A stretch of DNA of 64,000 nt from an uncultured bacterium (GTDB lineage: Bacteria; Chloroflexota; UBA5177; JANWHV01). Each line of letters opens with the position of its first letter. The first letter of the stretch is position 1. Below the pieces are notes generated by a model. That model made no database searches and had not been told where the DNA came from. It worked only from the letters and a program-made list of their open reading frames with translations. A program made the translations under genes and the position numbers. The stretch covers positions 32,001-96,000 of the forward strand of contig CAWHAE010000017.1 of the NCBI GenBank assembly GCA_963827235.1, in the 5' to 3' direction. This document shows, piece by piece, positions 1-64,000 of this stretch.

Positions 1-528
1 CGGGTACGAGAAGGCGACCGCCCCGTCCGTGGATTTCGCCGACAGTCCGGCGATCACTGCGATCCAGGTCAGCGCGAGCGTGAACAGTACGAGGATGCCG
101 GCCACGGCGATCCATGCCAGCACTCCTGCCGAGGAGCGAAAGCCCATAGGGAGTGCCACCAGGACGATGACGACCACGGAGATCGCGTTGGACACCAGTG
201 AAGTCAGAACATGCCCCCACAGCACGGACGAGCGGGCGATCGGCATCGAGTGGAACCTCTCGAAGATGCCGCTCTGCAGGTCGTTGAACAGGCGGAAGGC
301 GGTATAGGAGATGCCGCTGGCGATCGCGATGAGCAGGATGCCGGGCATCAAGTAGTTCACATAGTTGTCGGTGCCTGCTTGGATGGCGCCGCCGAACACG
401 TAGACGAACAGCAGCATGAAGGCGATCGGCATGACCGTCACCGTGATGATGGTGTCCATGCTGCGCGTGACGTGTCGCAGGGAACGCCCGAGCATCACGC
501 TGGTGTCGCTGAAGTACTGTGTGTTCAT
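1..528 (-). CDS. ABC-2 (DrrB-like) exporter permease, runs off the window edge
   Basis: ATG at 528 overlaps the ATPase stop (ATGA). Manual translation MNTQYFSDTSVMLGRSLRH...MPIAFMLLFVYVFGGAI...YVNYLMPGIL...GIFERFHSMPIARSSVLWGHV is typical of DrrB. Confidence 0.9.
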   Translation of the reverse strand, partial: MNTQYFSDTSVMLGRSLRHVTRSMDTIITVTVMPIAFMLLFVYVFGGAIQAGTDNYVNYLMPGILLIAIASGISYTAFRLFNDLQSGIFERFHSMPIARSSVLWGHVLTSLVSNAISVVVIVLVALPMGFRSSAGVLAWIAVAGILVLFTLALTWIAVIAGLSAKSTDGAVAFSYP

Positions 529-1298
529 CGTTGCTCCTTCTTGTCGCTTCCGACGATCGCCAGGAAGATCTCCTCCAGGGTGGGCTGTCGTTCCACGTAT
601 TCGACTTTCGCGGGCGGGAGCAGCTTCCTCAGCTCCGCCAGCGTGCCGGACACGACAATCGTGCCGTCGTGCAGGATCGCGATCCGGTCGGCGAGCTTCT
701 CGGCCTCGTCGAGGTACTGGGTCGTCAGGAACACGGTCGTGCCGCTGTCGGCGAGGTTCTGGATCACCTGCCACACCTCAATGCGGCCCTCCGGGTCGAG
801 GCCGGTAGTCGGCTCGTCGAGGAAGATGATCCGCGGGTTGCCGATGAGGCTCATGGCGATGTCGAGGCGACGGCGCATGCCGCCTGAGTAGGTCGACACC
901 CGGCGCCCGGCCGCGTCGGCGAGGCCGAACCGTGCGAGCAGATCGTCTGCCACCTTGCCCGCGCTCTGCACGTGCCGTAGTGCGGCGATCATGGTCAGGT
1001 TCTCCCTGCCGGTGAGGATCTCGTCCACCGCTGCGAATTGACCTGTCAGGCTGATCGACTCCCGCACCCGCGCCGGCTGCGACAGGACGTCGAATCCGTT
1101 GACGCGCGTCGTGCCGTCATCCGGCTTGAGCAGGGTGGTGAGGATTCTCACAATCGTGGTCTTGCCCGCGCCGTTGGAGCCGAGCAGCGCGAAGATGCTT
1201 CCGCGCGCCACGTCGAAGTCCACACCCTTGAGCACCTGCAATTGCTTATAGGACTTCTGCAATCCATGGACCTGGATCGCCACGTTCTTCTCTTCCAT
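525..1298 (-). CDS. ABC exporter ATP-binding protein (DrrA family)
   Basis: Walker A GSNGAGKT, signature YSGGMRRRL, Walker B FLDEPTTGLDP, C-terminal PTLEEIFL. Confidence 0.95.
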   Translation of the reverse strand: MEEKNVAIQVHGLQKSYKQLQVLKGVDFDVARGSIFALLGSNGAGKTTIVRILTTLLKPDDGTTRVNGFDVLSQPARVRESISLTGQFAAVDEILTGRENLTMIAALRHVQSAGKVADDLLARFGLADAAGRRVSTYSGGMRRRLDIAMSLIGNPRIIFLDEPTTGLDPEGRIEVWQVIQNLADSGTTVFLTTQYLDEAEKLADRIAILHDGTIVVSGTLAELRKLLPPAKVEYVERQPTLEEIFLAIVGSDKKEQR

Positions 1299-1311
1299 GC
1301 TTCTTGTCTCC

Positions 1312-1485
1312 CTATGCCACGGTCACGTTCGACAGGTCCCCACCCATGCCCTTGAGCCCGGCGTAGGTCAGCTTGTCCATTCGCGCTCCATCAAATGCCG
1401 CCGCGCGGATGGCAGTGCGGTACTTCCTGTTCCAGGCGCAGAAGCACACATTCCGCAGCGTCGCGTCCCAGAACGTAACTGTATG
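1312..1485 (-). pseudogene. C-terminal remnant of a pentapeptide-repeat protein
   Basis: TFWDATLRNVCF...FDGARMDKLTYAGLKGMGGDLSNVTVA resembles the C-terminus of pentapeptide-repeat proteins that I recall lying upstream of DrrA-type ABC genes. No N-terminus is present. Confidence 0.5.
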
Positions 1486-1579
1486 TGCGCCGGCCGCCTT
1501 GCGATTCATCGCCCCAGTACCACGTGCTGTCGCCGTCCGCTTCCAAGCGCCTGAGACCGGAGTACATTGTGGCTTCCCT

Positions 1580-1672
1580 CCCTCCGCCACGTCCGAGTCG
1601 ATGCCCTCGAGCACCCGGTGCTCGCCGAACGACTTCCGCAGGCCCCCGGATCTCAATCATCATGCCATTCAT
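1580..1672 (-). pseudogene. N-terminal remnant of a second ABC ATP-binding protein
   Basis: MNGMMIEIRG followed, after a frameshift, by LRKSFGEHRVLEGIDSDVAEG, the typical ABC ATPase start; similarity then stops. Confidence 0.6.
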
Positions 1673-1732
1673 CTTTGCCGCGCATGCTTTCTGTGCTATA
1701 TTTACTGCCATCAGGTAAGCAACACATCAGTA

Positions 1733-1755
1733 ATTATCTTACTTACTGAGATAAT
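1733..1755. promoter_or_regulatory. Candidate MarR operator (ATTATCT-N9-AGATAAT)
   Basis: Perfect 7-bp inverted repeat in the AT-rich divergent intergenic region, just upstream of the MarR gene. Confidence 0.55.
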
Positions 1756-1775
1756 CCTACGCGGGAGTGCGGTCT

Positions 1776-2882
1776 ATGTCAAGCGGTACCGACGGATCAG
1801 GCGCCGGCGTGCGCGACGAGCTGGCGCGAGAGATCCGGCAGTTCCATGGGCTGAGCGCGTCGTTCTACCGGGCGGCCGCGGCGCGGGCCGGCATGACGAT
1901 CACCGATCTGCAGGTGCTGCACCTCCTCGAGAGTGCCGGTCCCTCGACGGCCGGCCAGCTCGCCGACCTCACCGGGCTCACCACCGGGGCGATCACCGGC
2001 ATGCTCAACCGGCTAGAGGAGGCAGGGCACGTGCGCCGCGAGCGCGACCCCGCCGACGGCCGCAGGGTCATCGTCCGGCTGGCACCGGGCGGGACCGGCG
2101 GGCACGCGGCCGGCGCTCGCCTGGCCGCGCTGGGCACGGCGTGGGACGACCTGGCGTCCGGGTTCGACGCGGAAGAGACGGCTGTGATTTTGGCGTTCCT
2201 CAAGCGCTGCAACACGCTGGCGCAGGCGGAGATCCTCCGGCTGCGCGACGGCGAGTCCGCCGAGCCTGGCGTCTTCTCTGCGCCGCTTGGGAGCCTGACG
2301 AGCGGCCGGCTCACGATCCACGCCGGAACCTCCATGCTGACCGTGCGTGCGGACGACGAGCTTGCTGCGCTTTATCGGGCTCGCTTCGAAGGACCGGCGC
2401 CTCAGGTAGTGGCCAAAGAGGGGGAGGTTTCCATTCGCTATCCACGCCGCCTCGTGGTGCTGGGCAGTCCGCAACGGGTGGCGGACGTCGCGCTCAGCGT
2501 CGCCGTCCCGTGGCGCATCGTGATCCAGGGCAACGCGGCCCAGATGACCGCCGCGCTCAGCGGCCTCAATCTTGCCGAGCTGGCAGTCGTCAGCGGATAC
2601 AGCCAAATTCGCGTAGAGCTCCCCGCGCCGAGCAGTGTCGTGCCTATCCGCATCAGTGGTGCGGCGTCCGAGGTGACCGTGCGGCGTCCAGCCGGTGTGG
2701 CCGCGCGCGTCCACCTGCACGGCCGGTTGTCCATGCTGGTCTTCGACGGTCAAGAGAGTTACGGCGGCGCGGGCGGCGACGTGCGGCTGCAAAGCTCCGG
2801 GTTCGACGTGACCGGCCCGTACTACGACATCGACGTCAAGGGCGCCATGAGCGCAGTCACGATCACCGTAATGGCCGGTTGA
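1776..2882 (+). CDS. MarR-family regulator fused to a C-terminal beta-rich (DUF4097/LiaF-like) domain
   Basis: wHTH TAGQLADLTGLTTGAITGMLNRLEEAGHVRRERDPADGRRV, then ~200 aa of repetitive beta-strand sequence (IRISGAASEVTVRRP, IDVKGAMSAVTI). Confidence 0.85.
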   Translation: MSSGTDGSGAGVRDELAREIRQFHGLSASFYRAAAARAGMTITDLQVLHLLESAGPSTAGQLADLTGLTTGAITGMLNRLEEAGHVRRERDPADGRRVIVRLAPGGTGGHAAGARLAALGTAWDDLASGFDAEETAVILAFLKRCNTLAQAEILRLRDGESAEPGVFSAPLGSLTSGRLTIHAGTSMLTVRADDELAALYRARFEGPAPQVVAKEGEVSIRYPRRLVVLGSPQRVADVALSVAVPWRIVIQGNAAQMTAALSGLNLAELAVVSGYSQIRVELPAPSSVVPIRISGAASEVTVRRPAGVAARVHLHGRLSMLVFDGQESYGGAGGDVRLQSSGFDVTGPYYDIDVKGAMSAVTITVMAG

Positions 2883-2914
2883 CGGCTGCTGCTGGAAGGC
2901 TCCGACCAACGAGG

Positions 2915-3002
2915 GTGCGCACGACGGAGCACGCGGTGAGCACCACCGACCCCGGCGCTACCCGGCTGCCCTTCCGGGACGAGGCGCGGCTCGGCTACCA
3001 GG
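2915..3002 (+). mobile_element. Possible IS1182-family transposase remnant
   Basis: Translation VRTTEHAVSTTDPGATRLPFRDEARLGYQ resembles the S-T-T-D-P-D-A...LGY motif of IS1182 transposases; very short. Confidence 0.4.
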
Positions 3003-3269
3003 TAGCGACGTTTGGCGTAAGCGAACGCATGCATGGGATCGGCGTCGGTGTCTCACGTCTGCGCTCGAGTAGCACGGTTCGACTTGCAGCCGAGATGCAC
3101 CGTGGATGATTGGCGGTCACGAATGTCGACGGTTCGGCTGCACCGCCTCACCGCGATGGCGACAGCCATCGGCCGGATGTCTGCGCACCAGCCGTGCAGG
3201 CACTGGGTCGCCTCGATATTGCCCGCAACAGGCGGCGATGGTGAGACCGAAGCCGCCACCACCGTGCTG

Positions 3270-4122
3270 TCAACTCGCTGCGGGATGTCGGGCTAGCTCC
3301 AGTCCAGATGCTTCACTCTGCCGTAGGAAGCACGCCCACATCAACAGCGCGAGAGCCATGCCGCCTACGATATTGCCTAACGTGACCGGCACCAGGTTTC
3401 GAAACAGGAAGTTTCCCCAACCCAGCGAGCCGGTATGGACGCCCATCGCGGCAGCCTTGGCTGCGTAAGCCGGATTGGTCTTGGCAAACAGTCCTGCCGA
3501 TATGTAGTACATGTTCGCTACGCAGTGCTCGAAGCCGCAAATCACGAAGAACGCAACCGGTATGTAGGCTCCTAGCGATCTTCCCTCCAGTATCCTTGGC
3601 TGAAATCGCGCACAACACGCCCATACAGACTAGCAGATTGCAGAGAATGCCAAGAACAAACGCGTTGTCAAATGGAAGAGCGCATTTTGTCGCAGCGACC
3701 TTTATTGTATAGGCAGCTAGACCATCGTCTGAGTAGTCGAGCTGCCCGAAGAACGCGCATCCAGCGGCGAGCGCACTCGCACCGATAAAGTTACCGATAT
3801 ATACAACCATCCAATTCTTAAGAAGGCGTACAATCGAAGTTCGCTTTTCAAGAACGGAAATCACAATCATACAATCTCCGGTGAACAGCTCCGCACCCAG
3901 CAGCATCACTATCGCCAGTCCAAAGGGAAAGAGCAGGCCGCTGATGATGCGCGCGGCAGATACATTTGTAATACTGTGTGACGCGGTATTAGCCACGGCC
4001 GCGCCCATTCCGATCAAGAATCCTGCAGAAATGCCGAGCAGTAACATCTTCCAGGCTGGCTGTGACGCCTTTTCCGCGCCGATTTGCGAGTATCTTCCTG
4101 TGATTTCAGACGGGGACAACAT
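3270..4122 (-). pseudogene. Formate/nitrite transporter (FNT) family, one +1 frameshift near 3578
   Basis: LGAELFTGD, GILCNLLVC and GFEHCVANMY...LGNIVGG lie in two frames. Removing one base restores KILGAYIPVAFFVIC. Visibly AT-richer than the flanks. Confidence 0.88.
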
Positions 4123-4200
4123 AGTTAACCTGATACCTCCATAATGTGTCTTGCCGCTTCGACCGAATGACCCGCCAACACTGAAGTCGCTACAGTGCCT

Positions 4201-4224
4201 ACGCCAGCAGGCGCCTGCTGGCGT
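4201..4224. repeat. Perfect 24-bp palindrome ACGCCAGCAGGCGCCTGCTGGCGT
   Basis: Directly visible, ~80 bp upstream of the FNT start. Confidence 0.8.
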
Positions 4225-5002
4225 CGACAAGTTCCCGCGCCTCGCCGGACCTCACGTCGCCACAGAGAGCCATTCTCACACACAGTACTACCGGCGACGG
4301 TGACAGCCTGGCCGACGGAGACGATAGTAACTGCCCGCATTACCCGTTCTACGCCCGCTCCTTCAAGCATCCGTAACACATCAGCTTGTACATTATAGGG
4401 CTATTGGCAGGCACGCTCTCTCTGGTTCCGTTGGGGAGTGACCGCCGCTCTTGCGCAGGCTGCGCCGTCCGCCTACTTGCTCAATGCCCTAGAATCGCCG
4501 GTGTGAATCACGTCATTGTGCGCCACAACGGCACCTGACTGCCGTGACACGCTCCGCTTTTCGTTAGCTAAGCGCGGGCCAGCGTCGCTCCGTACGCTCA
4601 AGGTCCTGGCGCGCGCCCGGTCGAAGCGAGATGGCGAGCGCGGCCTCGAACCGCTCGCGGGCCGCGCTTCCTCCAGGGCAAGTTGTGCCGCGGCCCGCTG
4701 CTTCGGCGCCAACTGCAGCTGTGCTTGCACCCGAAGGGCATTAGGCAGCCCGAGCTGGCATGACCCGCGCCGTGCTTGCGGCACCCCGGCGGTGAGAGTC
4801 GCGGCGGCCTGCTCCGTATCGTCGGACTCCGCCTGCGCGCAGGCCAGGACACAGGCAGCACGTATTCGACGTCGGCAGCATCGAAGGGGTGCGGGCTGAG
4901 ACGCGGCGCTCTATACGCCGGATAGTCCTTTTCGACGCGCAGTAGTCGGATATAGGTGCCCTTCGTCACCGCGCTGGGCTGTATGGCTGCGTCCGCCTGG
5001 AA

Positions 5003-5974
5003 TCAGCGCAACCCTTTCAGGATCGTGCCGTCGGAGCCTACCACGAGGCAGAATGCAGGGCCGGGGCAGCTAATGCTGCGCAGGGCGCTGTCGACGTTGG
5101 AAACGCTCCGCGGACTCCACGTTGCTCCGCCGTCCACGCTGACCACGATCGCGCCTGCATTGCCGACCGCCAGACAGGTGGCATTCGCGAGGCAGCCGAC
5201 ACCTTCCAGATACTGGCTCACGCCCGATCGGACGCTCTTCCAGGTCGTGCCGCCGTTCCTGCTCAGCAGGATCGTGCCGGCATCGCCAACCGCCAGACAC
5301 CGACTGCTCGTCGAGCAGGTGACCCCGTACAAGGTACTGTTCGTACCCGATGCGCGGCTCTTCCAGGTAGTGCCCGCGTTCGCGCTGGACAGAATGGTGC
5401 CATCATCACCGACAGCCACGCACGTCGAGCTTGTTGGGCACGAGATTCCCTCAAGTGAGTTGGTGGTGCCGGAGGCGCGGCTGTTCCAGGCCTGGCTGGA
5501 ATTGGCATTGGCGAGGATCGCGCCGGCGACCCCGACGGCCACGCAGCTGTTGATGGTCGGGCAGGCAATGCCTGAGAGTCCGGTTGGAGTATCGTGGCGC
5601 GTCCATGTCGCGCCGCGATCGATGCTGGCAAGAATCGTGTTGCCCACGGCGTCGCACCTGGTGCTGCCCGCGCAGGCGATCGCGAGAAGCATGTCGCTCT
5701 TGCCGGTCGTGCGACTCTGCCAATGGACTCCGCCGTCCGTGCTTCTCAGGACGGTGCTCGAAGCCACAAGGCAGAGACTGCCGGAAGGGCAGGCGATGCC
5801 GCGGAGATCGTCCTGCGTGCCTGATGCCTCCCTGGTCCAGTTGGAAAACGCAGGAGTAGCCGCGGCCACGGCGTGACCGGCCAAGCCGAGCGTGTTCCCG
5901 GCCCCGAGCGCGGGACTGCTGCCAAGCAACAGTGCCGAGAGGATCGCAATACCGACAACCTGTGCTCGCTTCAC
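5003..5974 (-). CDS. Secreted BNR/Ycf48-like beta-propeller protein with Cys-paired repeats
   Basis: Signal peptide (KRAQVVGIAILSALLLGSSPALG), then about seven ~40-aa repeats LxGIxCxxxxxCxAVGxxGTILxSxDGGxTW (Asp-box). Confidence 0.85.
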   Translation of the reverse strand: MKRAQVVGIAILSALLLGSSPALGAGNTLGLAGHAVAAATPAFSNWTREASGTQDDLRGIACPSGSLCLVASSTVLRSTDGGVHWQSRTTGKSDMLLAIACAGSTRCDAVGNTILASIDRGATWTRHDTPTGLSGIACPTINSCVAVGVAGAILANANSSQAWNSRASGTTNSLEGISCPTSSTCVAVGDDGTILSSANAGTTWKSRASGTNSTLYGVTCSTSSRCLAVGDAGTILLSRNGGTTWKSVRSGVSQYLEGVGCLANATCLAVGNAGAIVVSVDGGATWSPRSVSNVDSALRSISCPGPAFCLVVGSDGTILKGLR

Positions 5975-6326
5975 TTCGCACCTCCCCTTCAAGACGACTC
6001 ATCAAACAAGTGGACGAATAGATTGTTGCGCATGACCGCCTGTCAAGACGGCCTCGTCGAGCTTCTGCCGGTGCGCACAGCCCGCCGATCCTCGCTCGAG
6101 CGCTCTCTCGAGCCGGCGCGCTCCCGACCGACTCTACTCTACACTGCTCGTCCTGCGGCCGTCTTGCACGCCGTCGGCGTAGCTTCCTCTGGTGGCCCGA
6201 CGTGTCTTGTGCAACGGCAGCACCGTCTTGGGAAACGCGAGCCAGAGGGGGGTCGCGGCGACGCGAGGTAGCCAGCCACCGGGGGCAGAAAGAGTAGGCC
6301 ATACGCCGACACATTAGCCCAGCAAC

Positions 6327-6540
6327 TTACACAAACCGGAGACCGTCCTGGAAGTTCGCCTGCGCCTGGTCGAGGCCGTTCGCTTGGCCTAGCGGCCTCA
6401 CGGAGATCGCATAACCGGCGGCATCGTCGGCCGCCCAGTTGATTCTCTTGCCAGTGGAGAGTCGCTGCATCGACCGCGCGATGGAGCTCTGGGCGATGCT
6501 CAGGTACCGCACGGACTCCCAGGCGTTCAGGCACGATTGA
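6327..6540 (-). pseudogene. fliC: Flagellin N-terminal (ND0/ND1) remnant
   Basis: SMQRLSTGKRINWAADDAAGYAIS...QANGLDQAQANFQDG matches the flagellin consensus RLSSGxRINxAxDDAAG. Early stop and no canonical start. Confidence 0.85.
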
Positions 6541-7043
6541 GCCGTGCCCTGGAACAGAGCAGATCCATGGGTCTCGCGAGACGAGCGAACGACTCGCCGC
6601 CGGTATGCCATGTCTGATCACGGTGCGCGCGAACAAACGCTTGCTCCAGCGGCAGTTGCGCGCATCTGCTACCTCATCGCGCCGCTTGCACTTTCCACAC
6701 GATCAGCAGGGCGTCGCTCTCCGCACTGTACGATGATCCTGGCGACATAGCGTGGCGCGCACGTCGAGACCGGCCTGCTACACTGGTGCTGGATGCGACC
6801 ACTTATCCTAATCACCATTAGGTTGATCGGTTCGGCTGAGGCGTCATGGGGTAATCGGGAAGGGAGCCGACGAGACGTGAGAGGGAGCTATTGCTGCAAA
6901 CATTTCTTCGCCGGCAGGTGCCGGGGCATCGCGGATGACTGTCCGAGGTGGGCACGTGCCCTGGCAGTGACCATGCGCCGTGTGCAGCCGATCCTCGTTG
7001 TGGTCCGGCAGGCGCCACTTGGCCGGCTGGTCGCGGTGCAGCC

Positions 7044-8039
7044 ATGACTGCAAAACACGCGCGCGCGGATTCGGAGCGGCAACCTGCTAGTGTCACGCCG
7101 CTGCGATCGCCGCTGGCTCCGGCCACGCTCATGCCGCGCGTGGGCATCGATCCGGTGGCGGCATACCTGGCGACGCTGGCACCCAAGAGCCGCGCGGTCG
7201 TTCGGGAGCGCCTGCAAGCGGTGGCGCGGGAGATCGGCGCGGATCCGGCGAGCATGCCGTGGCACGAGCTTCGCGCGCCCCACGTCGACTTCATCCGCGG
7301 TCGCCTGCTCGAGCTGGGCCGGGCGCCCGCCACGGTCAATCTGACGCTGGCCGCGCTGCGCGGCGTGCTCAAACAGGCGCGCAATCAAAACCTGATTGCC
7401 GACGAGGAGTACCGACGGATTGCAGAGGTGAAGCCGGCGCGAGGATCGCGTCTGCCGGCCGGCCGTGATATCTCGGGCGGCGAGCTGCGCGCCATGGTGG
7501 AAGTCTGCGTACATGATCAGGGCGCAGCCGGCCCGCGCGACCTGGCGATCCTTGCCGTGCTCTACATCGGCGGCTTGCGGCGCAGCGAGCTGGTGGCACT
7601 CGACGTCACTGACTATGGCGCCGATCCTCCCTCATTGCGTGTGCGGCACGGCAAGGGCGATAAGGAGCGATTGGTGCCGCTCACCGGCAGCGCTGCGTCG
7701 GCACTCGAGTCCTGGCTGCGTAGGCGGGGAGAGCGCCCAGGCCGGCTCTTCCTGCCGGTGACGCAGTCCGGCGTCGTGACCGGCGAGTCGATAAGCTCCA
7801 TCGCCGTGTACAACATGCTGCAAAAGCGCGCCAAGCAAGCCGGTGTCGCCCACCTATCCCCTCACGACCTCCGGCGCACGTTTGTCAGCGACCTCTTGGA
7901 CGCCGGCGTCGATCTCTCTGCAGCCCAGCAGTTGGCCGGCCACGCCAGTGTGGTGACCACCGCCCGCTACGATCGTCGCGGTGAGGCAACCAAGCGCAGG
8001 AGCGTCGAAAAACTGCACTTCCCGCTGCCTGCTATGTAG
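7044..8039 (+). CDS. Tyrosine recombinase/integrase (XerC/D-like)
   Basis: Catalytic set is intact: GLRRSE (R), GKGDKER (K), HDLRR (HxxR), LAGH (H), TTARYDR (Y). N-terminal core-binding region APATVN. Confidence 0.93.
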   Translation: MTAKHARADSERQPASVTPLRSPLAPATLMPRVGIDPVAAYLATLAPKSRAVVRERLQAVAREIGADPASMPWHELRAPHVDFIRGRLLELGRAPATVNLTLAALRGVLKQARNQNLIADEEYRRIAEVKPARGSRLPAGRDISGGELRAMVEVCVHDQGAAGPRDLAILAVLYIGGLRRSELVALDVTDYGADPPSLRVRHGKGDKERLVPLTGSAASALESWLRRRGERPGRLFLPVTQSGVVTGESISSIAVYNMLQKRAKQAGVAHLSPHDLRRTFVSDLLDAGVDLSAAQQLAGHASVVTTARYDRRGEATKRRSVEKLHFPLPAM

Positions 8040-8564
8040 AAGACAATTCGCCGCGCCGATGGCCCGTTCCATGGGGTCAACGGTGATCGAGCACCGGCGC
8101 AGGCTGCCGCCGGACACACGCCACTCGGCGAGCACGACGAGACCGCACGTACCGCCATTGCCCAGCGCATCACGGCGGCGCCGGCCGCGAGCGCACGATC
8201 CTATATATATGCATGGTATATGTGGCGGATGCTGGGGGTGCACATGTGCGCGGGCGAATCCCTGCCAAGCTCGGCAAATGGGCAGCCCGGAAGGGGGCCT
8301 CGGCCGTCAGTACCCTCCTCCGCGAACATGTGGCGCCGTCTCGCGGGCAGACAGAACTGCGGCGGCGGCCCGTCCACTGCTGCGACGGTCATGATAATGC
8401 GGCCATACGGTCCGCGGCCCGGGTCATCGTGAGGCCACGTGCACGGCGATCTCGCCTCGGAACCCTGTGCGCGGTAGTTGGTCGATCGCGATCCTCCACT
8501 TGGGAGCATGCCGCCGGCTATGACGACAACCGGCCGTGGCTCAAGATGGTGGAAGATTGAGGCA

Positions 8565-8770
8565 ATGACAGTACGGCACAATGGTGCGGCCTCCCAGTTC
8601 GAGGTGCAACACGACGATCTCCTTGCGGTGCTGCAATACGATCGCACCGACAAGCGCTTGATCCTGGTGCACACCGAAGCGCCTGAGCCATTGGCAGGCA
8701 GAGGCGTCGGTACCGCGCTGGCACGAGCGGCGCTGGCCTACGCCGGGGCGCATCGGCTCTTCTTGCATCG
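8565..8770 (+). pseudogene. YjdJ-like GNAT acetyltransferase, C-terminally truncated
   Basis: MTVRHN...FE...LQY...LVHTEAPEPLAGRGVGTALARAAL; the closing P.C motif is lost at the junction with the integrase fragment. Confidence 0.75.
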
Positions 8771-8775
8771 ACGAG

Positions 8776-9054
8776 GTGCGCACGGCCTACCGCGCCCCAA
8801 AGGAGAACTCCATCTGTGAGCGCCTGCTTGGCAGCGTACGCCGCGAGTGCCTGGATCACGCGTTTGTCCTCAACGAAGCGCACTTGCTCCGTGTCCTCCA
8901 GGAGTACGTAGTGTATTACAACACGGTCCGACCACATCAAGGCTTAGGCCAGCGTATCCCCGATCCACCGCATGCGGCTAGCCCGGTCACAGGCGCAGTC
9001 CAGGCCACGCCGGTGCTTGGCGGGCTTCACCATGCCTACGCTCGGGCAGCTTGA
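8776..9054 (+). mobile_element. rve-type integrase core (IS transposase) C-terminal fragment
   Basis: APKENSICERLLGSVRRECLDH...YYNTVRPHQGLGQRIP...LGGLHHAYARAA. Confidence 0.88.
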
Positions 9055-9060
9055 AGGCGT

Positions 9061-9205
9061 GTGGACGCACTTTTCAGCCAGCACAGGGGCGACTTCGCCG
9101 GCGTGCATATGGTGCCGACAGAGAGCAGCGACGTGCCGGACGAGCAGGAAGCACGCCTCGTCGTGCTGGGGCCCGAGTATCCGCATAGCGGCAAAGACGC
9201 CAGCG
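9061..9205 (+). pseudogene. Internal fragment resembling a DUF499 AAA+ ATPase
   Basis: GDFAGVHMVPTESSDVPDEQEARLVVLGPEYPH resembles a segment I recall from DUF499 proteins. Confidence 0.5.
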
Positions 9206-9291
9206 CGTACGGTCCTCCCGAGGTCGCGCATCAGTTCGGCCTCTCCGACGCGGAGCTGGACGAGATGGAGGACCGGCGGACCGGGCGATAG

Positions 9292-9915
9292 TCACGGCTC
9301 CGGCACCGCGCGCTGCGCCTCGCGCGGTTCCAGCAAGGTGACGGGCAGGCTGAGCCCAAACGTGCTTCCCGTATCGCCCGTCGCCTCCAGCTCGAGCCTG
9401 CCGCCCATCGATTCGGCGTAGGCACGCCCGAGGTAGAGCCCCAGCCCGGTGCCGACGTGACCGGCACGTATGCGGCTGCCCGGCACGCGGCCGAAGCGCG
9501 TGCACAAGGCGCCTCGACCTTCTTCCGGTATGCCGCAGCCGTGGTCGCGCACGCGGATTGCAGCCTGGTCGTCCTCCCGCACCCACCGCACTTCGACGGG
9601 GCTGCCTTCCGGGGAGTACTTGGCGGCATTATCGAGCAGGTTGGTCAGCACCTGTTCCAGCAGCGACGGATCCGCCAGAACCGCGACGTCCATAGGACCC
9701 GTAGCATCGACAAGCTGGTTCGCATAGCTGCCGTTAACAGCCGCGGCGGCACGCTCGACCACTTCAAGCAGGGCGACCGGTTCACAGGGCACGCGCAGTC
9801 TCTGGTCCTCGTACGTCCCGGCACGCAGAAGATCGTCGACGAGCCGCTTCTGGCGGTTTGCGGCCAGCAGGATGCGCTGCAAGTGCAGCATCCGCTGGGT
9901 GTCGGTCGGTCGATC
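9292..9915 (-). pseudogene. Sensor histidine kinase, HATPase-only remnant
   Basis: N box QVLTNLLDNAAKYS, G1 VRDHGCGI, G2 GTGLGL, GSTF. The H-box and sensor domain are missing. Confidence 0.85.
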
Positions 9916-9924
9916 CCAGTGCGC

Positions 9925-10405
9925 CCCGGCCGATGTCGCCGGCGCTCTGAACTGGTGGAATCCACGTGTAGGCGGTCCTGTTTTCACCGCCCGCGCGCTC
10001 CTCCGCTAGCCGCCAGTCCGGCTCGCGGTGGACGTGCGCCAGCTCGAAGCAGGGCGGGATCGTGTAGTCGTCGGCCATGCGCCGGCCGTAGAAGAGCTCC
10101 TGGCGCAGCCTCAGCTCCCACTCGCGCGCAATGCTATCGGTGCACTTGAGCGTGTCTGGCGGGAGGATCTCGCTCCAAGCGTTTCGTTGGAAGACCACGA
10201 TGAGGGGGCGTGCGGGCTCGAGGCGATTGTGGCGCCGCCACAGCTCCCGCTTCTCCAGCTCGGACGGCAGCGCCGCCAACCATGGCACATCCGCGGCCAA
10301 CGCCCGCAAGACCGCCCGATCCTGCACGCCGATATCCGGCTCCAGTGCAACCAGATCCGTCTCAACGATCAAGTCCGTTGCCGGCCTCTCAGCTATTCGC
10401 TCCAT
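9925..10405 (-). pseudogene. N-terminal fragment of a conserved hypothetical (URO-D-like-associated) protein
   Basis: DRAVLRALA...EKRELWRRHNRLEPARPLIVVF...W.EI...L.C....AREWE..LR is a recognisable N-terminus. It runs into the kinase remnant near 9925. Confidence 0.6.
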
Positions 10406-10487
10406 CCCCTACTCCTCACCTACCACGCACGGAAAGTGCTGGCCGGGTCGGCGGAAATCAATAGGGCTCGCAGTCGTCCGGCTCATA

Positions 10488-11537
10488 TTAGCGCTGGCAC
10501 GCGTCAGAAAGCAGCGCGACAACCCGGCGGGCCTCCTCCTCGTCGAGCACTGTGACTTCGAAGGCGATGTGGGCCGTCGGTGGCATGGCGGGTAGCCAAG
10601 ACGAGAGCGGCTCCTCCCAATTGTGCAACTGCGAAACGCACTCGGCAAAGTACGCTGCAGCTTCGTGCAGGATTCCTGGACGCTCCAGTCCGAAAAGATT
10701 GAGGAGACGTAGCCCGGGCAGGCGCCTGAAGTTAGCCCATTGGTGGTGGGCGTTGGCACAGCAGTGCACGCCAATGCCACCATAGCGGCCGGAGAGTCGC
10801 ACAAGTTCGGGCATGACGAGTGCTGCTCCCATCCGGGAACTTATCGCCCCGACTTCGTCGACGGATACGCTCACACCGCGCCGCAGGTAGTAGTGCGGAT
10901 AGTGCGCGACGCACTCCACACCATAGCGGCGAAACCACTCGTCGAGAAACGCCGTCACCAGTGCTTCCACCTTCGCCGTCAACTCCTGCACCGCGGCTGG
11001 GCAGTCAAGCAGCGCGGTGTAGAAGCTCTTCTTCTCCCACAGCAGAGCCGCGATGTCGAACGGCGACTGGATGTCAGGCAGGCGCATGACCGCCTGCGGA
11101 CCGGCTCGCCGGCGCAACTCGTCGGCGATGGCGAGGAGGCTGCCCAGTGGTTCGACGTCGATGGACGGCACTTGCACCGCCGCTACCTGCTCAGGGCTAT
11201 TGATCAGCGGCAGGGCAAACGGCATGTTGTCAGGCGGTCGAAACACATTGCAGCCGAATGCGGCGGCGAATATCTCCGTGCCCGAGTATGGGTCCAGGCA
11301 GGGAATTCTATCGTCGTCAAGCCAGGCCAGCCGATCCAACTCACGCAAGTAAGTGTTCCAGGCCCATTCGACCCGAGCTGGGATGTTGGAGGGCCATGGA
11401 TAAGGCCGGGCATTCAGCTCGCCGTCGAAGACAATAACCCACACCGGTGGGCATGGCGCGCGCATGTTCTGCAGTGTGTCCCAGCGCGCCTTCCGCTCCG
11501 AGATATGGTCGGAGCTGGTGATGCTGGCAGGACCCAT
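10488..11537 (-). CDS. Uroporphyrinogen decarboxylase/CIMS-like TIM-barrel protein
   Basis: GTEIFAAAFGC, PDIQSPFDIAALLW, SVDEVGAIS, HCCA metal-binding-like motif. Start is adjacent to the LLM stop. Confidence 0.72.
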   Translation of the reverse strand: MGPASITSSDHISERKARWDTLQNMRAPCPPVWVIVFDGELNARPYPWPSNIPARVEWAWNTYLRELDRLAWLDDDRIPCLDPYSGTEIFAAAFGCNVFRPPDNMPFALPLINSPEQVAAVQVPSIDVEPLGSLLAIADELRRRAGPQAVMRLPDIQSPFDIAALLWEKKSFYTALLDCPAAVQELTAKVEALVTAFLDEWFRRYGVECVAHYPHYYLRRGVSVSVDEVGAISSRMGAALVMPELVRLSGRYGGIGVHCCANAHHQWANFRRLPGLRLLNLFGLERPGILHEAAAYFAECVSQLHNWEEPLSSWLPAMPPTAHIAFEVTVLDEEEARRVVALLSDACQR

Positions 11538-11538
11538 G

Positions 11539-12417
11539 TTAGCCACCTGCGTGCAGACCGGTAGCCTCGGCGAACCGGCGGAGCGCCGCCAGGTGCATGG
11601 CCGGCGTAACAAAGCCGCATCCAGTGGTCTGCACTATGGCGTGGGAGGCGCCGACCGCCTGCCAGTCCTGCAAGAGCTTCTGCCACGCGGCAGGATCGCC
11701 TGTGCCATAGGGGATACGCGCCTCCAGTCCGACATCTGCCCGGCTGCGGCCCGCCTCCGCGAGGCAGCGGCCGAGCAGCGCGAGCCCGGGATCTGCTTCC
11801 TTGGCGCTGGTGTACAGAGGCATCCAGCCATCGCCCAGCCGTGCCACGCGACGTAGAGCCGCCTCGGACTGCCCGCCGAACCAGAGCGGGATAGGCCGCT
11901 GCACCGGGAGCGGACTGAACCCCGCATCGGGGATGGTGTGCCAATGGCCGTGGAAGCTCACCGACGCCTGGGTCCACAACTGGCGCAGGAGCTGCACTTG
12001 CTCCTCCACCCTGGTTGCTCTGGTGCGCATCTCCGAGCCCAGTGCGAGGTACTCATACTCGTTCCAGCCGAGGCCCACGCCAAGCCGCAGCCGGCCTCCG
12101 CTTAACACATCGAGGGTAGCGGCCTGCTTGGCTACCAGCACGGTCTGGCGCTCCGGCAACAGTAGCACCCAGGTGTTGAACCGCAGCGTCCGGGTCACCG
12201 CCGCCATGAAGCCGAAGAGCACGAGCGGCTCGTAGAACGGGGTCTTGTTGGTTACCCAGCCCGTCCAGCCGCCGGGCCGCTCCGGGTTGGGGCCGATGAC
12301 GTGGTCGTCGGCACCGACGTGGCTGAAGCCGAGCGCTTCGACGGTCTGAGCGTAGTCGCGTACGGCAACAGGATCGGTGCCGAACTCGACGTGGGGGAAC
12401 ACAACTCCGATCTGCAT
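11539..12417 (-). CDS. LLM-class (probably F420-dependent) oxidoreductase
   Basis: EALGFSHV..DHV, YEPLVLFGFMAAVT, LVAKQAATLDVLSGGRLRLGVGLGWNEYEY, RRVARLGDGW. Confidence 0.92.
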   Translation of the reverse strand: MQIGVVFPHVEFGTDPVAVRDYAQTVEALGFSHVGADDHVIGPNPERPGGWTGWVTNKTPFYEPLVLFGFMAAVTRTLRFNTWVLLLPERQTVLVAKQAATLDVLSGGRLRLGVGLGWNEYEYLALGSEMRTRATRVEEQVQLLRQLWTQASVSFHGHWHTIPDAGFSPLPVQRPIPLWFGGQSEAALRRVARLGDGWMPLYTSAKEADPGLALLGRCLAEAGRSRADVGLEARIPYGTGDPAAWQKLLQDWQAVGASHAIVQTTGCGFVTPAMHLAALRRFAEATGLHAGG

Positions 12418-12604
12418 GGCTGCTCCTCACGGTGTCTCGCGCGTGCCGCCTTGTTTCATACGGTACCCGGTGCATGGTAGCGCGGCAGGGCGGTGGCTGG
12501 TATCGCATGGTCATGGTTAGCACGCTCGAGGCATCAGGTAGTGATCGACGATTCAGCTGTCCAACTTAGCTGGAAATACGGCACATCCCTTTGATGGGCT
12601 CCGT

Positions 12605-13246
12605 TCACGCAAGTGGCAGGGTGAGCATCGTCAGCGAGCGCGCAGGAACGGTCGGGTCTACCTCGCGGACCCGCCGCGCAGTCTCCAGGGCCAGCTCCGC
12701 ATAGGCCACAGGACTTTTCTGCCCGATTTCCCAGCGCCCGTACATCTCGTTCCCGAGGTCCCAGATGGGAAAGCCGAACGGCTCGGGTACCCCATTGGTT
12801 GCACGGAGCCGGGTCAGCGTAGAGTCCTGTCGCGAATTGCAGTACTCCACCCAGTCGGCAGCCTCCTCCGGCGTGCCGTTGCCCAGGTTCAGACAGAAGG
12901 CAGGAACGGCACCTACGCGCCGACAGTAGTCCACAAACTCGTGCGTGCCGACCGCGTTGGTCTCGATCACGCGCCAGGCGCGATTGAACCGGACGGGGCG
13001 CGCCTCGCGAGGGCCGACGCCGTCGCGCCAGTGGTAGCCCGAGTCGAAGTTCCCGCCTGGGTAGCGCAACTGCGTGGGTGCCAACCCTCGTACCGCCTCG
13101 ATGGCATCGTGACGGAAGCCATCTTCAGCCGCGAGCAGTGATTCCGGATCATAACTACCGTCGCATACGCAGCGCGGCAGGTACCCGACAAAGCCCCCGA
13201 ACAGCAATGGGTCAATGCGGCCGATCGCGTGTACATGGTCAGCCAT
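12605..13246 (-). pseudogene. GH51 alpha-L-arabinofuranosidase with a large in-frame internal deletion
   Basis: LRYPGGNF..GYHWRDGVGPRE.RP, GTHEF, WDLGNEMYG.W are present, then the sequence jumps from VREVDPT to a C-terminal-like PARSLTML. About 213 aa versus ~500 typical. Confidence 0.85.
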
Positions 13247-13382
13247 GATGCTGGCCGTCCTGAAGGATGCCCTCCCAGGGTGGGTGGTCTGACATGTCCC
13301 AATTCTCTCTCTAGGGCAGATTCGATGCGGCGCTCTTGCAAGCGCACGGCGAATCTCCGGGCGTGCAGCAGGCACATGCCAC

Positions 13383-15809
13383 TCACGAGCCACGACTTGC
13401 CTCGACCGTGACTGCAGCTCCGGCCGGGAGGCACAGTAGCTGAGAGGAAGCCATGCTTTCGCCCATTGTCTGGCCAACTGGGCTGCGAACGACCATAGTG
13501 CGCAACTCGGCAGGGAATGTCACCATCAGGGTCTGGGCCTTGGCCGAACGGATCACGGCACGGGCAGAACCGCGATCCCATGCCAGGCTATCTACGACAA
13601 CCTGGCCACGACAGGCAATGCCCTCGATGGCACCGCGCTCCCACTGCTCCGGCAGCGCAGGCAGCAGGTCGAGCGAGCCGCGACTCGACTGGACCAGCAT
13701 CTCCGCGATCACTGCCGGGAGACCGCCGGCAAGATCGACGTTGAATATGGCATCCGGATCGTGCCTGGGCACCAGCGACGGGCGCCAATAGCGCGTGGCC
13801 AGCAGCTCGACGACTTCGTATGCGATGCTGGCCATGTGCAGGTGCGCCGCCGCGAGGCCGAGCTGCACGAGCCCGAAGGCCATTTCTCCGCCGTCCTGCT
13901 CGCGCCGCCACGCCATGCGCGCGAGCACGGCGCGGCGGCAGGCTCCGAGCAGATCCGGACACCTGGCGATCTCCGGGTCCACCTCGTACATCACCGGGTA
14001 GAGGTGAGAGGCGTGCCGGTGCGCCTGGTTCGGCTGCACACCCGGCCAGGCCCATTCCGCCAGCGTGCCGTCCTGGCTGATCGCATAGGCCGGCATCATG
14101 GTTAGCATCTCCAACCACCGTGGCACCTTGTCGGCATTGACATGCATCGTCTCGCTGGCCGCGATCAGACTGCGAAGCAGGTCCTTGGCCACCGCGATAT
14201 CCATCGTCGCGTTCACGCACGCCTGCGACGACGAGTTACCGGGGTTGTTCTCCGGCGAGTAGGACGGCGCGAAGATGTACCTGCGGTCGGGGCCCTCGAC
14301 GAGGAAATCCTCGTAGAACGCGGCGACTTCTTCCATGAAGGGCAGGGCATGTGCTGCCAGGAAGTCGTCATCGCCCGTGTACTGCCAGTAGTCGTAGAAG
14401 AATCGTGCAGCCCAACCCGCCCCGGCCGTCCAGAACTCGTGGCACCAAATCTGGTTGAAGTGGTTCTGCAGGCCGCGAGTGCTCGTGTGCGCCGGCAGGT
14501 GGATTCCACGACAGGCATACAGGCACCGCGCGTTCTCGCGCATGTCGTCAAGCAAGGATTCGAGATAGGAGAAGTACCCCTGCAACAGCTCCGGCGTACT
14601 TGTGCTCAACAGGCTGGCCAGCGCAGACTGGGTGTTGCCGTTGTGGACGAAGTGGCCAGACCACCCCAGGTCCCAGGTGGCCGTCCACACTCCCCGCAGT
14701 GTGGGCGGAAGGTCGCCGCAGCTGGAGATGATGCCGTAGCGGCCGGCATCGAATTCCTTCTCGAGCAGTGCCGGTCTCAGCCCGGCGTGCCGTGATAGCG
14801 CCAACAGCTCCTCCGAGGGCAGCCCGCGCTCGCGCTCACCGCCCAGATCCAGGCGCGATCGCGTGACCAGATCGGCGTGCACCGCTGTGTGCCTGGCGAG
14901 CAACCGCTCGAAGTCCGGCTCGACCCCGCGGAGCCTCTGCTGCAGATCGGAGAGCGGCAGCGCCGGTGTGCTGCTAACGTCGAGCGCGGCCAGGACGACG
15001 ACCTCGTCGGCACCTGTGACGACCACGCCCCGGCCATCGCTCTTCATCGCGCCGCCTGCGGCTATCACCCGCACGACCCCTGCATAGCCGCGGAGGCTGC
15101 CCGGCCACTCTCTGCGGAAGCGGCTACAGTAGCTGAGCATGTCGCGCGACACACCATACGTGACATCAGCGACGCCCTCGCTGAAGACCTGGTCGTTGTG
15201 CGACCCACTCGCGTCTGGTGGTGTGGCGGCCACCTGGATCGCCACATCGACCTGCCCGTGGCCGGGACCGTTGATGGCAAGCACGACCATGTCGTCGGGC
15301 CGGGAGGCGAACAGCCGCCGGGTGAACGGGCCTCTATCGTCGGCCCAGCGCACGGTGACGACGCCGGTGGTAAAGCATACCCCGCGACTACAGTGGCGGA
15401 TTGCGCCCGCTGCCGGCATTCGCAGACGCAGGTCGAAGCCCGGCACAAGCGGGTCGCTCCAGCGTAGAGCGAAGCCAGGCACGAGCGGGTCGCTCCCGGC
15501 CAGATCTTCGCCGTACCCCTCGCGCTCGGCTTCGGCCGCGATTTCGTCGGCGGCCGCCTGGTACTGTCCTGCCAGCAACCGGTCACGGATGTGTGCCAGG
15601 TGCTGCGCCATGTATACGGGAGGCAACGGCCGTTCCAGAGGCAGGAATAGCCGTTCGTGGCTGAGTGTGACGACTTCGTCCGCCGGGTCACAAGCAACCA
15701 ATGCACCTAGACGGCCGCTGCCGCTGATCAGTCGGTCTTCCCAGGATGATGCCGCTGTCTGGCTCCAGAAGCCGCGGTCGTCGGAGCACACGTCCCCATC
15801 CCTATTCAA
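13383..15809 (-). CDS. GH95 glycoside hydrolase (alpha-L-fucosidase/galactosidase family)
   Basis: WEDRLISGSGRLGA, GRYGIISS, NGN, PSYSPEN, HRHASHLY, FNVD, EMLVQS, LLPALPEQWERGAIEGI. The real start may be the GTG near 15791. Confidence 0.92.
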   Translation of the reverse strand: MNRDGDVCSDDRGFWSQTAASSWEDRLISGSGRLGALVACDPADEVVTLSHERLFLPLERPLPPVYMAQHLAHIRDRLLAGQYQAAADEIAAEAEREGYGEDLAGSDPLVPGFALRWSDPLVPGFDLRLRMPAAGAIRHCSRGVCFTTGVVTVRWADDRGPFTRRLFASRPDDMVVLAINGPGHGQVDVAIQVAATPPDASGSHNDQVFSEGVADVTYGVSRDMLSYCSRFRREWPGSLRGYAGVVRVIAAGGAMKSDGRGVVVTGADEVVVLAALDVSSTPALPLSDLQQRLRGVEPDFERLLARHTAVHADLVTRSRLDLGGERERGLPSEELLALSRHAGLRPALLEKEFDAGRYGIISSCGDLPPTLRGVWTATWDLGWSGHFVHNGNTQSALASLLSTSTPELLQGYFSYLESLLDDMRENARCLYACRGIHLPAHTSTRGLQNHFNQIWCHEFWTAGAGWAARFFYDYWQYTGDDDFLAAHALPFMEEVAAFYEDFLVEGPDRRYIFAPSYSPENNPGNSSSQACVNATMDIAVAKDLLRSLIAASETMHVNADKVPRWLEMLTMMPAYAISQDGTLAEWAWPGVQPNQAHRHASHLYPVMYEVDPEIARCPDLLGACRRAVLARMAWRREQDGGEMAFGLVQLGLAAAHLHMASIAYEVVELLATRYWRPSLVPRHDPDAIFNVDLAGGLPAVIAEMLVQSSRGSLDLLPALPEQWERGAIEGIACRGQVVVDSLAWDRGSARAVIRSAKAQTLMVTFPAELRTMVVRSPVGQTMGESMASSQLLCLPAGAAVTVEASRGS
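15434..15496. repeat. 36-bp-period in-frame tandem duplication inside the GH95 gene
   Basis: cgaagcccggcacaagcgggtcgctcc / cgaagccaggcacgagcgggtcgctcc encode SDPLVPGF twice. Confidence 0.85.
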
Positions 15810-16788
15810 GAAACGGCCCCGTGATAGCGATCCCAGCCGGTTGCGCCGGGCGGGCGCCAGTTACCGCCTTCTTGCGCCACGAGTACTGCGGCTCATAGCC
15901 CAGCCGTTGGCGCGCGTGCTCAATGCTGATCAGGAAGTCGTCGGGTCCCATGTTCGCCGTCATCGGAGCCAGCCCGGGATACAGTCGCCGCACTGCATCG
16001 CGTGGCGACTCGGCCGTTGTGCGATCGCTGGCCAGGAAGTATCGCTCATGCAGGTCCAAGCTGGGGGTTTCAATGGCAAGGCGGAATGCCTGCGCCGCGT
16101 CTCGACCGTCTACGTAAAGCCATCCGTCGAACGGAACGTCCGAGGCTCCGTTGGGCGTTTCCACCCGCTCGTGGAACCGCCGCGCGCTGTCGTCGCGATG
16201 CGCATAGTAGACGCCCATCAGGCGGAACGCCACCGTGCGCAGCCCATAGGCTCGGCTATAGGCGGCGAGCATCTCCTCGTTCAGAGCCTTTGAGACGCTG
16301 TATGAGTCCTCGGGCGCCAATGGATGATCCTCATCGATCGGGAGATAGCTGGGGTTCCAGGCGGCATCGCTGAGGCGAAACCCCAGGCCAAGCACGAAGA
16401 ACGTGCTGGCAAAGGCCACCACCTTCACTCCGGCGCTCCGCGCTGCCTCGAGGATGTAGTAAGTGCCGAGCGTGTTGACTCGGAATGTCTCGTCTTCCGG
16501 CAGTTTGGGCAAACCCGGGGGCGGGGATTTGAACATGGGATGGTCGGTCGGGAAGGGGATTGCGCCGACATGGCAAATCGCCTCGGCCGGCGCCGCGGCG
16601 ACCGCGGCGCGGCAGTCTTCCGCGCTGGTCAGCTCGCCCTGCACGAACGGCAGATCGGTGTGCCAGGGAACGGGCGCCTGCGAGGGTGCCAGGCGATCGA
16701 AAAGCGTGACATGGTGCCCGTGCTCAACCAGCTCCGAAGCGATACAGCGGCCGAGGTTGCCGGCGCCGCCTGTAACCAGCACCTTCAT
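15802..16788 (-). CDS. NAD-dependent epimerase/dehydratase (extended SDR)
   Basis: VLVTGGAGNLG, YSVSK (YxxxK), LPIDEDHP. Confidence 0.92.
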   Translation of the reverse strand: MKVLVTGGAGNLGRCIASELVEHGHHVTLFDRLAPSQAPVPWHTDLPFVQGELTSAEDCRAAVAAAPAEAICHVGAIPFPTDHPMFKSPPPGLPKLPEDETFRVNTLGTYYILEAARSAGVKVVAFASTFFVLGLGFRLSDAAWNPSYLPIDEDHPLAPEDSYSVSKALNEEMLAAYSRAYGLRTVAFRLMGVYYAHRDDSARRFHERVETPNGASDVPFDGWLYVDGRDAAQAFRLAIETPSLDLHERYFLASDRTTAESPRDAVRRLYPGLAPMTANMGPDDFLISIEHARQRLGYEPQYSWRKKAVTGARPAQPAGIAITGPFLE

Positions 16789-16840
16789 GCGTAACAGCTC
16801 TCCCTTCTCATCTCGACATTCGACTCGCGTCGACACATCA

Positions 16841-17689
16841 CTACCTGTTTGCTGAGGCCAGCCGGTCCAGATACCGCTTGCTAATTGCCGCTGCTTCCTT
16901 GGCCGCGCGCGGAGCTCGCGGCGTGCCGTCGAGCTCTACCATCCACCAGCCGCCGAAGCCGGCCGCTTCCAGCGTGTGCACGATGGCGGGCAGGTCGACG
17001 ACGCCGTCTCCGAGCGCTACGTAGTCCAAGTAGCCCGTGCGGTCGATCTCGTTGCCGTCGCTATCAAAGGTGATCTCGCCACCTACGTAGTCCTTGAGAT
17101 GGATGTGGCCAACCAGCTCCCGATACGTGCGCACGATCTCTACTGGGTCGCTCCCGCCTTTGGCGATCTGCCCGGTGTCGGGCGCCATAAGCACGACGCG
17201 TGGGTCAACGCCTGTCATCACCATATCGATCTGCTCACCGGTCTCGACGGGCGTGCCCGTGTGCGGGTGGAAGCAGACCTTCACACCCAGGTCGGCGCAG
17301 CGCAGGCCGATCAGGTCCAGGGTCTTGCACAGTCCGGCATACTCATCTCGGCTGTAGGCCGGCTTCGCGCTCGAATCGGCGCCGACCACGATCACGGTGC
17401 CGCCCAGGCTATGCACCTTCTCGGCCCAGGCGACCATCTTTGCCACGTCGCTCACTCTGGCGCCCGGCTCGATGAGACCGGCGGAACAGTAGGCGGCGGC
17501 CAGGTGCAGACTGTGCTCTGCCAGGTGCGCACGCAGGCCCTCGACACCACCAGGATAGGCGTCGATGACGAAGCCGAATAGCTCAATGCCTCGGTAGCCG
17601 AGGCTCGCGACGTCCTGCATCGCCTGGTGCGCCCCTTCGGGAGTGAAGGGCCAGGTGATCGCGGTATGGCCCACCTTGCTCATGTCCAC
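16841..17689 (-). CDS. Sugar phosphate isomerase/epimerase, IolE/xylose-isomerase-like TIM barrel
   Basis: FHPHTGTPVE, PDTGQIAKGG, HIHLKD, LGDGVVD, WMVELD. Confidence 0.9.
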   Translation of the reverse strand: MDMSKVGHTAITWPFTPEGAHQAMQDVASLGYRGIELFGFVIDAYPGGVEGLRAHLAEHSLHLAAAYCSAGLIEPGARVSDVAKMVAWAEKVHSLGGTVIVVGADSSAKPAYSRDEYAGLCKTLDLIGLRCADLGVKVCFHPHTGTPVETGEQIDMVMTGVDPRVVLMAPDTGQIAKGGSDPVEIVRTYRELVGHIHLKDYVGGEITFDSDGNEIDRTGYLDYVALGDGVVDLPAIVHTLEAAGFGGWWMVELDGTPRAPRAAKEAAAISKRYLDRLASANR

Positions 17690-17821
17690 GAGAGGTCCTC
17701 CCCCACTACTCGGCGGTCGCCGCTTGTCGCTGCCATGATCGCGTCTCCTCTGCCCGGTCCGCCTGCGTGACGAGTGCCAGCCGCATCCAGCGTCTGGAGG
17801 CAGGTGGCACGGCGGTCGACG

Positions 17822-18724
17822 CTAGGCTGAGACGTAGGCGGAAAGGTTGGCGCGCAGGTAGGCGAAGCTGGTGCGGAACGCTTCCATAATCGCCTCGGCC
17901 CTGGTGCCCCTTGTCGGGCGCGGCATCCAGCCGGTCTCGACGATCAACGGCAGATCCCGGCCGCGCGGGCTCTGCTTTACCAGGAGCTCCACGGTCGCGA
18001 CGATGTCGACGTTGCCCTCGCCCAAGGCGCAGCCAATGGGCAGGAACGGCACGCGATCGTCGTCGGGGGTGAGGGCGATCTCGTCACGGAACTCCACGAC
18101 CTTCATGTCTTTCAGATGGGTGGTTACCGTGAGCGGAGCAAGGGCAAGGGCATCCTCCATGGGGTCGCAGAGAACTGTATACGCGTTGCCGGTGTCCAGG
18201 GCCGCCCCGACTGCCGACGACTCCGTGGCCCGGAGCACAGAGGCCAGCTCCTTGCCGCTGAAGTCGCAGTGGTTCTCCACCGCGATGACCAGGCCGCGTT
18301 CCTGGGCAAGCTCGGCCGCCTGGCGCAGGCTGGCCGTCAGTCGATCCAGGTGCGCCTGGACAGGGATATCCTTGTTGAAGCGGCTGGTCACCTTTCGAAG
18401 CCGGCCGTAGCCCGTGTGCACAATGGAGCCGCCCAGGTCGAGCGCCGCATCGAGGCTGCGGATCAGATCGGCGCGTGCCTCGCTACTCTTGGGCTCCTCG
18501 TCGGACAGGCCAAACACGCCGGCGACCCAGCACTCTAGCTCAATACCCTTGCCGTCGGCGAACTCGCGCAAGCGCTTGCGCTCATCCTGGTCAAAGTGCC
18601 AGGCCATCACGCCAGTGATCTGGCCACCCAGATCGGCTACCTTCTGGATCTGGTAATACGCGGCCTCTGCCGGCTTGACGTATTCCGGTACGGGCACGCC
18701 CACGCATCCGATTTTCATCGTCAC
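17822..18724 (-). CDS. Sugar phosphate isomerase/epimerase (AP-endonuclease-2 TIM barrel)
   Basis: IAVENHCD, LDTGN, THLKD, LGEGNVD, IVE metal-ligand motifs. Confidence 0.9.
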   Translation of the reverse strand: MTMKIGCVGVPVPEYVKPAEAAYYQIQKVADLGGQITGVMAWHFDQDERKRLREFADGKGIELECWVAGVFGLSDEEPKSSEARADLIRSLDAALDLGGSIVHTGYGRLRKVTSRFNKDIPVQAHLDRLTASLRQAAELAQERGLVIAVENHCDFSGKELASVLRATESSAVGAALDTGNAYTVLCDPMEDALALAPLTVTTHLKDMKVVEFRDEIALTPDDDRVPFLPIGCALGEGNVDIVATVELLVKQSPRGRDLPLIVETGWMPRPTRGTRAEAIMEAFRTSFAYLRANLSAYVSA

Positions 18725-18727
18725 CCC

Positions 18728-20050
18728 CTACTGCCTGTTACCGACAAACGAGGTCACGCTCTCGCAGGCGAGCTCGGCGGCGAAAACGCCGCTTCGTACG
18801 GGTACGGCGGCAAGTTGCGCGAGGTCTTCCTCGCGCGACGTGCGAAACGGCACCACGTCGATCACGGCAGGGGACTCATCCAGGCGAAACTCGACGGCTG
18901 CCGGCAAGGATCCCTTGTTCACGGCAACGATGACGAAGGCATCGCCTGTCCCAGCTCTGTACGCCGTGACGAGAACGCCCTCGTCCGGCTCCGGAGTGGC
19001 CTCGATACGAGTCCACCCGGGCCGGACGAATCGACTGTAGTTGCCGATCACATACGTCGTCTTGAGCACCTTGTAGGTTTGCGCCTGCAGGTCGAGCTGG
19101 ATCAAGCCACCACCCTGCTTCGCCTTGCACGAGGCTAGCCACCAATAGTGCCAGGCGTTTACCCCGGTGATGGTTAGGTGCTCGTGGATCATCGTTGCGA
19201 TACGCAGCGCGTCCGTTATCGTCCAATCGCCCTCGCTTTCCGCGCAAACTTCTGTCTGCCAGATCCGCTTGCCGTGCGTCTTTGACCGTGGAAACGCGTT
19301 CTTGCCGTAGTCGTATGCGTGCGTCCCGACGATGTCGAAAGCCTCGCGGGCTCCCCGGTCCTCGAGGGCTTCGATTGCGTACTCCTCGCTTAGCTTGGTC
19401 ATCTCGGGCAGGATCACCTTCGCGGTGACTCGATCCCTGGCCAGCGCTGGCGCGAGATGATCCTTGACGAAGTCCCGGAGCTGCGCGCCGGTCCACCGGC
19501 ACGAGGAATAGCCAATCGTCAGATCGGGCTCGTTGGTTGGCGAGATCGCGTAGATGTCCAGCCCGTGGTGCTCCTTGTAGCCTGTCACGTAGCGGGACAG
19601 GTAGTCTGCGAATGCTTGGTACTTGTCCTCTCGCAGCTCACCGCCGTCGATGACGCAGTTATTGGTCTTCATCCATGCTGGAGGGCTCCAGGCGGTGCTC
19701 ATGAAGCGGGTGCATCCGCGCAGCGCCGCTTCGCGCATGAGCGTTATCTGCTCCTCGTCGCCCGTCCAGCTCCAGACCCCTTCGCTTGGCTCGATGCTGG
19801 CAGTGGGGCCATCGATCGCGTCTCCCCAGACGCCGCCGTCGCCCACGATATTTCGCACGATGCTCAGCCCGATGCCGCGCTCCCGCGAGAACAGCAGGTC
19901 CAGCATGGAAGAGCGCGCCGGTTCCGGATAGTGCAATATGTGTCCGCCCTGGTGGAATGCGCCGCTGGCGCCGAACCCGTCTATCTCCTGACGCTTCTCG
20001 TGCCACCGCACGCTGCAGCACGCCCCATCGACTCGCCTGTCCTCGGCCAT
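18728..20050 (-). CDS. GH30 glycoside hydrolase (xylanase-like)
   Basis: QEIDGFGASGA, GLSIVR, AWSPPAWMK, NEP acid/base, WQTE nucleophile, NYSRFVRPG. Confidence 0.9.
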   Translation of the reverse strand: MAEDRRVDGACCSVRWHEKRQEIDGFGASGAFHQGGHILHYPEPARSSMLDLLFSRERGIGLSIVRNIVGDGGVWGDAIDGPTASIEPSEGVWSWTGDEEQITLMREAALRGCTRFMSTAWSPPAWMKTNNCVIDGGELREDKYQAFADYLSRYVTGYKEHHGLDIYAISPTNEPDLTIGYSSCRWTGAQLRDFVKDHLAPALARDRVTAKVILPEMTKLSEEYAIEALEDRGAREAFDIVGTHAYDYGKNAFPRSKTHGKRIWQTEVCAESEGDWTITDALRIATMIHEHLTITGVNAWHYWWLASCKAKQGGGLIQLDLQAQTYKVLKTTYVIGNYSRFVRPGWTRIEATPEPDEGVLVTAYRAGTGDAFVIVAVNKGSLPAAVEFRLDESPAVIDVVPFRTSREEDLAQLAAVPVRSGVFAAELACESVTSFVGNRQ

Positions 20051-20088
20051 TCCGTCATCCCCTCAGCTGGACGAGCCATTCGTCTACA

Positions 20089-21138
20089 CTAGACGTCGTT
20101 GATCTGCGCGCAGGATTCTCTGCGAATCAGCGTCGTGGGCAGGACCACGCCCGTGCTGTCGAGCGCCTCGCCATTGAGCAGGCGGACAAGCATGCTGGTC
20201 GCTGTTCGCCCCATGTCGGCCAGCGGCTGCCGCACGGTCGTGAGTGGAGGGTTGGCGATCGCGCTCATCGGCACGTCATCGAAACCTACCACGCTGAGGT
20301 CGCGCGGCACCGTGAGTCCGCGCGACCTCGCCGCGGCATAGACGCCCATGGCCTGCAGGTCACTGCCGGCGAAGATTGCCGTAGGCGGATCTGGCAGGTC
20401 CAGCAGCGCTGCTCCCTCGACAGATCCCGACTCGTAGACGAACCCGCCCGGACGGGCATATTGCGGGACGACGTCAACCCCTGCTGCCTGCAGCGCTGCC
20501 TTGTACCCCTCCTCACGCTCGCGACTGCACTGGTAGGACGGAGGTCCGCTGATCATCGCGATCCGCCGGTGGCCCAGCCCAAGAAGATGTTCGGTCGCAG
20601 CCCGCGCCCCAGTCCAGTTCGTGGCCCCGACCGACGGCACAGTGGCGCCCAGTCCGCCGCGATGGTCGATGACCACGAAAGGAACACCACGTCGCGCTAG
20701 AGAGTCCAGACGACTGGACTCCCCGTGGGCGAGGACAAGGATGGCGCCGTCTGTGGCGCGGTCGACCACCGTTTCCAACCAGCGCCGCTCCCGCTGCAGC
20801 TTGTCGTGCGTCACGGTGAGTGCCATGCGAAGACCGGCACGCGCCAGACCGTCCTCCACGCCATCGATGATCTCGAAGATGTACGGGCTGTCTAGGCGCA
20901 GCACTACCAGATCCACGACACCGGTCTGACCGCTGCGGAGACTGCGCGCCGCTCTGCTGCTCACATAGCCCAACTCCACAATCGCACGCTGCACGCGTTC
21001 TCGCGTCGCCTTCGCGACACCGTTCTGATTGTTGAGCACCTTCGAAACCGTCGGTATGGAGACCCGTGCAGCCGTAGCCACGTCTACAATGGTGTATCGG
21101 CGCTCGGCAGCCACTGCTTTCTCATCCATCAGCAGCAC
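20089..21138 (-). CDS. LacI-family transcriptional regulator
   Basis: TIVDVATAARVSIPTVSKVLN HTH, VPRDLSVVGFDD, PPLTTVRQP. Confidence 0.96.
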   Translation of the reverse strand: MLLMDEKAVAAERRYTIVDVATAARVSIPTVSKVLNNQNGVAKATRERVQRAIVELGYVSSRAARSLRSGQTGVVDLVVLRLDSPYIFEIIDGVEDGLARAGLRMALTVTHDKLQRERRWLETVVDRATDGAILVLAHGESSRLDSLARRGVPFVVIDHRGGLGATVPSVGATNWTGARAATEHLLGLGHRRIAMISGPPSYQCSREREEGYKAALQAAGVDVVPQYARPGGFVYESGSVEGAALLDLPDPPTAIFAGSDLQAMGVYAAARSRGLTVPRDLSVVGFDDVPMSAIANPPLTTVRQPLADMGRTATSMLVRLLNGEALDSTGVVLPTTLIRRESCAQINDV

Positions 21139-21259
21139 CTACCTCCTGTGCTGGATGTCGAAGAATACGATGCCGCGTTCGTCTACCGCAGCCGGACTCT
21201 GCGCCCGCACCCAGTGACATCGGCAAATCCTGCCAGCGTGCCGAGGCGTTTACATAGTC

Positions 21260-21319
21260 TCGATAACGATCCCACGACTTTCGGCCCTTAGGCTACACTT
21301 GGGCCGGTGACGATGTCAA
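21260..21319 (-). promoter_or_regulatory. Candidate sigma70 promoter for lacI (TTGACA-N18-TAGCCT) with a downstream operator-like site
   Basis: Reverse strand reads TTGACAtcgtcaccggcccaagtgTAGCCT; the motif TCGATAACGAT lies at 21260-21270. Confidence 0.5.
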
Positions 21320-21511
21320 GGTGTTCTACGTACCCTGGACACAAGGCTGTACGTCTTGTGATAAGCACGAATGGATACCGGCCTACCTGGGGGCCATTCG
21401 TGCTTCCTGAGGTGCTGGACACGTCCCGTGAGTGGATAGTCCGACTTGCCGGTACTGCCCACCAGGAGCTTGACACCGCTGGTGGCTACTGGGCAAGAAG
21501 GACGCTAGAGC

Positions 21512-21565
21512 TTGACAAGGGGATGTCTCAATGCTAGAGTCGTGCCGAACAGTGTCGATACCGAT
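21512..21565 (+). promoter_or_regulatory. Candidate sigma70 promoter for GH3 (TTGACA-N17-TAGAGT, extended TG) with an operator-like site
   Basis: TTGACA at 21512-21517, TG-c-TAGAGT at 21532-21540, TCGATACCGAT at 21555-21565. Confidence 0.6.
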
Positions 21566-21578
21566 ATGAGGGCTGGCC

Positions 21579-23930
21579 ATGAGACAACCGGCATACATGG
21601 ACGCGACGGCAGCGATCGAGGATCGCGTTGCGGATTTGCTCGGGATCATGTTGCTGGACGAGAAACTCGCACAGTTGGGCTGCCTCTGGAGTTCTTCCTT
21701 CGTCGCCGACGGCGTGTTCGATCCGACCGAGGCGCTCAAGCTCATGCCTCACGGCATCGGTCAGGTGACGCGAATCGGCGGTGCCACCGCGCTCCGTCCC
21801 CACGAGAGCGCCGAGTTCATGAACGCCATCCAGCGGGCTGTGATCGAGCACACCAGGCTGGGCATCCCGGTCTTCGTCCATGAGGAAGCACTGGCAGGAC
21901 TGTCCCAGAGAGACGCCACCGTCTTCCCGCAAGCACTTGGGCTCGCAGCGACGTGGGATACGTCGCTTCTCGAACAGGTAGCAGGCGTGATCCGCACCCA
22001 AATGCTCGCGGTGGGCGCGCGGCTGGCATTGGCGCCGGTGATGGACGTAGCGCGCGATCCTCGCTGGGGACGGGTCGAGGAGACGTACGGCGAGGACCCG
22101 GTGCTCGCCGGTACCTTGGCCGCGGCGTTCGTACGCGGGCTGCAGACCAACGACCTGCAACGCGGGGTGGTCGCTACAGGCAAGCATTTCCTCGGCTATG
22201 GCGCATCGACGGGCGGGCGCAACTGCGGCCCTGTACACGTGGGCCAGCGTGAGCTGCGCGAGGTGTACGCTGAACCCTTCGGAGCAGCGATTCGGCATGC
22301 CGGTCTGGCGGCCGTCATGCCGTCCTATTCCTCGGTCGACGGAGTGCCCAGCACGGCCGACCGGCGCGTGCTCGCCGATCTGCTGCGCAGTGACCTGGGA
22401 TTCGATGGCCTGGTCGTGTCCGACTACTGGGCCGTCAACCTGCTGTGCACGTTTCATCGGATCGCTGCCTCGCCCGGCGAGGCAGCGCGCTTGGCGCTGC
22501 TGGCCGGCGTGGACGCCGAGTTGCCGGCGCTCGACTACTTTGCCGGCCCACTCAAGGCAGAGGTCGAGGCTGGACGCGTGCCGCAGTCGGCGGTCGACGA
22601 CGCAGTGCGTCGCGTCTTGCGCCTGAAGTTTCGCCTCGGTCTGTTCGACCGGCCCTACGTGGATGCGGCAGCCGCTGCAGCCCAGTTCGACACACACGAG
22701 CAGCGCGCTCTCGCGCGCAGATCGGCCGCGGCGTGCGCGGTGCTTCTCAAGAACGACGGTGTTCTGCCACTGTCCCGGACGGCTCGCCGGATCGCGGTGA
22801 TCGGCCCTGCAGCCGATGACCAGCGCCTGCTGCAAGGCGACTATCACTATCCGGCCCATCAGGAGGTCATCTTCCTCAGGTCGGACAAGACGGCATCGTT
22901 CGACGAAGCGCCGGCGGCGAAGGGTGCCTACGCGCCGGGACCGCACTTCACACCGCACGTGACACCGCTGGCGGCGCTACGGCGCGCGCTAGGCGATGCC
23001 GTCGTCGAGTATGCACGCGGCTGCGGCATACTCGACGGTCGATCGGAGATTGCCGCGGCGGTCGATGCCGCTCGCAGGGCGGATGTCGCGGTGGCGGTGG
23101 TCGGCGGCAAGAGCGGCCTCATGCGACCTGTGACCGTCGGCGAAGGTAACGACGCTACATCTCTCGATCTCACCGGTGTGCAGGAGGAGCTGGTAGAGGC
23201 CCTGGCATCTACCGGCACGCCGCTGGTGGTCGTCGTGATGAGCGGGCGAGTGCACACCCTCGAGCGCATAGCGGAGCGTGCAAACGCACTCGTGTGGACA
23301 GCCCCGTCGGGTGAGGAAGGTGGCGCCGGACTGGCAGACATACTGACCGGCCGCGAAGATCCTAGCGGCCGTCTCCCGGTGAGTCTGCCTCGAAGCGTGG
23401 GTCAGGTTCCTGTTCACGTGGGGAAACGGGCGGCATCGTACTGCGCCGTGCTCAGCGAGGGCTACGTGGATTGCCCATCGACCCCGTTGTTCGCCTTCGG
23501 TCACGGGCTGAGCTACACGACGTTTGCCTATTCAGACCTGCGCATCCGCGCCGGAACGACGCGTGAGGCTGTTGAGGTCACATGTGTACTCGCCAACACC
23601 GGTCGCGCGTCAGGCCACGAAGTTGTGCAGCTCTATGTCTCTGACGACGTTGCGGCAGTGGCCCGCCCGGATCAGATGCTGGTCGGCTTCGCACGGGTGT
23701 CGCTCGATGCCGGTAGCTCGCGGCGCATCACCTTTAGCGTCCATCCGTCTCGCCTGGCGTACTACGACATCGACATGCGGTTCGTGACGGAGCCGGGCTC
23801 TTTCACAGTGCAGGTGGGCGCCTCATCGTCCGACATCCGCCTGCGAGGAAGCTTCGAGCTTCAGGGCGAAACCGTGGAGTATCGGCAGCGAGAAATCGTC
23901 ATGACGGCGGTCTCGCATGATGCAGTGTGA
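21579..23930 (+). CDS. GH3 beta-glucosidase/beta-xylosidase with Fn3-like C-terminus
   Basis: TRLGIP, ARDPRWGRVEETYGEDP, KHF, GFDGLVVSDY (nucleophile), VLLKN, PSGRLP, FGHGLSYT, EVVQLY. Confidence 0.96.
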   Translation: MRQPAYMDATAAIEDRVADLLGIMLLDEKLAQLGCLWSSSFVADGVFDPTEALKLMPHGIGQVTRIGGATALRPHESAEFMNAIQRAVIEHTRLGIPVFVHEEALAGLSQRDATVFPQALGLAATWDTSLLEQVAGVIRTQMLAVGARLALAPVMDVARDPRWGRVEETYGEDPVLAGTLAAAFVRGLQTNDLQRGVVATGKHFLGYGASTGGRNCGPVHVGQRELREVYAEPFGAAIRHAGLAAVMPSYSSVDGVPSTADRRVLADLLRSDLGFDGLVVSDYWAVNLLCTFHRIAASPGEAARLALLAGVDAELPALDYFAGPLKAEVEAGRVPQSAVDDAVRRVLRLKFRLGLFDRPYVDAAAAAAQFDTHEQRALARRSAAACAVLLKNDGVLPLSRTARRIAVIGPAADDQRLLQGDYHYPAHQEVIFLRSDKTASFDEAPAAKGAYAPGPHFTPHVTPLAALRRALGDAVVEYARGCGILDGRSEIAAAVDAARRADVAVAVVGGKSGLMRPVTVGEGNDATSLDLTGVQEELVEALASTGTPLVVVVMSGRVHTLERIAERANALVWTAPSGEEGGAGLADILTGREDPSGRLPVSLPRSVGQVPVHVGKRAASYCAVLSEGYVDCPSTPLFAFGHGLSYTTFAYSDLRIRAGTTREAVEVTCVLANTGRASGHEVVQLYVSDDVAAVARPDQMLVGFARVSLDAGSSRRITFSVHPSRLAYYDIDMRFVTEPGSFTVQVGASSSDIRLRGSFELQGETVEYRQREIVMTAVSHDAV

Positions 23931-24263
23931 CGTCAGCGCATTCGGCTGACGACGTGGCAAGAAAGGAGGTGACAGGGGCTGAGCGGCGCTGTATCGCGCT
24001 CGTGTCGCGTCAGCGCTGTCGCTGATCCTCTGCGTTGCACGCCTAGCACGGCGATCTGCTTTACCGGGCTCAGGCGGCGCCGGATGATTGGAGATGCCCA
24101 GACTGGACACACGACAACCGCGAAGTCGCGGCGTGGCGCTGCATGCCCACCGGCGCGAGAAGGCATCGCATCCGGCTCACGCTGACCATCGTCCCACCCA
24201 CGCGTTGCCCTGCAAATGAGGATCGATCGCCGATCAACTCTGCTGACAGAGAAGGGTTTACCA

Positions 24264-25580
24264 ATGAGGACCCACTTCAAGCTTGCAATCGCGCTAGCTG
24301 CCATGCTCCTGATTTCTCTTGTCACCCCGGCCACTCACGCCGTGCCTACGCGGGCAGCGGCGACCTCGACCATTACCATCATGGACATTCAAACCGGTTG
24401 GCAGCAGAAGGCTCTGCTGGACATGGCCAGCACGTTCATGAAGGCCAATCCCGGGGTTACCATCAAGTACGACTGGATCACTAACAACACCTACGACACC
24501 GCACTCAGCGTCGCCATGGGCGCGCATCATGGACCGGACATCTTCATGGGCTGGGGCGGTGGCGGCCTGAAGACGTACGTCGACGCCGGCGATGTGCTCG
24601 ACCTTACCAGCGCGCTCAACGCCGACCCGGCCTGGAAGGCGCTCTATTCGCCTGCAGTCATGAACGTCGCCGCGTTCAACGGCCATTTCTACGGTATTCC
24701 CATGAACGAGTCGCAGCCCGAGGTCATCGTCTACAACAAGGCGATCTTCGCCAAGTATGGTCTGTCGGTGCCGACGACCTGGCCGCAGCTGCTGCAGGTG
24801 ATCAGCACGCTGAAGAGCCACAACGTCATCCCCTTCGCTCTCGGTGCGCAGTCGGGGTGGACCGAGATGCAGATCGTTCAGTACCTCGCCGACCGCATCG
24901 GCGGCCCGAGCGCGTTCAACGACATCTCGGCGCACAAGCCGGGCGCCTCGTTCAACTCACCCGCCTGGCTTCAGGCCGCGACACTGGCACAGGGTCTCGT
25001 GAAGGCGGGTGCCTTCGAGCCGGGCTTTGCCGGGTATAACTGGGGCTCCGGGGCGGACGCCAACAAGTTCATGTGGTCGGGCCGCGCGGCCATGATGTTC
25101 ATGGGCGTCTGGGAGCTCGGCATGGCACACGACAGCGCGCCCCAGCTCGCTCCCAGTTTCTCCATCTTCTCCATTCCGGCCGTGCCCGGCGGAAAGGGCA
25201 AGAGCACCGATCTCGTCGGCAACCCGGCGAACTACTACTCGATCAACAAGGATTCCAAGAACGCGGCCGTGGCGATCGCGTACCTCAAGACTGCTCTGAA
25301 CCCGACCTTCGCCGCACAACTTCTCGCCAACGGCGAGGTGCCCCCGCTTGCGAAGCTCGACACCTCCACCGTCAAGGATCCGCAGGAAGTCGATCAAATC
25401 AAGTTGCTACAGAGCGCCACGAGCTTCCAGCTTTCCGGCGACCGGCTCCTGCCGCTCGGGCCTGGCAACGACCTCAATACGTTCACACAGTCGTTGTTCA
25501 GCCAGTCGATCACGCCGCAGCAGTTCTGCAGCAAGATGCAGGCCAGCATTGAGGCGTACTGGGCCAAGAATCCCTCCTGA
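24264..25580 (+). CDS. Sugar ABC transporter solute-binding protein
   Basis: Sec signal peptide without a lipobox Cys; PDIFMGWGG, YNKAIFAKYGLSVPTTW, GRAAM; lies upstream of two permeases. Confidence 0.93.
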   Translation: MRTHFKLAIALAAMLLISLVTPATHAVPTRAAATSTITIMDIQTGWQQKALLDMASTFMKANPGVTIKYDWITNNTYDTALSVAMGAHHGPDIFMGWGGGGLKTYVDAGDVLDLTSALNADPAWKALYSPAVMNVAAFNGHFYGIPMNESQPEVIVYNKAIFAKYGLSVPTTWPQLLQVISTLKSHNVIPFALGAQSGWTEMQIVQYLADRIGGPSAFNDISAHKPGASFNSPAWLQAATLAQGLVKAGAFEPGFAGYNWGSGADANKFMWSGRAAMMFMGVWELGMAHDSAPQLAPSFSIFSIPAVPGGKGKSTDLVGNPANYYSINKDSKNAAVAIAYLKTALNPTFAAQLLANGEVPPLAKLDTSTVKDPQEVDQIKLLQSATSFQLSGDRLLPLGPGNDLNTFTQSLFSQSITPQQFCSKMQASIEAYWAKNPS

Positions 25581-25608
25581 TAGATAGAACCCGCTAGACG
25601 GGCAGGAA

Positions 25609-25644
25609 AGAGGAGAGTGCTCGGGCCTACGGGCACTCTCCTCT
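25609..25644 (+). terminator. Stem-loop after the binding-protein gene (attenuator or mRNA stabiliser)
   Basis: AGAGGAGAGTGC-N12-GCACTCTCCTCT forms a perfect 12-bp stem; no U-tract. Confidence 0.7.
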
Positions 25645-25778
25645 CCATGGCAACTACGCATCCGCGATGCTGGCATAGCATTTGCAACACTCTAGCCAGG
25701 ACGCAGGAGCACCGAGCGTACACGCCACGACAGTGTTAGGCGTTGAGGGGATTGAGCGAGCGGGGAGGGATATGTACG

Positions 25779-26672
25779 ATGATCGAGCAGGACACCGCAG
25801 GTCAGCGGCGACGCGCTCTACGCCGGGACATTGCCATCATGCTCTTTGTCCTTCCTGCTCTGGTGCTCTACGGCATCTACCTCCTGTACCCCCTGGTCGC
25901 TTCAATTTGGTATTCCTTCCTGGACTGGAACGGCATTGCCGCGCCGACTTTTGGCGGCCTGGACAACTGGCGTCAGCTCTTCCAGGACAGCGTGGTGTTG
26001 ACGTCACTCCGCAACACGGGAATCATTTTCCTTGGCTCCCTGTTCGAGATACCCTTCGGGCTCGGGATCGCGTTGATCATCCAGCGACTCGGGCGACTGG
26101 GAACGGTGCTCTCCACCATCTACGTCATTCCCATTCTGATCTCTTCCATCGCCATCGGCGTCTCGTGGGCTCAGCTCTACGATCCGCAGTTTGGCCCGCT
26201 CTACTACATCTTCAACGCGTTCGGAGGGTCGGCGCCAGCACTGATGGGCGAGAGCTCGACCGTCGTCTGGGCCATCTCCGCTGTGGTGCTCTGGGAGTTC
26301 ATCCCCAGCTACGTGCTGATCTTCAACGCCGGGTTGGTCGGCATCCCGCACGATCTCTATGAATCGGCCGCCATCGACGGCGCCGGGAGCTGGGCCGGCT
26401 TCCGCTACCTCACTATCCCGTTGCTCAAGAAGACCTTTGTCACCGCACTCGTGCTGATCACTGTCGGCTCATTCGGCTACTTCGACCTCATCTTCATCAT
26501 GTCCGGAGGCGGGCCCGGGCAATCCTCCTACACGCTCGCCTACTACGTCTATCGTGACGCGTTCCTGACTCAGGACGTCGGGTACGGCTCGGCGCTCGCC
26601 GTGCTGCTCTTCGTCATCTCTATTGCCGTCTCCGCGGTTGTCATCCGGTTCTCGCGGCTGATCCAGGAATAG
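25779..26672 (+). CDS. Carbohydrate ABC permease (MalF-like)
   Basis: EAA loop LYESAAIDGAGSW..FRYLTIP, MSGGGP, GYGSALAV. Confidence 0.95.
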   Translation: MIEQDTAGQRRRALRRDIAIMLFVLPALVLYGIYLLYPLVASIWYSFLDWNGIAAPTFGGLDNWRQLFQDSVVLTSLRNTGIIFLGSLFEIPFGLGIALIIQRLGRLGTVLSTIYVIPILISSIAIGVSWAQLYDPQFGPLYYIFNAFGGSAPALMGESSTVVWAISAVVLWEFIPSYVLIFNAGLVGIPHDLYESAAIDGAGSWAGFRYLTIPLLKKTFVTALVLITVGSFGYFDLIFIMSGGGPGQSSYTLAYYVYRDAFLTQDVGYGSALAVLLFVISIAVSAVVIRFSRLIQE

Positions 26673-26687
26673 TAAAGGAGCGGACCC

Positions 26688-27569
26688 ATGGCTACCGCGC
26701 ACGCGCAACAGCGTTCCAGTCGTTCTCGCTGGCAGCGCGTCAATCCTCAGAAGGCATCGACGTTCAGCCTTGCGCTCGTAGGTGGCATCGCATGGCTGGC
26801 CGTGGTGGCCCTCCCGCTCCTCTTTGCCGTGTCTGAGACCTTCAAGTCCCAGGCAGACGCCAATAACACCCCCGCCTGGACGCTCACCAATGCCACGCTC
26901 GACAATTACAAAACGGCGCTTACGGGGCAGTTCATGCACTACTTCCTCAACAGCGTAATCACCTCGGTCAGTGCCGTCCTGCTCTCGCTGTTCGTCGGCT
27001 CACTTGCCGCCTATGCGCTGGCGCGCATCCCGGGCCGCCTGAATGGGATGCTCTATCTTCTGTTCGTGGCCGGTCTTGCCGTGCCGGTCTACGCCGTGAT
27101 CGTCGCGACCTACCGCATCTCCATCGACGTGGGCCTGTACGATACGCTGCTCGGTCTGATCCTGCCCCTGGCAGGGACGAGCCTTCCCATCACCGTGTTC
27201 ATTCTGGCGGCGTTCATGCGCTCGATCCCCGAGGAGCTGGAGCTGTCGATGAGCATCGACGGCGCCGGGTATTTCCGCCGCTACTTCCAGCTTGCTCTCC
27301 CGCTCGCGCGGCCGGCGCTGGGAACGGTAGCGATCTTCACGTTCATCGGCGACTGGAACAACTTCATCTTTCCATTGATACTCGAGACCACGGATACCAA
27401 CCGGACGCTGCCCCTGGCGGTGTCCCTGTATCAGGGCGAATACAGCAGCAACATGCCCATGATATTGACGGTGGTCGTGCTGTCCGCCCTGCCGTTGGTG
27501 GTCTTCTACCTGCTGCAGCGCCGCAACTTCATCCAGGGCCTGACCATGGGCGCGCTCAGCGCTGTATGA
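26688..27569 (+). CDS. Carbohydrate ABC permease (MalG-like)
   Basis: YFLNS, AAYALAR, IPEELELSMSIDGAG, WNNF, QRRNFIQGLTMGA. Confidence 0.95.
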   Translation: MATAHAQQRSSRSRWQRVNPQKASTFSLALVGGIAWLAVVALPLLFAVSETFKSQADANNTPAWTLTNATLDNYKTALTGQFMHYFLNSVITSVSAVLLSLFVGSLAAYALARIPGRLNGMLYLLFVAGLAVPVYAVIVATYRISIDVGLYDTLLGLILPLAGTSLPITVFILAAFMRSIPEELELSMSIDGAGYFRRYFQLALPLARPALGTVAIFTFIGDWNNFIFPLILETTDTNRTLPLAVSLYQGEYSSNMPMILTVVVLSALPLVVFYLLQRRNFIQGLTMGALSAV

Positions 27570-27774
27570 TGGCCACTACTCCAGGATGCGCTGTCGGGAC
27601 TGATGCATGCTGTAGGGTCGGGAAAGTGCTGCTGTGCCGGGGCACCCTGATGTCGCGGTATCAGGGACGCGCTCGGGCACGTGTCTCTTGAAGAGCGATC
27701 ATATTGGCGGGTGGCATGCTGCAAGGGCGGGGACGCTCACTGAACTGCGTGGGGAGTGGGAGACCAGCGTGGAT

Positions 27775-29076
27775 ATGAATGCTCATGTTGTTGACCAGCT
27801 GTCGGTCGATTTGTCCGCGCCCGGCGGTCCTCCCACGTATCAGGCGTCGGGATTCATTTACGGGCTCTCCCCGGACGCCACCACGCCCTTCCAGGAGATG
27901 TTGACGGACATCAAGGTGCGGTTTCTGCGCGCGGGGGGGTCCCAAATTGGCGCGCCCCTTGGCGGGTGGATCAATGGCCGATATGAAGACCGGCTGAGCG
28001 TAGTGAGAGCCTATCATGCCAAGGCCATGGCGATCGGGGCGTCGTTCATCCTGCTGCTGCCCGGATTGTGGGGAGCGGACGGGGTGTGCGACGTGTTGCG
28101 TTACCCCGGCGACGATGACGAGTGGTCCGAGTTCTCGACGTTCCTAGGCACGGTGATCCGCAACGCGATCGCCTACGGTCTGGTAGGGCCGTCGGTGCAG
28201 TGGGAGATCTGGAACGAGCCGGATCTCGAGGTGTTTTGGCCCCGCGGTCAGCAGCAGTATCTGGAGCTGTGGCGGCGCGCGTTCAAGCAGATCCGTGCTG
28301 CCCTTCCCCACGCAATCATTACCGGGCCCTCGTTGTCCCGCTATCCGCACGAGGGGAATAACTGGTGGACCTCCTATCTGGACTTCGTGCGGGACAACGC
28401 GGTCGCGCCAGACATCGTCAGCCTGCACGAAGAGGAGGGCAAAGGCGGCGATCCGGTCGCCGATAGGCGTCTCGTGGATGCGATGCTGGCCGCGCGGGGG
28501 ATTACGGTCGGGCGGCGGAACGTCAACGAGTACGGCACTGCCGGCGCGGAGCAGCAACCCGGTCCATCGGCCTGGTACATCGCGCGCCTCGAGCGTGCCG
28601 ATATGGACGGGCTACGCGGCAACTGGGGCATGGTGGGCCAGAGGCTCTCTTTGTATGCCACTATGGGCGGGCTGGTCACGGCGGAGAACCGGCCGATGGG
28701 CGCCTGGTGGGTGTACAAGCGCTACGCCGACCAAACGGGCCGGCGGGTCGGCGTGACGCCGGGCTCCCGCGTGGACGCCGTGGCTTGCGCTGATGAAGGG
28801 AAGGGCCAGGCCCGGGTGCTGCTAGGGAACAAGGCGGGCGCTACCGGAGGAGCGGTGATGGTGCACTTCGAGAACCTTCCTGCTTATCTGCAGGCGCAAG
28901 GTGCAGTGAGGGTCGCAGTGGAGCGCATACCCGCGAGCAGCGAGGAAGTAGGCGGGCCGGCAGTCGTGTCACAGGCGGTGGCACCGGCACCGGGCGGGTC
29001 ACTCGTGGTCACGCTTGACTGGGCCAGTCCGCTAGATGCCTTCGCAGTGACACTGTCGCGTTCGTCAGCCGGGTGA
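27775..29076 (+). CDS. GH39-like (clan GH-A) glycoside hydrolase
   Basis: ASGFIYG, FLRAGG, WEIWNEPD acid/base, NVNEYG nucleophile, LRGNW. Confidence 0.8.
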   Translation: MNAHVVDQLSVDLSAPGGPPTYQASGFIYGLSPDATTPFQEMLTDIKVRFLRAGGSQIGAPLGGWINGRYEDRLSVVRAYHAKAMAIGASFILLLPGLWGADGVCDVLRYPGDDDEWSEFSTFLGTVIRNAIAYGLVGPSVQWEIWNEPDLEVFWPRGQQQYLELWRRAFKQIRAALPHAIITGPSLSRYPHEGNNWWTSYLDFVRDNAVAPDIVSLHEEEGKGGDPVADRRLVDAMLAARGITVGRRNVNEYGTAGAEQQPGPSAWYIARLERADMDGLRGNWGMVGQRLSLYATMGGLVTAENRPMGAWWVYKRYADQTGRRVGVTPGSRVDAVACADEGKGQARVLLGNKAGATGGAVMVHFENLPAYLQAQGAVRVAVERIPASSEEVGGPAVVSQAVAPAPGGSLVVTLDWASPLDAFAVTLSRSSAG

Positions 29077-29123
29077 CGGCTGAGGGTCATGGCGATGGAG
29101 AAGCAACAAGAGGAGAGGTAAGT

Positions 29124-30650
29124 GTGACCGACTCCATCGACGTGGCAGCTGACGCGGGCGCGGCGGGCAAGCCGTTCGCTCATCACTGGCGTACCTGCGT
29201 CGGGGCAGGGCGCGTGGCGGAAGGATTGCGTGCCGACTTCCAACACCACCTCGAAATGGTGCAGCGCGATATACCGTTCCTTTATCTGCGCGCACACGGC
29301 CTGTTTCACGAGGACATGATGGTGTATCGCGAGGAAGGCGGGCAGCCAGTCTTCAACTGGCAGTACGTTGACCTCGTCTACGACCACTGGCTCTCTTGCG
29401 CGATCCGGCCGTTTGTCGAGCTGAGCTTCATGCCGTATGACCTGGCGAGCGGTACGGATACCGTCTTCTGGTGGAAGGCCAATATCACGCCGCCACGAGA
29501 CTATGCCCACTGGGAGCTACTCGTCGAGCAGTTCCTGCGCCACGTGATCGATCGCTACGGCATCGCTGAGGTGCGCCGCTGGTACTTCGAGGTCTGGAAC
29601 GAGCCGAATCTCACCGTGTTCTGGCGCGATGCCGACTTCGAAGCCTACATGCAGCTCTACGAGCGGACGGCTCGTGTCCTCAAGCGCATCGACGCCGGCC
29701 TGCGTGTGGGAGGGCCAGCCTCGGCCGGCTCCGGGCCGCATCCTGGCGTGCCGCCCTGGGGTATCGAGTTTCTTGCCGCGTGCCGCGACCGGTCTCTGCC
29801 GCTGGACTTCTTCTCCACACATCCTTACCCCACCGAACATCCTGTCGATCTAGAGAGCAAGGGTTACATGATCTGGGCAGGTTCCGAGCGGCTGCTCGTT
29901 GACCTCGAGGGGGCGCGTGCCGTGCTGGACGGAGCCGGCTACCGCGCCTTGGAGCGTCATTGCACCGAGTGGAGCAGCAGCCCGAGTCCGCGCGACATCA
30001 GCCACGATACCGCCTACATGGCTGCCTTCGTTGTGCGCAACAACTGGCTGGCCCGCGGATTGGCCGATTCGCTGTCTTACTGGACGCTGAGCGACATCTT
30101 CGAAGAAGGCCGCCTGGGCGACACGCCGTTTCACGGCGGCTTCGGCCTCGTGAACGTACAAGGGCTCAGGAAGCCCTCGTTCCACGGCTACCGGTTCCTG
30201 TCGCGCCTCGGCGAAGAGGAGCTGGCCGATGGTGACTCATACGCCGTAACGCGGCGTGCTGATGGCTCGCTCGCCATTCTGCTCTGGAACTACTGTCACT
30301 ACGACAGCGCGCATAACGATAGCCGGGCCATTGACCGCGCCCAAGGCGCGCGGGTCTACGATCTCTTCGAGCAGAAACCGGCCCGGCCGTTCCTGCTGCG
30401 CTGTTCTGGGCTCGACGGAACTCTGCGCATGCAGACCACGCGCTTCGACCGCCACCACGGGAGCGTCTACGACGCCTGGCTGGACATGGGCGCTCCCTCC
30501 CACATCCGGCCGGCCGATCTCGCGGCGCTCAAAGCCGCAATGGAGCCCGAGATCAGCGTTCAGCGGACGCGTCCTCACGACGGTATCCTGGTCCTGCCGT
30601 GTATGGTCGAGCCGCATGGCGTCACGCTACTGGAGATCAGCAAGGAATGA
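29124..30650 (+). CDS. GH39 beta-xylosidase (XynB-like)
   Basis: YLRAHGLFHEDM, RPFVELSFMP, FEVWNEPN, HPYP, TEW, SYWTLSDIFEE, FHGGFGL. RBS AGGAGAGG precedes the GTG. Confidence 0.93.
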   Translation: MTDSIDVAADAGAAGKPFAHHWRTCVGAGRVAEGLRADFQHHLEMVQRDIPFLYLRAHGLFHEDMMVYREEGGQPVFNWQYVDLVYDHWLSCAIRPFVELSFMPYDLASGTDTVFWWKANITPPRDYAHWELLVEQFLRHVIDRYGIAEVRRWYFEVWNEPNLTVFWRDADFEAYMQLYERTARVLKRIDAGLRVGGPASAGSGPHPGVPPWGIEFLAACRDRSLPLDFFSTHPYPTEHPVDLESKGYMIWAGSERLLVDLEGARAVLDGAGYRALERHCTEWSSSPSPRDISHDTAYMAAFVVRNNWLARGLADSLSYWTLSDIFEEGRLGDTPFHGGFGLVNVQGLRKPSFHGYRFLSRLGEEELADGDSYAVTRRADGSLAILLWNYCHYDSAHNDSRAIDRAQGARVYDLFEQKPARPFLLRCSGLDGTLRMQTTRFDRHHGSVYDAWLDMGAPSHIRPADLAALKAAMEPEISVQRTRPHDGILVLPCMVEPHGVTLLEISKE

Positions 30651-31321
30651 CTCGGACAGCGTGCAAGTCGGCAATGGCCAGCCAGCGCCTGAGTCTGGTA
30701 GCCTGACAACCGCGTGTCGTTCGCGTGGCCGGCGGGAGCCCGATGGTGCCTGAGCGCCAGCAAGCCCACTGCCGGGAATACGCCCCCGGCATCCCGGTCG
30801 CGTTGATTCCGGCTCGCCGGTGTTCGGCTCTGTTGCTGATCGTCGTGGTGGCTCTTCAGCCTGCCGCGATCGGCTATGGGGCGGCTTCCGACGCGACCCT
30901 CATCCGGGTGTGGCTCACGATGAAGTCGGCGTACGGCAGGGCATCGCTGCTGGGAACATAGCTATTCGGAACACAGCTATTCATTGTAGTACCGATTCAG
31001 TGGCGGCGCCTTGGGCGCCTCGGTGGCCGGCACGGGAGCCGAGCCTATGCGGGTTCCATGCGGCACATAGTCCACCCAGCTGGCGAGCGGTATCGAGCCA
31101 GCCTGACAAAGAATAACAGCGTGTCCTTGGCCGTACGGTCGTGGTACGCAAGTCCTTGAGGGAAGGCATAGGACCTTCCCAGCATCAGCAAGGTGAGCTC
31201 TGCCCCTCCGGCCAGTCGTCCGGCAAGCACTACAGCTTGGCAGACGGCGTGCACCAGCCATACACTGGAGTCGTCATGAGCTGCCTTGCGGTCAGAGCAA
31301 GCAGCTTGGAGGAAAGCGCGC

Positions 31322-32299
31322 ATGGCTGCTGAGCAGAGAGTGGAGTTTGGCTGGCGTGTGCCAGAGTTCCCAACCGACACGACGCGGGGCCACGCCTTCA
31401 TGGTCCAGGTCGGGGAGCATCTTGCCGCCGCCGAGGACGGTGGCTTTGCCAGCGCGTGGGTGGCCGATCATTTCGTGCCCTTTCCGGCATGGCAAGACGT
31501 GGAGACGGACAACGTGGAGTGCTGGACCACGCTCACTTATCTGGCCGCGCGTTTCCAGCGCCTGACCTGGGGCAGTATCGTGCTTAGCCAGTCCTTTCGC
31601 AATCCTGCATTGCTGGCCAAGATGGCAGCGACCCTCTGCGCGCTGGCACCGGGCCGCTTGGTGCTGGGCCTCGGTGCCGGCTGGAAAGAGGAAGAGTATC
31701 ATGCCTACGGCTACCCGTTTCCGCCCATTCGGACGCGTATCATCCAGCTTGCAGAGACGGTGGAGATCGTGCGGAGGCTGTGGACGACGGCAGGAGCGGT
31801 GACGTATGAGGGTCAGCGCTATGCGATCCGTGACGCGCATTTGCAGCCGAAGCCCGATCCGCTACCGCCAATCATGATTGGCGGTAGCGGCGAACGACTG
31901 ATGCTCCGCCTGATTGCCGAGCACGCAGACTGGTACAATCTGCCGGGCGGGTCGTTGGAGATATACAAACACAAGCTCGAAGTACTGGCCCAGCACTGTG
32001 CAGCGATTGGCAGAGATCCGGCCACGATACGCAAGACGTGGGCGTGCGAGTGTGTGGCCGTGGCGCCGACGCAGAGCGCCGCGCAGCAGCTGGCAGAAGC
32101 CAGTCCGTTCTATGAGGTTGCCAACGCACTTGTTGGTACACCTGACGAGGTGGCCGCTGCGCTGCAGCGCTGGATCGAGGCTGGTGTCAGCTATTTTCAG
32201 CTTCGCTTTGCCGACTTCCCGCACCTCGACGGCGTGAGGTTGTTCGCGCGCGAAGTCTTGCCGCGGTTCGCTACAGCCAGGTACGCGATACGCCCGTAG
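31322..32299 (+). CDS. LLM-class flavin/F420-dependent oxidoreductase
   Basis: GFASAWVADHF, ECWTTL, RNPALLAKMAATL, GRLVLGLGAGW, PPIMIGGSGE. Confidence 0.92.
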   Translation: MAAEQRVEFGWRVPEFPTDTTRGHAFMVQVGEHLAAAEDGGFASAWVADHFVPFPAWQDVETDNVECWTTLTYLAARFQRLTWGSIVLSQSFRNPALLAKMAATLCALAPGRLVLGLGAGWKEEEYHAYGYPFPPIRTRIIQLAETVEIVRRLWTTAGAVTYEGQRYAIRDAHLQPKPDPLPPIMIGGSGERLMLRLIAEHADWYNLPGGSLEIYKHKLEVLAQHCAAIGRDPATIRKTWACECVAVAPTQSAAQQLAEASPFYEVANALVGTPDEVAAALQRWIEAGVSYFQLRFADFPHLDGVRLFAREVLPRFATARYAIRP

Positions 32300-32384
32300 C
32301 CCTCATGCTGCACGAGTGATGCTAATGGGTCAGTTGTCCTGGTTATTGCCATTGGCTCAGGCCGCCTTTCGTCGCGGCACGGGC

Positions 32385-32580
32385 TGCCAGCTTTCGGCGT
32401 TCATGTGCTCGCCGCCGATCGCCTGCTGGTCGAAGGCGACTTGAGAGTCGCGGGTCACACCGTGCCGATCGCCTTCGAAGTTCGTCTCGCACAGCGAGAG
32501 AGCACGATCACAGTGGAAGCTCAGATCCCGGCCGACCGCGCGCGCTTCGGCATGACCCATAACCTCTTGCACATGGTGTC
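32385..32580 (+). pseudogene. YceI-family C-terminal fragment
   Basis: LLVEGDLRVAGHTVPIAFEV...VEAQIPADRARFGMTHN resembles the YceI G-L-T-I-G / D-R-x-x-F-G motifs. Confidence 0.6.
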
Positions 32581-32757
32581 GTCCGCGGCGCTGCGATGGT
32601 GGGACGCAACGTCCTCTACCCCGGCAACGTCGACCCGCAATTGGTCGGGCGCGCGATCAGCCGTATCGTGCATCGGGGCAGCAGCGGTGAGGAAGCGCTG
32701 GATCTCCTGCAGACGGGCAAGGCGGAGCGCACCGCAGCATTCGCCTGCTTAGCATGA
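32581..32757 (+). pseudogene. C-terminal fragment of a class I (Cgl0159/DhnA-like) aldolase
   Basis: Manual translation VRGAAMVGRNVLYPGNVDPQLVGRAISRIVHRGSSGEEAL...* (not in the ORF track). Confidence 0.55.
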
Positions 32758-32759
32758 GA

Positions 32760-33270
32760 CAGCGTGCGGGCGGGCGATGCACTCCTCCCTCGAGTAACCC
32801 CCTGGAGGAAGTCCGTGTAACTGAGTTCTTGTTCGGCAGCGCGTTCCAGCCAGGCCGGCAAGACCGCGGCGGCCTGCGCGAGATGGAGTTGCGCGAGCAG
32901 CGGTGCCAAGGGATCGGTCATCGTGCTGCCTGCGTCCGGTCCTGATGCACCCACGCTTCATAGATCTGCAACGATCGGTCGACCGCTGTTTGGCTAGGCT
33001 GACCCGGCAAAACCAGACGCAGCGGCGGCTGGCTAAGCCGAGGATGGTGGAGCAGCACGGCGAGCGCGTCGGCTTGGTAGGTGCCGGCCTCATCGGCGAG
33101 GGCCATGGCCGCCAGGAGGTCCGCGGTCCCATAGGTCTGGCCCAGGGCATAGACCGCCCGCAGCTCCTCCGGCAAGTGGTCGCGCTGCCGCGAGGAGAGG
33201 GCGGCCAGGAAGGCGGGCGCCACGCCACCTAAGCGCAGCAGTGAGTCCCGATAGAGCATCGCCACCATCT
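32760..33270 (-). mobile_element. IS21-family remnant: istA C-terminus and istB N-terminus
   Basis: An IstA-like tail ending DRSLQIYE overlaps by ATGA (32918-32921) with an IstB-like start MTDPLAPLLAQLHL...AAEQELSYTDFLQG, which is then frameshifted and truncated. Confidence 0.8.
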
Positions 33271-33408
33271 GGGGTGCCCCACTCCAAAGCATGCCAGTGC
33301 CAATCCTGGAGGTAACCAGCCGTGAGGCAGGGCCATCTGCGCGGGGTGTCATGGCACAGGCGCGGCGAGCCCGTACAAGGCAGCAAAGGCACCTGAGCGA
33401 GAGACGGT

Positions 33409-34152
33409 CTAGCGCGCCGCGCTCTGTCCCGCCAGTGCCTCGTCCCACATCTCATTGGCTCCCTGCATATACACGTCGACGAAGTTCGGGATGGGCAGCA
33501 GAGGCTGCTCGAGGCGGGCCGCAGTCTCGGGAGCGAGCGCGTGCAGGGTGACGGCCTCACGGCCGGCCTGCCGGACCACCTGCAAGTAGCTGTCGACGGC
33601 GGGCTGGACGGCCGGGTCGGTGCTCTGCAGGAGACCGCCGCCGCCCCTATAAATCTCGGCGATCAGCTCGCCGTGGAAGTTCCGTGCCACGCGTTGGAAC
33701 AGTAGCCGCAGCACCTGGAAGTGGCTTTGTTCGGCAAATCCGCAATTGGCGATGGCGATTAGAGAGGGAGCGAGCCGATGCTTCCGGACATGGCGATACT
33801 CTCCGCGGTCGTCTTGCTCGAAATGAGGATCAACAAGGGGGATGAGCCTGTCCATGAAGGTCTTCATGAGGCCGGAGACGTTGTCGACGTAGAGCGGCGT
33901 GGCGACGACCAGCATGTCAGCGGCGGCCACCTTCGGCAGCAAATCGCGCATGTCGTCGTCCTGCACGCAGACACCGGGCGAGCCGGCCCAGCAGGTGAAA
34001 CAGCCGCGGCACGGCTTGATCTCGCAGTTGGCGAGAAAGACGTTCTCGACCGCGGCGCCCGCATCTCGAGCACCTTGCAGGAACGCCTTGACCATGACGT
34101 GCGTGTTGCCGTGATCCGCCTTTGGGCTGCCGTTGAATACCGTGACGTTCAT
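33409..34152 (-). CDS. Flavodoxin family / iron-sulfur flavoprotein-like NAD(P)H-dependent FMN reductase
   Basis: NGSP...GNT, IKPCRGCFTCW...G.C..DDM, ATPLY...SGLMKTFMDR. Confidence 0.93.
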   Translation of the reverse strand: MNVTVFNGSPKADHGNTHVMVKAFLQGARDAGAAVENVFLANCEIKPCRGCFTCWAGSPGVCVQDDDMRDLLPKVAAADMLVVATPLYVDNVSGLMKTFMDRLIPLVDPHFEQDDRGEYRHVRKHRLAPSLIAIANCGFAEQSHFQVLRLLFQRVARNFHGELIAEIYRGGGGLLQSTDPAVQPAVDSYLQVVRQAGREAVTLHALAPETAARLEQPLLPIPNFVDVYMQGANEMWDEALAGQSAAR

Positions 34153-34180
34153 CGTCCGCTACCACCCTTCCTGTGGCTAT

Positions 34181-34198
34181 TTATTGATTAATCACTAA
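34181..34198. promoter_or_regulatory. Operator-like palindrome TTATTGATTAATCACTAA upstream of the flavodoxin gene
   Basis: 18-bp palindrome with one mismatch, 29 bp upstream of the start. No cognate regulator is adjacent. Confidence 0.55.
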
Positions 34199-34640
34199 CA
34201 AGGAGAGCCATCATAGTACGGCGATGCCGCGCGCGTCAAGCTCTGCGCGTGGCGCCGTCCGTGCCGCGGAGCATTGACCACGCATGCATCTCGCGACGCT
34301 CTTCGTCAGTGACACCGCCGCCACATGGAACGAGTTCACGACATCGACGCCTGCGCGGCTCCGCCTCCCCCTGGCACAACGACCGCGAAACGCGACACAT
34401 CGGCGCCGTGATCGCGCGGACCCGACGTTAAGCTTTTCGCCGCACCCACTACCCATCGAGCGGCCTCATGCATGAGGATGCAACCTCACGCTCACCGTCG
34501 TGGCGCGATGGCCTCGTGATGTGACAGGTGACCTGGCTGGCTCGGCTCGTTATGCCTGGGCGCAAGTGTCACGGTTGACATCGATGAGGCGGGAGCGGCG
34601 ATTGGTTGTTGACCACAATCGCGCGGCGCTGCCTACGCCC

Positions 34641-35200
34641 TCACCGCCCAGGCGCGGCGGGGACCACCGGGAGCACGACACGGGAGGGGTGCTCCCTGTC
34701 GAGCAAGATCTGCTGGCGGGCTACCTGCATCATGGCGCCGACGCCAAAGGGATGGCCGGCGTTCGGATCGCGATCCCAGCGCGGGAAGCAGCTAGACGTG
34801 ATCTGGAGCCGGATGCGGTGGCCTGCCTGGAACACGTTGCTCGTGGCCCACAGGTCGATCGTGTACGCATAGTGCCGTCCCGGCTCAATCAGCGTGGGCG
34901 GCGCGCCCGTGGCGAAGTCCCGGTACCGCGCCCGCAGGATCCCATCGCTCAGGTTGACGGACCGTCCGTCGGGGAGGACATCGGTTAGCCGCGCGACGAA
35001 GTCGTTGTCCGGCGCCGAGGAGGCCGCCCACAGGTGCACCGTGAGCAGGCCCGTCACCTCCATGTCTCGCTCCATTGGCGCGCTGATGTAGACGAGCACG
35101 TCGAGCCGCTCCTCGATCGGCCGGTGGTCGAACGGGCCAGCGGGGTACCACGGCCCCATGAGCGGGCCCCCGCCCCGCGTGGGCACCGGGTCCGCCGGGT
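34641..35200 (-). pseudogene. CocE/NonD hydrolase C-terminal domain fragment
   Basis: YDPADPVPTRGG, DHRPIEERLDVLVY, DFVARLTDV.PDG, F..GHRIRLQITSS.FPRWDR. The catalytic domain is missing. Confidence 0.88.
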
Positions 35201-35264
35201 CATAGGCATATTATGTGGCTTGCAGCCCCCGCGGACCATATATTGAACAATGTGCATCAATATG

Positions 35265-35273
35265 TGGTATAAT
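35265..35273 (+). promoter_or_regulatory. Extended -10 promoter (TGgTATAAT) of the cold-shock gene
   Basis: Perfect consensus ~90 bp upstream of the start, giving the long 5' UTR typical of csp genes. Confidence 0.65.
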
Positions 35274-35360
35274 AAGGAGTCATCACAGGAGCTTCTTGAT
35301 CGTATTGGTATGTGACCAATCCTCTCTCCGATCCCCCTCGCATGGCAGAAAGAGCGCACA

Positions 35361-35573
35361 GTGGCACAAGGTACAATTGCACGCGTCACCGACCGCGGTT
35401 TTGGCTTCATCAGCCAAGAGCAGGGCGGAGAAGATTTGTTCTTTCACACGTCCGCACTGGTCGGCGTTACGTTCGACGAATTGCAGCGCAACGACGTTGT
35501 GCAGTACGATTCGGAGCCGGATACGCGAGGTCGCGGCAATCGCGCGGTGAACGTTCAAAGGATCAACCGTTAA
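35361..35573 (+). CDS. Cold-shock domain protein
   Basis: RNP1 RGFGFI, RNP2 LFFH, C-terminal G.RAVNV. Confidence 0.95.
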   Translation: MAQGTIARVTDRGFGFISQEQGGEDLFFHTSALVGVTFDELQRNDVVQYDSEPDTRGRGNRAVNVQRINR

Positions 35574-35617
35574 CGGCCCCGGCGTTCCTCGAGAAGGTGA
35601 CGCTACGTACCCGACAG

Positions 35618-35656
35618 AAGGAGAGGGCGCTTCGCATTGTGGAGCGCCCTCTCCTT
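35618..35656 (+). terminator. Hairpin downstream of csp
   Basis: AAGGAGAGGGCGCT...AGCGCCCTCTCCTT forms a 14-bp stem. Confidence 0.7.
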
Positions 35657-36071
35657 GCGCTCGAAGTTCTCGAAGTTATTGCCAAGGAAGGGCCGAGCAC
35701 GAGTGCGCCAAGCATAGGCTTCGGTTGCCGCGCATGCAACAGGATGCCGCTCGATGCGCGACAGGCCTGTTCCGCTGACCCGCAATGTCCCCGCTGGGAT
35801 GGTGGCCGAGAACGAGCGGTTTCTCGACGTACGGCGGGCTGACGTCGCCCCGCAAATCCGCTCTGTCGCCGACGACGGGGACCTCAAGAAACACCGATCC
35901 GTCCGTGCGCCAGTCACGTATGACGGAACTGGGTACGACGCTCAGAGTTTATCACGAGATATCAGGTCCATTGGACCTACCGGAACGGAGCTACGCAATG
36001 CCCGAATAAGTTGTCCCGATAGCGCCGGTGGAGACGGTGATGACTGAGTCAGTCTGAGAGAGGGAACGTCA

Positions 36072-36359
36072 ATGAAGCGCTCGACCACACACGTGAAATC
36101 CGGTATGCAGGTTGTCCTCCAGGGTGAGGCACGCAAACTAGGGAACCATCTCGATCGCAACCGTATTGCCTATGAGACGCTGAGCCAGCCTGGACCCATG
36201 ACCTTGCGGGTGGCAGCAGCTGACTGGCAGTCTATTCGCGCTATCGCCACTGCACTTGGTTATGGCCGTCCAGACTTTGTCGGCGAGCCCGAGACTGTGG
36301 GAGTGGATCCTTTCAAAGGCTACTGGATGCTCCAGGCGGCTGAGGCACACCGCTGCTAG
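36072..36359 (+). CDS. Hypothetical protein (95 aa)
   Basis: RBS-like GAGAGGGA before the ATG and protein-like composition; no motif recognised. Confidence 0.5.
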   Translation: MKRSTTHVKSGMQVVLQGEARKLGNHLDRNRIAYETLSQPGPMTLRVAAADWQSIRAIATALGYGRPDFVGEPETVGVDPFKGYWMLQAAEAHRC

Positions 36360-36600
36360 GCATCGCACGTGCCGTAGACGCGCCGCTAGAGCATGTAGTC
36401 CATGAGCGTGTGGTGCCGGCACAGTAATAGCGTGCAGCCGATCGCCATCCATCGCCGCCGCTGTCCGTGGACGCCGGACGCAGCGGTTTGACCCGGGAGG
36501 AAGCACGGTCACGACGTTGACGCGCTTGCCGTCGGGGGACCACGGCACACCGCAGACGCTTGGACCTTCTCGACGGCGATGTGCGCATAGACCTGTACCG

Positions 36601-37890
36601 TCAGCGACGAGGCATGTCCGAGGACGCGCTGATCGGTGGCGTGTGAGACTCCGTCGAGGAGTCAATCTGTGCAGATCGAGCAGCCACATGCCGGCTGAAC
36701 AGCGCAGCGCTGGCTACGCCTGCGAGGCACACCAGGCCGAGCAACACCACGGTGGCCTGTACGCCGGCGTGCGCTGCCAGCACGCCCACCAGCATGCCGC
36801 CGATCGGCGTCGTGCCGGCGAAGAGCAGGTAGTAGAGGCTCATCACACGTCCGCGCAGATGATCCGGCGCGGACATCTGGAGGCGGGTGCTGGCGCTGGA
36901 GCTGAAGGTGATGCTGGCCACGCCCAACACCACCAGCAACCCCAGCGTGACCGGCATCCAGGTGGAGATTCCTACCAGTGCCAGTACGACCGAAAAGACA
37001 AGTGCGGCGACCATGATCACCGTTTGCGAGGTCTGCCGTGCCGAGGCCACGCCGAGCGCGGCGACCACCGAGCCCACGCCGAGCGCCGACGTCAGCAAGC
37101 CAAGGCCTAGCGCACCGGCGTGCAAGGTGTACCTCGCCAGCAGCGGCAGCACGGTGCCGAAGTTGTAGCCGAACGTGCCGACGATACCGACCATGGTCAA
37201 CGTGCGCAGCACATCGGGAGCGCCGACGGCGTAGCGGATCCCTGCCCCTATCTGCCGGAATACGGTGCCGCGCGCCGGTCCGGCCACGGCATGGAACTCC
37301 CGCGGACGCATGATCGCTAGGCCCACGAGCACCGGCAGGAAGCTGGCCGCATTGATCAGAAATGCCTGACCGATGCCGATGGCGCTGATCACAATGCCGG
37401 CCAGAGCGGGGCCGACCACCCTCGCCGCATTGAACAGCATGCTATTGAGAGCAACCGCATTTTGCAGCTGCTCGTGTCCGACCAACTGCGCCACGAATGC
37501 CTGTCGGGCCGGATTGTCCACCGCGTTGACGGTGCCCAGCAGGAAGGCCACCACGTAGATTTCCCACAACTGGACCGCATTGGTGACGACCAGCATGCCA
37601 AGCAGCACGGCCTGCAGAGCAGCCACGCTCTGCGTGCAGAACACCAAGTTGCGCCTGGGCACCCGGTCGGCGATCACGCCGCCGACCAGCGTCAACGCCG
37701 TCACCGGCAGGAACTGCAACATGGTGACCGTGCCCAGCGCCGTCGGGGAGTTGGTCAGCTTCAGGACCAGCCACGCTTGCGCCGTGGTCTGCATCCAGGT
37801 GCCGCTGATCGAGATCAGCTGCCCGAGCCAGAAGACGCGATAGTTGTAGATGGCAAGGGAGCGAAACGTCCGGCCGAAGCGCACCCTCAT
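36601..37890 (-). CDS. MFS transporter (DUF894/MFS_3, macrolide-efflux-like)
   Basis: FRSL...NYRVFWLGQLIS.SGTWMQ, GGVIADR.PRR, DNPARQAFV, LRGRVMS. ATG overlaps the MarR stop. Confidence 0.93.
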   Translation of the reverse strand: MRVRFGRTFRSLAIYNYRVFWLGQLISISGTWMQTTAQAWLVLKLTNSPTALGTVTMLQFLPVTALTLVGGVIADRVPRRNLVFCTQSVAALQAVLLGMLVVTNAVQLWEIYVVAFLLGTVNAVDNPARQAFVAQLVGHEQLQNAVALNSMLFNAARVVGPALAGIVISAIGIGQAFLINAASFLPVLVGLAIMRPREFHAVAGPARGTVFRQIGAGIRYAVGAPDVLRTLTMVGIVGTFGYNFGTVLPLLARYTLHAGALGLGLLTSALGVGSVVAALGVASARQTSQTVIMVAALVFSVVLALVGISTWMPVTLGLLVVLGVASITFSSSASTRLQMSAPDHLRGRVMSLYYLLFAGTTPIGGMLVGVLAAHAGVQATVVLLGLVCLAGVASAALFSRHVAARSAQIDSSTESHTPPISASSDMPRR

Positions 37891-38351
37891 GTGCTGGATA
37901 GCTCCTGGGCTTCGGCGCTCGGTGCCTGCACACGCTCGATGCCCGCTGCCACCAACTCCAGCATCTCGGTCACCCGTTCGAGATCCGGTCCAAGCTGGTC
38001 TGCCAGCGTCGTGAGGAGCGCACGATTGCCCTCCCCGATCGTGCCGACGGCTGCCGCACCGTCGGCGGTAAGCGTGAGCGGGATCACGCGCCGGTCGGCC
38101 ACCAACCGGCCACGCTCTACCAATCCGGCGCGTACCAGCTTGTCCACCAGTCCACTCACGGTCGCCGTGGTCAAGCCGAGATGGCGAGCCAGCACATGGG
38201 TGGTGACGCCGGGCTGTGCTCGAATCTTGAACAGGACTCGCAACTGCGGCAGCGTCACACCCTGCTCTTCCCATACGTGCAGGCGAAGCGTCTCCACGTA
38301 ATGCACCAGCGACCAATACGCACTGCGAAAGCGCTGTTCGATATCACCCAT
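37887..38351 (-). CDS. MarR-family regulator
   Basis: VTLPQLRVL, LARHLGLTTATVSGLVDKLVRAGLVER...DRR. A palindrome AATTAG-N11-CTAATT lies upstream (38378-38400). Confidence 0.93.
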   Translation of the reverse strand: MGDIEQRFRSAYWSLVHYVETLRLHVWEEQGVTLPQLRVLFKIRAQPGVTTHVLARHLGLTTATVSGLVDKLVRAGLVERGRLVADRRVIPLTLTADGAAAVGTIGEGNRALLTTLADQLGPDLERVTEMLELVAAGIERVQAPSAEAQELSST

Positions 38352-38440
38352 AGCCTCATACTACGGCATATCCTAACAATTAGCTACCACCTGCCTAATT
38401 CACCGTTGCGGGACGCGCAACTCCACGCAAACTCACACTT

Positions 38441-38523
38441 CCGGATAGAGGCAAACGTATGGATAGTGATCTTGGCATGACCGTACACACGAGCGACGGC
38501 AGGAGTGCTGGCTCGACTGTCCG
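38441..38523 (+). pseudogene. 5' remnant of a PRC-barrel gene paralogous to 53869
   Basis: Aligns by eye with 53851-53933 (about 80% identity), including the RBS. MDSDLGMTVHTSDGRSAGS versus MDIDLGMTVCTSDGQDVGS. Confidence 0.75.
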
Positions 38524-38632
38524 CCCTGTGCTACTTGTCCATATAGTATGAATACACTCTGCGGAACTCCTGTCTGAGCACGGGAGTAGCGCCGCGATGC
38601 AGCAGAACTCCGGGGGAAGCATGTGGCACTAC

Positions 38633-38710
38633 TTGGGATCGGACCAAAGCTCAACCATCGTGTTCCCGAGTTCGATTGAGCTGATCAAGCCGGTCCTGGC
38701 GGCGCCAGTG
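38633..38710 (+). pseudogene. C-terminal remnant of an SPFH/slipin gene paralogous to 58484
   Basis: LGSDQSSTIVFPSSIELIKPVLAAPV versus MGSNQNSTIVFPIPIELIKPLLAAPV (20/26 identical). Confidence 0.8.
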
Positions 38711-38799
38711 CCGCTGGTCCGGTCGATGTCCCTTAGCGAGGTGGCACTGATGGCGACCGCCGGCGCCGAGCCGGACTTGGCCCGGTTGCCCTCGGACGT

Positions 38800-40173
38800 T
38801 CATCCCGGCAGGGTAATGGTGAATTCCGTGCCCTGGCCTACCACGCTCCGCACGTCTATCGTGCCGCCATGTGCCTGCACAATGCCGCGAGCCACACTCA
38901 ACCCGATGCCCGCCCCGCCCGTGGCCCGATCGCGCGACGGGTCGGCACGGTAGAAACGCTCGAAGATGTACGGTAGGTGTTCAGGCGCAATACCGTGCCC
39001 GGTGTCTCGCACCAGAATGACGGCGGAGCGCGCATCGCCCACGACGCTGAGCATGACGCTCCCGCCTGGCGGCGTGTGGACCAACGCGTTGGCAATCAGG
39101 TTGCGCAGCACCTGGCTCATTCGTGGTGCATCGACGGCAATCGGCGGTAGCGGTCCGGCGGGAGGAAGCATGTCCAGGGCTACGCCCCGATCGCGTGCCG
39201 TCACCGCCTGCATCACCACCGCCTGCTCCACCAGCGGCGCCAGCGGTTGCACGACACGGTGCAGACTGAGTTGTCCTGCTTCGGCGAGCGCCAGATCCTG
39301 CAGGTCGCCCATTAACCCGCCAAGCAGCTGTACCTCTTCGTGCATCGAGTCGATCAACGATGGAGTCGCCGCGATCGCGCCATCCTGGATCGCTTCGAGG
39401 TAACCCAGCACGCTCGTCAGCGGCGTGCGCAGCTCATGCGCGATATCGGCGATCTGGACCCGCCGCATGCGCTGGGCCTCCTCCAGACTCGCCGCCATCT
39501 GGTTGAAGGCCGCCGCCAGCACCGCTACCTCATCCCCCGTGCCGAGAGCCTGCACTCGTTGCGTCAGGTCGCCGCCGGCGAGTCGCGCTGCCGCGCCGGT
39601 CATCGTACTGAGCGGGACCGTGATACGCCGCACGGAGAAGAAGGCCAGCGCGAGTGCGGCACCGAGAGCGCCAAGGCCAATAAGCAGCAGCTCTGAATCG
39701 ACGTTGGCCAGGAAGTCCTGTTGCGCCTTGGAGCTGCTTGCCACGGGGATCAGCGCAAGCTCCCCCAGCTTGCGTGGCACGGCGCGACCTCGGATCGGCA
39801 TGACGATGGCATTGGCCGACTGCACGAATGCTTGTCCCACCGAAGTATGCCCGGAGTCGGCCACAATCGTGCCGGAGTCGTCCACCACTTCCAGCCGGGC
39901 ATGCACATTCGCCGCCTGATCCTCCAGAAACTGTTGTGTAGCGGTCCAGTTGCCATCCTGGGTGTAGAGCAGCCTGATCGTCACTCCCAGCACCCGTGCG
40001 CGTGTGGTCAGTCCTTGCGCACGCTGTGCGGTCACATAGCTGCCGAACGCCTGCTGGGTGCGCAGGTGGGTGACGACGGCAATGGCACTGACACAGAGGA
40101 TAAGGATCAGCGCGGTGGGCGCGAAGAATCGCACTAACAGCGACCGGCGCAGGAGGTTCAGGTGTCCAATCAT
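38800..40173 (-). CDS. Membrane sensor histidine kinase with HAMP (BaeS-like)
   Basis: Two TM segments, HAMP (DEVAVLAAAFNQMA), H-box AHELRTPL, N/G1/F/G2 boxes. Confidence 0.96.
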   Translation of the reverse strand: MIGHLNLLRRSLLVRFFAPTALILILCVSAIAVVTHLRTQQAFGSYVTAQRAQGLTTRARVLGVTIRLLYTQDGNWTATQQFLEDQAANVHARLEVVDDSGTIVADSGHTSVGQAFVQSANAIVMPIRGRAVPRKLGELALIPVASSSKAQQDFLANVDSELLLIGLGALGAALALAFFSVRRITVPLSTMTGAAARLAGGDLTQRVQALGTGDEVAVLAAAFNQMAASLEEAQRMRRVQIADIAHELRTPLTSVLGYLEAIQDGAIAATPSLIDSMHEEVQLLGGLMGDLQDLALAEAGQLSLHRVVQPLAPLVEQAVVMQAVTARDRGVALDMLPPAGPLPPIAVDAPRMSQVLRNLIANALVHTPPGGSVMLSVVGDARSAVILVRDTGHGIAPEHLPYIFERFYRADPSRDRATGGAGIGLSVARGIVQAHGGTIDVRSVVGQGTEFTITLPG

Positions 40174-40874
40174 CGCGGCGCCGGCAGCTTGTAGCCGACA
40201 CCGTAGACCGTGGTGATCCCCGAGGTCTCCGGCAGGCCGGCGGCAGCCATCTTGCTCCGCAGATTCTTGATGTGGACGTCGATGGTGCGCTCAAAGCCGT
40301 CGAAGTCGTCGCCGAACGCGGCGTCGATCAGTTGTTGCCGGCTGAGGATGCGGCCCGGCTCGCCTGCCAGCGCCGCCAACAGCGCGAACTCGGCCGGCGT
40401 CAGCGCCAGTGGTGCTGTGCCCACCGCTGCTTCGTGACGGTCAGGGAGGATGCGCAGCGGCCCAAGCTGGATCACCGGTGGTTCTGCCGGCCGTGGTCCA
40501 TCCGTTCGTCGCAACACGGCACGCACGCGCGCCAACAGTTCACGTGGACTGAACGGCTTGGTCACGTAGTCGTCGGCGCCCAGCTCCAGTCCACGGAGCG
40601 TCACGCCTTCGCCACGCAACGCGGTCAGCATGATAATCGGTACCTGAGAGCGTGACCGGATCCGCCGGCAGACCTCTCGCCCGTCGATGCCCGGCAGCAG
40701 AAGGTCGAGTATGATCAGTGCGGGCTGCTCGCTTTCGGCCAGTCGCAGCGCCTCATTCCCATCATACGCCAGCACCGCGCGGAATCCGTCGCGTTCCAGG
40801 TAGATGCGCACAACGTCCGCGATCTTGCGGTCATCCTCCACCACCAGCACGGTCCGCGCGGCCGTTTCCTCCAT
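40170..40874 (-). CDS. OmpR-family response regulator
   Basis: VVEDD, LDLLLP, GADDYVTKPFSPREL, RTIDVHIKNLRSK, TVYGVGY. Confidence 0.96.
   Translation of the reverse strand: MEETAARTVLVVEDDRKIADVVRIYLERDGFRAVLAYDGNEALRLAESEQPALIILDLLLPGIDGREVCRRIRSRSQVPIIMLTALRGEGVTLRGLELGADDYVTKPFSPRELLARVRAVLRRTDGPRPAEPPVIQLGPLRILPDRHEAAVGTAPLALTPAEFALLAALAGEPGRILSRQQLIDAAFGDDFDGFERTIDVHIKNLRSKMAAAGLPETSGITTVYGVGYKLPAPR
40454..40536. repeat. 83-bp segment whose exact reverse complement is at 59361-59443
   Basis: Base-by-base comparison shows identity. Confidence 0.95.
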
Positions 40875-41018
40875 GACTCATCTGCCTTCCGAGCGATCGG
40901 GCGCAACTGGAAGGCGCCCTAGCGCTTCGCCGGTGGTGCCATCCAGTTGCGGCCCGCATGCGAGCGGTATGGTCCATGATACGGGACCATACCGCTCTCC
41001 GATTCGGACTGGACTTGG

Positions 41019-41768
41019 TCAAGCCTGAGCGGCTGCGCGCGCCGACAGCGTTCTGGTGATTGCCTTGCCGATCGCCTGTTGCTCGCTCGTGGCCCTCTGC
41101 AGTGCCTGCGCCTGCGTGATCTTGCCCGCGGCCACCGCGGCATTAAGCTTGGTCTGGAGCGGCGCGAAGATAACCGCGGTGAGTTGCGCCTGTGTCGCCG
41201 AGGCATTGGTCTTCTGGCAGGCCGCCAGCACGCTGGTGCCACCCGCCTGCAGCAGGCTGGTCAGCGCGGTCGGCGTGGTGTTGCATGTGCCGGCAACGAG
41301 CTGCACCATCTGCTTCGTGCTCCACCCCATCGACCGCCCTCTGAAGCCCCCCATCGAGCCAGCTGCCGCCAGCTTGGGATGCGGCGTGACCACCAGGGTC
41401 TCCATCTTGCTCAACAGCGCGTTGTAGCGCGCCGCCTCCTGGCTGGCCGTGGTCCGTCCTGCCGTCACCGCGGCGTCCAGCCTGGCCTTCTGGGGCGCCA
41501 GTAGCGCGATGGCCAGGGCATTGGCATTCGCGTACTTGGACCCGGCGATCTGCCATAGGGTTTCGCCCTGATTCAAGTCCTGCTGCAACACCTGTGGTGT
41601 CACGCCCTCCACAGCGGCGATCTCAGCCAGCGTGGCGCCGGCGTGGCTGGTCCGCGGGTGGCCCGTACCTGCAGTTGTACCGGGCGCGGCGAATGCTACG
41701 GCTCCCGACCCGAGCACCAGGGCGGTACTCACGATGATGGGTGCGATGATTCGATGACTACGATTCAT
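41019..41768 (-). CDS. Secreted helical hypothetical protein with an internal duplication
   Basis: Signal peptide ending AFA; two repeats (LDAAVTAGRTTASQ / LNAAVAAGKITQAQ); lies upstream of the response regulator and kinase. Confidence 0.8.
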   Translation of the reverse strand: MNRSHRIIAPIIVSTALVLGSGAVAFAAPGTTAGTGHPRTSHAGATLAEIAAVEGVTPQVLQQDLNQGETLWQIAGSKYANANALAIALLAPQKARLDAAVTAGRTTASQEAARYNALLSKMETLVVTPHPKLAAAGSMGGFRGRSMGWSTKQMVQLVAGTCNTTPTALTSLLQAGGTSVLAACQKTNASATQAQLTAVIFAPLQTKLNAAVAAGKITQAQALQRATSEQQAIGKAITRTLSARAAAQA

Positions 41769-41835
41769 TTAGCGGTTTCCTTCTTGCTTGACACGATCCG
41801 TGCGCAGTCTCCCTGCGCTCCACCCTTACACTATG

Positions 41836-41861
41836 CGAAGATCGTGAAGAAGTTATGAAGA
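41836..41861 (-). promoter_or_regulatory. Tandem TCTTC(A) repeats, candidate OmpR-type binding site
   Basis: Reverse strand reads TCTTCATAACTTCTTCACGATCTTCG, ~70 bp upstream of the secreted-protein/two-component operon. Confidence 0.4.
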
Positions 41862-42283
41862 TGGTTTCGGGCCTCGCTGCCGGCAACGCAGTCGCTCTGA
41901 TTGCCACACAAACATCGGCCTGCGGCGGCTGCAGTTAAGAGCTGCATGCCAGCGCGCGCCAGGGCTGCAGGCCGGGCGGGAGGCGCCCACTCGCTCGGTG
42001 AAGTCAGCGCACGCCAGACGGTGCGGTGACAGCGGGTCAACACATCTTCCGTGACGTCCAGGGTCGGGCCGGGTTGCATTTATCCTGAGGTACTTAACGT
42101 CAAATGACCGAGGTTTGGCGACGTAGGCACCATATAGATAGAGGAACATTCAATAAAGGTTGACACTGGGCCGCAACAGGCCCATACTCGGAAGGAGCCC
42201 TCCCTCACGGCACCGTGTGCTCGCGGCCGCGCAGATTGAGCATATTTGCGCTCGTGGGACAACGGGAGAGCAGGAGGATGCGC

Positions 42284-42703
42284 ATGCCCACTTCGACATT
42301 GCGACGACTAGAGGACATCGGCGAGACGGTAGTGCATGCTGATGAGGATGTGCGCGGACGGAAGGTCCTTGACGACGGGGGTGACACCATCGGCACAGTG
42401 GACGGCTTGATGGTCGACGATGACCAGAACAGAGTGCGTTTCCTCCAGGTGGAGTGCGGCGGCTTCCTCGGCCTGGGCGCTACGCACGTGATGATACCCG
42501 TCGATGCGATTATCGGCATCACCCGCGATACGGTCACTATCGATCGCGGCGGACGGCACCTGCGCGGTGCCCCACGCTACCATCCGGCGCTCACGAAAGA
42601 GATGGATGAGCGCTACTGGCGCGGAGTCTACGGCTACTACGGCTTCGCGCCCTACTGGGGGGCGGGATACGTGTACCCGAGGTACCCGTACTGCAACCCA
42701 TAG
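42284..42703 (+). CDS. PRC-barrel domain protein
   Basis: DVRGRKVLD..G..IGTVDGLMVD...GGFLGLG...IP; Tyr-rich tail YYG..PYW; AGGAGG RBS. Confidence 0.9.
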   Translation: MPTSTLRRLEDIGETVVHADEDVRGRKVLDDGGDTIGTVDGLMVDDDQNRVRFLQVECGGFLGLGATHVMIPVDAIIGITRDTVTIDRGGRHLRGAPRYHPALTKEMDERYWRGVYGYYGFAPYWGAGYVYPRYPYCNP

Positions 42704-42839
42704 CGCCCGCCCGTGCCTCCACGCGCAACCATGGGGCCGGCGACTCCACGCCAGTTCACGCCTGCGCGTCCACTGGCGTCGTCTGGCTCGCGGCAGGGCT
42801 TGGCGTTTTGCGCCCACCGTGGGCCTTGACGAAAAAGGA

Positions 42840-43008
42840 TTCAACGGCCTTCCTGGGCATCGCGCCCGATGACCGGCGAAACGCGACCAATGAGGGTGTC
42901 ATCTCCGCGGCGACCGGGAGGGTCGCAGTCCGCGTGATCGGCACAGACGAAGAACGGATGATCGCCAGGGACGTGTGCCGCGTCCTCGGCATCAGCACAG
43001 GAGAGTAG
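42840..43008 (+). pseudogene. ackA: Acetate kinase C-terminal remnant
   Basis: FLGI..D..RN.....IS....[17 protein letters not shown] is the AckA C-terminal signature; it ends 4 bp before the phosphoketolase gene. Confidence 0.85.
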
Positions 43009-43012
43009 CAAC

Positions 43013-45421
43013 ATGGAGACGACGACGCTTACCCCGGCGATGCAGAACAGCGGCTCGAAGACGCACACCCTTTCCCCGGAGCTGCTCCACCAGATGGACG
43101 CCTACTGGCGTGCCGCCAACTATCTCTCGGTCGGCCAGATCTATCTCTACGACAATCCGCTGCTCAAGCAGCCGCTGCAGCTCTCGCACGTGAAGCCGCT
43201 GGTGGTCGGACACTGGGGCACCACACCGGGCCAGAACTTCATCTACGTGCACCTGAACCGGGTGATCAAGAAGTATGACCTGGACATGTTCTACATCGCC
43301 GGGCCCGGGCACGGCGGCCCGGCCCTGGTGGGAAACACGTACCTCGAAGGGACCTACTCCGAGGTTTACCCGAACATCAGCCAGGACGAAGCCGGGCTGA
43401 AGAAGCTGTTCTGGCAGTTCTCGTTTCCCGGCGGCGTCTCCAGCCATGTGGCGCCGACGACGCCGGGGTCGATTCACGAGGGCGGCGAGCTGGGATACTC
43501 GCTCAGCCACGCCTTCGGGGCCGCCTTCGACAATCCCGAGTTGATCGTCGCCTGCGTGATCGGCGACGGTGAGGCGGAAACGGGCCCCCTGGCCACCGCC
43601 TGGCAGTCCACCAAATTCCTCAACCCCGGGACCGACGGCGCCGTGCTGCCCATCCTGCACCTCAACGGCTACAAGATCAGCAATCCGACCGTGCTGGCCC
43701 GCGTCGAGCACGAGGAATTGGAACAGTTTCTCCGCGGCTGCGGCTGGGCACCCTACTTCGTGGAAGGCGATGAGCCGGACGCGATGCATGAGCTGATGGC
43801 CACCACGCTGGACACGGCCATCGAGGAGATTCGCCGCATCCAGGGTGCTGCGCGGGATACGCACGACGGCACGCGGCCGCGCTGGCCCATGATCGTGCTG
43901 CGCTCGCCCAAGGGCTGGACGGGACCGAAGGTCGTCGACGGTCTGCAGGTCGAAGGCACCTTCCGTTCGCACCAGGTGCCGCTTCTGGTGGATTCCGACC
44001 ACCCCGATCATGTGCAGCAGCTGGAAAGCTGGATGAAGAGCTACAAACCGGAAGAACTCTTCGATGCGGATGGCCGGCTGCTGCCGGAATTGGAATACCT
44101 CGCACCGAGAGGTGAGCGGCGCATGGGCGCCAATCCGCACGCCAACGGCGGTCTGCTGCTGCGCGACCTGCGTATGCCGGACTTCCACGTCCACGCGGTT
44201 CAGGTGCCCTCTCCGGGCGCTGTGGACGGCCAGGACACGCTCGTGCTGGGTGCGTTTTTGCGCGACGTGGCCAAGCTCAACCAGGATCAGCGCAACTTCC
44301 GCATCTTCGGTCCCGACGAAACGCTCTCCAATCTCCTGGGCGCGGTCTTTGAGGTCACCAGTCGCCAGTGGGACGCCCGGGAAGAACCGAACGACGAGTT
44401 CCTGGCTCCGGACGGACGCGTACTGGACTCCATGCTCAGCGAGCACCAGTGCGAGGGCTGGCTGGAAGGGTATCTGCTCACCGGACGACACGGGCTGTTC
44501 AACAGCTACGAGGCCTTTATTCGCATCGTCGACTCCATGTTCAGCCAGCACGCCAAGTGGCTGAAGGTCACCGCCAAGCTACCGTGGCGGCGGCCGATCG
44601 CCTCGCTGAACTATCTGCTTGCCTCCCACGTCTGGCAGCAGGATCACAACGGCTTCACGCACCAGGACCCGGGCTTCCTCGACCACGTCGTGAACAAGAA
44701 GGCCGATATCGTGCGCGTGTATCTGCCCCCCGATGCCAACTGCCTGCTCTCGGTCTTCGATCACTGCCTGCGCAGCCGGCACTACGTCAACGTGGTGGTA
44801 GCAGGCAAGCACGCCTTGCCGCAGTGGCTGTCCATCGACGCGGCGGTCGTGCATTGCACGGAAGGCATCGGCATCTGGCAATGGGCCAGCAACGACCAGG
44901 GAGCCGAGCCGGACGTGGTGATGGCCTGCTGCGGCGACACGCCCACGCTGGAGATTCTGGCCGCCGTGTCGATCCTGCGCACGCATCTGCCCGCGCTGAA
45001 AATCCGCGTGATCAACGTGGTCGACTTGATGAAGCTGCAGCCCAGCACGGAGCATCCGCACGGATTGAGCGACGCTGACTACGACTCCCTCTTCACCACA
45101 GACAAGCACATCATCTTCGGCTTCCATGGCTACCCCTGGCTGATCCACCGGCTGACCTATCGCCGGACCAACCGCAACTTGCATGTCCGCGGCTACATCG
45201 AAGAGGGCACGATCACCACGGCCTTCGACATGCGCGTGCAGAACGACCTGGACCGGTTCCACCTGGTGCAGGATGTGCTCGATCGCCTGCCGCACCTGGG
45301 CGCGAAGGGGGACTACCTGAAGCAGCAGATGCAGGACAAGCTGATCGAGCACCGGCAATACATCGACAAGCACGGCCAGGACATGCCGGAAATCCGCGAC
45401 TGGAAGTGGGGCAAGCGGTAA
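43013..45421 (+). CDS. xfp: Xylulose-5-P/fructose-6-P phosphoketolase
   Basis: [74 protein letters not shown]. Confidence 0.98.
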
Positions 45422-46470
45422 TGAACACGCATGAGCTTATGGCCACAGCGCAGGCACTCGTCGCCGGGGACAGGGGCCTGCTGGCAATAGATGAGAGTCT
45501 GCCAACCTGCAACAAGCGCTTTGCCGGGTTGGGCATCCCCCAGACCGAGGAGGCCCGGCGCGCCTATCGAGAGCTGCTGGTGACCACGCCCGGCCTGGGC
45601 GAATGCATCAGCGGCGTGATTCTGTTCGACGAGACAATTCGCCAGCAGACGAGAGACGGCACGCCCTTTCTCAGGGTGCTCACGGTGGCGGGCATGATTC
45701 CCGGGATCAAAGTGGACATTGGCGCGAAGGACCTGGCAGGGCATCCCGGAGAGAAAGTCACCGAAGGGCTGGACGGGCTGCGTGACCGCCTGGCCGAGTA
45801 CGCGGGGATGGGCGCTCGCTTTGCCAAGTGGCGCGCGGTGCTTGCCGTGGCAGATGGCCTGCCCAGCCGGGCATGTCTCGAAGCCAACGCGCACGCCCTG
45901 GCGCGCTATGCCGCGTTGTGCCAGGAAGCCGGACTGGTGCCCGTGGTCGAGCCCGAAGTGCTGATGGACGGCGAGCACACGGTTGAGCGATGCGGCGAGG
46001 TCACGGAGGAAGTGCTGCGTACCCTGTTCCACCAGCTGTACACGCAGGGCGTACTGCTGGAGGGCCTGATCCTGAAGCCCAACATGGTGCTTTCGGGACT
46101 GAGCTGTCCGAAGCAAGCGCCGGTGGACGAGGTGGCCGACGCCACGGTGCGGTGTCTCCTGCGAGCCGTCCCCGCAGCCGTGCCGGGCATTGCCTTCCTG
46201 TCGGGCGGCCAATCGCCTGATCTGGCTTCGGCTCGTCTGAATGCGATGAGCGTCAGATTCGGGTCCAGACTACCCTGGCCGTTGGCGTTCTCGTTTGGCC
46301 GTGCCATCCAGCAACCGGCCTTGGAGATATGGCACGGCGAGGACGCCAACGTCGCGGCGGCGCAGCAGGCGCTCTGGCATCGAGCGAGGTGCAACCAGAC
46401 CGCGCGTCGCGGCGAGTACACAGTGGAGATGGAACTGACAGCACCAGTACTCCAGACCGCGACGCCGTGA
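45421..46470 (+). CDS. Class I fructose-bisphosphate aldolase (eukaryotic/glycolytic type)
   Basis: GLLAIDES, PGIKVD.G, FAKWR, PVVEPEVL, LKPNMV (Schiff-base Lys), FLSGGQS, FSFGRA. Confidence 0.96.
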   Translation: MNTHELMATAQALVAGDRGLLAIDESLPTCNKRFAGLGIPQTEEARRAYRELLVTTPGLGECISGVILFDETIRQQTRDGTPFLRVLTVAGMIPGIKVDIGAKDLAGHPGEKVTEGLDGLRDRLAEYAGMGARFAKWRAVLAVADGLPSRACLEANAHALARYAALCQEAGLVPVVEPEVLMDGEHTVERCGEVTEEVLRTLFHQLYTQGVLLEGLILKPNMVLSGLSCPKQAPVDEVADATVRCLLRAVPAAVPGIAFLSGGQSPDLASARLNAMSVRFGSRLPWPLAFSFGRAIQQPALEIWHGEDANVAAAQQALWHRARCNQTARRGEYTVEMELTAPVLQTATP

Positions 46471-47459
46471 GCGACACAGCGCTGTATCCTCTGACTTTCG
46501 AACCGATCTACCAGTACCGGCTCTGGGGTGGCCGGCGCCTGGCCGACCTGCTCGGCGCGCCTCTGCCCGGCGACGGTCCCATTGGCGAAGCATGGCTGCT
46601 CAGCGACCGCGCCGACCACCAGAGCCGCGTTTCCAATGGACCGCTCCAAGGACTGACCATCGGGCAGCTGATCGAGCAGTACCCGGAGCCGCTGATGGGA
46701 ACGCTGGCCGGGCGCTTCCGACGCTTCCCCTTGCTGCTCAAGTTCCTCGACGTGCATGAAACACTCTCGGTCCAGGTGCATCCCTCGGATGCGCAGACGG
46801 CGTTGTTGCCTGATGGTGAGAGCGGCAAGACCGAGGCATGGGTCGTGCTGCAAGCGGGGACGGAAAGCCGGGTCTATGCGGGCCTGAGGCCGGGCACGAC
46901 CGCGGACAGCCTGCGGCGGGCACTGGCCAATGGGACGGTGGCCGACCAACTCGCTTGCTTCACGCCGCAACCCGGCGACGGGGTGTTCATCCCGGCTGGG
47001 ACGGTGCACGCGCTGGGTGGCGACGTACTGGTGTTCGAGATTCAAGAGAACAGCGACGTCACCTTTCGTCTGTATGACTGGGACCACGTCGACGCCAAGA
47101 CGGGCCGGCCGCGAGCACTGCAGGTCGAACAGGCGCTTGCCTGCATTGACTTTGCCGGTAGCTCGGCCGGGCTGGTGGCACCCGTGATGGAAGCGACGAT
47201 GCCGGTAGGGCGCGAGCGACTCGTTCGGTGCCCACAGTTCCGGCTGTGGCGACTGCGCGGACAGTCGCCGTTTACCGTCGGTGCCGTCGGAGTGCCGCGC
47301 GTGCTCGTGTGCATCGAGGGCGAGGGGCAGGTCGAACACAGTGGCACCACGTGTGCCGTGGGAAGAGGCGATGTCGTGCTGTTGCCGGCGGTGCTCGGAG
47401 TCTGTGCGTTTCGGCCCCACGGGGACGCAAACGTGTTGGAAATGGCGCTGCCCAAGTAG
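46467..47459 (+). CDS. manA: Class I mannose-6-phosphate isomerase
   Basis: WGG, GEAW, FPLLLKFLD, LSVQVHP, GKTEAW, PAGTVHA, EIQENSDVTFRLYDW. Confidence 0.94.
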   Translation: MSDTALYPLTFEPIYQYRLWGGRRLADLLGAPLPGDGPIGEAWLLSDRADHQSRVSNGPLQGLTIGQLIEQYPEPLMGTLAGRFRRFPLLLKFLDVHETLSVQVHPSDAQTALLPDGESGKTEAWVVLQAGTESRVYAGLRPGTTADSLRRALANGTVADQLACFTPQPGDGVFIPAGTVHALGGDVLVFEIQENSDVTFRLYDWDHVDAKTGRPRALQVEQALACIDFAGSSAGLVAPVMEATMPVGRERLVRCPQFRLWRLRGQSPFTVGAVGVPRVLVCIEGEGQVEHSGTTCAVGRGDVVLLPAVLGVCAFRPHGDANVLEMALPK

Positions 47460-47539
47460 GGTGTGACCGGCCTCGGCGGGACAGCCGGCAGAGCCTTGAA
47501 CGCTGCGAGCGATCGCAGAAATCGAGAGGTGGACGCAGC

Positions 47540-48298
47540 GTGAAGAAGCTCATCGTCTTTGATCTGGACGGTACGCTTGCCGAGAGCAAGTCGGCACTTG
47601 ACGCCGAGATGTCGACACTGCTGCACGACCTGCTCGGCATCGTCCAGGTGGCCGTGATCTCCGGCGGCGATTGGCCCCAATTTGAAAAGCAGGTGCTCGT
47701 CCATCTGCCCCATGACGAACGCCTGGCACATCTCTCCCTTCTACCGACCTGCGGCACGAAGTTCTACCGGTACGCGGGGGAGTGGAAGCAGATCTATGCG
47801 GAGAACTTCAGCGCGCAGGAAAAGCAGCGCATTGTCGGCGCCCTCGACAAGGCCGTCGACGCAGCCGGTCTGAAGGTGGACAAGGTCTGGGGCGAGGTTA
47901 TTGAAGACCGGGGCAGCCAGATCACCTTCTCAGCCCTGGGTCAGCAGGCTCCCCTGGAAGAAAAGGACGCATGGGACCCCGAGTACGCCAAGCGAAAGAA
48001 GATCAAGGCGATCCTGGACACGCTCATTCCCGACTTCTCGGTTCGCATGGGCGGCGCGACCTCCATTGATGTGACCAAACCAGGCATCGACAAGGCCTAC
48101 GGCGTGCGAAAGCTGCGAGACATCCTGGGCATGTCGTTGAAGGAGATGATCTTCATCGGCGATGCCCTGTTCCCTGGCGGGAACGACTATCCGGCGGAAG
48201 AAGCGGGGGTCGTCTCCATCCCTGTGAAAGGTCCCGATGAAACGAAGCGAGTGATCGAAGCGATTATCGCCTGCCTGGATGGCGAGCAGCGCCCGTGA
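47540..48298 (+). CDS. HAD-IIB hydrolase, eukaryotic-type phosphomannomutase-like
   Basis: FDLDGTL, ISGG, IEDRGSQITFS, GG.TSIDV...GIDK, FIGDALFPGGNDY (PMM-like). Confidence 0.9.
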   Translation: MKKLIVFDLDGTLAESKSALDAEMSTLLHDLLGIVQVAVISGGDWPQFEKQVLVHLPHDERLAHLSLLPTCGTKFYRYAGEWKQIYAENFSAQEKQRIVGALDKAVDAAGLKVDKVWGEVIEDRGSQITFSALGQQAPLEEKDAWDPEYAKRKKIKAILDTLIPDFSVRMGGATSIDVTKPGIDKAYGVRKLRDILGMSLKEMIFIGDALFPGGNDYPAEEAGVVSIPVKGPDETKRVIEAIIACLDGEQRP

Positions 48299-48312
48299 GC
48301 AGGTGAGGAGAG

Positions 48313-49430
48313 GTGATGAGCGGATTCACGTTGCGGCGCCTGGGACTGGTGATGGAGCCGGAGCCGGGCAATCCCCAGGAGGTCGAGGGTGTCCTGAATC
48401 CGGCGGCCGTTCGCGGACCAGATGGTAACCTGTACCTGTTTCCCCGCCTCGTGGCGCGGGGCAACTATTCGCGCATCGGCATCGCCCGCGTGCTCTTCAA
48501 CCAGTCCGGCGACCCGGCAGGCGTGGAGCGGCTCGGCATTGCCCTGGAGCCGGAAGCGGACTACGAGCGTCGGCCCGATGGCGGCGGTGGCTGCGAGGAC
48601 CCACGCATCACGTTCGTTGAACCGCTCCAGCGCTACGTGATGACCTACGCGGCATTCTCGCCCATCGGCCCACGCATAGCGCTGGCCATCTCGGAGGACT
48701 TGTTCCACTGGACGCGACTGGGACTGGCAACCTTTGCTGCCTATCGCGGCATCGATTTCGTGCATGTGGACAACAAGGATGCCAGCCTCTTCCCGGTGGC
48801 CATCGCCAATCACGCCGGCAAACTGCAGCTTGCCATGCTCCATCGACCGCTGTTTCCCGGCACGCGTCCCGAGGAAACCGCCCGCCATGCGGCCTCCCGG
48901 TTGGTGGATCTGGATCGAGAAAGCATCTGGATATCCTACTGCCCGATGGCGTTACCGGACCGCCCATCGCCGCACCTCGGCCTGTTCAATTCGCATCACC
49001 GGCTCGCCGCCCCGGTCGCACCTTGGGAGCGGCTCAAAATTGGCTGCGGCACACCGCCCATCCTCACCCGGCATGGCTGGCTGATTCTGTACCACGGCGT
49101 GAGCGCACTGGGGGAGCCGGGCAGCGACGGACATGCACTCTGCTACTCGGCCGGGGTGATGGTGCTGGCGACGGAGCATCCGCGTCTGATCCGCTATCGC
49201 TCGCCGGAGCCGGTACTGCGGCCGGAGTTGCCGAGAGAACGCGGCGGCACCATCGCCAACGTCGTGTTCCCGACCGGCATCGACCGGCGCGACGATCTCG
49301 GCACGCCGGACCGCTTCGACGTCTACTACGGGATGGCCGACGACCGCATCGGCGTGGCTTGCCTGGACGTGCCGGAGTTCTTGCCGCCCGGAGGTGTCCC
49401 CGACCCGCCGGAACCAGAGAGGCAAGGTGC
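48313..49430 (+). CDS. GH130 beta-mannoside phosphorylase/hydrolase (stop codon not seen; the ORF reads into the ATPase)
   Basis: GVLNPAA, CEDPRIT, DNKDA.LFP, LHRP, WLILYHGV, NVVFPTG, YYGMAD. End position is approximate. Confidence 0.88.
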
Positions 49431-49551
49431 TCGATGCCGGGCGTGCAACAGCATGCATGAAACGTGTTCGCTCGCGCCTCGTCCACCGATGGTCCAGGAT
49501 CCCGCTGGGCCGAGACTGGCGGGAGGAAACAAGAACAGGAGGATAGCCACC

Positions 49552-52334
49552 ATGACACCACAGACAGATGCGGCGAAAGCTCCCGACGCGAAGGCTCCCG
49601 ATGCCAAGACTGCCGATGCGAAGGACGGATCGACGCTCGATGCGAAGGCCGCCGATACGAAGGCGCCCGAAGCCAAACCCGCTGTGAAGGCACCCGATGC
49701 GCGGGGCGATCCGGCGGCCCAATCGAAGCCGGATGCCAAGGACGATCTCAAGTCCCTGCCCATGGCGGAGGTGGAGAAACGACTGCAGTCGTCGCCGGAC
49801 GGCCTCACGCAAGCCGAGGCGCAGAAACGGCTGACCCAGTATGGACCAAACGAGATCGAAGAAAAGAAAGTCAATCCGCTCCTGAAGTTCCTCGGCTATT
49901 TCTGGGGTCCCATTCCCTGGATGATCGAAGCGGCGGTGGTGCTCTCGGGCATCGTGCAGCACTGGCCGGACTTCTTCATCATCCTTGTGTTGCTGCTCGC
50001 CAACGCCGTGGTCGGATTCTGGGAGGAACGCCAGGCGGGCAGCGCCATCGCCGCCTTGAAGGCCCAGCTGGCGATCAAGGCCCGCGTGAAACGCGATGGA
50101 AAGTGGATCACCCCGGCGGCACGGGAGCTCGTACCGGGCGATGTCATCCGCATGCGCCTGGGCGACGTCGTGCCGGCGGATGCGCGCCTGCTGGCAGGCG
50201 ACCCGGTGCAGGTGGATCAGTCCGCGCTCACCGGAGAGTCGCTGCCCGTCACGGTCTCATCCGGCGGGGCCGTGTATTCCGGGCTCGATCATCCGTCAGG
50301 GGGAAATCGGCGCCCTGGTCTATGGCACGGGTGCGAACACCTACTTCGGCAAGACCGCGCGGCTGGTGCAGGAGGCGCACACCGTCAGCCACTTTCAACG
50401 CGCGGTGCTGAAGATCGGCAATTACCTGATCATCCTCGCGGTGAGTCCTGGTGGCGGTGATTATCGCCATCTCGCTCCTGCGTGGCGACGCGGTGCTGAC
50501 CACGCTGCAATTCGCCCTGGTGCTGACCGTGGCGGCGATTCCCGTGGCCATGCCGACGGTCTTGTCGGTGACGATGGCAGTCGGTGCGCGCTTGCTGGCC
50601 AAGAAGAAGGCGATAGTCAGCAAATTGGTGGCCATCGAGGAGTTGGCGGGCGTGGACGTGCTGTGCACGGACAAGACCGGCACCCTGACCCAGAACAAGC
50701 TGACGCTGGGCGACCCGTTCAGCGTGAACGATATCCCCGCCGCGCAGGTGATCCTCGCCGGCGCGCTGGCCTCGCGCGCGGACAACGACGACACCATCGA
50801 TCTGGCCGTGCTGGGTGGCGTGAAAGACGACCAGGCCTTGAAAGGGTATCAGGTCGTCCATTTCCAGCCCTTCGACGCGGTGCATAAACGCACGGAGGCC
50901 AGCGTCAAAGGGGCGGACGGCAAGGCGTTCAAGGTGACGAAGGGCGCGCCGCAGGTGATCCTGGCCCTGTCGGCCAATGCCGGGCAGGTGCAGCCTGCCG
51001 TCAAGCAGGCGGTCGACGAGTTCGCGGCGCGCGGCTTTCGTGCCCTGGGCGTGGCGCGGGCCGAAGGAGACGGCGACTGGCAGTTTCTTGGCGTGTTGCC
51101 ACTGTTCGATCCGCCGCGGGACGATGCCAAGTCCACCATCGCGACCGCCCGTCAGATGGGTGTGACGGTCAAGATGGTGACCGGCGATGCCCTGGCCATC
51201 GCCCAGGAGACCGCCAAGAAACTGGGCATGGGCACGAACATTCTCGACGCCGGCAGCCTGGGCGACGTCAAGAAGCAGGAGACCACGGCGGTGGCCGAGT
51301 CCATCGAGCAGGCCGACGGGTTCGCCCAGGTCTTCCCCGAACACAAGTATCACATCGTGGATGTCCTGCAGAAACAGGGCCACATCGTCGGCATGACGGG
51401 CGATGGCGTGAACGACGCCCCTGCGCTCAAGAAAGCCGACTGCGGTATCGCCGTGTCGGGCGCCACGGACGCGGCGCGTGCGGCTGCGGCCATCGTGCTG
51501 ACGACGCCCGGCCTGGCGGTGATCATCGACGCGATCAAGGAGAGCCGCAAGATCTTCCAGCGCATGAACAGCTACGCGATCTATCGCATCGCCGAGACGC
51601 TGCGTGTGCTGTTGTTCATGACCCTGGCGATCCTGGTCTTCAACTTTTTCCCCCTGACGGCCGTGATGATCGTGATGCTGGCCTTGCTCAACGACGGCGC
51701 CATCCTGTCCATTGCCTATGACAACGTGCACTACAAGGATCAGCCCGAGGCCTGGAACATGCGCCTGGTGCTGGGCATCGCCACGGTGCTGGGCGTCGTC
51801 GGCCCCATCGCCGCGTTTGGCCTGTTCTATCTCGGCGATCGCGTCTTTCACCTCGCCCATCCGCAGCTGCAGACGATGATGTATCTGCTGCTTTCCGTAG
51901 CCGGACATCTGACGATTTTCCTCACCCGCACCCGTGGCCCGTTCTGGTCCATCCGTCCCGCGCGGATTCTGTTGGTTGCCGTATGCGGCACGCAAACGCT
52001 GGCGACGCTGATGGCGGTGTATGGGCTGGGGATCATGACACCCCTCGGCTGGGAATGGGCCTTGGTCGTGTGGGGCTATGCGCTGGCATGGTTCCTGGTG
52101 AGCGACCGGGTGAAACTGCTCGCGTATCGTTTCTTTGATCCGGCCAAGATCAAGACACCGATCGAGCGCGACACCGCGGACTCGCCACGACACCGTCCGA
52201 TTTGGGGCCGCGGATCGCCAAGGGTGCCTATGCCCTGTATGAGCAGCACGGCCGCCACGACGGCCACGCAACGGAGGACTGGCTGCAGGCGGAGCAGAAG
52301 GTCACGAAAGCCGACGCCACAAAAGAGGCCGTAG
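49552..52334 (+). pseudogene. Plasma-membrane proton-efflux P-type ATPase (type IIIA) with a DUF2934-like tail; three single-base frameshifts (~50281, ~50444, ~52187)
   Basis: Own RBS AGGAGG at 49537. YGPNEI, FWGPIPWMIE, DQSALTGESLP, IPVAMP, DKTGT, KGAP, DPPR, TGDGVNDAPALK, LLNDG (proton-binding Asp). Tail RIAKGAYALYEQHG...DWLQAE lies in another frame. Confidence 0.93.
49571..49705 (+). repeat. Degenerate (D)AKAP pentapeptide low-complexity repeats at the ATPase N-terminus
   Basis: AKAPDAKAPDAKTADAKDG...DAKAADTKAPEAKPAVKAPDAR. Confidence 0.8.
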
Positions 52335-52368
52335 GGCGCCGCACGGCGGCAGGTCAGAAGAACGGACG

Positions 52369-52656
52369 ATGAAAATCAAATCAAAGAACTTCTGTGTAAA
52401 GCCCGGAGAAGCGGTCAAGCTCGAAGAGCGGCCGACCGGCGTGCAGCCCCTGTACGAGTCGAAAAAGCAGTATCAGACAGTCCTGGAAGAACACGCCGTG
52501 GAGTTGAGCGCGCTGCAACGCCTGCACTACGCGTCCAGCCGCTACGCGCTGCTGCTGATCTTGGAGGGGATGGACGCGGCCGGCAAGGACGGCGCCATCC
52601 GGCACGTCATGTCCGGAGTCAATCCACAAGACTGCCAGGTGTTGAGTTTCAAACAG
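52369..52656 (+). pseudogene. ppk2: Polyphosphate kinase 2 (class III-like) N-terminal fragment
   Basis: LLLILEGMDAAGKDGAIRHVMSGVNPQ.CQV.SFKQ, then similarity stops abruptly. Confidence 0.9.
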
Positions 52657-52935
52657 CTGAGGAGCTGGAGCATGATGCAGTTTCGCAGTGTTCAGCAGTT
52701 GCGGCTCCGGTGGGAGGAGGAGACCGGCGTGGATCCGTGTGCGCCGGGGCCGGTCTGCCTGCGGGGGCCGCGCGCAACTGTTGGGCATCCTGCGCGCTAC
52801 GCGTCCACTCCGCCTTGGGCGAGCTACGGCGTGGGCATACGGCAGGGTGCCGCGTCGTGCACGTCGAAGCCGCCGATACCGTCATTCCGTACATGTGACT
52901 TCATGGAGTAGTCCGAACAGCTGGAGGAAGTACCA

Positions 52936-53775
52936 GTGAGTGGTATGCGCGTTCGCCTCGGTCATATCTTCGACCCTGCCAGTGGCAGGGCGCTGATTGT
53001 TCCGCTCGATCATGGGCTGGTCCTAGGCGCGCTGGCGGGCCTGGAGAACCCACGGTCCTTGCTCGAAAGCTTGGAGCCCCTCGGAGTCGATGCTACCCTG
53101 CTTGGTCCGGGACTGGCGCAGCTACATGGCGATATCTTTGCCCGTCGATCGGCGCCGGCCCGCATACTGACCGTGGACATGCCGCTCCTCTCCAACGTGC
53201 CGGGTGAGTCCTCGGAGGTGCGTGCCTACGCCATGGTCGCTACGGTAGCCGACGCGCTACGTCTGGGAGTCGACGGTGTGAAGGCGATGCTGGTCTGGGG
53301 GATTGAGCCCGCGGTCGAGATGGAGAGTCTCAGGCTGATCGCTGCGCTGGCACGGGAGTGCGAGCTCAGTGGCATGCCCTTAATGATCGAACCAGTACTC
53401 TGGGGTAAGGCTATCGGCGACGCCAGACATGCCGACCCGCATCTCATCGCCAATGCCTGCCGGATCGCCGTGGAGCTCGGCGCCCACATCGTCAAGGCGC
53501 CCTACGTCGCAGACATCGACGCTCTCGCAATGCTGGTACGCAATACCCCGGTGCCCATCGTGATTCTCGGCGGCCCCCGCCTGGATGATGAACGGGAGGT
53601 TCTGCAGATCGCGGAGCGCGCTACTGCAGCCGGGGTGAACGGCATCGTATTCGGTCGCAATGTATTCCAGCGGCCGAATGCCGCACAGATGATCAAGGCG
53701 CTTCGCGCGATTATCCACGAGAACAAGTCCGCCGGTGACGCTGCCGGGATGCTGGGGTTATCGCCAGATGCATAG
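52936..53775 (+). CDS. DhnA/LsrF-family class I aldolase
   Basis: IVPLDHG, ALRLG.D, RIAVELGAHIVKAPY, ILGG, GIVFGRNVFQ. Confidence 0.9.
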   Translation: MSGMRVRLGHIFDPASGRALIVPLDHGLVLGALAGLENPRSLLESLEPLGVDATLLGPGLAQLHGDIFARRSAPARILTVDMPLLSNVPGESSEVRAYAMVATVADALRLGVDGVKAMLVWGIEPAVEMESLRLIAALARECELSGMPLMIEPVLWGKAIGDARHADPHLIANACRIAVELGAHIVKAPYVADIDALAMLVRNTPVPIVILGGPRLDDEREVLQIAERATAAGVNGIVFGRNVFQRPNAAQMIKALRAIIHENKSAGDAAGMLGLSPDA

Positions 53776-53868
53776 CAGGCCCACCGCAAGGCGGCCTAGG
53801 AAATTCGTCGCCATATTGGCCGAGAGCCGGCAGGGCGAACATGCAGTACTCCGAAGAGAGGCGAACAT

Positions 53869-54516
53869 ATGGACATTGACCTTGGCATGACCGTTTGCAC
53901 GAGCGACGGCCAGGATGTTGGCTCGATTGACCGATTCATCCTGGACCTGCATTCCAACCAGGTCAAGTCGGCAGTGATCCGCAAGGGCGTCTTACTGCCG
54001 CACGACATCGTGGTGCCGTGCGCCATGATGGAGAACATCTCCGGTGGCGCCGTACGCCTGTCCGCTACTGCCGCCGAGGTACACGGGTTGCCTGAATTCC
54101 TGCCTGGGGCGTACAGCGTGCCGCCTGCGGACTATCCTCTGCCGGCAGGCTACCCGGCCGACAGCGTGTACGTGCCCTTCGGCTTCAGCTTGGGCGGTCT
54201 TGGCGCGACACCAGTTAGTCCGACGCCCGACACTGCTGAAGCGCGGCGAGTACGCGCTGCATGGATCCGGCAGGACCTCGACAACGCGGTGGTTCAGGAA
54301 GGCAGCAGGGTCTTTAGCCGTGATGGGGATCACATCGGCGACGTCCGTCAACTGAGCTTCGATCAGCAAACCGGCGCGTTGACGCACATCGTCGTGCGCC
54401 GGGGTTTCTTCTTTGCCAAGGATACGGAGCTGCCGGCATCGATGATTGCCAGCGTGGGTGACGGCACCGTCACGCTCTCGGTGGGCTCCGCCGAGGCCAG
54501 CGGTGTCATGCCGTAG
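53869..54516 (+). CDS. Tandem PRC-barrel domain protein
   Basis: Two repeats: GMTVCTSDGQDVGSIDRFILD / GSRVFSRDGDHIGDVRQLSFD...HIVVRRGFF. Confidence 0.88.
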   Translation: MDIDLGMTVCTSDGQDVGSIDRFILDLHSNQVKSAVIRKGVLLPHDIVVPCAMMENISGGAVRLSATAAEVHGLPEFLPGAYSVPPADYPLPAGYPADSVYVPFGFSLGGLGATPVSPTPDTAEARRVRAAWIRQDLDNAVVQEGSRVFSRDGDHIGDVRQLSFDQQTGALTHIVVRRGFFFAKDTELPASMIASVGDGTVTLSVGSAEASGVMP

Positions 54517-54724
54517 CGTGCAGTCCGTCATCCGTCGCTTTCGCTGTGCTTGGAGATGGGTTGCTGGAACTCCAGGCCCTCTGGTGACGCAAGGCCATCC
54601 GTCGGCGAAGGGTCCAACTTTCACCCTTGCCGCCCGCCGTGGCACGCCTCGTCGAGCGTGCCGAGACCTTGACTGACCATCTGGATGACTGGTCAGGCTC
54701 TGTGCATGCGTGGGACACTGTCAG

Positions 54725-55115
54725 CTAGACAGTTGACTGATCGTCGTCGCGTAGTGCCTGCCGTAGCGCATCCTGGTGGCGGGTGATCGGATCGTCGTCC
54801 CGCTCCTCGACAGTCTCCAGGATCTTGTTTTCCAGCGCTCGGAGCGAGCGAAGCACGGTGATCATCAGCTCGTCCTGTGCTTCGAGGTGATGCAAGATGG
54901 CGCGGTTCTCTTCCTCTGAACGTTGGCCCACTACATAGGCGTTATGCGCGGCCAGCCGATCCTTCTCCGCTTGGCGGTTAGCGCTCATGAGCAGCACCGG
55001 AGCGGCATAGGCGGCCTGAAAGGACAGCACCAGGTTCAGTAGGATGAACGGGTACGGGTCGAAGGGCCTGAAGACGACTTCCGCGACGTTGACCGCGATC
55101 CAGGCCGCGAGCACG
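54725..55115 (-). pseudogene. DUF1003 membrane protein C-terminal fragment
   Basis: FDPYPFILLNLVLSFQAAYAAPVLLMSANRQAEKDR; the N-terminus is replaced by unrelated DNA. Confidence 0.88.
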
Positions 55116-55139
55116 CAACTGCGTGGGCGATCCGGCAGG

Positions 55140-56120
55140 CCACAGCCAATGGGAACGTCCTTGCCACGGTGACCGTGAACGTGGTGACGCTGTCGCCAAC
55201 CTTCGCACTCAGCGCGCCAAGCCTGATCCCTGGTCAAACGGTCACCGTCAAGGGCAAGGGCTATGCGGCTGGCGAGCAGGTCGTGCTGGCCTTGAACGGC
55301 GCCGCGCTGGCTACCTCCCCCTCCACGGTGCTTGCCGGCTCGACCAACGCCTTTAGCGCCAAGTTCGTGGTACCGGTGGCCATCAACAATGGCCTGAACA
55401 CGGTCACTGCCACCGGTGCCTCCAGCCACGCCGGCTACGCGCTCACCGTGCCAGGCAAGCTGCCCGGCGCCACCACCAGCTACTACTTCCCCAACGGCGA
55501 CACCACCAGTGGTAACCGCACGGTGATCTCCGTGCTGAACACGAGCAGTGCCGCCGCATCGCTGAAGCTCACCTTCTTGTACACTGGGGCACCGGAGCGT
55601 TCCGTACAGCAGTCGCTCCCTGCTCGGCGACAGGTGCTCATCGACCTGAATCTGGTCGCAGGTACCAGTCGGCACCTGGCTACCATCGTGCAGTCCAGTC
55701 AACGGATCGTGGCAGGCAGCACGATCTACTATGCAAAGGGGGACAGTGCGTCACCGATTGGCGCGTCGGCGCCGGCTACCAGCTGGTATCTGGCGGAATG
55801 CTATACCGGTGGTAGCTTCCATGAGTTCCTGGAAATCATGAACCCCAACGCGGCCAACGCCAACGTGGATGTGCGCTTTCTGCCCTTGAACGGCCGGCCG
55901 CCGCAGGAACACCGCTTCTCCCTGGCGCCACGCTCAACGATCTCCCTCGATACCAGCACCTACATGCCCATAGCCTCCTTCAATACCATTGTGACGTCCG
56001 ACAAGGGCGTGGTGGTGGAGCGCTCCATGCGTTTCGGCACCAACGGCCGTGGCGCTACGGCCGTCATGGGCGTGGCCGTAGCCCCAACCGTGTGGCTCTT
56101 CGCCCAGGGTGAGAGCGCGT
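55140..56120 (+). pseudogene. Internal fragment of a large secreted Ig-like/DUF5719-like protein
   Basis: Ig-like PGQTVTVKGKGY..GE.V and repeats YYFPNG.T / WYLAECYTGGSFHEFLEIMNPN / WLFAQG, VVERSMRF. No signal peptide or RBS; truncated at both ends. Confidence 0.65.
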
Positions 56121-56306
56121 CGAGGTTGGGGCATTCGGCGCTGACAAGACTATGGTCGCCAACGCCGAAGCAGGCCGCTTCTCCATAGGCCCTGAAGAGC
56201 GACTGGCCATTACCATCACCTCCGATCTCGACAGGTTGGTCGCCATAAACCAGCACGCGGTAACTGCTGTCGAGGTGGTGTGTGCCACCTTCCTCATCGC
56301 GCCGTG

Positions 56307-57017
56307 TCACTCCGGCGCAGGTACCGGTTCTATGCAGTACGAGAGGGTTTTGAGGCCTGCCAGCGTGTGGAGTTCGTCGAGAATCGGCAGCAGCTCGTGG
56401 TGCGCGCTGGGGCGAACGTGGAGCGTGAGCGTCGTCTCTTGCCGCTGCAAGTCGCTGGCGACCTGCAGCTGCAGCACGTCGGCCCCGCTGCGGCGCAAAC
56501 ACTCCTGGATGGCAAGCGGTTGCTCCGCTTGGTATGACAACAATGCCTCGATCAACAGGGGCTGCTGGGCGGGAAGCTTATCGACAGACAGGAAGCGGCG
56601 TTCGAACAGCTTGAGACCGCGCAAAATGCCTAAAGCCAGACCTGTAGTCACGATGGCGAGGGCATAGAGACCGCAACCGCAGGCCAAGCCGATGCCGGCG
56701 ACCAGCCAGACACTCGCGGCAGTCGTCAAGCCATGGACGGTGTCCTTATGGAGGATGATGGCGCCGGCGCCCAGAAACCCGATGCCGCTGACGACCTGGG
56801 CCGCGATACGTGAGGGGTCGAGCACGATGGTGTGCGTCGCGTTCACTACTGTGGTGAAGCCAAAGGAGGAGATCAGCATCATCAACGCGGCAGCCATGCA
56901 GACGAGCGTATGGGTGCGCATGCCGGCCGTTCGATACCGCTCCTCCCGCTCCAGGCCGATTCCGAGCCCCAGAACGGCGGCCAGCAGCAGGCGGAGCACC
57001 TCTTCTTGCGTCGTCAT
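56307..57017 (-). CDS. MgtC/SapB family protein
   Basis: IGLERE...AGMRTH.LV, DPSRIAAQVVSGIGFLGAG.I, GLTTAASVW, ACT-like C-terminus. Confidence 0.95.
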   Translation of the reverse strand: MTTQEEVLRLLLAAVLGLGIGLEREERYRTAGMRTHTLVCMAAALMMLISSFGFTTVVNATHTIVLDPSRIAAQVVSGIGFLGAGAIILHKDTVHGLTTAASVWLVAGIGLACGCGLYALAIVTTGLALGILRGLKLFERRFLSVDKLPAQQPLLIEALLSYQAEQPLAIQECLRRSGADVLQLQVASDLQRQETTLTLHVRPSAHHELLPILDELHTLAGLKTLSYCIEPVPAPE

Positions 57018-57239
57018 GCGTGCGTCGTTCCCGATGCCTTAAATGTTCAGCTTGGTCGCGGCGCCACAGCTGTACGGATCCAGGATAGCGCGCACCGGGC
57101 AGGCGCGCCGCGGCCGGCGTTCTTGCCCTTCCCGCATCGATGCTCCCCTGAGCAGCAGCATGGCGCTAGCGTCGGATCCGTCTGCTGATGCGGGCACGCC
57201 CGCCCAAGGTGCACATTATGGTTATGATCCTCATATATA

Positions 57240-57384
57240 TTCCCTGCGCGGTGATCACCAGGCTGTGGGCAACGCTCGTCGCATTGACCTCGTTGACCGC
57301 AACGCTCCAGTTCTGGGGCACGGTAATGGTCATCTTGCCGTCTGACGCGCCGTTAAAGGCCCCGCTGCTCGTCGTGATCGTCAT
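57240..57384 (-). pseudogene. Sulfocyanin-like cupredoxin fragment
   Basis: FNGASDGKMTITVPQNWSVAVNEVNATSVAHSLVI resembles sulfocyanin FNG...G.M.I.VP.GW.V....N....H. The C-terminal Cys/His/Met ligands are absent. Confidence 0.6.
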
Positions 57385-57677
57385 TGCGACTTCCCGTCTG
57401 GCCGCGACTGCTTGTGTGACTGCAGACGTACCCAGGGCGTCTGGCAGCACGGCAACATGTACGGGTCGGTCGCGGATGAGACCGCAGAACTGGATGAGCG
57501 ACACAGGGACTGCCTCGCTGACACGCAGACGGTGGCCTGCAGTAGCCTGACGTGCGACCGCGTCCCACACGGCGTTCTGTAAACCCCCCGCCAAGCGATA
57601 TCAAGAGCTTATTCATAGAATACGACAGTATTATAGCCCTATCTCTGTGCCATATATAGATGGTATTTCGTCTATAT

Positions 57678-57706
57678 TTGACAATAGGTGCCAAGACGCC
57701 GATACT
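57678..57706 (+). promoter_or_regulatory. Candidate sigma70 promoter TTGACA-N17-GATACT
   Basis: Perfect -35, 17-bp spacer and AT-rich upstream region; precedes the BON and SPFH genes. Confidence 0.6.
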
Positions 57707-57842
57707 TTGAAGGAATCCCCCAGCCCGACATTTCAGAGGCGGACTGGCACTGCGGTGACATTGCAGGCGCACCGTACAGCGCCACTCCATCAGTGCCGTT
57801 CGCCGGCGATGCTCCGGGCAACCGTAAGTGAGGAAGCAGACG

Positions 57843-58166
57843 ATGGCCATCAGCAACAGCAGCAGCGAGTGGGAAGCGGACGAATCGGTAAGCCAGGTCA
57901 TCGAGCGCGAGATCCAGACCAGGATGCACCAGCACACTCCCCCGATCGAGGTGTCTGCCCAGGGCTCGACTGTGACCCTCACGGGTCATGTAGCCAATCA
58001 GGCCACCAAAGAGGCGCTCATCGACTTGGCTCGCTCCACGCCCGGCGTCATGAACGTCACCGATAACCTGGAATTCGGCGGCGGCCATCCCTTCCTGGAT
58101 TGGATCTTCCCTGGAAGCGATCCGAATCGAGATCTTGGCGACGTGGATAGAGGCGAACGACGCTGA
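57843..58166 (+). CDS. BON domain protein
   Basis: IEVSAQGSTVTLTGHV......A...ARSTPGVMNVTDNL. Confidence 0.88.
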   Translation: MAISNSSSEWEADESVSQVIEREIQTRMHQHTPPIEVSAQGSTVTLTGHVANQATKEALIDLARSTPGVMNVTDNLEFGGGHPFLDWIFPGSDPNRDLGDVDRGERR

Positions 58167-58483
58167 ATGATGCCAAGCAGCGGTTGCGGCATGTCGCGCG
58201 GGAGAATGCCCGACCGTCTACCGCAGAACACCGTGGGCAGGCCGTCTGCCACAACTGTCTGCCATGCCGGGTGCTCGTCCATCGCTTTCGACTCGTACCC
58301 AGCACAGGAGGAGAAATCAAGCAATGCGGACGCAGGAGGATACAACTGGTTCGCCGTTCCGGACCTGGTCCGGTCGCACGCCGGCTCCAGCGAAGGGCAG
58401 ACATCCCGCCACGATCGTGGAGTGCAGTGTAGTGCGCGCGCTCGGCAATTGCGACCGAGCCCGGCGCCAAGGAGAGAAGCGCG

Positions 58484-59425
58484 ATGAGCGCAGCAGTCAT
58501 TGTCGTTGCCGTAGTGGTTTTGCTGGTGGTGCTGGCGGCGTCCAACGCCATACGGATCGCCCAGGAGTATGAACGAGGGGTCGTGTTCCGGCTCGGCCGC
58601 CTGATGGACCTCAAGGGACCCGGTCTCTTCTTCAAGATTCCTGGTATCGACCGCGTGCGCATGGTGGATCTGCGCGTGATCACGCTGGAGGTCCCGCCGC
58701 AAGAGGTGATCACCTCCGACAACGTGACCGTCAAGGTGAATGCCGTGATCTTCTTTCAGGTCGTGGACGCACAGGCCGCGATCGTGCGTGTCTACGACTT
58801 CGCCGAAGCGACGTCACAGATCGCACAGACCACCCTGCGCGCGGTGCTCGGACAGTCGAGCCTGGACGAATTGCTCGGCAGCCGAGACAAGATCAATGCG
58901 AAGTTGCAGACCATCATCGATCACCAAACGGAGCCTTGGGGCATCAAAGTAGGCACGGTGGAGCTCAAGGACGCCCAGCTGGACGAATCCATGGTGCGCG
59001 CGCTGGCCAGACAGGCCGAGGCAGAGCGGGAGAAGCGGGCCAAGATCATCGCCACAGACGGCGAGTTTCAGGCTGCCCAGGTGCTTGCCGACGCCGCCGC
59101 GATCATCTCCACCCAGCCGGCCGCCCTGGCCTTGCGCTACATGCAGACATTGCTCGACATGGGCTCGAACCAAAACTCGACTATCGTATTCCCTATACCG
59201 ATCGAGCTGATTAAGCCGCTGCTGGCGGCTCCCGTCACCCCTGCCCTCGAACCCTGTGGCCGCCGTCAATGGTGCGAGTCCGGTCCCGGTCAACGGTTAG
59301 ACTGCGAGCACAAGTGGGAACGGGACACCTTGGCGGTACTCCACGTGGCATGTGTGAGGGGTTGGCGCGCGTGCGTGCCGTGTTGCGACGAACGGATGGA
59401 CCACGGCCGGCAGAACCACCGGTGA
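58484..59425 (+). CDS. SPFH/slipin (stomatin-like) protein; aberrant C-terminal extension after ~59240
   Basis: EYERGVVFRLGR, DLRV..LEVPPQEVITSDNV, AQTTLR, QAEAEREKRAKII, LRYMQTL. Confidence 0.94.
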   Translation: MSAAVIVVAVVVLLVVLAASNAIRIAQEYERGVVFRLGRLMDLKGPGLFFKIPGIDRVRMVDLRVITLEVPPQEVITSDNVTVKVNAVIFFQVVDAQAAIVRVYDFAEATSQIAQTTLRAVLGQSSLDELLGSRDKINAKLQTIIDHQTEPWGIKVGTVELKDAQLDESMVRALARQAEAEREKRAKIIATDGEFQAAQVLADAAAIISTQPAALALRYMQTLLDMGSNQNSTIVFPIPIELIKPLLAAPVTPALEPCGRRQWCESGPGQRLDCEHKWERDTLAVLHVACVRGWRACVPCCDERMDHGRQNHR

Positions 59426-59443
59426 TCCAGCTTGGGCCGCTGC
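59361..59443. repeat. Exact inverted copy of 40454-40536 (response-regulator internal segment)
   Basis: Encodes LARVRAVLRRTDGPRPAEPPVIQLGPL, identical at the DNA level. Confidence 0.95.
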
Positions 59444-59576
59444 CATCTTTCAAGTCGTCACCGTACGAGCAGCGGCCTTCGCCGGCGGCGAATACAGCGG
59501 AGAGGTAGGCGAGACCACGCTGTTCTACTCCACGTTGCGCGCTGGAACGGAAGAGATCCGGGTACCGAACAGCTCG

Positions 59577-59855
59577 ATGGCGGCCAGCGTCGTGACTCTC
59601 CGGCAGCACCTGATAGAGGTCTACCTGCCGGTCATGTTGTCACCTGCACAGTGGGGCCATGTCTCAACCGCGGATCTCTCAGCATTCCTCACGTTCGCCC
59701 TACCGCCCGAGCGCGCTCTTACGCTGCGGGTGGAGCGCATGGACGGCACCAATGTGCAGCTGGGCGTGAGGGCATCGGTGGCCACTGAAGCGGCGCGGCC
59801 GACCACGGAACATGCCCGGGCGGTCGCGCTCGCACTGCTGGGCACCGCTGGCTGA
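59577..59855 (+). CDS. Hypothetical protein or fragment
   Basis: Protein-like composition; no family recognised; start uncertain. Confidence 0.4.
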   Translation: MAASVVTLRQHLIEVYLPVMLSPAQWGHVSTADLSAFLTFALPPERALTLRVERMDGTNVQLGVRASVATEAARPTTEHARAVALALLGTAG

Positions 59856-60092
59856 AGGCCGGCATAGAGACCGGAGTGCTGCGATCAAGGCAAACACGGA
59901 CAGATGTGTGACCGTGATCGAGCGCACGCGAGGAACTCGACTGTTATGGACGCAGTATGCTCTAGTTATAGGAAGAAGAGGCTGCTATCCTGGAGCAGGT
60001 GAAGTTGAAGTTCGTCCGGATAACGGCGCATCGATGGACTGGAGAGCTTGACCCCTGCTTGCGCGACCAGATGCACACATGGAGAGTTCAGG

Positions 60093-61665
60093 ATGGGCAA
60101 AGTTCCACAGGAGACGGTACCGCAAAAGAAGGCCACGTACCTCATCGCGGACGTCGCCACACTTACCGGGGTGCCGGCGCCGCGTCTGCGCTCGTGGGAG
60201 CATGCCGGTATTTTACAGCCGCTGCGATCGCCGAGTGCGACGCGGCTGTATTCCATCGACGACATGGCGCGCGTCCGACTGATTGCGCGCTCGCTCTTGA
60301 AACCCGGGCGGCGCGGCAGTCTGCGCCGTGTGGCCAAGGATTCTTGCAAGCGGCGCCCTGGTCCCCGGGCCGCAGGACTACGCGGGGCTTCCCGGTGCCG
60401 ACGAGCCGAACGTGATGAGCGATGCGGAGTACTGGCAGGCCGTGGTCGCCTCGATGGCCGAGCTGGTCGTGGTCGGGAACGCCGAGGGCCGCGTGACCTC
60501 CATGAATCTGGCCTTGCGCTCACTGCTGCACCTCGAGCCAGGGGCGGAGGAGAATCCGGAGCCTGCCCGGTCACTTGACGGCGAGCCGCCGACCCCGGCG
60601 CTGGAGACCTTGCCGCTGCGATGGTCCGCGCTGACGGGGACGCAGCACCGAGACATTATCCTGATGCTGCCCGGCCCGGCAGGAACCCAGGTGCAGACAT
60701 CCTGGACGGTCACACCGTTGCGCGACACGGATGGTCTGGCTGCCGGCACCGTGGCCGTGGGTCGCATCGTCCCGCCGGACGCATCCCTGCTGCCCGAGGA
60801 CTGGCTGGCCCTGGCGGCGAATGACCTGCGCAACCCGGTCACGACCATCCTAGGGCGGCTACAACTGGCTCGCCACGCCGGTGCCGCGCTGCAAGCGGGC
60901 GACCAGGAAGGCGCGCGGAAGCTCGAGAGTCACTTGGCGGTGGCGGAGCGAAGCGCGGAGAACCTGATTCGGGTGATGGAAACCGTGCTGGATGCATCCA
61001 AGGCCACCAAGGGGTTGCTCATCCACGATCTGGAGCCCGAAGGAGTGGACCTGACACTCCTTGCCCGGCAAGTTGTCGAGCACGAACAGCAACAAACCTC
61101 CCGCCACACGGTGACGCTCGAGGCACCGCCGGGACCGCTCCGGGTGGCCGGCGATCGCATTCGGCTGCGCCAAGTAATCCACAACCTGTTGACCAATGCG
61201 ATCAGGTATTCGCCCGAAGGCGGGGCGATCGACATGCGTCTTGAAGCGGCGGCGGCGCCATCCATGCTGCTGTTCGGCGACGATCGGGCGGCAGTCGGCA
61301 CCTCTCATGCAGCGGCCGATTGGGTCTGGGTGCGCGTGGCGGACACCGGTATGGGCATCTCGTCCGCCGCCTTGCCGCACGTGTTCGATCGTTACTGGCG
61401 GGCACCCGACTCGGAGCCGGTGATTGGCGGCGCGGGACTGGGGCTTTACGTGTGCCGGGCCATCGTGGCAGCCCACGGCGGCCACATCTGGGTAGAGCGC
61501 AGCGTGTGCGCCGCCGAGGCTGATAGCACTGCCGGCGGCTGGCACGGAACGGTAGTGGCTGTCGTGCTTCCGCTTATTGAGGCGCCGGCGCACGGTGCCA
61601 CGCCGGGCGAGGCAGCAACGGACAATCAGCAGCCTTCCGAGCATCCTAGCACGGCTGTGAGGTAA
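60093..61665 (+). CDS. MerR-HTH + PAS-like + HisKA(His->Asn) + HATPase cytoplasmic kinase, split by a +1 frameshift near 60338
   Basis: YLIADVATLTGVPAPRLRSWE.AG.L.P.RS....RLYS (MerR); VVGNAEGRVTSMN...VTPLRD.DG (PAS-like); AANDLRNP; NLLTNAIRYS, DTGMGI, GAGLGL. Confidence 0.85.
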
Positions 61666-61681
61666 GGAGGAGGGAGACAAC

Positions 61682-63340
61682 GTGGCGGAGTTGCAACGAG
61701 TCACGCCGGGCATGGTCGTCGCCGCGGCACCACGGGTGGTCGACTCGACAGGTGTGCCGAACCTGGATCTGATCCTGGGCGGCGGCCTGGCTCGGGGCAC
61801 CCTGGCGATCGTGGTCGGGCCCCCGGGATCGGGGAAAACAACACTGGCCCTGCAGACGGCCTGGGCCGCCGCCCGCGCCGGCCGGCAAGTGCTGATCTTC
61901 ACCGTGCTCTCGGAGGCGCCGAGCAAGCTGCTGGCGCATCTGAGTGCCTACGAGTTCTTCGATCCCTCGCTGATCGGCGAGCGGGTGAAGCTGCTCAGCC
62001 TGCAGCCCTTCCTGGACGCGGGGCTGGCCGGCGCGAGCCAGGCGATGATCGACCTGGTGCGTGTTGAGCGCGCGAGCCTGGTCGTCCTGGACGGGTTCAG
62101 CGGCATGCGGGCCATCGACGCCGGTCGCCTGGCGGGCCGGCACTTCATGTTTGAGGTCGGCACCGCGTTGAGTGCGCAGGAAACGACCACCATCATCACG
62201 ACTGAGGCGGAAATCCGGGATCCCCTCTTCTTTCCTGAAGCGACCACTGCGGATACGATCATCGGCCTGCATTTCCGCGTCGACGGGGAGCGGCAGCGGC
62301 GGCGGTTGGAGGTGGTGAAGGCGCGCGGAGCCACGCCCCTCTCTGGGCTGCACAGCCTGGAGCTGAGCTCAGCGGGGGTGGCGGTCTCGCCGCGACTGGA
62401 GGCCCGTGTCGTGCAGACCGGGCGGAATTCCGGGACCATGGCCGACGTGGATGAGCCCGAGCCGGCTACGGCACCCGATCCGGCGCCCCTCGCACACGCG
62501 ACCTTTGACCTTCCAGCCCTGGACGCGCTACTGAACGGCGGACTGACGCGGGCCACGACCACGGTCGTGATCGGGAGCGGGGGCACGGGCAAGACGCTGC
62601 TAGGCCTGCACTTTGCCCTGGCCGGTGTCCGCGGCGGCGAGCCGGTGGTGTTCCTTGGGTTCCACGAGAACCGGCGCCAGCTGTTGCTCAAGGCGGACGC
62701 CTTCAATCTGGGTAAAGAGCTCCGCGACGCGCTGGCGCCCGGAGGCGGCTTGACCATGTTGCACTATCCGGCGGTCGAGCTGGATGCCGACGCCCTCGCC
62801 GACCAGCTGCTAGCCGCCCTCGATCGCACGCACGCTCAGCGGCTGATCATCGACAGCATCGCCGTGGTCGAGCGGGCGGTGAGCGAAGGGAGCAGTCCCC
62901 GTCGGGTGCAGAACTACCTGTCGGCATTGATTACCGCTCTGCAAGCGCGGCGAATCAGCGCGCTCTTTACGAAGGAGACCGGCCCGCTTGCCGGGTCCGA
63001 CCTGGAGCTGGAGACCGACCTGGGCTCGGGTGTAGCGGAGAACGTAGTGTGGCTGCAGGCCGTGATCTTACGCGGGCGGCTGTACCGGGTGCTGTCGGTA
63101 CTCAAGATGCGGTACTCGCCACACGACCTCACGCTGCGCGAGTTCACGATTGCCGCGCCCGCCGGTATTGCCGTGCGCGGTCCGCTGGAGAGCGCGCCGG
63201 GATTGCTGGCCAGCATCGAGCGGGAAGAGGGAGAATTCCGGCCCAGCGCGGTCGCGGGCGCGGTCAGCGGCCACACCCGCTCGCGCCGTGCACGAGACCG
63301 GCAGCCGCTCTCCAGGGAAGCACGCAAGGAGGAGGAATGA
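61682..63340 (+). CDS. Double-domain KaiC-like (RAD55/KaiC) ATPase
   Basis: STGVPNLD.ILGGG, two Walker A motifs (GPPGSGKT, GSGGTGKT), Walker B VLDG / IIDS, KxR fingers VVKARG and VLKMR. Confidence 0.92.
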   Translation: MAELQRVTPGMVVAAAPRVVDSTGVPNLDLILGGGLARGTLAIVVGPPGSGKTTLALQTAWAAARAGRQVLIFTVLSEAPSKLLAHLSAYEFFDPSLIGERVKLLSLQPFLDAGLAGASQAMIDLVRVERASLVVLDGFSGMRAIDAGRLAGRHFMFEVGTALSAQETTTIITTEAEIRDPLFFPEATTADTIIGLHFRVDGERQRRRLEVVKARGATPLSGLHSLELSSAGVAVSPRLEARVVQTGRNSGTMADVDEPEPATAPDPAPLAHATFDLPALDALLNGGLTRATTTVVIGSGGTGKTLLGLHFALAGVRGGEPVVFLGFHENRRQLLLKADAFNLGKELRDALAPGGGLTMLHYPAVELDADALADQLLAALDRTHAQRLIIDSIAVVERAVSEGSSPRRVQNYLSALITALQARRISALFTKETGPLAGSDLELETDLGSGVAENVVWLQAVILRGRLYRVLSVLKMRYSPHDLTLREFTIAAPAGIAVRGPLESAPGLLASIEREEGEFRPSAVAGAVSGHTRSRRARDRQPLSREARKEEE

Positions 63341-63807
63341 CTGCCGCGACGTCCAGTCAACAGACAGAGGAAGCAATGGAGCCGGCTCTGGTGCTGATTG
63401 CGGAGGACGAGGAGCCGCTGGCGGAGACCGTCGCCTTCATCGTGCGCGAAACGGGCTACACGCCACTGATCGCGCTGCATGGTCGACAGGCGCTTGAGCT
63501 CGCACGGGCTCGGCGCCCGGCGCTGCTGATTCTCGACTTGATGCTGCCCTATCTGGATGGAGCGGCCGTCATTGCCGCGCTGCGAGAAGATGCCAGGAGC
63601 GACGGCACGAGCGCACCGCCAATCGTCGTGATGACCGGCGCCAGCCTGGCCATGGCGCGGGCAGCCCGTGCCGACGCGGTGCTGCGCAAGCCCTTTCACT
63701 TGGCGGATCTGGAACAGTTGCTGAGGCGCTTCCTGGCGCCTGCGCCCGCTGCCGATCAGGTGCAGACAGCCAATGGCTCCGCCACACGACAGGTGGGCAC
63801 GCCTTGA
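63337..63807 (+). CDS. Stand-alone receiver (CheY-like) response regulator
   Basis: LIAEDE, LDLMLP..DG, VVMTG, LRKPF. ATGA overlap with the KaiC-like gene; alternative start at 63376. Confidence 0.93.
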   Translation: MTAATSSQQTEEAMEPALVLIAEDEEPLAETVAFIVRETGYTPLIALHGRQALELARARRPALLILDLMLPYLDGAAVIAALREDARSDGTSAPPIVVMTGASLAMARAARADAVLRKPFHLADLEQLLRRFLAPAPAADQVQTANGSATRQVGTP

Positions 63808-64000
63808 ACATGTAGGATGCACGGGTCTCAGCATGGCCTCCGGACACGGCGAGCGAGCGTGCCACGACGCCCATACGACTACGGTCTTGCCTCGTCCATT
63901 GCGAGTGTAGTGTCGAGGAGTGCCGTATTCTCTTGCACGCGAAGAGGAGCCTCTTCAATGCCACGAATACGACACATCAAGCGTCAGTTCACCGCCGGCA

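Follow-up and report, generated by a model that had tools for sequence, protein, structure and literature searches.

The window, by which we mean the whole 64,000-nucleotide stretch of DNA analysed here, carries the eight genes of Table 1, all on the plus strand and all where a sequence-only reading of the same DNA had placed them. Five look intact, namely xfp, the class I FBA, manA, the HAD-IIB mutase and the body of GH130. The phosphoketolase reaches 1429 bits against NCBIfam NF003619 (cut-off 962), has all three XFP domains and is 90% identical to the xfp product of L028, a related locus in which all eight genes stand in the order of the window. FBA scores 510 bits against NF033379 (cut-off 250) and contains the motif LILKPNMV, which we take to hold the Schiff-base lysine. 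The manA product is 77% identical to its L028 counterpart over residues 8-337 and barely clears TIGR00218, with 119.6 bits against a cut-off of 116.2. The stop codon of xfp overlaps the start of FBA (TAATG), the GTG start of manA overlaps the stop of FBA (GTGA), and the stop of the pump gene overlaps the ATG of ppk2.

Table 1. Features of the gene string, with positions in the window.
Feature	Position	Strand	Remarks
ackA, 3' remnant	42787..43005	+	last ~69 codons and stop; 5' ~333 codons deleted
xfp, phosphoketolase, 802 aa	43013..45421	+	apparently intact; Pfam XFP_N, XFP, XFP_C; NF003619
Class I fructose-bisphosphate aldolase (FBA), 349 aa	45421..46470	+	apparently intact; Pfam Glycolytic, E 1.6e-128; NF033379
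manA, class I mannose-6-phosphate isomerase, 330 aa	46467..47459	+	Pfam PMI_typeI_cat; TIGR00218
Predicted HAD-IIB hexose-phosphate mutase (PgmH / eukaryotic-PMM type), 252 aa	47540..48298	+	Pfam PMM
GH130, predicted cytoplasmic beta-1,2-mannoside phosphorylase	48316..49422	+	369-codon body intact; Pfam Glyco_hydro_130
Type IIIA (plasma-membrane type) H+-ATPase pseudogene	~49552..52372 (start approximate)	+	TIGR01647
ppk2, 5' remnant	52369..52656	+	~96-100 codons including Walker A; Pfam PPK2 positions 3-67 of 229

Damage to the window copy

Both end genes had been called truncated from the sequence alone, and tblastn against L028 confirms that the truncations are real. What is left of ackA corresponds to residues 334-402 of the 403-aa AckA of L028 (58% identity, E 6e-17) and to positions 347-392 of 392 in Pfam Acetate_kinase (18 bits, under the cut-off of 22); the acetate kinase domain is incomplete, with its final ~46-69 residues left. 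At the other end, ppk2 covers positions 1-94 of 285 of NF042973 and residues 11-111 of 304 of the L028 PPK2. Its 3' ~190 codons are missing and its kinase domain (Walker A, Walker B, lid) is incomplete; homology stops at 52656, exactly where the sequence-only reading had ended the gene string, and the open reading frame runs on without homology to 52911.

The pump gene is broken internally. It matches TIGR01647 at positions 1-160 and 220-755 in two frames, with the middle piece in the third, and tblastn aligns it with the L028 pump as four pieces in three frames. DNA alignment places one extra base (+1) near 50284 and another near 50444, and at ~52160-52199 the frame breaks a third time, which puts the C-terminal DUF2934 tail out of frame. 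The C-terminal piece (627 aa) alone scores 713.8 bits against TIGR01647 (cut-off 615.5), and the phosphorylation site DKTGT is present in the pump (CTDKTGTLT in the translation). Upstream of it, the stop codon of GH130 is gone, and the frame continues into the pump gene as a 715-aa ORF that reaches 50460. All 82 homologous GH130 ORFs end at 366-396 aa, the homologue terminus being PEPER followed by the stop, and a natural GH130-pump fusion was found neither in these 82 loci nor among the best 120 of the 895 matches to the 714-aa read-through product (proteins of 392-1250 aa).

Could the frame breaks and the lost stop be sequencing or assembly errors, with the pump and GH130 of the window functional? 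Among testable pump relatives 29 of 34 are unbroken, and the 5 copies in MAG loci that also look broken may themselves reflect assembly errors. However, both insertions lie outside homopolymer runs, three independent breaks in one gene are accompanied by the loss of a stop, the large truncations in the two flanking genes are not something that base-calling errors can produce, and other lone gene fragments are present elsewhere in the window. We consider it very unlikely that the damage is of technical origin.

Decay covers only a part of the cassette. A scan for relaxed constraint on the intact genes gave no clear signal, with 3 singleton changes in xfp, 0 in manA, 1 in HAD and 0 in GH130; FBA, which has 6 at otherwise invariant columns and is tied for the most among 25 sequences, is the exception among five genes without a clear excess of odd substitutions. 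The sequence-only reading had drawn a working chain from mannoside to proton pump. With ackA, pump and ppk2 all broken, the window copy cannot run that chain end to end. At most, the steps from mannoside to fructose-6-phosphate (F6P) and acetyl-phosphate could work, the acetyl-phosphate then being used by enzymes encoded elsewhere. The three frame breaks in the pump, the lost GH130 stop and the standing of manA-HAD-GH130 as a tight core had all gone unnoticed in that reading.

Gene order and mobility among relatives

We compared 80 loci, the best 80 of 591 confirmed GH130 relatives and a sample biased to close relatives. HAD lies directly upstream of GH130 in 72 of 78 loci, and manA upstream in 58 of 74. 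Within 10 kb of GH130, the pump is found in 34 of the 80 loci, FBA in 29, xfp in 28 and ppk2 in 27, while ackA is present within the locus in 20. Six genes keep the order of the window in 9 loci and all eight do so in four (L028, L039, L045, L049); ppk2 stands directly 3' of the pump in 18/35 cases and ackA directly 5' of xfp in 13/29. By our estimate, in genomes of a few Mb a single-copy gene such as xfp would have a chance of well under 1% of lying within 10 kb of any particular gene; it does so in 28 of 80 loci, which puts the arrangement far beyond chance. Gene order, on which the sequence-only reading had staked its proposal, is conserved across phyla, but its description of the module as self-contained is too strong. 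The tight conserved core is manA-HAD-GH130, the one near-constant part; the other genes are frequent but facultative neighbours, and a GH65/beta-PGM module can take the place of the GH130 module. Because xfp/ackA, FBA and pump/ppk2 join the trio in roughly a third of the loci, the modules may act independently.

The 80 loci span at least 10 phyla, and GH130 identity is 70-82% across at least 10 phylum labels, with the caution that the labels of MAGs may be wrong for mobile DNA. In the GH130 tree, one marked clade of 37 rows holds 12 phylum labels. The labels are nevertheless clustered (19 changes against a shuffled mean of 28.6, a value as low being reached in 0 of 200 shuffles), so that much of the inheritance within Acidobacteriota is vertical. 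The DeoC-type aldolase (52936-53775), both PRC-barrel genes and the ORF at 55169-56188 had no match at E 1e-10 or better and at least 50% coverage among those listed for the 80 genome loci or the Nitrobacter and Bradyrhizobium plasmid loci, and they are therefore placed outside the conserved cassette. GC composition shows no step at the cassette, the 64-kb window holds no tRNA genes as possible integration sites, and the direct or inverted repeats flanking the cassette are short pairs at chance level. The spacer between GH130 and the pump, checked for a conserved RNA element, is variable (88-716 nt in 26 loci); Rfam had no match in 41500-55000 at E up to 1, and promoter and terminator scans gave counts within shuffle expectation (3 versus 1.9 and 8 versus 6.5).

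Variants of the cassette are carried on plasmids of cultured Nitrobacter, Rhodococcus and Caballeronia, in some of which GH65/beta-PGM replaces GH130/HAD/manA. The Rhodococcus plasmid has xfp-FBA-pump-betaPGM-GH65 in one co-directional string, plasmid 2 of Nitrobacter has ackA-glk-GH65/betaPGM-HAD-GH130-xfp, and the Caballeronia plasmid has a phosphate-acetyltransferase fusion gene followed by ackA-pump-PPK2. The bacterial type IIIA pump is plasmid-borne in many cases. Modules also occur apart on plasmids: Acidiphilium has the pump by itself, with DUF3141, and Bradyrhizobium has GH130 together with another P-type ATPase. This separation, together with the facultative nature of the wider association (xfp upstream in 20/60 and the pump downstream in 22/63), could mean that the sugar module, phosphoketolase, pump and PPK2 are independent stress or maintenance genes that share a mobile island and are uncoupled in function. 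We find this distinctly unlikely, given that start and stop codons overlap in the window, that several phyla share the order and that the combination returns with a different phosphorylase module in the single Rhodococcus string; a combination that recurs is hard to explain without a functional link.

In the surroundings of the related loci, 31 of the 40 most widespread neighbour families were taken up for naming, seven by match to a window gene and 24 by Pfam, and 29 were given an identity. Among them are stress and dormancy genes, namely PRC-barrel (20 loci), YflT (18), hibernation factor (13), USP (8) and Hsp20 (7). The position of the cassette among such genes and its presence on plasmids agree with the acquired stress cassette that had been suggested. 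Taken together, the region is probably a copy, now decaying, of a conserved cassette that has spread horizontally and has three modules (manA-HAD-GH130; ackA-xfp(-FBA); H+-ATPase-ppk2). In the literature searched we found no published description of it, and the sequence-only reading had likewise known of no characterised operon of such logic; PMC6515984, PMC3404531 and PMC8808168 mention only single genes of the set.

The GH130 enzyme and the predicted mutase

GH130 (Pfam PF04041, E 7.9e-32) has the five-bladed propeller domain of its family, which includes both phosphorylases and hydrolases. The protein falls far under the NCBIfam equivalog cut-offs (107 bits against 450), and its clade is ~30% identical to any solved enzyme. 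Its AF2 model (pLDDT 87.4) has as its best PDB fold match Teth514_1788, a beta-1,2-oligomannan phosphorylase (TM 0.83-0.85), and every one of the 24 best PDB entries listed for the model (ranks 1-35) belongs to GH130. The NPAA and CEDPR motifs of BT3780 and Teth514_1788 fall at N28 and E94-D95, positions with at least 90% conservation in a 31-sequence alignment. In BT3780, the catalytic Asp and conserved -1 subsite residues are represented by Asn74 and Asp142, and Lys199 is the beta-1,2 determinant (PMC4599007). K154 aligns with this lysine (counted on the alignment, with a chain offset of +4), and R44 and E94 provide the Arg and Glu expected at the +1 subsite of the beta-1,2 subgroup. R44, K154, R177 and H260 are invariant in 31 GH130 sequences of 35-92% identity. 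In the hydrolases of the family, Glu or other residues take the place of the basic phosphate-binding residues of the phosphorylases. In the alignment, H260 belongs to a YH motif shared with phosphorylases, which reads YN in BT3780, 4ONZ and 3TAW; K241 faces Arg in Teth514_1788 and Leu in BT3780, and G243 faces Glu268 of BT3780. R177 is part of an HR motif, and the aligned stretch does not include its putative counterpart in BT3780, Glu227. The N-terminus has no signal peptide. The basic residues R177, K241 and H260, the missing signal peptide and the fold match favour the earlier assignment, and GH130 looks like a cytoplasmic phosphorylase rather than a hydrolase, acting probably on beta-1,2-mannosides.

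The HAD protein matches Pfam PMM (E 2e-12, profile positions 5-219 of 221) and has the DxDxT nucleophile motif as FDLDGT at residues 7-12; an NCBIfam cut-off is reached only at the subfamily level (HAD-IIB). Its best solved relative is the alpha-phosphoglucomutase 4BND (E 7.6e-46, residues 1-245, full length), and the next 15 distinct solved sequences that match it are all phosphomannomutases (PMMs), eukaryotic PMMs among them. Judged by these relatives it looks like a hexose-phosphate mutase, closer to mutases than to phosphatases, as had been proposed. Its position between manA and GH130 and the existence of a natural HAD-GH130 fusion protein (P0288) favour a PMM. The enzyme may serve glucose-1-phosphate as much as mannose-1-phosphate, since its closest solved relative is a phosphoglucomutase and an alpha-glucan phosphorylase-like gene is found in 14 related loci.

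An ATP-saving route from GH130 through PMM to PMI is described for Bacteroides and Thermoanaerobacter (PMC4264767). The three steps would be the same in the cassette, with phosphorolysis instead of a kinase. The cassette differs in that its PMM is of the HAD (PgmH / eukaryotic PMM) type, and in that it has no linked transporter or secreted glycanase and is joined to phosphoketolase, proton pump and PPK2 among stress genes. Since nutrition is where GH130 is known to act with PMM and PMI, the trio might simply serve growth on beta-mannosides taken up from outside, such as fragments of plant mannan or fungal beta-1,2-mannan, as the GH130 loci of gut bacteria do. At 13-31 kb the window does contain a sugar ABC transporter and numerous glycoside hydrolases. 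That cluster, however, lies more than 12 kb from the cassette, past unrelated genes on the opposite strand, and neither a sugar transporter nor a secreted glycanase is among the 29 named of the most widespread neighbour families in the 80 loci. A nutritional role is, in our judgement, highly improbable.

A proposed path from mannoside to proton export

The cassette is common to soil and peat bacteria of many phyla and seems built for making ATP without O2 from a stored mannose sugar and spending it on proton export. We infer the substrate, the direction of flux, the coupling to the pump and the induction by anoxia or acid; on these terms, the best reading of the cassette family would be a path from mannoside through F6P and acetyl-phosphate to ATP, combined with the pump and polyphosphate. 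A cytoplasmic GH130 phosphorylase would convert a beta-(probably 1,2)-mannoside and phosphate to mannose-1-phosphate, which the HAD mutase would turn into mannose-6-phosphate and ManA into F6P, no kinase or ATP being needed. Phosphoketolase would then form acetyl-phosphate from F6P or Xu5P, and AckA would make ATP from it. FBA, to which the sequence-only reading had given no role, could help to recycle triose and erythrose phosphates, as in the bifid shunt or non-oxidative glycolysis, and this rearrangement would allow ATP to be made with little or no redox imbalance. The one-proton P-type pump would spend the ATP, keeping up membrane potential and cytoplasmic pH when respiration fails, while PPK2 would recharge ADP from polyphosphate. 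The cassette as a whole sits among dormancy and stress genes and moves between phyla, partly by plasmid.

In the bifid shunt and non-oxidative glycolysis, phosphoketolase and acetate kinase lead from F6P or Xu5P through acetyl-phosphate to ATP. The cassette likewise has Xfp next to AckA, and its FBA could serve carbon rearrangement. Unlike the growth pathway of a fermenter, the cassette is a mobile accessory of soil lineages that are mostly aerobic; it is fed by a phosphorylase module and paired with an ATP-consuming pump. The possible link to acid and anoxia that had been proposed from the sequence is drawn from neighbours and record-title labels. A search for FNR/Anr-type boxes (TTGAT-N4-ATCAA, at most 1 mismatch) found one site in the window, at 27901 and unrelated, and 47 sites in 85 loci (1.41 Mb), none consistently upstream of cassette genes.

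A bolder and quite tentative possibility is that many soil and peat bacteria possess a portable "anoxia and acid survival kit", exchanged by plasmid, in which a reversible, ATP-free store of beta-1,2-mannan powers a eukaryote-type proton pump. ManA, the HAD mutase and GH130 would run a cytoplasmic store, the bacterial counterpart of the mannogen of Leishmania. As respiration stops and phosphate rises, the store would be phosphorolysed and fed through phosphoketolase, FBA and AckA in a redox-neutral manner; the ATP, topped up from polyphosphate by PPK2, would drive the one-proton pump and hold membrane potential and pH. GH130 and GH65 would be interchangeable as phosphorylase modules, and the kit would be traded across phyla on plasmids. 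We know of no mannoside reserve in these bacteria and of no mannogen-like store demonstrated in any bacterium. According to PMC10913872, mannogen is an intracellular beta-1,2-mannan that is reversibly made and broken by phosphorylase-type enzymes with a GH130-like active site, and it serves as a carbohydrate reserve and "metabolic rheostat" in quiescence. The enzymes of Leishmania are GT108 members with a weak match to the GH130 model (TM 0.60-0.64, 13-14% identity).

Alternatively, the trio may run mainly in reverse, building a beta-mannoside from F6P under stress to serve as reserve or protective solute; xfp and the pump would then lie nearby through shared stress-island regulation rather than as parts of a catabolic chain. 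The manA, HAD and GH130 reactions are all reversible, and beta-1,2 GH130 phosphorylases make oligomannan from Man1P and have weak GDP-Man transferase activity (PMC4264767, PMC12814180). The stress-protection neighbours Hsp20, YflT, USP and hibernation factor, and the absence of a conserved dedicated glycosyltransferase near the related loci, also suit synthesis. The adjacency of xfp and ackA nevertheless fits breakdown better, as do the parallel GH65/betaPGM modules, which in Nitrobacter lie beside a glucokinase gene, and we regard predominant synthesis as unlikely. Synthesis and breakdown are compatible, and a reversible store would do both.

The cassette may be compared with the lxa locus of Burkholderia cenocepacia, which PMC3721108 presents as a low-oxygen-induced accessory island needed for the anoxic persistence of an aerobe and likened by its authors to the mycobacterial DosR regulon. 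Its genes include those for universal stress proteins, alpha-crystallin, acetate kinase, phosphate acetyltransferase and a cation-transporting P-type ATPase (BCAM0318), a content with which the cassette overlaps partly; the terms phosphoketolase, aldolase, mannose and polyphosphate are absent from the text of that paper. The Caballeronia plasmid locus, with phosphate-acetyltransferase, ackA, pump and PPK2, looks like a bridge between lxa and the cassette.

If the proposal is true, it would provide a testable mechanism by which nominally aerobic bacteria survive anoxic, acidic and starved spells, with peat and soil Acidobacteriota, Planctomycetota and Verrucomicrobiota as candidates. ATP would be made at the substrate level without an electron sink and spent directly on proton export, and an unrecognised bacterial carbohydrate reserve would be indicated. 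For the window itself the meaning is more modest, its copy being half dead. Cultured carriers allow bench tests (Nitrobacter hamburgensis X14, Rhodococcus sp. AQ5-07 and Caballeronia sp. SBC2), and Acidiphilium cryptum JF-5 and Singulisphaera acidiphila are further ones.

The cassette also provides a rare example of a proton pump of eukaryotic type that spreads from phylum to phylum within a metabolic cassette. Like the plasma-membrane H+-ATPases of plants and fungi, the window gene matches TIGR01647 end to end and has the DKTGT site. Plant and fungal pumps carry their own type of regulatory domain, whereas the cassette pump is bacterial and ends in a DUF2934 tail.

Gene content and damage of the window copy

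The region at 42787-52656 (+) is very probably a decayed copy of a conserved mobile cassette. Pfam, NCBIfam and tblastn matches place all eight genes there, confirming the gene list and coordinates of the sequence-only reading, and every part belongs to an established family. A stop codon overlaps the next start at three junctions, xfp/FBA (TAATG), FBA/manA (GTGA) and pump/ppk2 (an ATG start); spacers of 80 nt and 17 nt lie upstream of the HAD and GH130 genes, respectively. G+C content is about 64% across the whole window, with no composition step at the cassette.

Features of the window, with the match or content that defines each
Feature	Position (strand)	Match or content	State
Tyrosine integrase gene	6939-8039 (+)		
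HATPase_c ORF	9292-10005 (-)	histidine-kinase HATPase_c domain alone	
Glycan-utilisation cluster	13383-30650	GH95, epimerase, two xylose-isomerase-like TIM-barrel genes, GH30, LacI regulator, GH3, sugar ABC transporter (binding protein, two permeases), one full GH39 gene	
X-Pro dipeptidyl-peptidase C-terminal region	34641-35210 (-)	PepX_C profile positions 71-216 of 217	lone fragment
ackA	42787-43005 (+)	tblastn to AckA residues 334-402 of 403 of locus L028, E 6e-17	3' remnant
xfp (phosphoketolase)	43013-45421 (+)	NF003619, 1429 bits vs cut-off 962	intact
Class I FBA	45421-46470 (+)	NF033379, 510 bits vs 250	intact
manA (class I PMI)	46467-47459 (+)	TIGR00218, 119.6 bits vs 116.2	intact
HAD-IIB protein	47540-48298 (+)	top Pfam match "eukaryotic phosphomannomutase"	intact
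GH130 protein	from 48316 (+)	Pfam PF04041	stop codon lost
Type IIIA H+-ATPase (pump)	~49552-52372 (+)	TIGR01647	three frame breaks
Pump N-terminus	49584-49660	low-complexity, Ala/Lys/Asp/Pro-rich; coded by imperfect 15-nt direct repeats	
Pump C-terminal DUF2934	52199-52330 (frame 2)		out of frame
ppk2	52369-52656 (+)	PPK2 residues 11-111 of 304 of locus L028	5' remnant
DeoC/LacD-family (DhnA-type) aldolase	52936-53775 (+)	starts 280 nt after the ppk2 remnant	
Stress-type run	53869-63340	PRC-barrel/DUF2171, MgtC, small cupredoxin-like protein, BON, SPFH/band-7, histidine kinase then KaiC-like ATPase	

Measured against the intact cassette of a related locus, L028, the damage extends beyond the truncated ackA and ppk2 genes, which had been recognized from the sequence, to the pump and GH130 genes, where it had gone unseen. 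The ackA remnant scores 18 bits in Pfam, under the cut-off of 22. The pump is split into four pieces in three frames relative to L028: DNA alignment reveals single-base insertions near 50284 and 50444, neither within a homopolymer run, the middle piece is 68 aa long (E1-E2_ATPase profile positions 70-127), and a third break between ~52160 and ~52199 puts the C-terminal tail out of frame. GH130 homologues end in PEPER-stop after 369 residues; the window has Gln in place of the stop, and the frame stays open into the pump gene up to 50460, for an ORF of 715 aa. The GH130 ORF is 366-396 aa long in 82/82 homologous loci, and no fusion of GH130 to a P-type ATPase was present in the best 120 of 895 matches to the read-through product (database proteins of 392-1250 aa).

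The xfp, FBA, manA, HAD and GH130 products match their relatives over the whole length. At columns that are otherwise invariant, singleton substitutions number 3 in xfp (rank 6 of 24), 6 in FBA (tied highest of 25), 1 in HAD and 0 in both manA and GH130. Since this comparison with relatives found no clear surplus in the five intact genes, decay of the cassette is partial, or recent.

Gene order and horizontal spread among relatives

Relatives of the GH130 protein number in the thousands; the closest 120 are 79-92% identical, except one at 69%, and nearly all are 369 aa long. A scan with one genome per species yielded 591 confirmed relatives, and the best 80 loci, a sample biased to close relatives, were retained together with flanks of up to 10 kb and compared with the window proteins by tblastn.

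Cassette genes in the 80 loci; denominators below 80 are loci with enough flank
Gene	Position relative to GH130	Loci	Anywhere, either strand
HAD	directly upstream	72/78	75/80
manA	upstream	58/74	62/80
FBA	within 9 kb upstream	25/67	29/80
xfp	within 9 kb upstream	20/60	28/80
pump	directly downstream	22/63	34/80
ppk2	downstream	14/60	27/80
ackA			20/80

The core manA-HAD-GH130 is near-constant, and the ackA-xfp-FBA and pump-ppk2 modules join it in about one-third of cases. The window order of six genes, xfp-FBA-manA-HAD-GH130-pump, is kept in 9/80 loci, and all eight genes occur in window order in four (L028, L039, L045 and L049), with L028, L045 and L049 among the intact cassettes. Eighteen of 35 pump copies are directly followed by ppk2, and ackA lies directly ahead of xfp in 13/29. 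The modules are more loosely joined than the term "self-contained" implies.

Record titles assign the 80 loci to at least 10 phyla. In a GH130 tree built from 83 rows, the window adjoins two Planctomycetia sequences, and its group is nested in a clade (SH-aLRT 98) of 37 rows with 12 phylum labels and short branches. Phylum labels change 19 times on the tree (minimum 11), fewer than in shuffles (mean 28.6; 0/200 as low), so that part of the inheritance is vertical, chiefly inside Acidobacteriota (5 changes in 52 rows). Verrucomicrobiota (5 changes in 5 rows) and Planctomycetota (4 in 5) are scattered.

A pump at least 60% identical is found in 8 records of a plasmid collection, and cultured strains carry plasmid variants of the cassette; Singulisphaera acidiphila is a further cultured, non-pathogenic carrier, with an intact copy. 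Plasmid 2 of Nitrobacter hamburgensis X14 (L001 7469-17695) encodes ackA-glk-GH65/beta-PGM fusion-HAD-GH130-xfp. A plasmid of Rhodococcus sp. AQ5-07 (L085 8756-18629) encodes xfp (81% identity)-class I FBA (70%)-pump (81%)-beta-PGM-GH65, with USPs and NhaA close by. In pSBC2-4 of Caballeronia sp. SBC2, a phosphate acetyltransferase fusion-ackA-pump (78%)-PPK2 (68%) array adjoins integrases, and pACRY01 of Acidiphilium cryptum JF-5 carries the pump (74%) among IS elements. GH65 and beta-phosphoglucomutase (beta-PGM), fused in Nitrobacter, thus replace or flank GH130/HAD beside xfp, FBA and pump, so that the phosphorylase modules appear interchangeable. This exchange with GH130/HAD/manA within one gene string is the strongest argument for a putative functional link between sugar phosphorylase, phosphoketolase and pump.

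Predicted enzymes and a possible mechanism

Among solved proteins, the HAD protein is closest to the Lactococcus lactis alpha-phosphoglucomutase 4BND, matched over the full length (E 7.6e-46); the next 15 sequences are phosphomannomutases, and no phosphatase is among them. In addition, HAD and GH130 are naturally fused in database protein P0288 (641 aa; 13 member sequences, 4 contigs), whose HAD domain is 72% identical to that of the window and whose GH130 is complete. Because of these solved mutase relatives and this fusion, the prediction of a mutase is well supported; its preferred substrate may be mannose-1-P or glucose-1-P. GH130 also occurs with a partial acetate kinase in P0350 (625 aa, from profile position 116) and with a PLD-like domain in P0353 (682 aa), two further database proteins that may be real fusions, deletions or gene-calling artefacts.

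For GH130, the closest solved sequence is the beta-1,2-oligomannan phosphorylase Teth514_1788 (phmmer E 6.6e-23). It is likewise the best fold match of the AlphaFold model (pLDDT 87.4), with a target-normalised TM of 0.83-0.85 versus 0.65-0.68 for the hydrolases 5A7V and 3QC2. Alignments locate N28, R44 and E94-D95 in the window protein. K154 lies opposite Lys199 of the hydrolase BT3780, the beta-1,2 determinant (PMC4599007); K241 faces Arg in the phosphorylase and Leu in the hydrolase; and H260 falls in a YH motif where three hydrolase-type structures show YN. Across 31 sequences with 35-92% identity, R44, K154, R177 and H260 never vary. The N-terminus lacks a signal peptide; GH130 phosphorylases are cytoplasmic and hydrolases secreted (PMC4599007). 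With 107 bits against 450, the protein falls far short of the NCBIfam equivalog models; its substrate and linkage, like the candidate phosphate contacts R177, K241 and H260, are predictions.

How might these parts work together? Conversion of a mannoside to F6P by GH130, PMM and PMI, saving one ATP per hexose, is established (PMC4264767). Phosphoketolase and acetate kinase would then make ATP from F6P by substrate-level phosphorylation. Class I FBA may help recycle triose and erythrose phosphates, by analogy with the bifid shunt and non-oxidative glycolysis, in which case acetyl-P could be made with little net NADH; consistent with this, 9 loci have a transaldolase gene close by. With one proton moved per ATP, a P-type pump can overcome a steeper gradient than an F-type ATPase run in reverse, which would suit acid surroundings. 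PPK2 would recharge ADP from polyphosphate. We consider this mechanism as a whole somewhat probable. As an interpretation of the cassette family, the proposed path from mannoside to ATP to proton pump is partly supported: it fits the comparative evidence well, but in the window copy both ATP-yielding ends, ackA and ppk2, and the pump are broken.

Given a cytoplasmic phosphorylase and no linked transporter, the mannoside may be cell-made. Beta-1,2 GH130 enzymes make oligomannan from Man1P (PMC4264767, PMC12814180). Since the three reactions are also reversible, the manA-HAD-GH130 trio could, on the boldest reading, fill and drain a mannoside store, a putative likeness to the Leishmania mannogen cycle (PMC10913872).

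In concept, and partly in content, the cassette resembles the low-oxygen-activated (lxa) locus of Burkholderia cenocepacia, which has USPs, alpha-crystallin, acetate kinase, phosphate acetyltransferase and a cation ATPase (PMC3721108); the terms phosphoketolase, aldolase, mannose and polyphosphate are absent from that text. No published description of the cassette was found in the full-text literature, whose coverage leaves out most subscription journals. "GH130" and "phosphoketolase" co-occur there in two papers which, judged from title and abstract, deal with a Lactobacillus genome and with a biogas metatranscriptome.

Neighbouring genes and other features of the window

All ORFs of the 80 loci were clustered, and among the 40 most widespread families Pfam served to name representatives of 24. 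Besides transaldolase, the most frequent outside the cassette are a PRC-barrel protein (20 loci), a YflT-type general stress protein (18), an alpha-glucan phosphorylase-like protein (14), a ribosome hibernation factor (13), glucose-6-P dehydrogenase (11), a universal stress protein (8), parts of a second F-type ATPase operon (5-8) and Hsp20 bearing a DUF2934 domain (7). Other genes present are SpoIIAA-like, SPFH/band-7, Crp-family and Na+/H+ exchanger genes, and neither a sugar transporter nor a secreted glycanase was among the named families. By family assignment, these neighbours point to stress and dormancy. PRC-barrel genes flank the window cassette on both sides, and the stress-type run 3' of it places this copy in a wider stress region too.

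The second F-type ATPase genes code for the beta, epsilon, b and alpha subunits and follow closely after the cassette, as in L077 (5887-7915), L036 (14603-15496) and L062 (10402-12036). DUF2934 is C-terminal on the bacterial H+-ATPase both in the window and in L028 (13600-13920), and its fusion to Hsp20 (L032 5089-5547) may reflect a regulatory or targeting tag that these islands have in common.

The aldolase after the ppk2 remnant has no counterpart in the 80 related loci (E 1e-10, at least 50% coverage). No catalytic domain for the PepX_C fragment was detected in any upstream minus-strand frame up to 36713, so it looks like another gene remnant. The HATPase_c ORF, near the tyrosine integrase gene, may be a second, since adjacent upstream same-strand ORFs hold no HisKA or sensor domain. 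The glycan-utilisation cluster is outside the conserved cassette; its full GH39 gene comes after an ORF whose sole match is a weak, partial one to GH39.

Follow-up and report, generated by a model that had tools for sequence, protein, structure and literature searches.

How does a KaiC-like ATPase act on gene expression if the DNA-binding domain of its module sits on the partner histidine kinase? The question is raised by a three-gene signaling operon of a soil-type Chloroflexota bacterium, located on the forward strand at positions 60093 to 63807 of the 64-kb stretch of DNA analyzed here (the window). An earlier note on this DNA had read the locus as an inverted circuit, in which the KaiC-like ATPase and a receiver control a kinase-like protein. 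The fusion of kinase and DNA-binding domain and the linkage of the three genes stood up to our analysis, but the inverted circuit did not. In our reading, the window probably holds one copy of an operon conserved in uncultured Chloroflexota that comprises a DNA-binding kinase, a KaiC-like ATPase and a translationally coupled receiver and that would work by a Pseudomonas-like mechanism.

Architecture of the operon

The genes are arranged in the order kinase (a MerR-type helix-turn-helix [HTH] and a PAS-HisKA-HATPase part, joined by a +1 frame change), two-domain KaiC-like ATPase and stand-alone receiver. In the list of open reading frames (ORFs), they appear on the plus strand as 60048/60093-60578 (MerR-HTH part), 60328-61665 (kinase, 445 aa), 61682-63340 (KaiC-like ATPase, 552 aa) and 63337-63807 (receiver, 156 aa counted from an internal ATG). 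A 16-nt gap (61666-61681) separates the kinase from the KaiC-like gene, which in turn overlaps the receiver gene by 4 nt (ATGA, 63337-63340); all genes and both junctions were thus found as the earlier note had described them. Rfam returned no family for positions 56000-64000, and the antisense ORFs across the operon (202-355 aa) had no Pfam match. A defense system was rejected, PADLOC giving nothing but weak generic HTH and P-loop matches.

The first 83 codons of the kinase (60093..60341, +) specify, according to Pfam MerR_1 and an alignment of 42 homologues, a winged HTH of the CarH/LitR type of MerR proteins (HTH ~60138-60290) and a conserved NPGRRGSLRR linker. MerR_1 was detected at 1.9e-08 (34.7 bits versus a cut-off of 21.6), its match ending at profile position 51 of 69, and the MerR profile at 28.5 bits (cut-off 28.2), which bears out the MerR domain that had been proposed after repair of one base. 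The motif LRxWE lies within the first 90 residues of 40/42 homologues. In the AF2 model of the paralogous kinase P0003 (pLDDT 74), the winged HTH (residues 14-67) is followed by a short 13-residue helix (74-86) and a low-confidence linker into the PAS domain (110-225), the DHp domain (234-305) and the catalytic domain (320-494); the long antiparallel coiled-coil dimerization helix of MerR-type proteins and the effector-binding end are missing. In the PDB, the DNA-binding domain is closest in sequence to the light-dependent MerR-family repressors CarH, LitR and CarA (PDB 5c8d, 3whp and 2jml; E 3.8e-05 to 1.1e-04, with 3.8e-05 for the paralogue's head stretch against the CarH DNA-binding domain), and the kinase head likewise is a winged helix without the long coiled coil of canonical MerR, so that oligomerization must come from the C-terminal module. 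This module is of the PAS-DHp-catalytic type in the kinase, in contrast to the B12-binding domain of these repressors, and no link to light or B12 is indicated. ESM Atlas, queried with residues 1-235 of P0003, returned generic PAS and MerR clusters alone.

The remainder of the kinase (60343..61665, +) was delimited by Pfam, homologues and the P0003 model into PAS (~60457-60765), DHp/HisKA (~60802-61011) and HATPase_c (~61150-61575). The HATPase_c match is strong (5.9e-24), and HisKA (6.8e-05) and PAS_4 (4.3e-04) each fall slightly below their Pfam cut-offs. The ATP-binding boxes N, G1, F and G2 read NLLTNA, DTGMGI, FDRYWR and GGAGLGL. With a maximal Kyte-Doolittle(19) value of 1.57 (1.17 in P0003) and no membrane segment, the kinase is soluble, as previously noted.

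The KaiC-like protein (61682..63340, +) is a double RecA-domain ATPase with CI at ~61739-62416 and CII at ~62513-63178, matched by KaiC PF06745 in two stretches (1.8e-50) and by KaiC structures (E 1e-40). Unlike circadian KaiC, it misses the NCBIfam equivalog cut-offs, reaching 162 bits for PRK09302 (KaiC; cut-off 408) and 109 for TIGR02655 (cut-off 546). Both halves keep the Walker A (GPPGSGKT and GSGGTGKT), Walker B (LVVLDG and RLIIDS) and K..R motifs and one catalytic Glu (E78 and E329) without variation across 10 aligned sequences, each half retaining a single Glu of the KaiC EE pair. At the position of the KaiC phosphorylation pair S431/T432, the window protein carries S-G in a HMMER alignment to KaiC chain 8zn5; its relatives carry S-S, S-G or S-A in 7/10 cases, the three most divergent having P-A, S-A and A-I instead. 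The absence of kaiA and kaiB noted for the window extends to the whole assembly, which is 95.9% complete and yielded 0 matches to PF07689 and PF07688, both control searches having recovered Synechococcus elongatus.

The receiver (63337..63807, +; Pfam PF00072) gave a Response_reg match of 1.5e-14 and no further Pfam domain, in agreement with the claim that it lacks an output domain. Its residues D24, D67, T100 and K118 are invariant in nine aligned sequences, and D24/E26 form the acidic pocket.

Conservation of the module and its nearest known relatives

Separate genes for MerR and kinase and a lost linkage had been named in advance as refutations. Precomputed Pfam data place the MerR domains within one protein of 484-593 aa in 41/42 close homologues (P0002-P0043, 41-76% identity), the same architecture is present in all 19 near-length matches to the N-terminal 105 residues, and six shorter matches represent fragments at contig ends, a form with an internal deletion or an out-of-frame form. 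After removal of duplicates, 11 distinct loci remained; a KaiC-like gene follows the kinase in 10/10 with downstream sequence, and a receiver follows in 8/8 informative ones, always with the 4-nt stop/start overlap. The neighborhood scan kept ORFs of at least 110 aa with Pfam matches, gene picking by GC3 being unreliable. The genes around the operon show no conservation: only the C12 copy described below and locus L098 have a divergent fatty-acid desaturase and, downstream, an AI-2E transporter. No regulon can therefore be named. Among 401 genomes sampled from the phylum, the family was found in only four, which belong to a single genus, when the top three candidates per genome were scored. 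Pattern-based scans of the collections mostly returned generic kinases, the family accounting for 4/78 genome loci and 6/77 metagenome loci. Beyond it, 6/14 second-tier head matches scanned in a 50%-identity library are MerR-(GAF/PAS)n-HisKA-HATPase proteins of 532-1326 aa, which suggests that the design of a DNA-binding kinase may be wider than the KaiC-linked family. A literature search found no paper on MerR-headed or DNA-binding histidine kinases.

The closest known system comprises the modules of KaiC-like protein, kinase and single-domain receiver in environmental Pseudomonas (Terrettaz et al., bioRxiv 10.1101/2022.01.26.477890). In that account, the KaiC-like proteins sit with the kinase and the receiver and bind the PAS domain of the kinase, the S431/T432 position is SS, CS or SG, and the receiver has no DNA-binding domain, its suggested role being that of a phosphate sink (bioRxiv 10.1101/2022.01.26.477890). 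The Chloroflexota module is alike in uniting a two-domain KaiC-like ATPase, a PAS kinase and a receiver that lacks an output domain in one operon without KaiA/KaiB, in the S-S/S-G type pair of group III and in the possibility of more than one KaiC-like copy per genome. It differs in the gene order (kinase, KaiC-like ATPase, receiver), the last two genes always overlapping by 4 nt, and in the N-terminal MerR-type domain of the kinase, which gives the module a DNA-binding part of its own. The threefold combination as such is therefore already described in Pseudomonas, and measured against that account the MerR-type domain on the kinase is the new part.

The KaiC-SasA-RpaA clock output is alike in that a hexameric ATPase of the KaiC family is joined by a receiver protein and a soluble histidine kinase. 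The assembly encodes no KaiA/KaiB, the kinase lacks the KaiB-like N-terminal domain, and the receiver has no DNA-binding domain, unlike RpaA, which carries one. A DNA-binding domain and a histidine-kinase core also share one polypeptide in the hybrid two-component systems of Bacteroides, which unite kinase, receiver and an AraC DNA-binding domain. Those hybrids are membrane-bound, have their sensors in the periplasm, contain an internal receiver and carry the AraC domain at the C terminus, whereas the Chloroflexota kinase is soluble, has its MerR head at the N terminus, contains no internal receiver and is paired with a KaiC-like partner.

Two lesions in the window copy

The kinase gene of the window deviates from its family at two sites. 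At 60341..60342 (+), it reads TT where relatives carry one base; this single extra base, located by protein alignment and by a nucleotide alignment that leaves a 1-nt gap in the C12 paralogue at 60342, lies no more than 4 nt from the frameshift suspected at ~60338. It shifts the frame by +1, so that the window protein is read as ...GRRGSLRRVAKD in frame 0 and continues with LASGALVPGP... in frame +1. Programmed +1 frameshifting was rejected, since the frame is uninterrupted in homologues and neither a stop nor a slippery context is present at the site. The second deviation, seen in the family alignment, is the H-box codon AAT (Asn) at 60820..60822 (+), which is CAT in the paralogue. The phospho-acceptor His is present in 41/43 aligned family rows, the exceptions being the window Asn and an Asp in P0041; the Asn is private to the window copy, and in P0002, the closest orthologue, the gene is intact and the His present.

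The same assembly contains a second, intact operon on contig C12 (79.9% nucleotide identity over 3706 nt) as well as a third KaiC-like and receiver pair. The window operon could thus be a genuinely decaying duplicate in which both lesions are real and recent and the C12 operon alone is functional; in one variant, they may leave a short MerR peptide and a PAS-kinase remnant that is dead as a kinase and possibly retains phosphatase activity alone. Such a decay is favored by the occurrence of two independent lesions in a single gene, the intact paralogous operon, the intact orthologue P0002 and a comparable out-of-frame form elsewhere (P0130, with 195 aa, from a contig of 55 kb), but we nevertheless regard it as rather improbable. 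The window kinase shows no surplus of changes at conserved columns, its 7/136 deviations being mid-range (9/140 in the nearest relative P0002), and its terminal branch is short (0.13, compared with 0.20 for P0002 and 0.31 for P0003). Selection, assessed as dN/dS between the window operon and the C12 paralogue, is purifying in all parts (MerR part, 0.083; kinase beyond it, 0.254; KaiC-like gene, 0.189; receiver gene, 0.344), and the two downstream genes are intact.

The type of lesion likewise argues against decay. The P-type ATPase gene in the window has four single-base insertions relative to an intact 945-aa ORF in a congener and a dN/dS of 0.126 (0.12-0.28 in neighboring genes), and the third KaiC-like copy on C12 has three +1 insertions at a dN/dS of 0.24. 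All uncompensated indels found in the assembly are insertions of one base, and the genes that carry them remain under purifying selection; such clustered insertions point to consensus errors. For this reason, we judge an assembly artefact to be the likelier origin of the frameshift in the window kinase than a real recent lesion. The His-to-Asn exchange is a substitution, unlike the errors found elsewhere in the assembly, and together with the intact paralogue it fits a real loss of kinase function in the window copy. For the SPFH gene upstream, the comparison with the SPFH gene of L098 (42% identity) was uninformative on a frameshift there.

The assembly comprises 8.0 Mb (congeners, 4.4-5.4 Mb) with 9.06% contamination, and the C17 block, from the contig of the window, is 90% identical to congener G001 at the nucleotide level and 73-81% identical to the C12 region. 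The two "paralogues" could therefore stem from two co-binned organisms.

Promoter and output of the module

Upstream of the kinase gene lies a candidate operator, ATGGAC-N8-CTCT (59946..59963, +), the sole match in the 64-kb window to the family motif AT[AG]GA[CG]-N8-CTCT, for which 0.29 matches were expected. A -10-like hexamer TATCCT, preceded by TGC, was read from the sequence at 59986..59991 (+) and serves as a lead only; a scan of 59300-64000 for consensus sigma-70 promoters gave 0 sites, and terminator-like sites were at chance level. In 4/8 family upstream regions (window, C12 paralogue, L098 and L101), the motif is followed by a TAnnCT hexamer at a constant distance of 22 nt, and it is missing from the other four (G001, G003, L011 and L102); its derivation was post hoc, and of the four positive regions, three are close kin. 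It overlaps or precedes the -35 region instead of lying inside the 19- to 20-bp spacer typical of MerR activators. CarH operators overlap the -35 region as well.

By analogy with the Pseudomonas modules, the KaiC-like hexamer would dock on the PAS domain of the kinase according to its ATP/ADP and Ser-phosphorylation state and would thereby set the balance of kinase and phosphatase activity, while the receiver, phosphorylated by the kinase, would serve as a sink or feedback partner. The transcriptional output would, unlike in Pseudomonas, be built into the kinase: the two MerR heads tethered in a kinase dimer would recognize a repeat close to the promoter (candidate ATAGAG-N8-CTCT), which overlaps the -35 region from which the operon itself is transcribed, and this binding would depend on the signaling state of the kinase.

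Alternatively, the MerR head might merely autoregulate the operon or tether the kinase, and output might run via the phosphorylated receiver to unlinked partners, the receiver acting as a phosphate sink or binding the KaiC-like hexamer or other regulators, as proposed for Pseudomonas. Pairs of KaiC-like and receiver genes are duplicated as a unit without the kinase (in the third copy, on C12, and in G001, where a second pair follows the operon immediately), their translational coupling is universal among the informative loci, the candidate motif stands at the operon's own promoter, and a sink role has been suggested for Pseudomonas (bioRxiv 10.1101/2022.01.26.477890). In the most divergent lineage, L012/L103, the MerR region is strongly degenerate (32% identity to P0042, E 2e-06) and the remaining operon is retained; the head is hence not indispensable everywhere. 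Output through the receiver nonetheless appears unlikely to us, as no part of the kinase is under stronger constraint than the MerR part, the head subtype is restricted to the kinase fusion (two strong matches among 44,978 ORFs of the assembly), and no other conserved DNA-binding protein was found nearby among ORFs of at least 110 aa.

The inverted circuit of the earlier note, a kinase-like DNA-binding regulator that is no working kinase and is subject to upstream control by the KaiC-like ATPase and the receiver, could draw on the location of the module's sole DNA-binding domain on the kinase, the output-less receiver and the missing phospho-acceptor of the window copy. It is nevertheless very doubtful. 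The near-universal His, all ATP-binding boxes and the D/D/T/K residues of a phosphorylatable receiver indicate that the family is an ordinary histidine kinase, and the Asn is confined to the window copy. With the His of the family and the Asp of the receiver both kept, phosphotransfer from kinase to receiver is to be expected. The suggestion of a timer or of energy sensing is speculation.

A further-reaching reading, to which we give a rather low probability, is that the histidine kinase itself is the transcription factor and that the state of the KaiC-like ATPase (nucleotide and Ser phosphorylation) and the phosphorylation of the receiver gate DNA binding by the MerR heads. If this is true, information would flow from receiver and ATPase to the kinase and on to DNA, and not from kinase to regulator to DNA. 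KaiC-like ATPases are widespread outside cyanobacteria. The DNA-binding head on the partner kinase and the candidate operator at its own promoter make a KaiC-like route to gene expression directly testable, and the question of output can therefore be addressed with three purified proteins and one promoter fragment. The Chloroflexota family would also be a clear case, found in nature, of a histidine kinase that binds DNA.

Organization and conservation of the operon

The three genes at 60093-63807 (+) are covered by four ORFs under translation table 11, all on the forward strand. The first (60048/60093-60578) is protein-like only over the first ~83 codons from the ATG at 60093 and matches the Pfam families MerR_1 (1.9e-08) and MerR. 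The second, the remainder of the kinase (60328-61665, 445 aa), has a HATPase_c match (5.9e-24) and sub-threshold matches to HisKA (23.3 bits; cut-off, 26.9) and PAS_4 (20.9; cut-off, 23.1). No membrane-like segment was found in the kinase, in keeping with the soluble enzyme described in the earlier note. The third (61682-63340, 552 aa) matches KaiC (PF06745, 1.8e-50) in two stretches, and the fourth (63337-63807, 156 aa) matches Response_reg (1.5e-14). The coupling of the genes is also as first described, with 16 nt between the kinase ORF and the KaiC-like gene and a 4-nt ATGA shared by the KaiC-like and receiver genes. Antisense ORFs of the operon region matched no family, and neither did an Rfam scan of 56000-64000.

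The best solved relative of the KaiC-like ATPase is KaiC chain 8zn5 (1e-40); the KaiC-like ATPase itself, at 162 bits, lies below the 408-bit KaiC equivalog cut-off. Across 10 sequences, both halves keep the Walker A and B motifs, a single Glu and the K..R motif without exception; in the receiver, D24, D67, T100 and K118 are invariant across nine.

With duplicates removed, 11 distinct loci were compared, i.e., the window, the second operon of the same assembly (the C12 copy), the congeners G001, G002 (= L010) and G003 (= L009, L095 and L099), and the fetched loci L011, L012 (with the very similar L103), L098, L100, L101 and L102. A KaiC-like gene follows the kinase gene in all 10 loci with downstream sequence (L102 stops 45 nt past the kinase), and a receiver gene comes next in all eight that reach that far, each time with the 4-nt overlap of KaiC-like stop and receiver start. 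The linkage proposed for the window is therefore conserved throughout the informative loci.

The MerR-kinase fusion and its relatives

A search with the 445-aa ORF retrieved 42 close relatives (P0002-P0043; 41-76% identity, 438-593 aa), and in 41 of them the kinase chain itself includes MerR Pfam domains, so that the earlier proposal of a single MerR-kinase protein holds for the family. The exception, P0008, sits on a 1.9-kb contig. An LRxWE motif lies inside residues 1-90 in 40/42 relatives. Those with a named source are Chloroflexota, and the locus titles refer to Chloroflexota, Thermomicrobiales and Chloroflexia MAGs. When the N-terminal 105 residues of P0003, the kinase of the C12 copy, served as the query, all 19 near-length matches shared the MerR-kinase architecture. 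Six shorter matches comprise four contig-end fragments (P0129, P0131, P0132 and P0133), the internally deleted P0128 and P0130, which is out of frame past ~residue 150; a stand-alone form of this MerR DNA-binding subtype was not found among the matches to this query. In the most divergent lineage (L012 and L103), a strongly degenerate region takes the place of MerR (L012:620-874 and L103:4180-4434; 32% identity to P0042, E 2e-06), and LRxWE is lost while the PAS-kinase, KaiC-like and receiver parts are retained.

For P0003, AF2 (30-row alignment, pLDDT 74, pTM 0.50) predicts a winged HTH (residues 14-67), a short helix (74-86) and a low-confidence linker, followed by PAS (110-225), DHp (234-305) and catalytic (320-494) domains; the long MerR coiled-coil is absent from the model. 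The closest PDB matches of the kinase N-terminal domain are CarH (3.8e-05), LitR (4.2e-05) and the CarA DNA-binding domain (1.1e-04).

A phmmer search of a 50%-identity metagenome protein library with the 116-aa N-terminal fragment P0129 gave 898 matches at E <= 0.001, of which 21 reached 1e-10 and six 1e-30. From the best 150 matches listed, 14, mainly long second-tier ones chosen by length, were scanned against Pfam. Six (P0141, P0144, P0145, P0147, P0158 and P0161; 532-1326 aa) have the organization MerR-(GAF/PAS)n-HisKA-HATPase, and the others include MerR-GAF-PAS proteins and the MerR-GAF-GerE protein P0192. From these predicted architectures, N-terminal MerR heads are seen to occur in a wider class of histidine kinases. 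A full-text literature search found no paper on this class, on the MerR-kinase fusion or on its link to KaiC; 'MerR' in clock papers turned out to be the author name Merrow and not the protein.

Copies in the assembly and the frameshift of the window kinase

The intact second operon, whose kinase gene lies at C12:1201406-1202992 (-), shares 79.9% identity over 3706 nt with window 60081-63754. A third KaiC-like and receiver pair (C12:1194871-1196914) is closer to the second copy (93.3% identity) than to the window (81.7%). It belongs to a 'KaiC island' adjoining the second operon (C12:1191942-1196950; L096:5943-10951), in which the third pair is preceded by the gene for a GAF-HisKA protein lacking a HATPase_c match and, before that, by a KaiC-like gene of more canonical type (506 aa, PF06745 7.7e-86). 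Between the second and third copies, dS is 0.063 for the ATPase and 0.51 for the receiver, which hints at a gene conversion limited to the KaiC-like ATPase. The lack of kaiA and kaiB that the earlier note reported for the window extends to the whole assembly, in which neither family was matched.

The window and C12 copies are likely paralogues in one genome. This is not certain, because the bin is large (8.0 Mb, versus 4.4-5.4 Mb in congeners) with 9.06% contamination, and a block of the window's contig C17 matches G001 with 90% identity, and the C12 region with 73-81%. Among 401 genomes sampled from the phylum (P0003 query, E <= 1e-60, top 3 candidates scored per genome), the family was present in four, namely the assembly of the window and three of its four congeners; the remaining congener, G004 (90% complete), gave no family match with this query and its top 3 candidates. 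Other Chloroflexota lineages also hold the family (L011 and L012).

Relatives read through ...PGRRGSLRRVAKD-LASGALVPGPEDYAGL... without a change of frame; the window kinase is in frame 0 as far as AKD and continues with LASGALVPGP in frame +1. Compared with the paralogue, the window kinase has a single uncompensated indel, the additional base at 60342 (GAT-T-CTT), which corroborates the one-base frameshift previously placed at ~60338. The H-box reads AANDLRNP, with Asn (AAT; CAT in the paralogue) at the position that is His in 41/43 aligned rows, the other exception being Asp in P0041.

A real lesion would be consistent with the His-to-Asn change, which is a substitution and involves no indel, and with a dispensable window copy, given the intact second operon. 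It is nevertheless less likely than an assembly artefact, since the window kinase departs from the 90%-conserved columns at 7/136 positions, which is mid-range for the family (9/140 in P0002, its nearest relative), and since its terminal branch is short (0.13, versus 0.20 for P0002 and 0.31 for P0003; quick IQ-TREE with SH-aLRT support, P0008 left out). Moreover, the MerR part is under purifying selection (dN/dS 0.083 against the paralogue).

Extra bases in other genes of the assembly argue in the same direction. Window 42969-52485, a 9.5-kb block with 90% identity to G001, shows five uncompensated single-base differences, in each of which the window has the extra base. One of them (49477) adjoins the gap between two genes, ahead of a P-type cation ATPase gene (E1-E2_ATPase, Cation_ATPase_N and Hydrolase; region 49477-52370), and those at 50284, 50446, 52166 and 52180 split this gene, whose counterpart in G001 is an intact 945-aa ORF. 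Its dN/dS of 0.126 resembles that of intact neighbours (0.12-0.28), suggesting clustered insertion errors in the assembly. The third KaiC-like copy likewise has three uncompensated +1 insertions at a dN/dS of 0.24 against the second copy. As all uncompensated indels seen are +1 insertions that leave the selection signature of the genes undisturbed, they have the look of consensus errors, and the frameshift of the window kinase is probably an artefact of the assembly.

Flanking sequences and proposed signalling

A candidate operator, AT[AG]GA[CG]-N8-CTCT, was derived post hoc. An interval of exactly 22 nt separates it from a downstream TGnTAnnCT-like element in the window (pattern match at 59946-59963, +), the C12 copy, L098 and L101, where it forms a perfect 8-bp inverted repeat. 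With this post hoc pattern, the match is the only one in the 64-kb window (0.29 expected). Among the 184 fetched loci, those outside the family have the pattern at close to background frequency, and it is absent upstream of the operon in G001, G003, L011 and L102.

In G001, a further KaiC-like and receiver pair lies directly 3' of the operon; flanks are otherwise variable. Only the C12 copy and L098 have a divergent fatty-acid desaturase gene (L096:17309-18268; L098:3090-4064) and a downstream gene for an AI-2E family transporter (L096:12128-13264; L098:8145-9254). An SPFH gene is close by in the window and in L098, which also has groEL upstream. Possibly, these neighbours of the C12 copy and L098 are membrane- or temperature-related targets. 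Directly downstream of the G003 operon, L095:401-4069 (-) encodes a 1222-aa protein that combines an HTH_17 domain at its N-terminus with several PAS domains, GGDEF and EAL, a further example of a signalling enzyme carrying a DNA-binding head.

The C-terminal ~60 residues of the window's SPFH ORF (58484-59425) look non-protein-like, and 88 nt at the gene's 3' end (59361-59447) recur once in inverted orientation 19 kb upstream (40449-40536, -; 98.9% identity), with two copies only in the assembly. The ~4-kb stretch after the receiver gene holds, just past the end of the window, two ~390-nt inverted repeats of 79.6% identity (C17:97833-98221 and 99150-99541; window-equivalent 65833-66221 and 67150-67541) and yielded no Pfam match in ORFs of >=110 aa.

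Related gene arrangements have been reported, e.g., a kaiC-kaiB-PAS kinase operon in Rhodopseudomonas palustris (PMC4794148). In Pseudomonas, KaiC-like genes accompany a kinase and a single-domain receiver, the phosphosite of group III KaiC is SS/CS/SG, and KaiC binds the PAS domain of the kinase; that study leaves the output of the module as an open question (bioRxiv 10.1101/2022.01.26.477890). By analogy, the Chloroflexota operon may encode a Pseudomonas-type module of KaiC-like ATPase, kinase and receiver. The ATPase would work via the PAS domain of the kinase, the receiver could act as a sink or feedback partner, and the transcriptional output would be provided by the kinase's own MerR heads.
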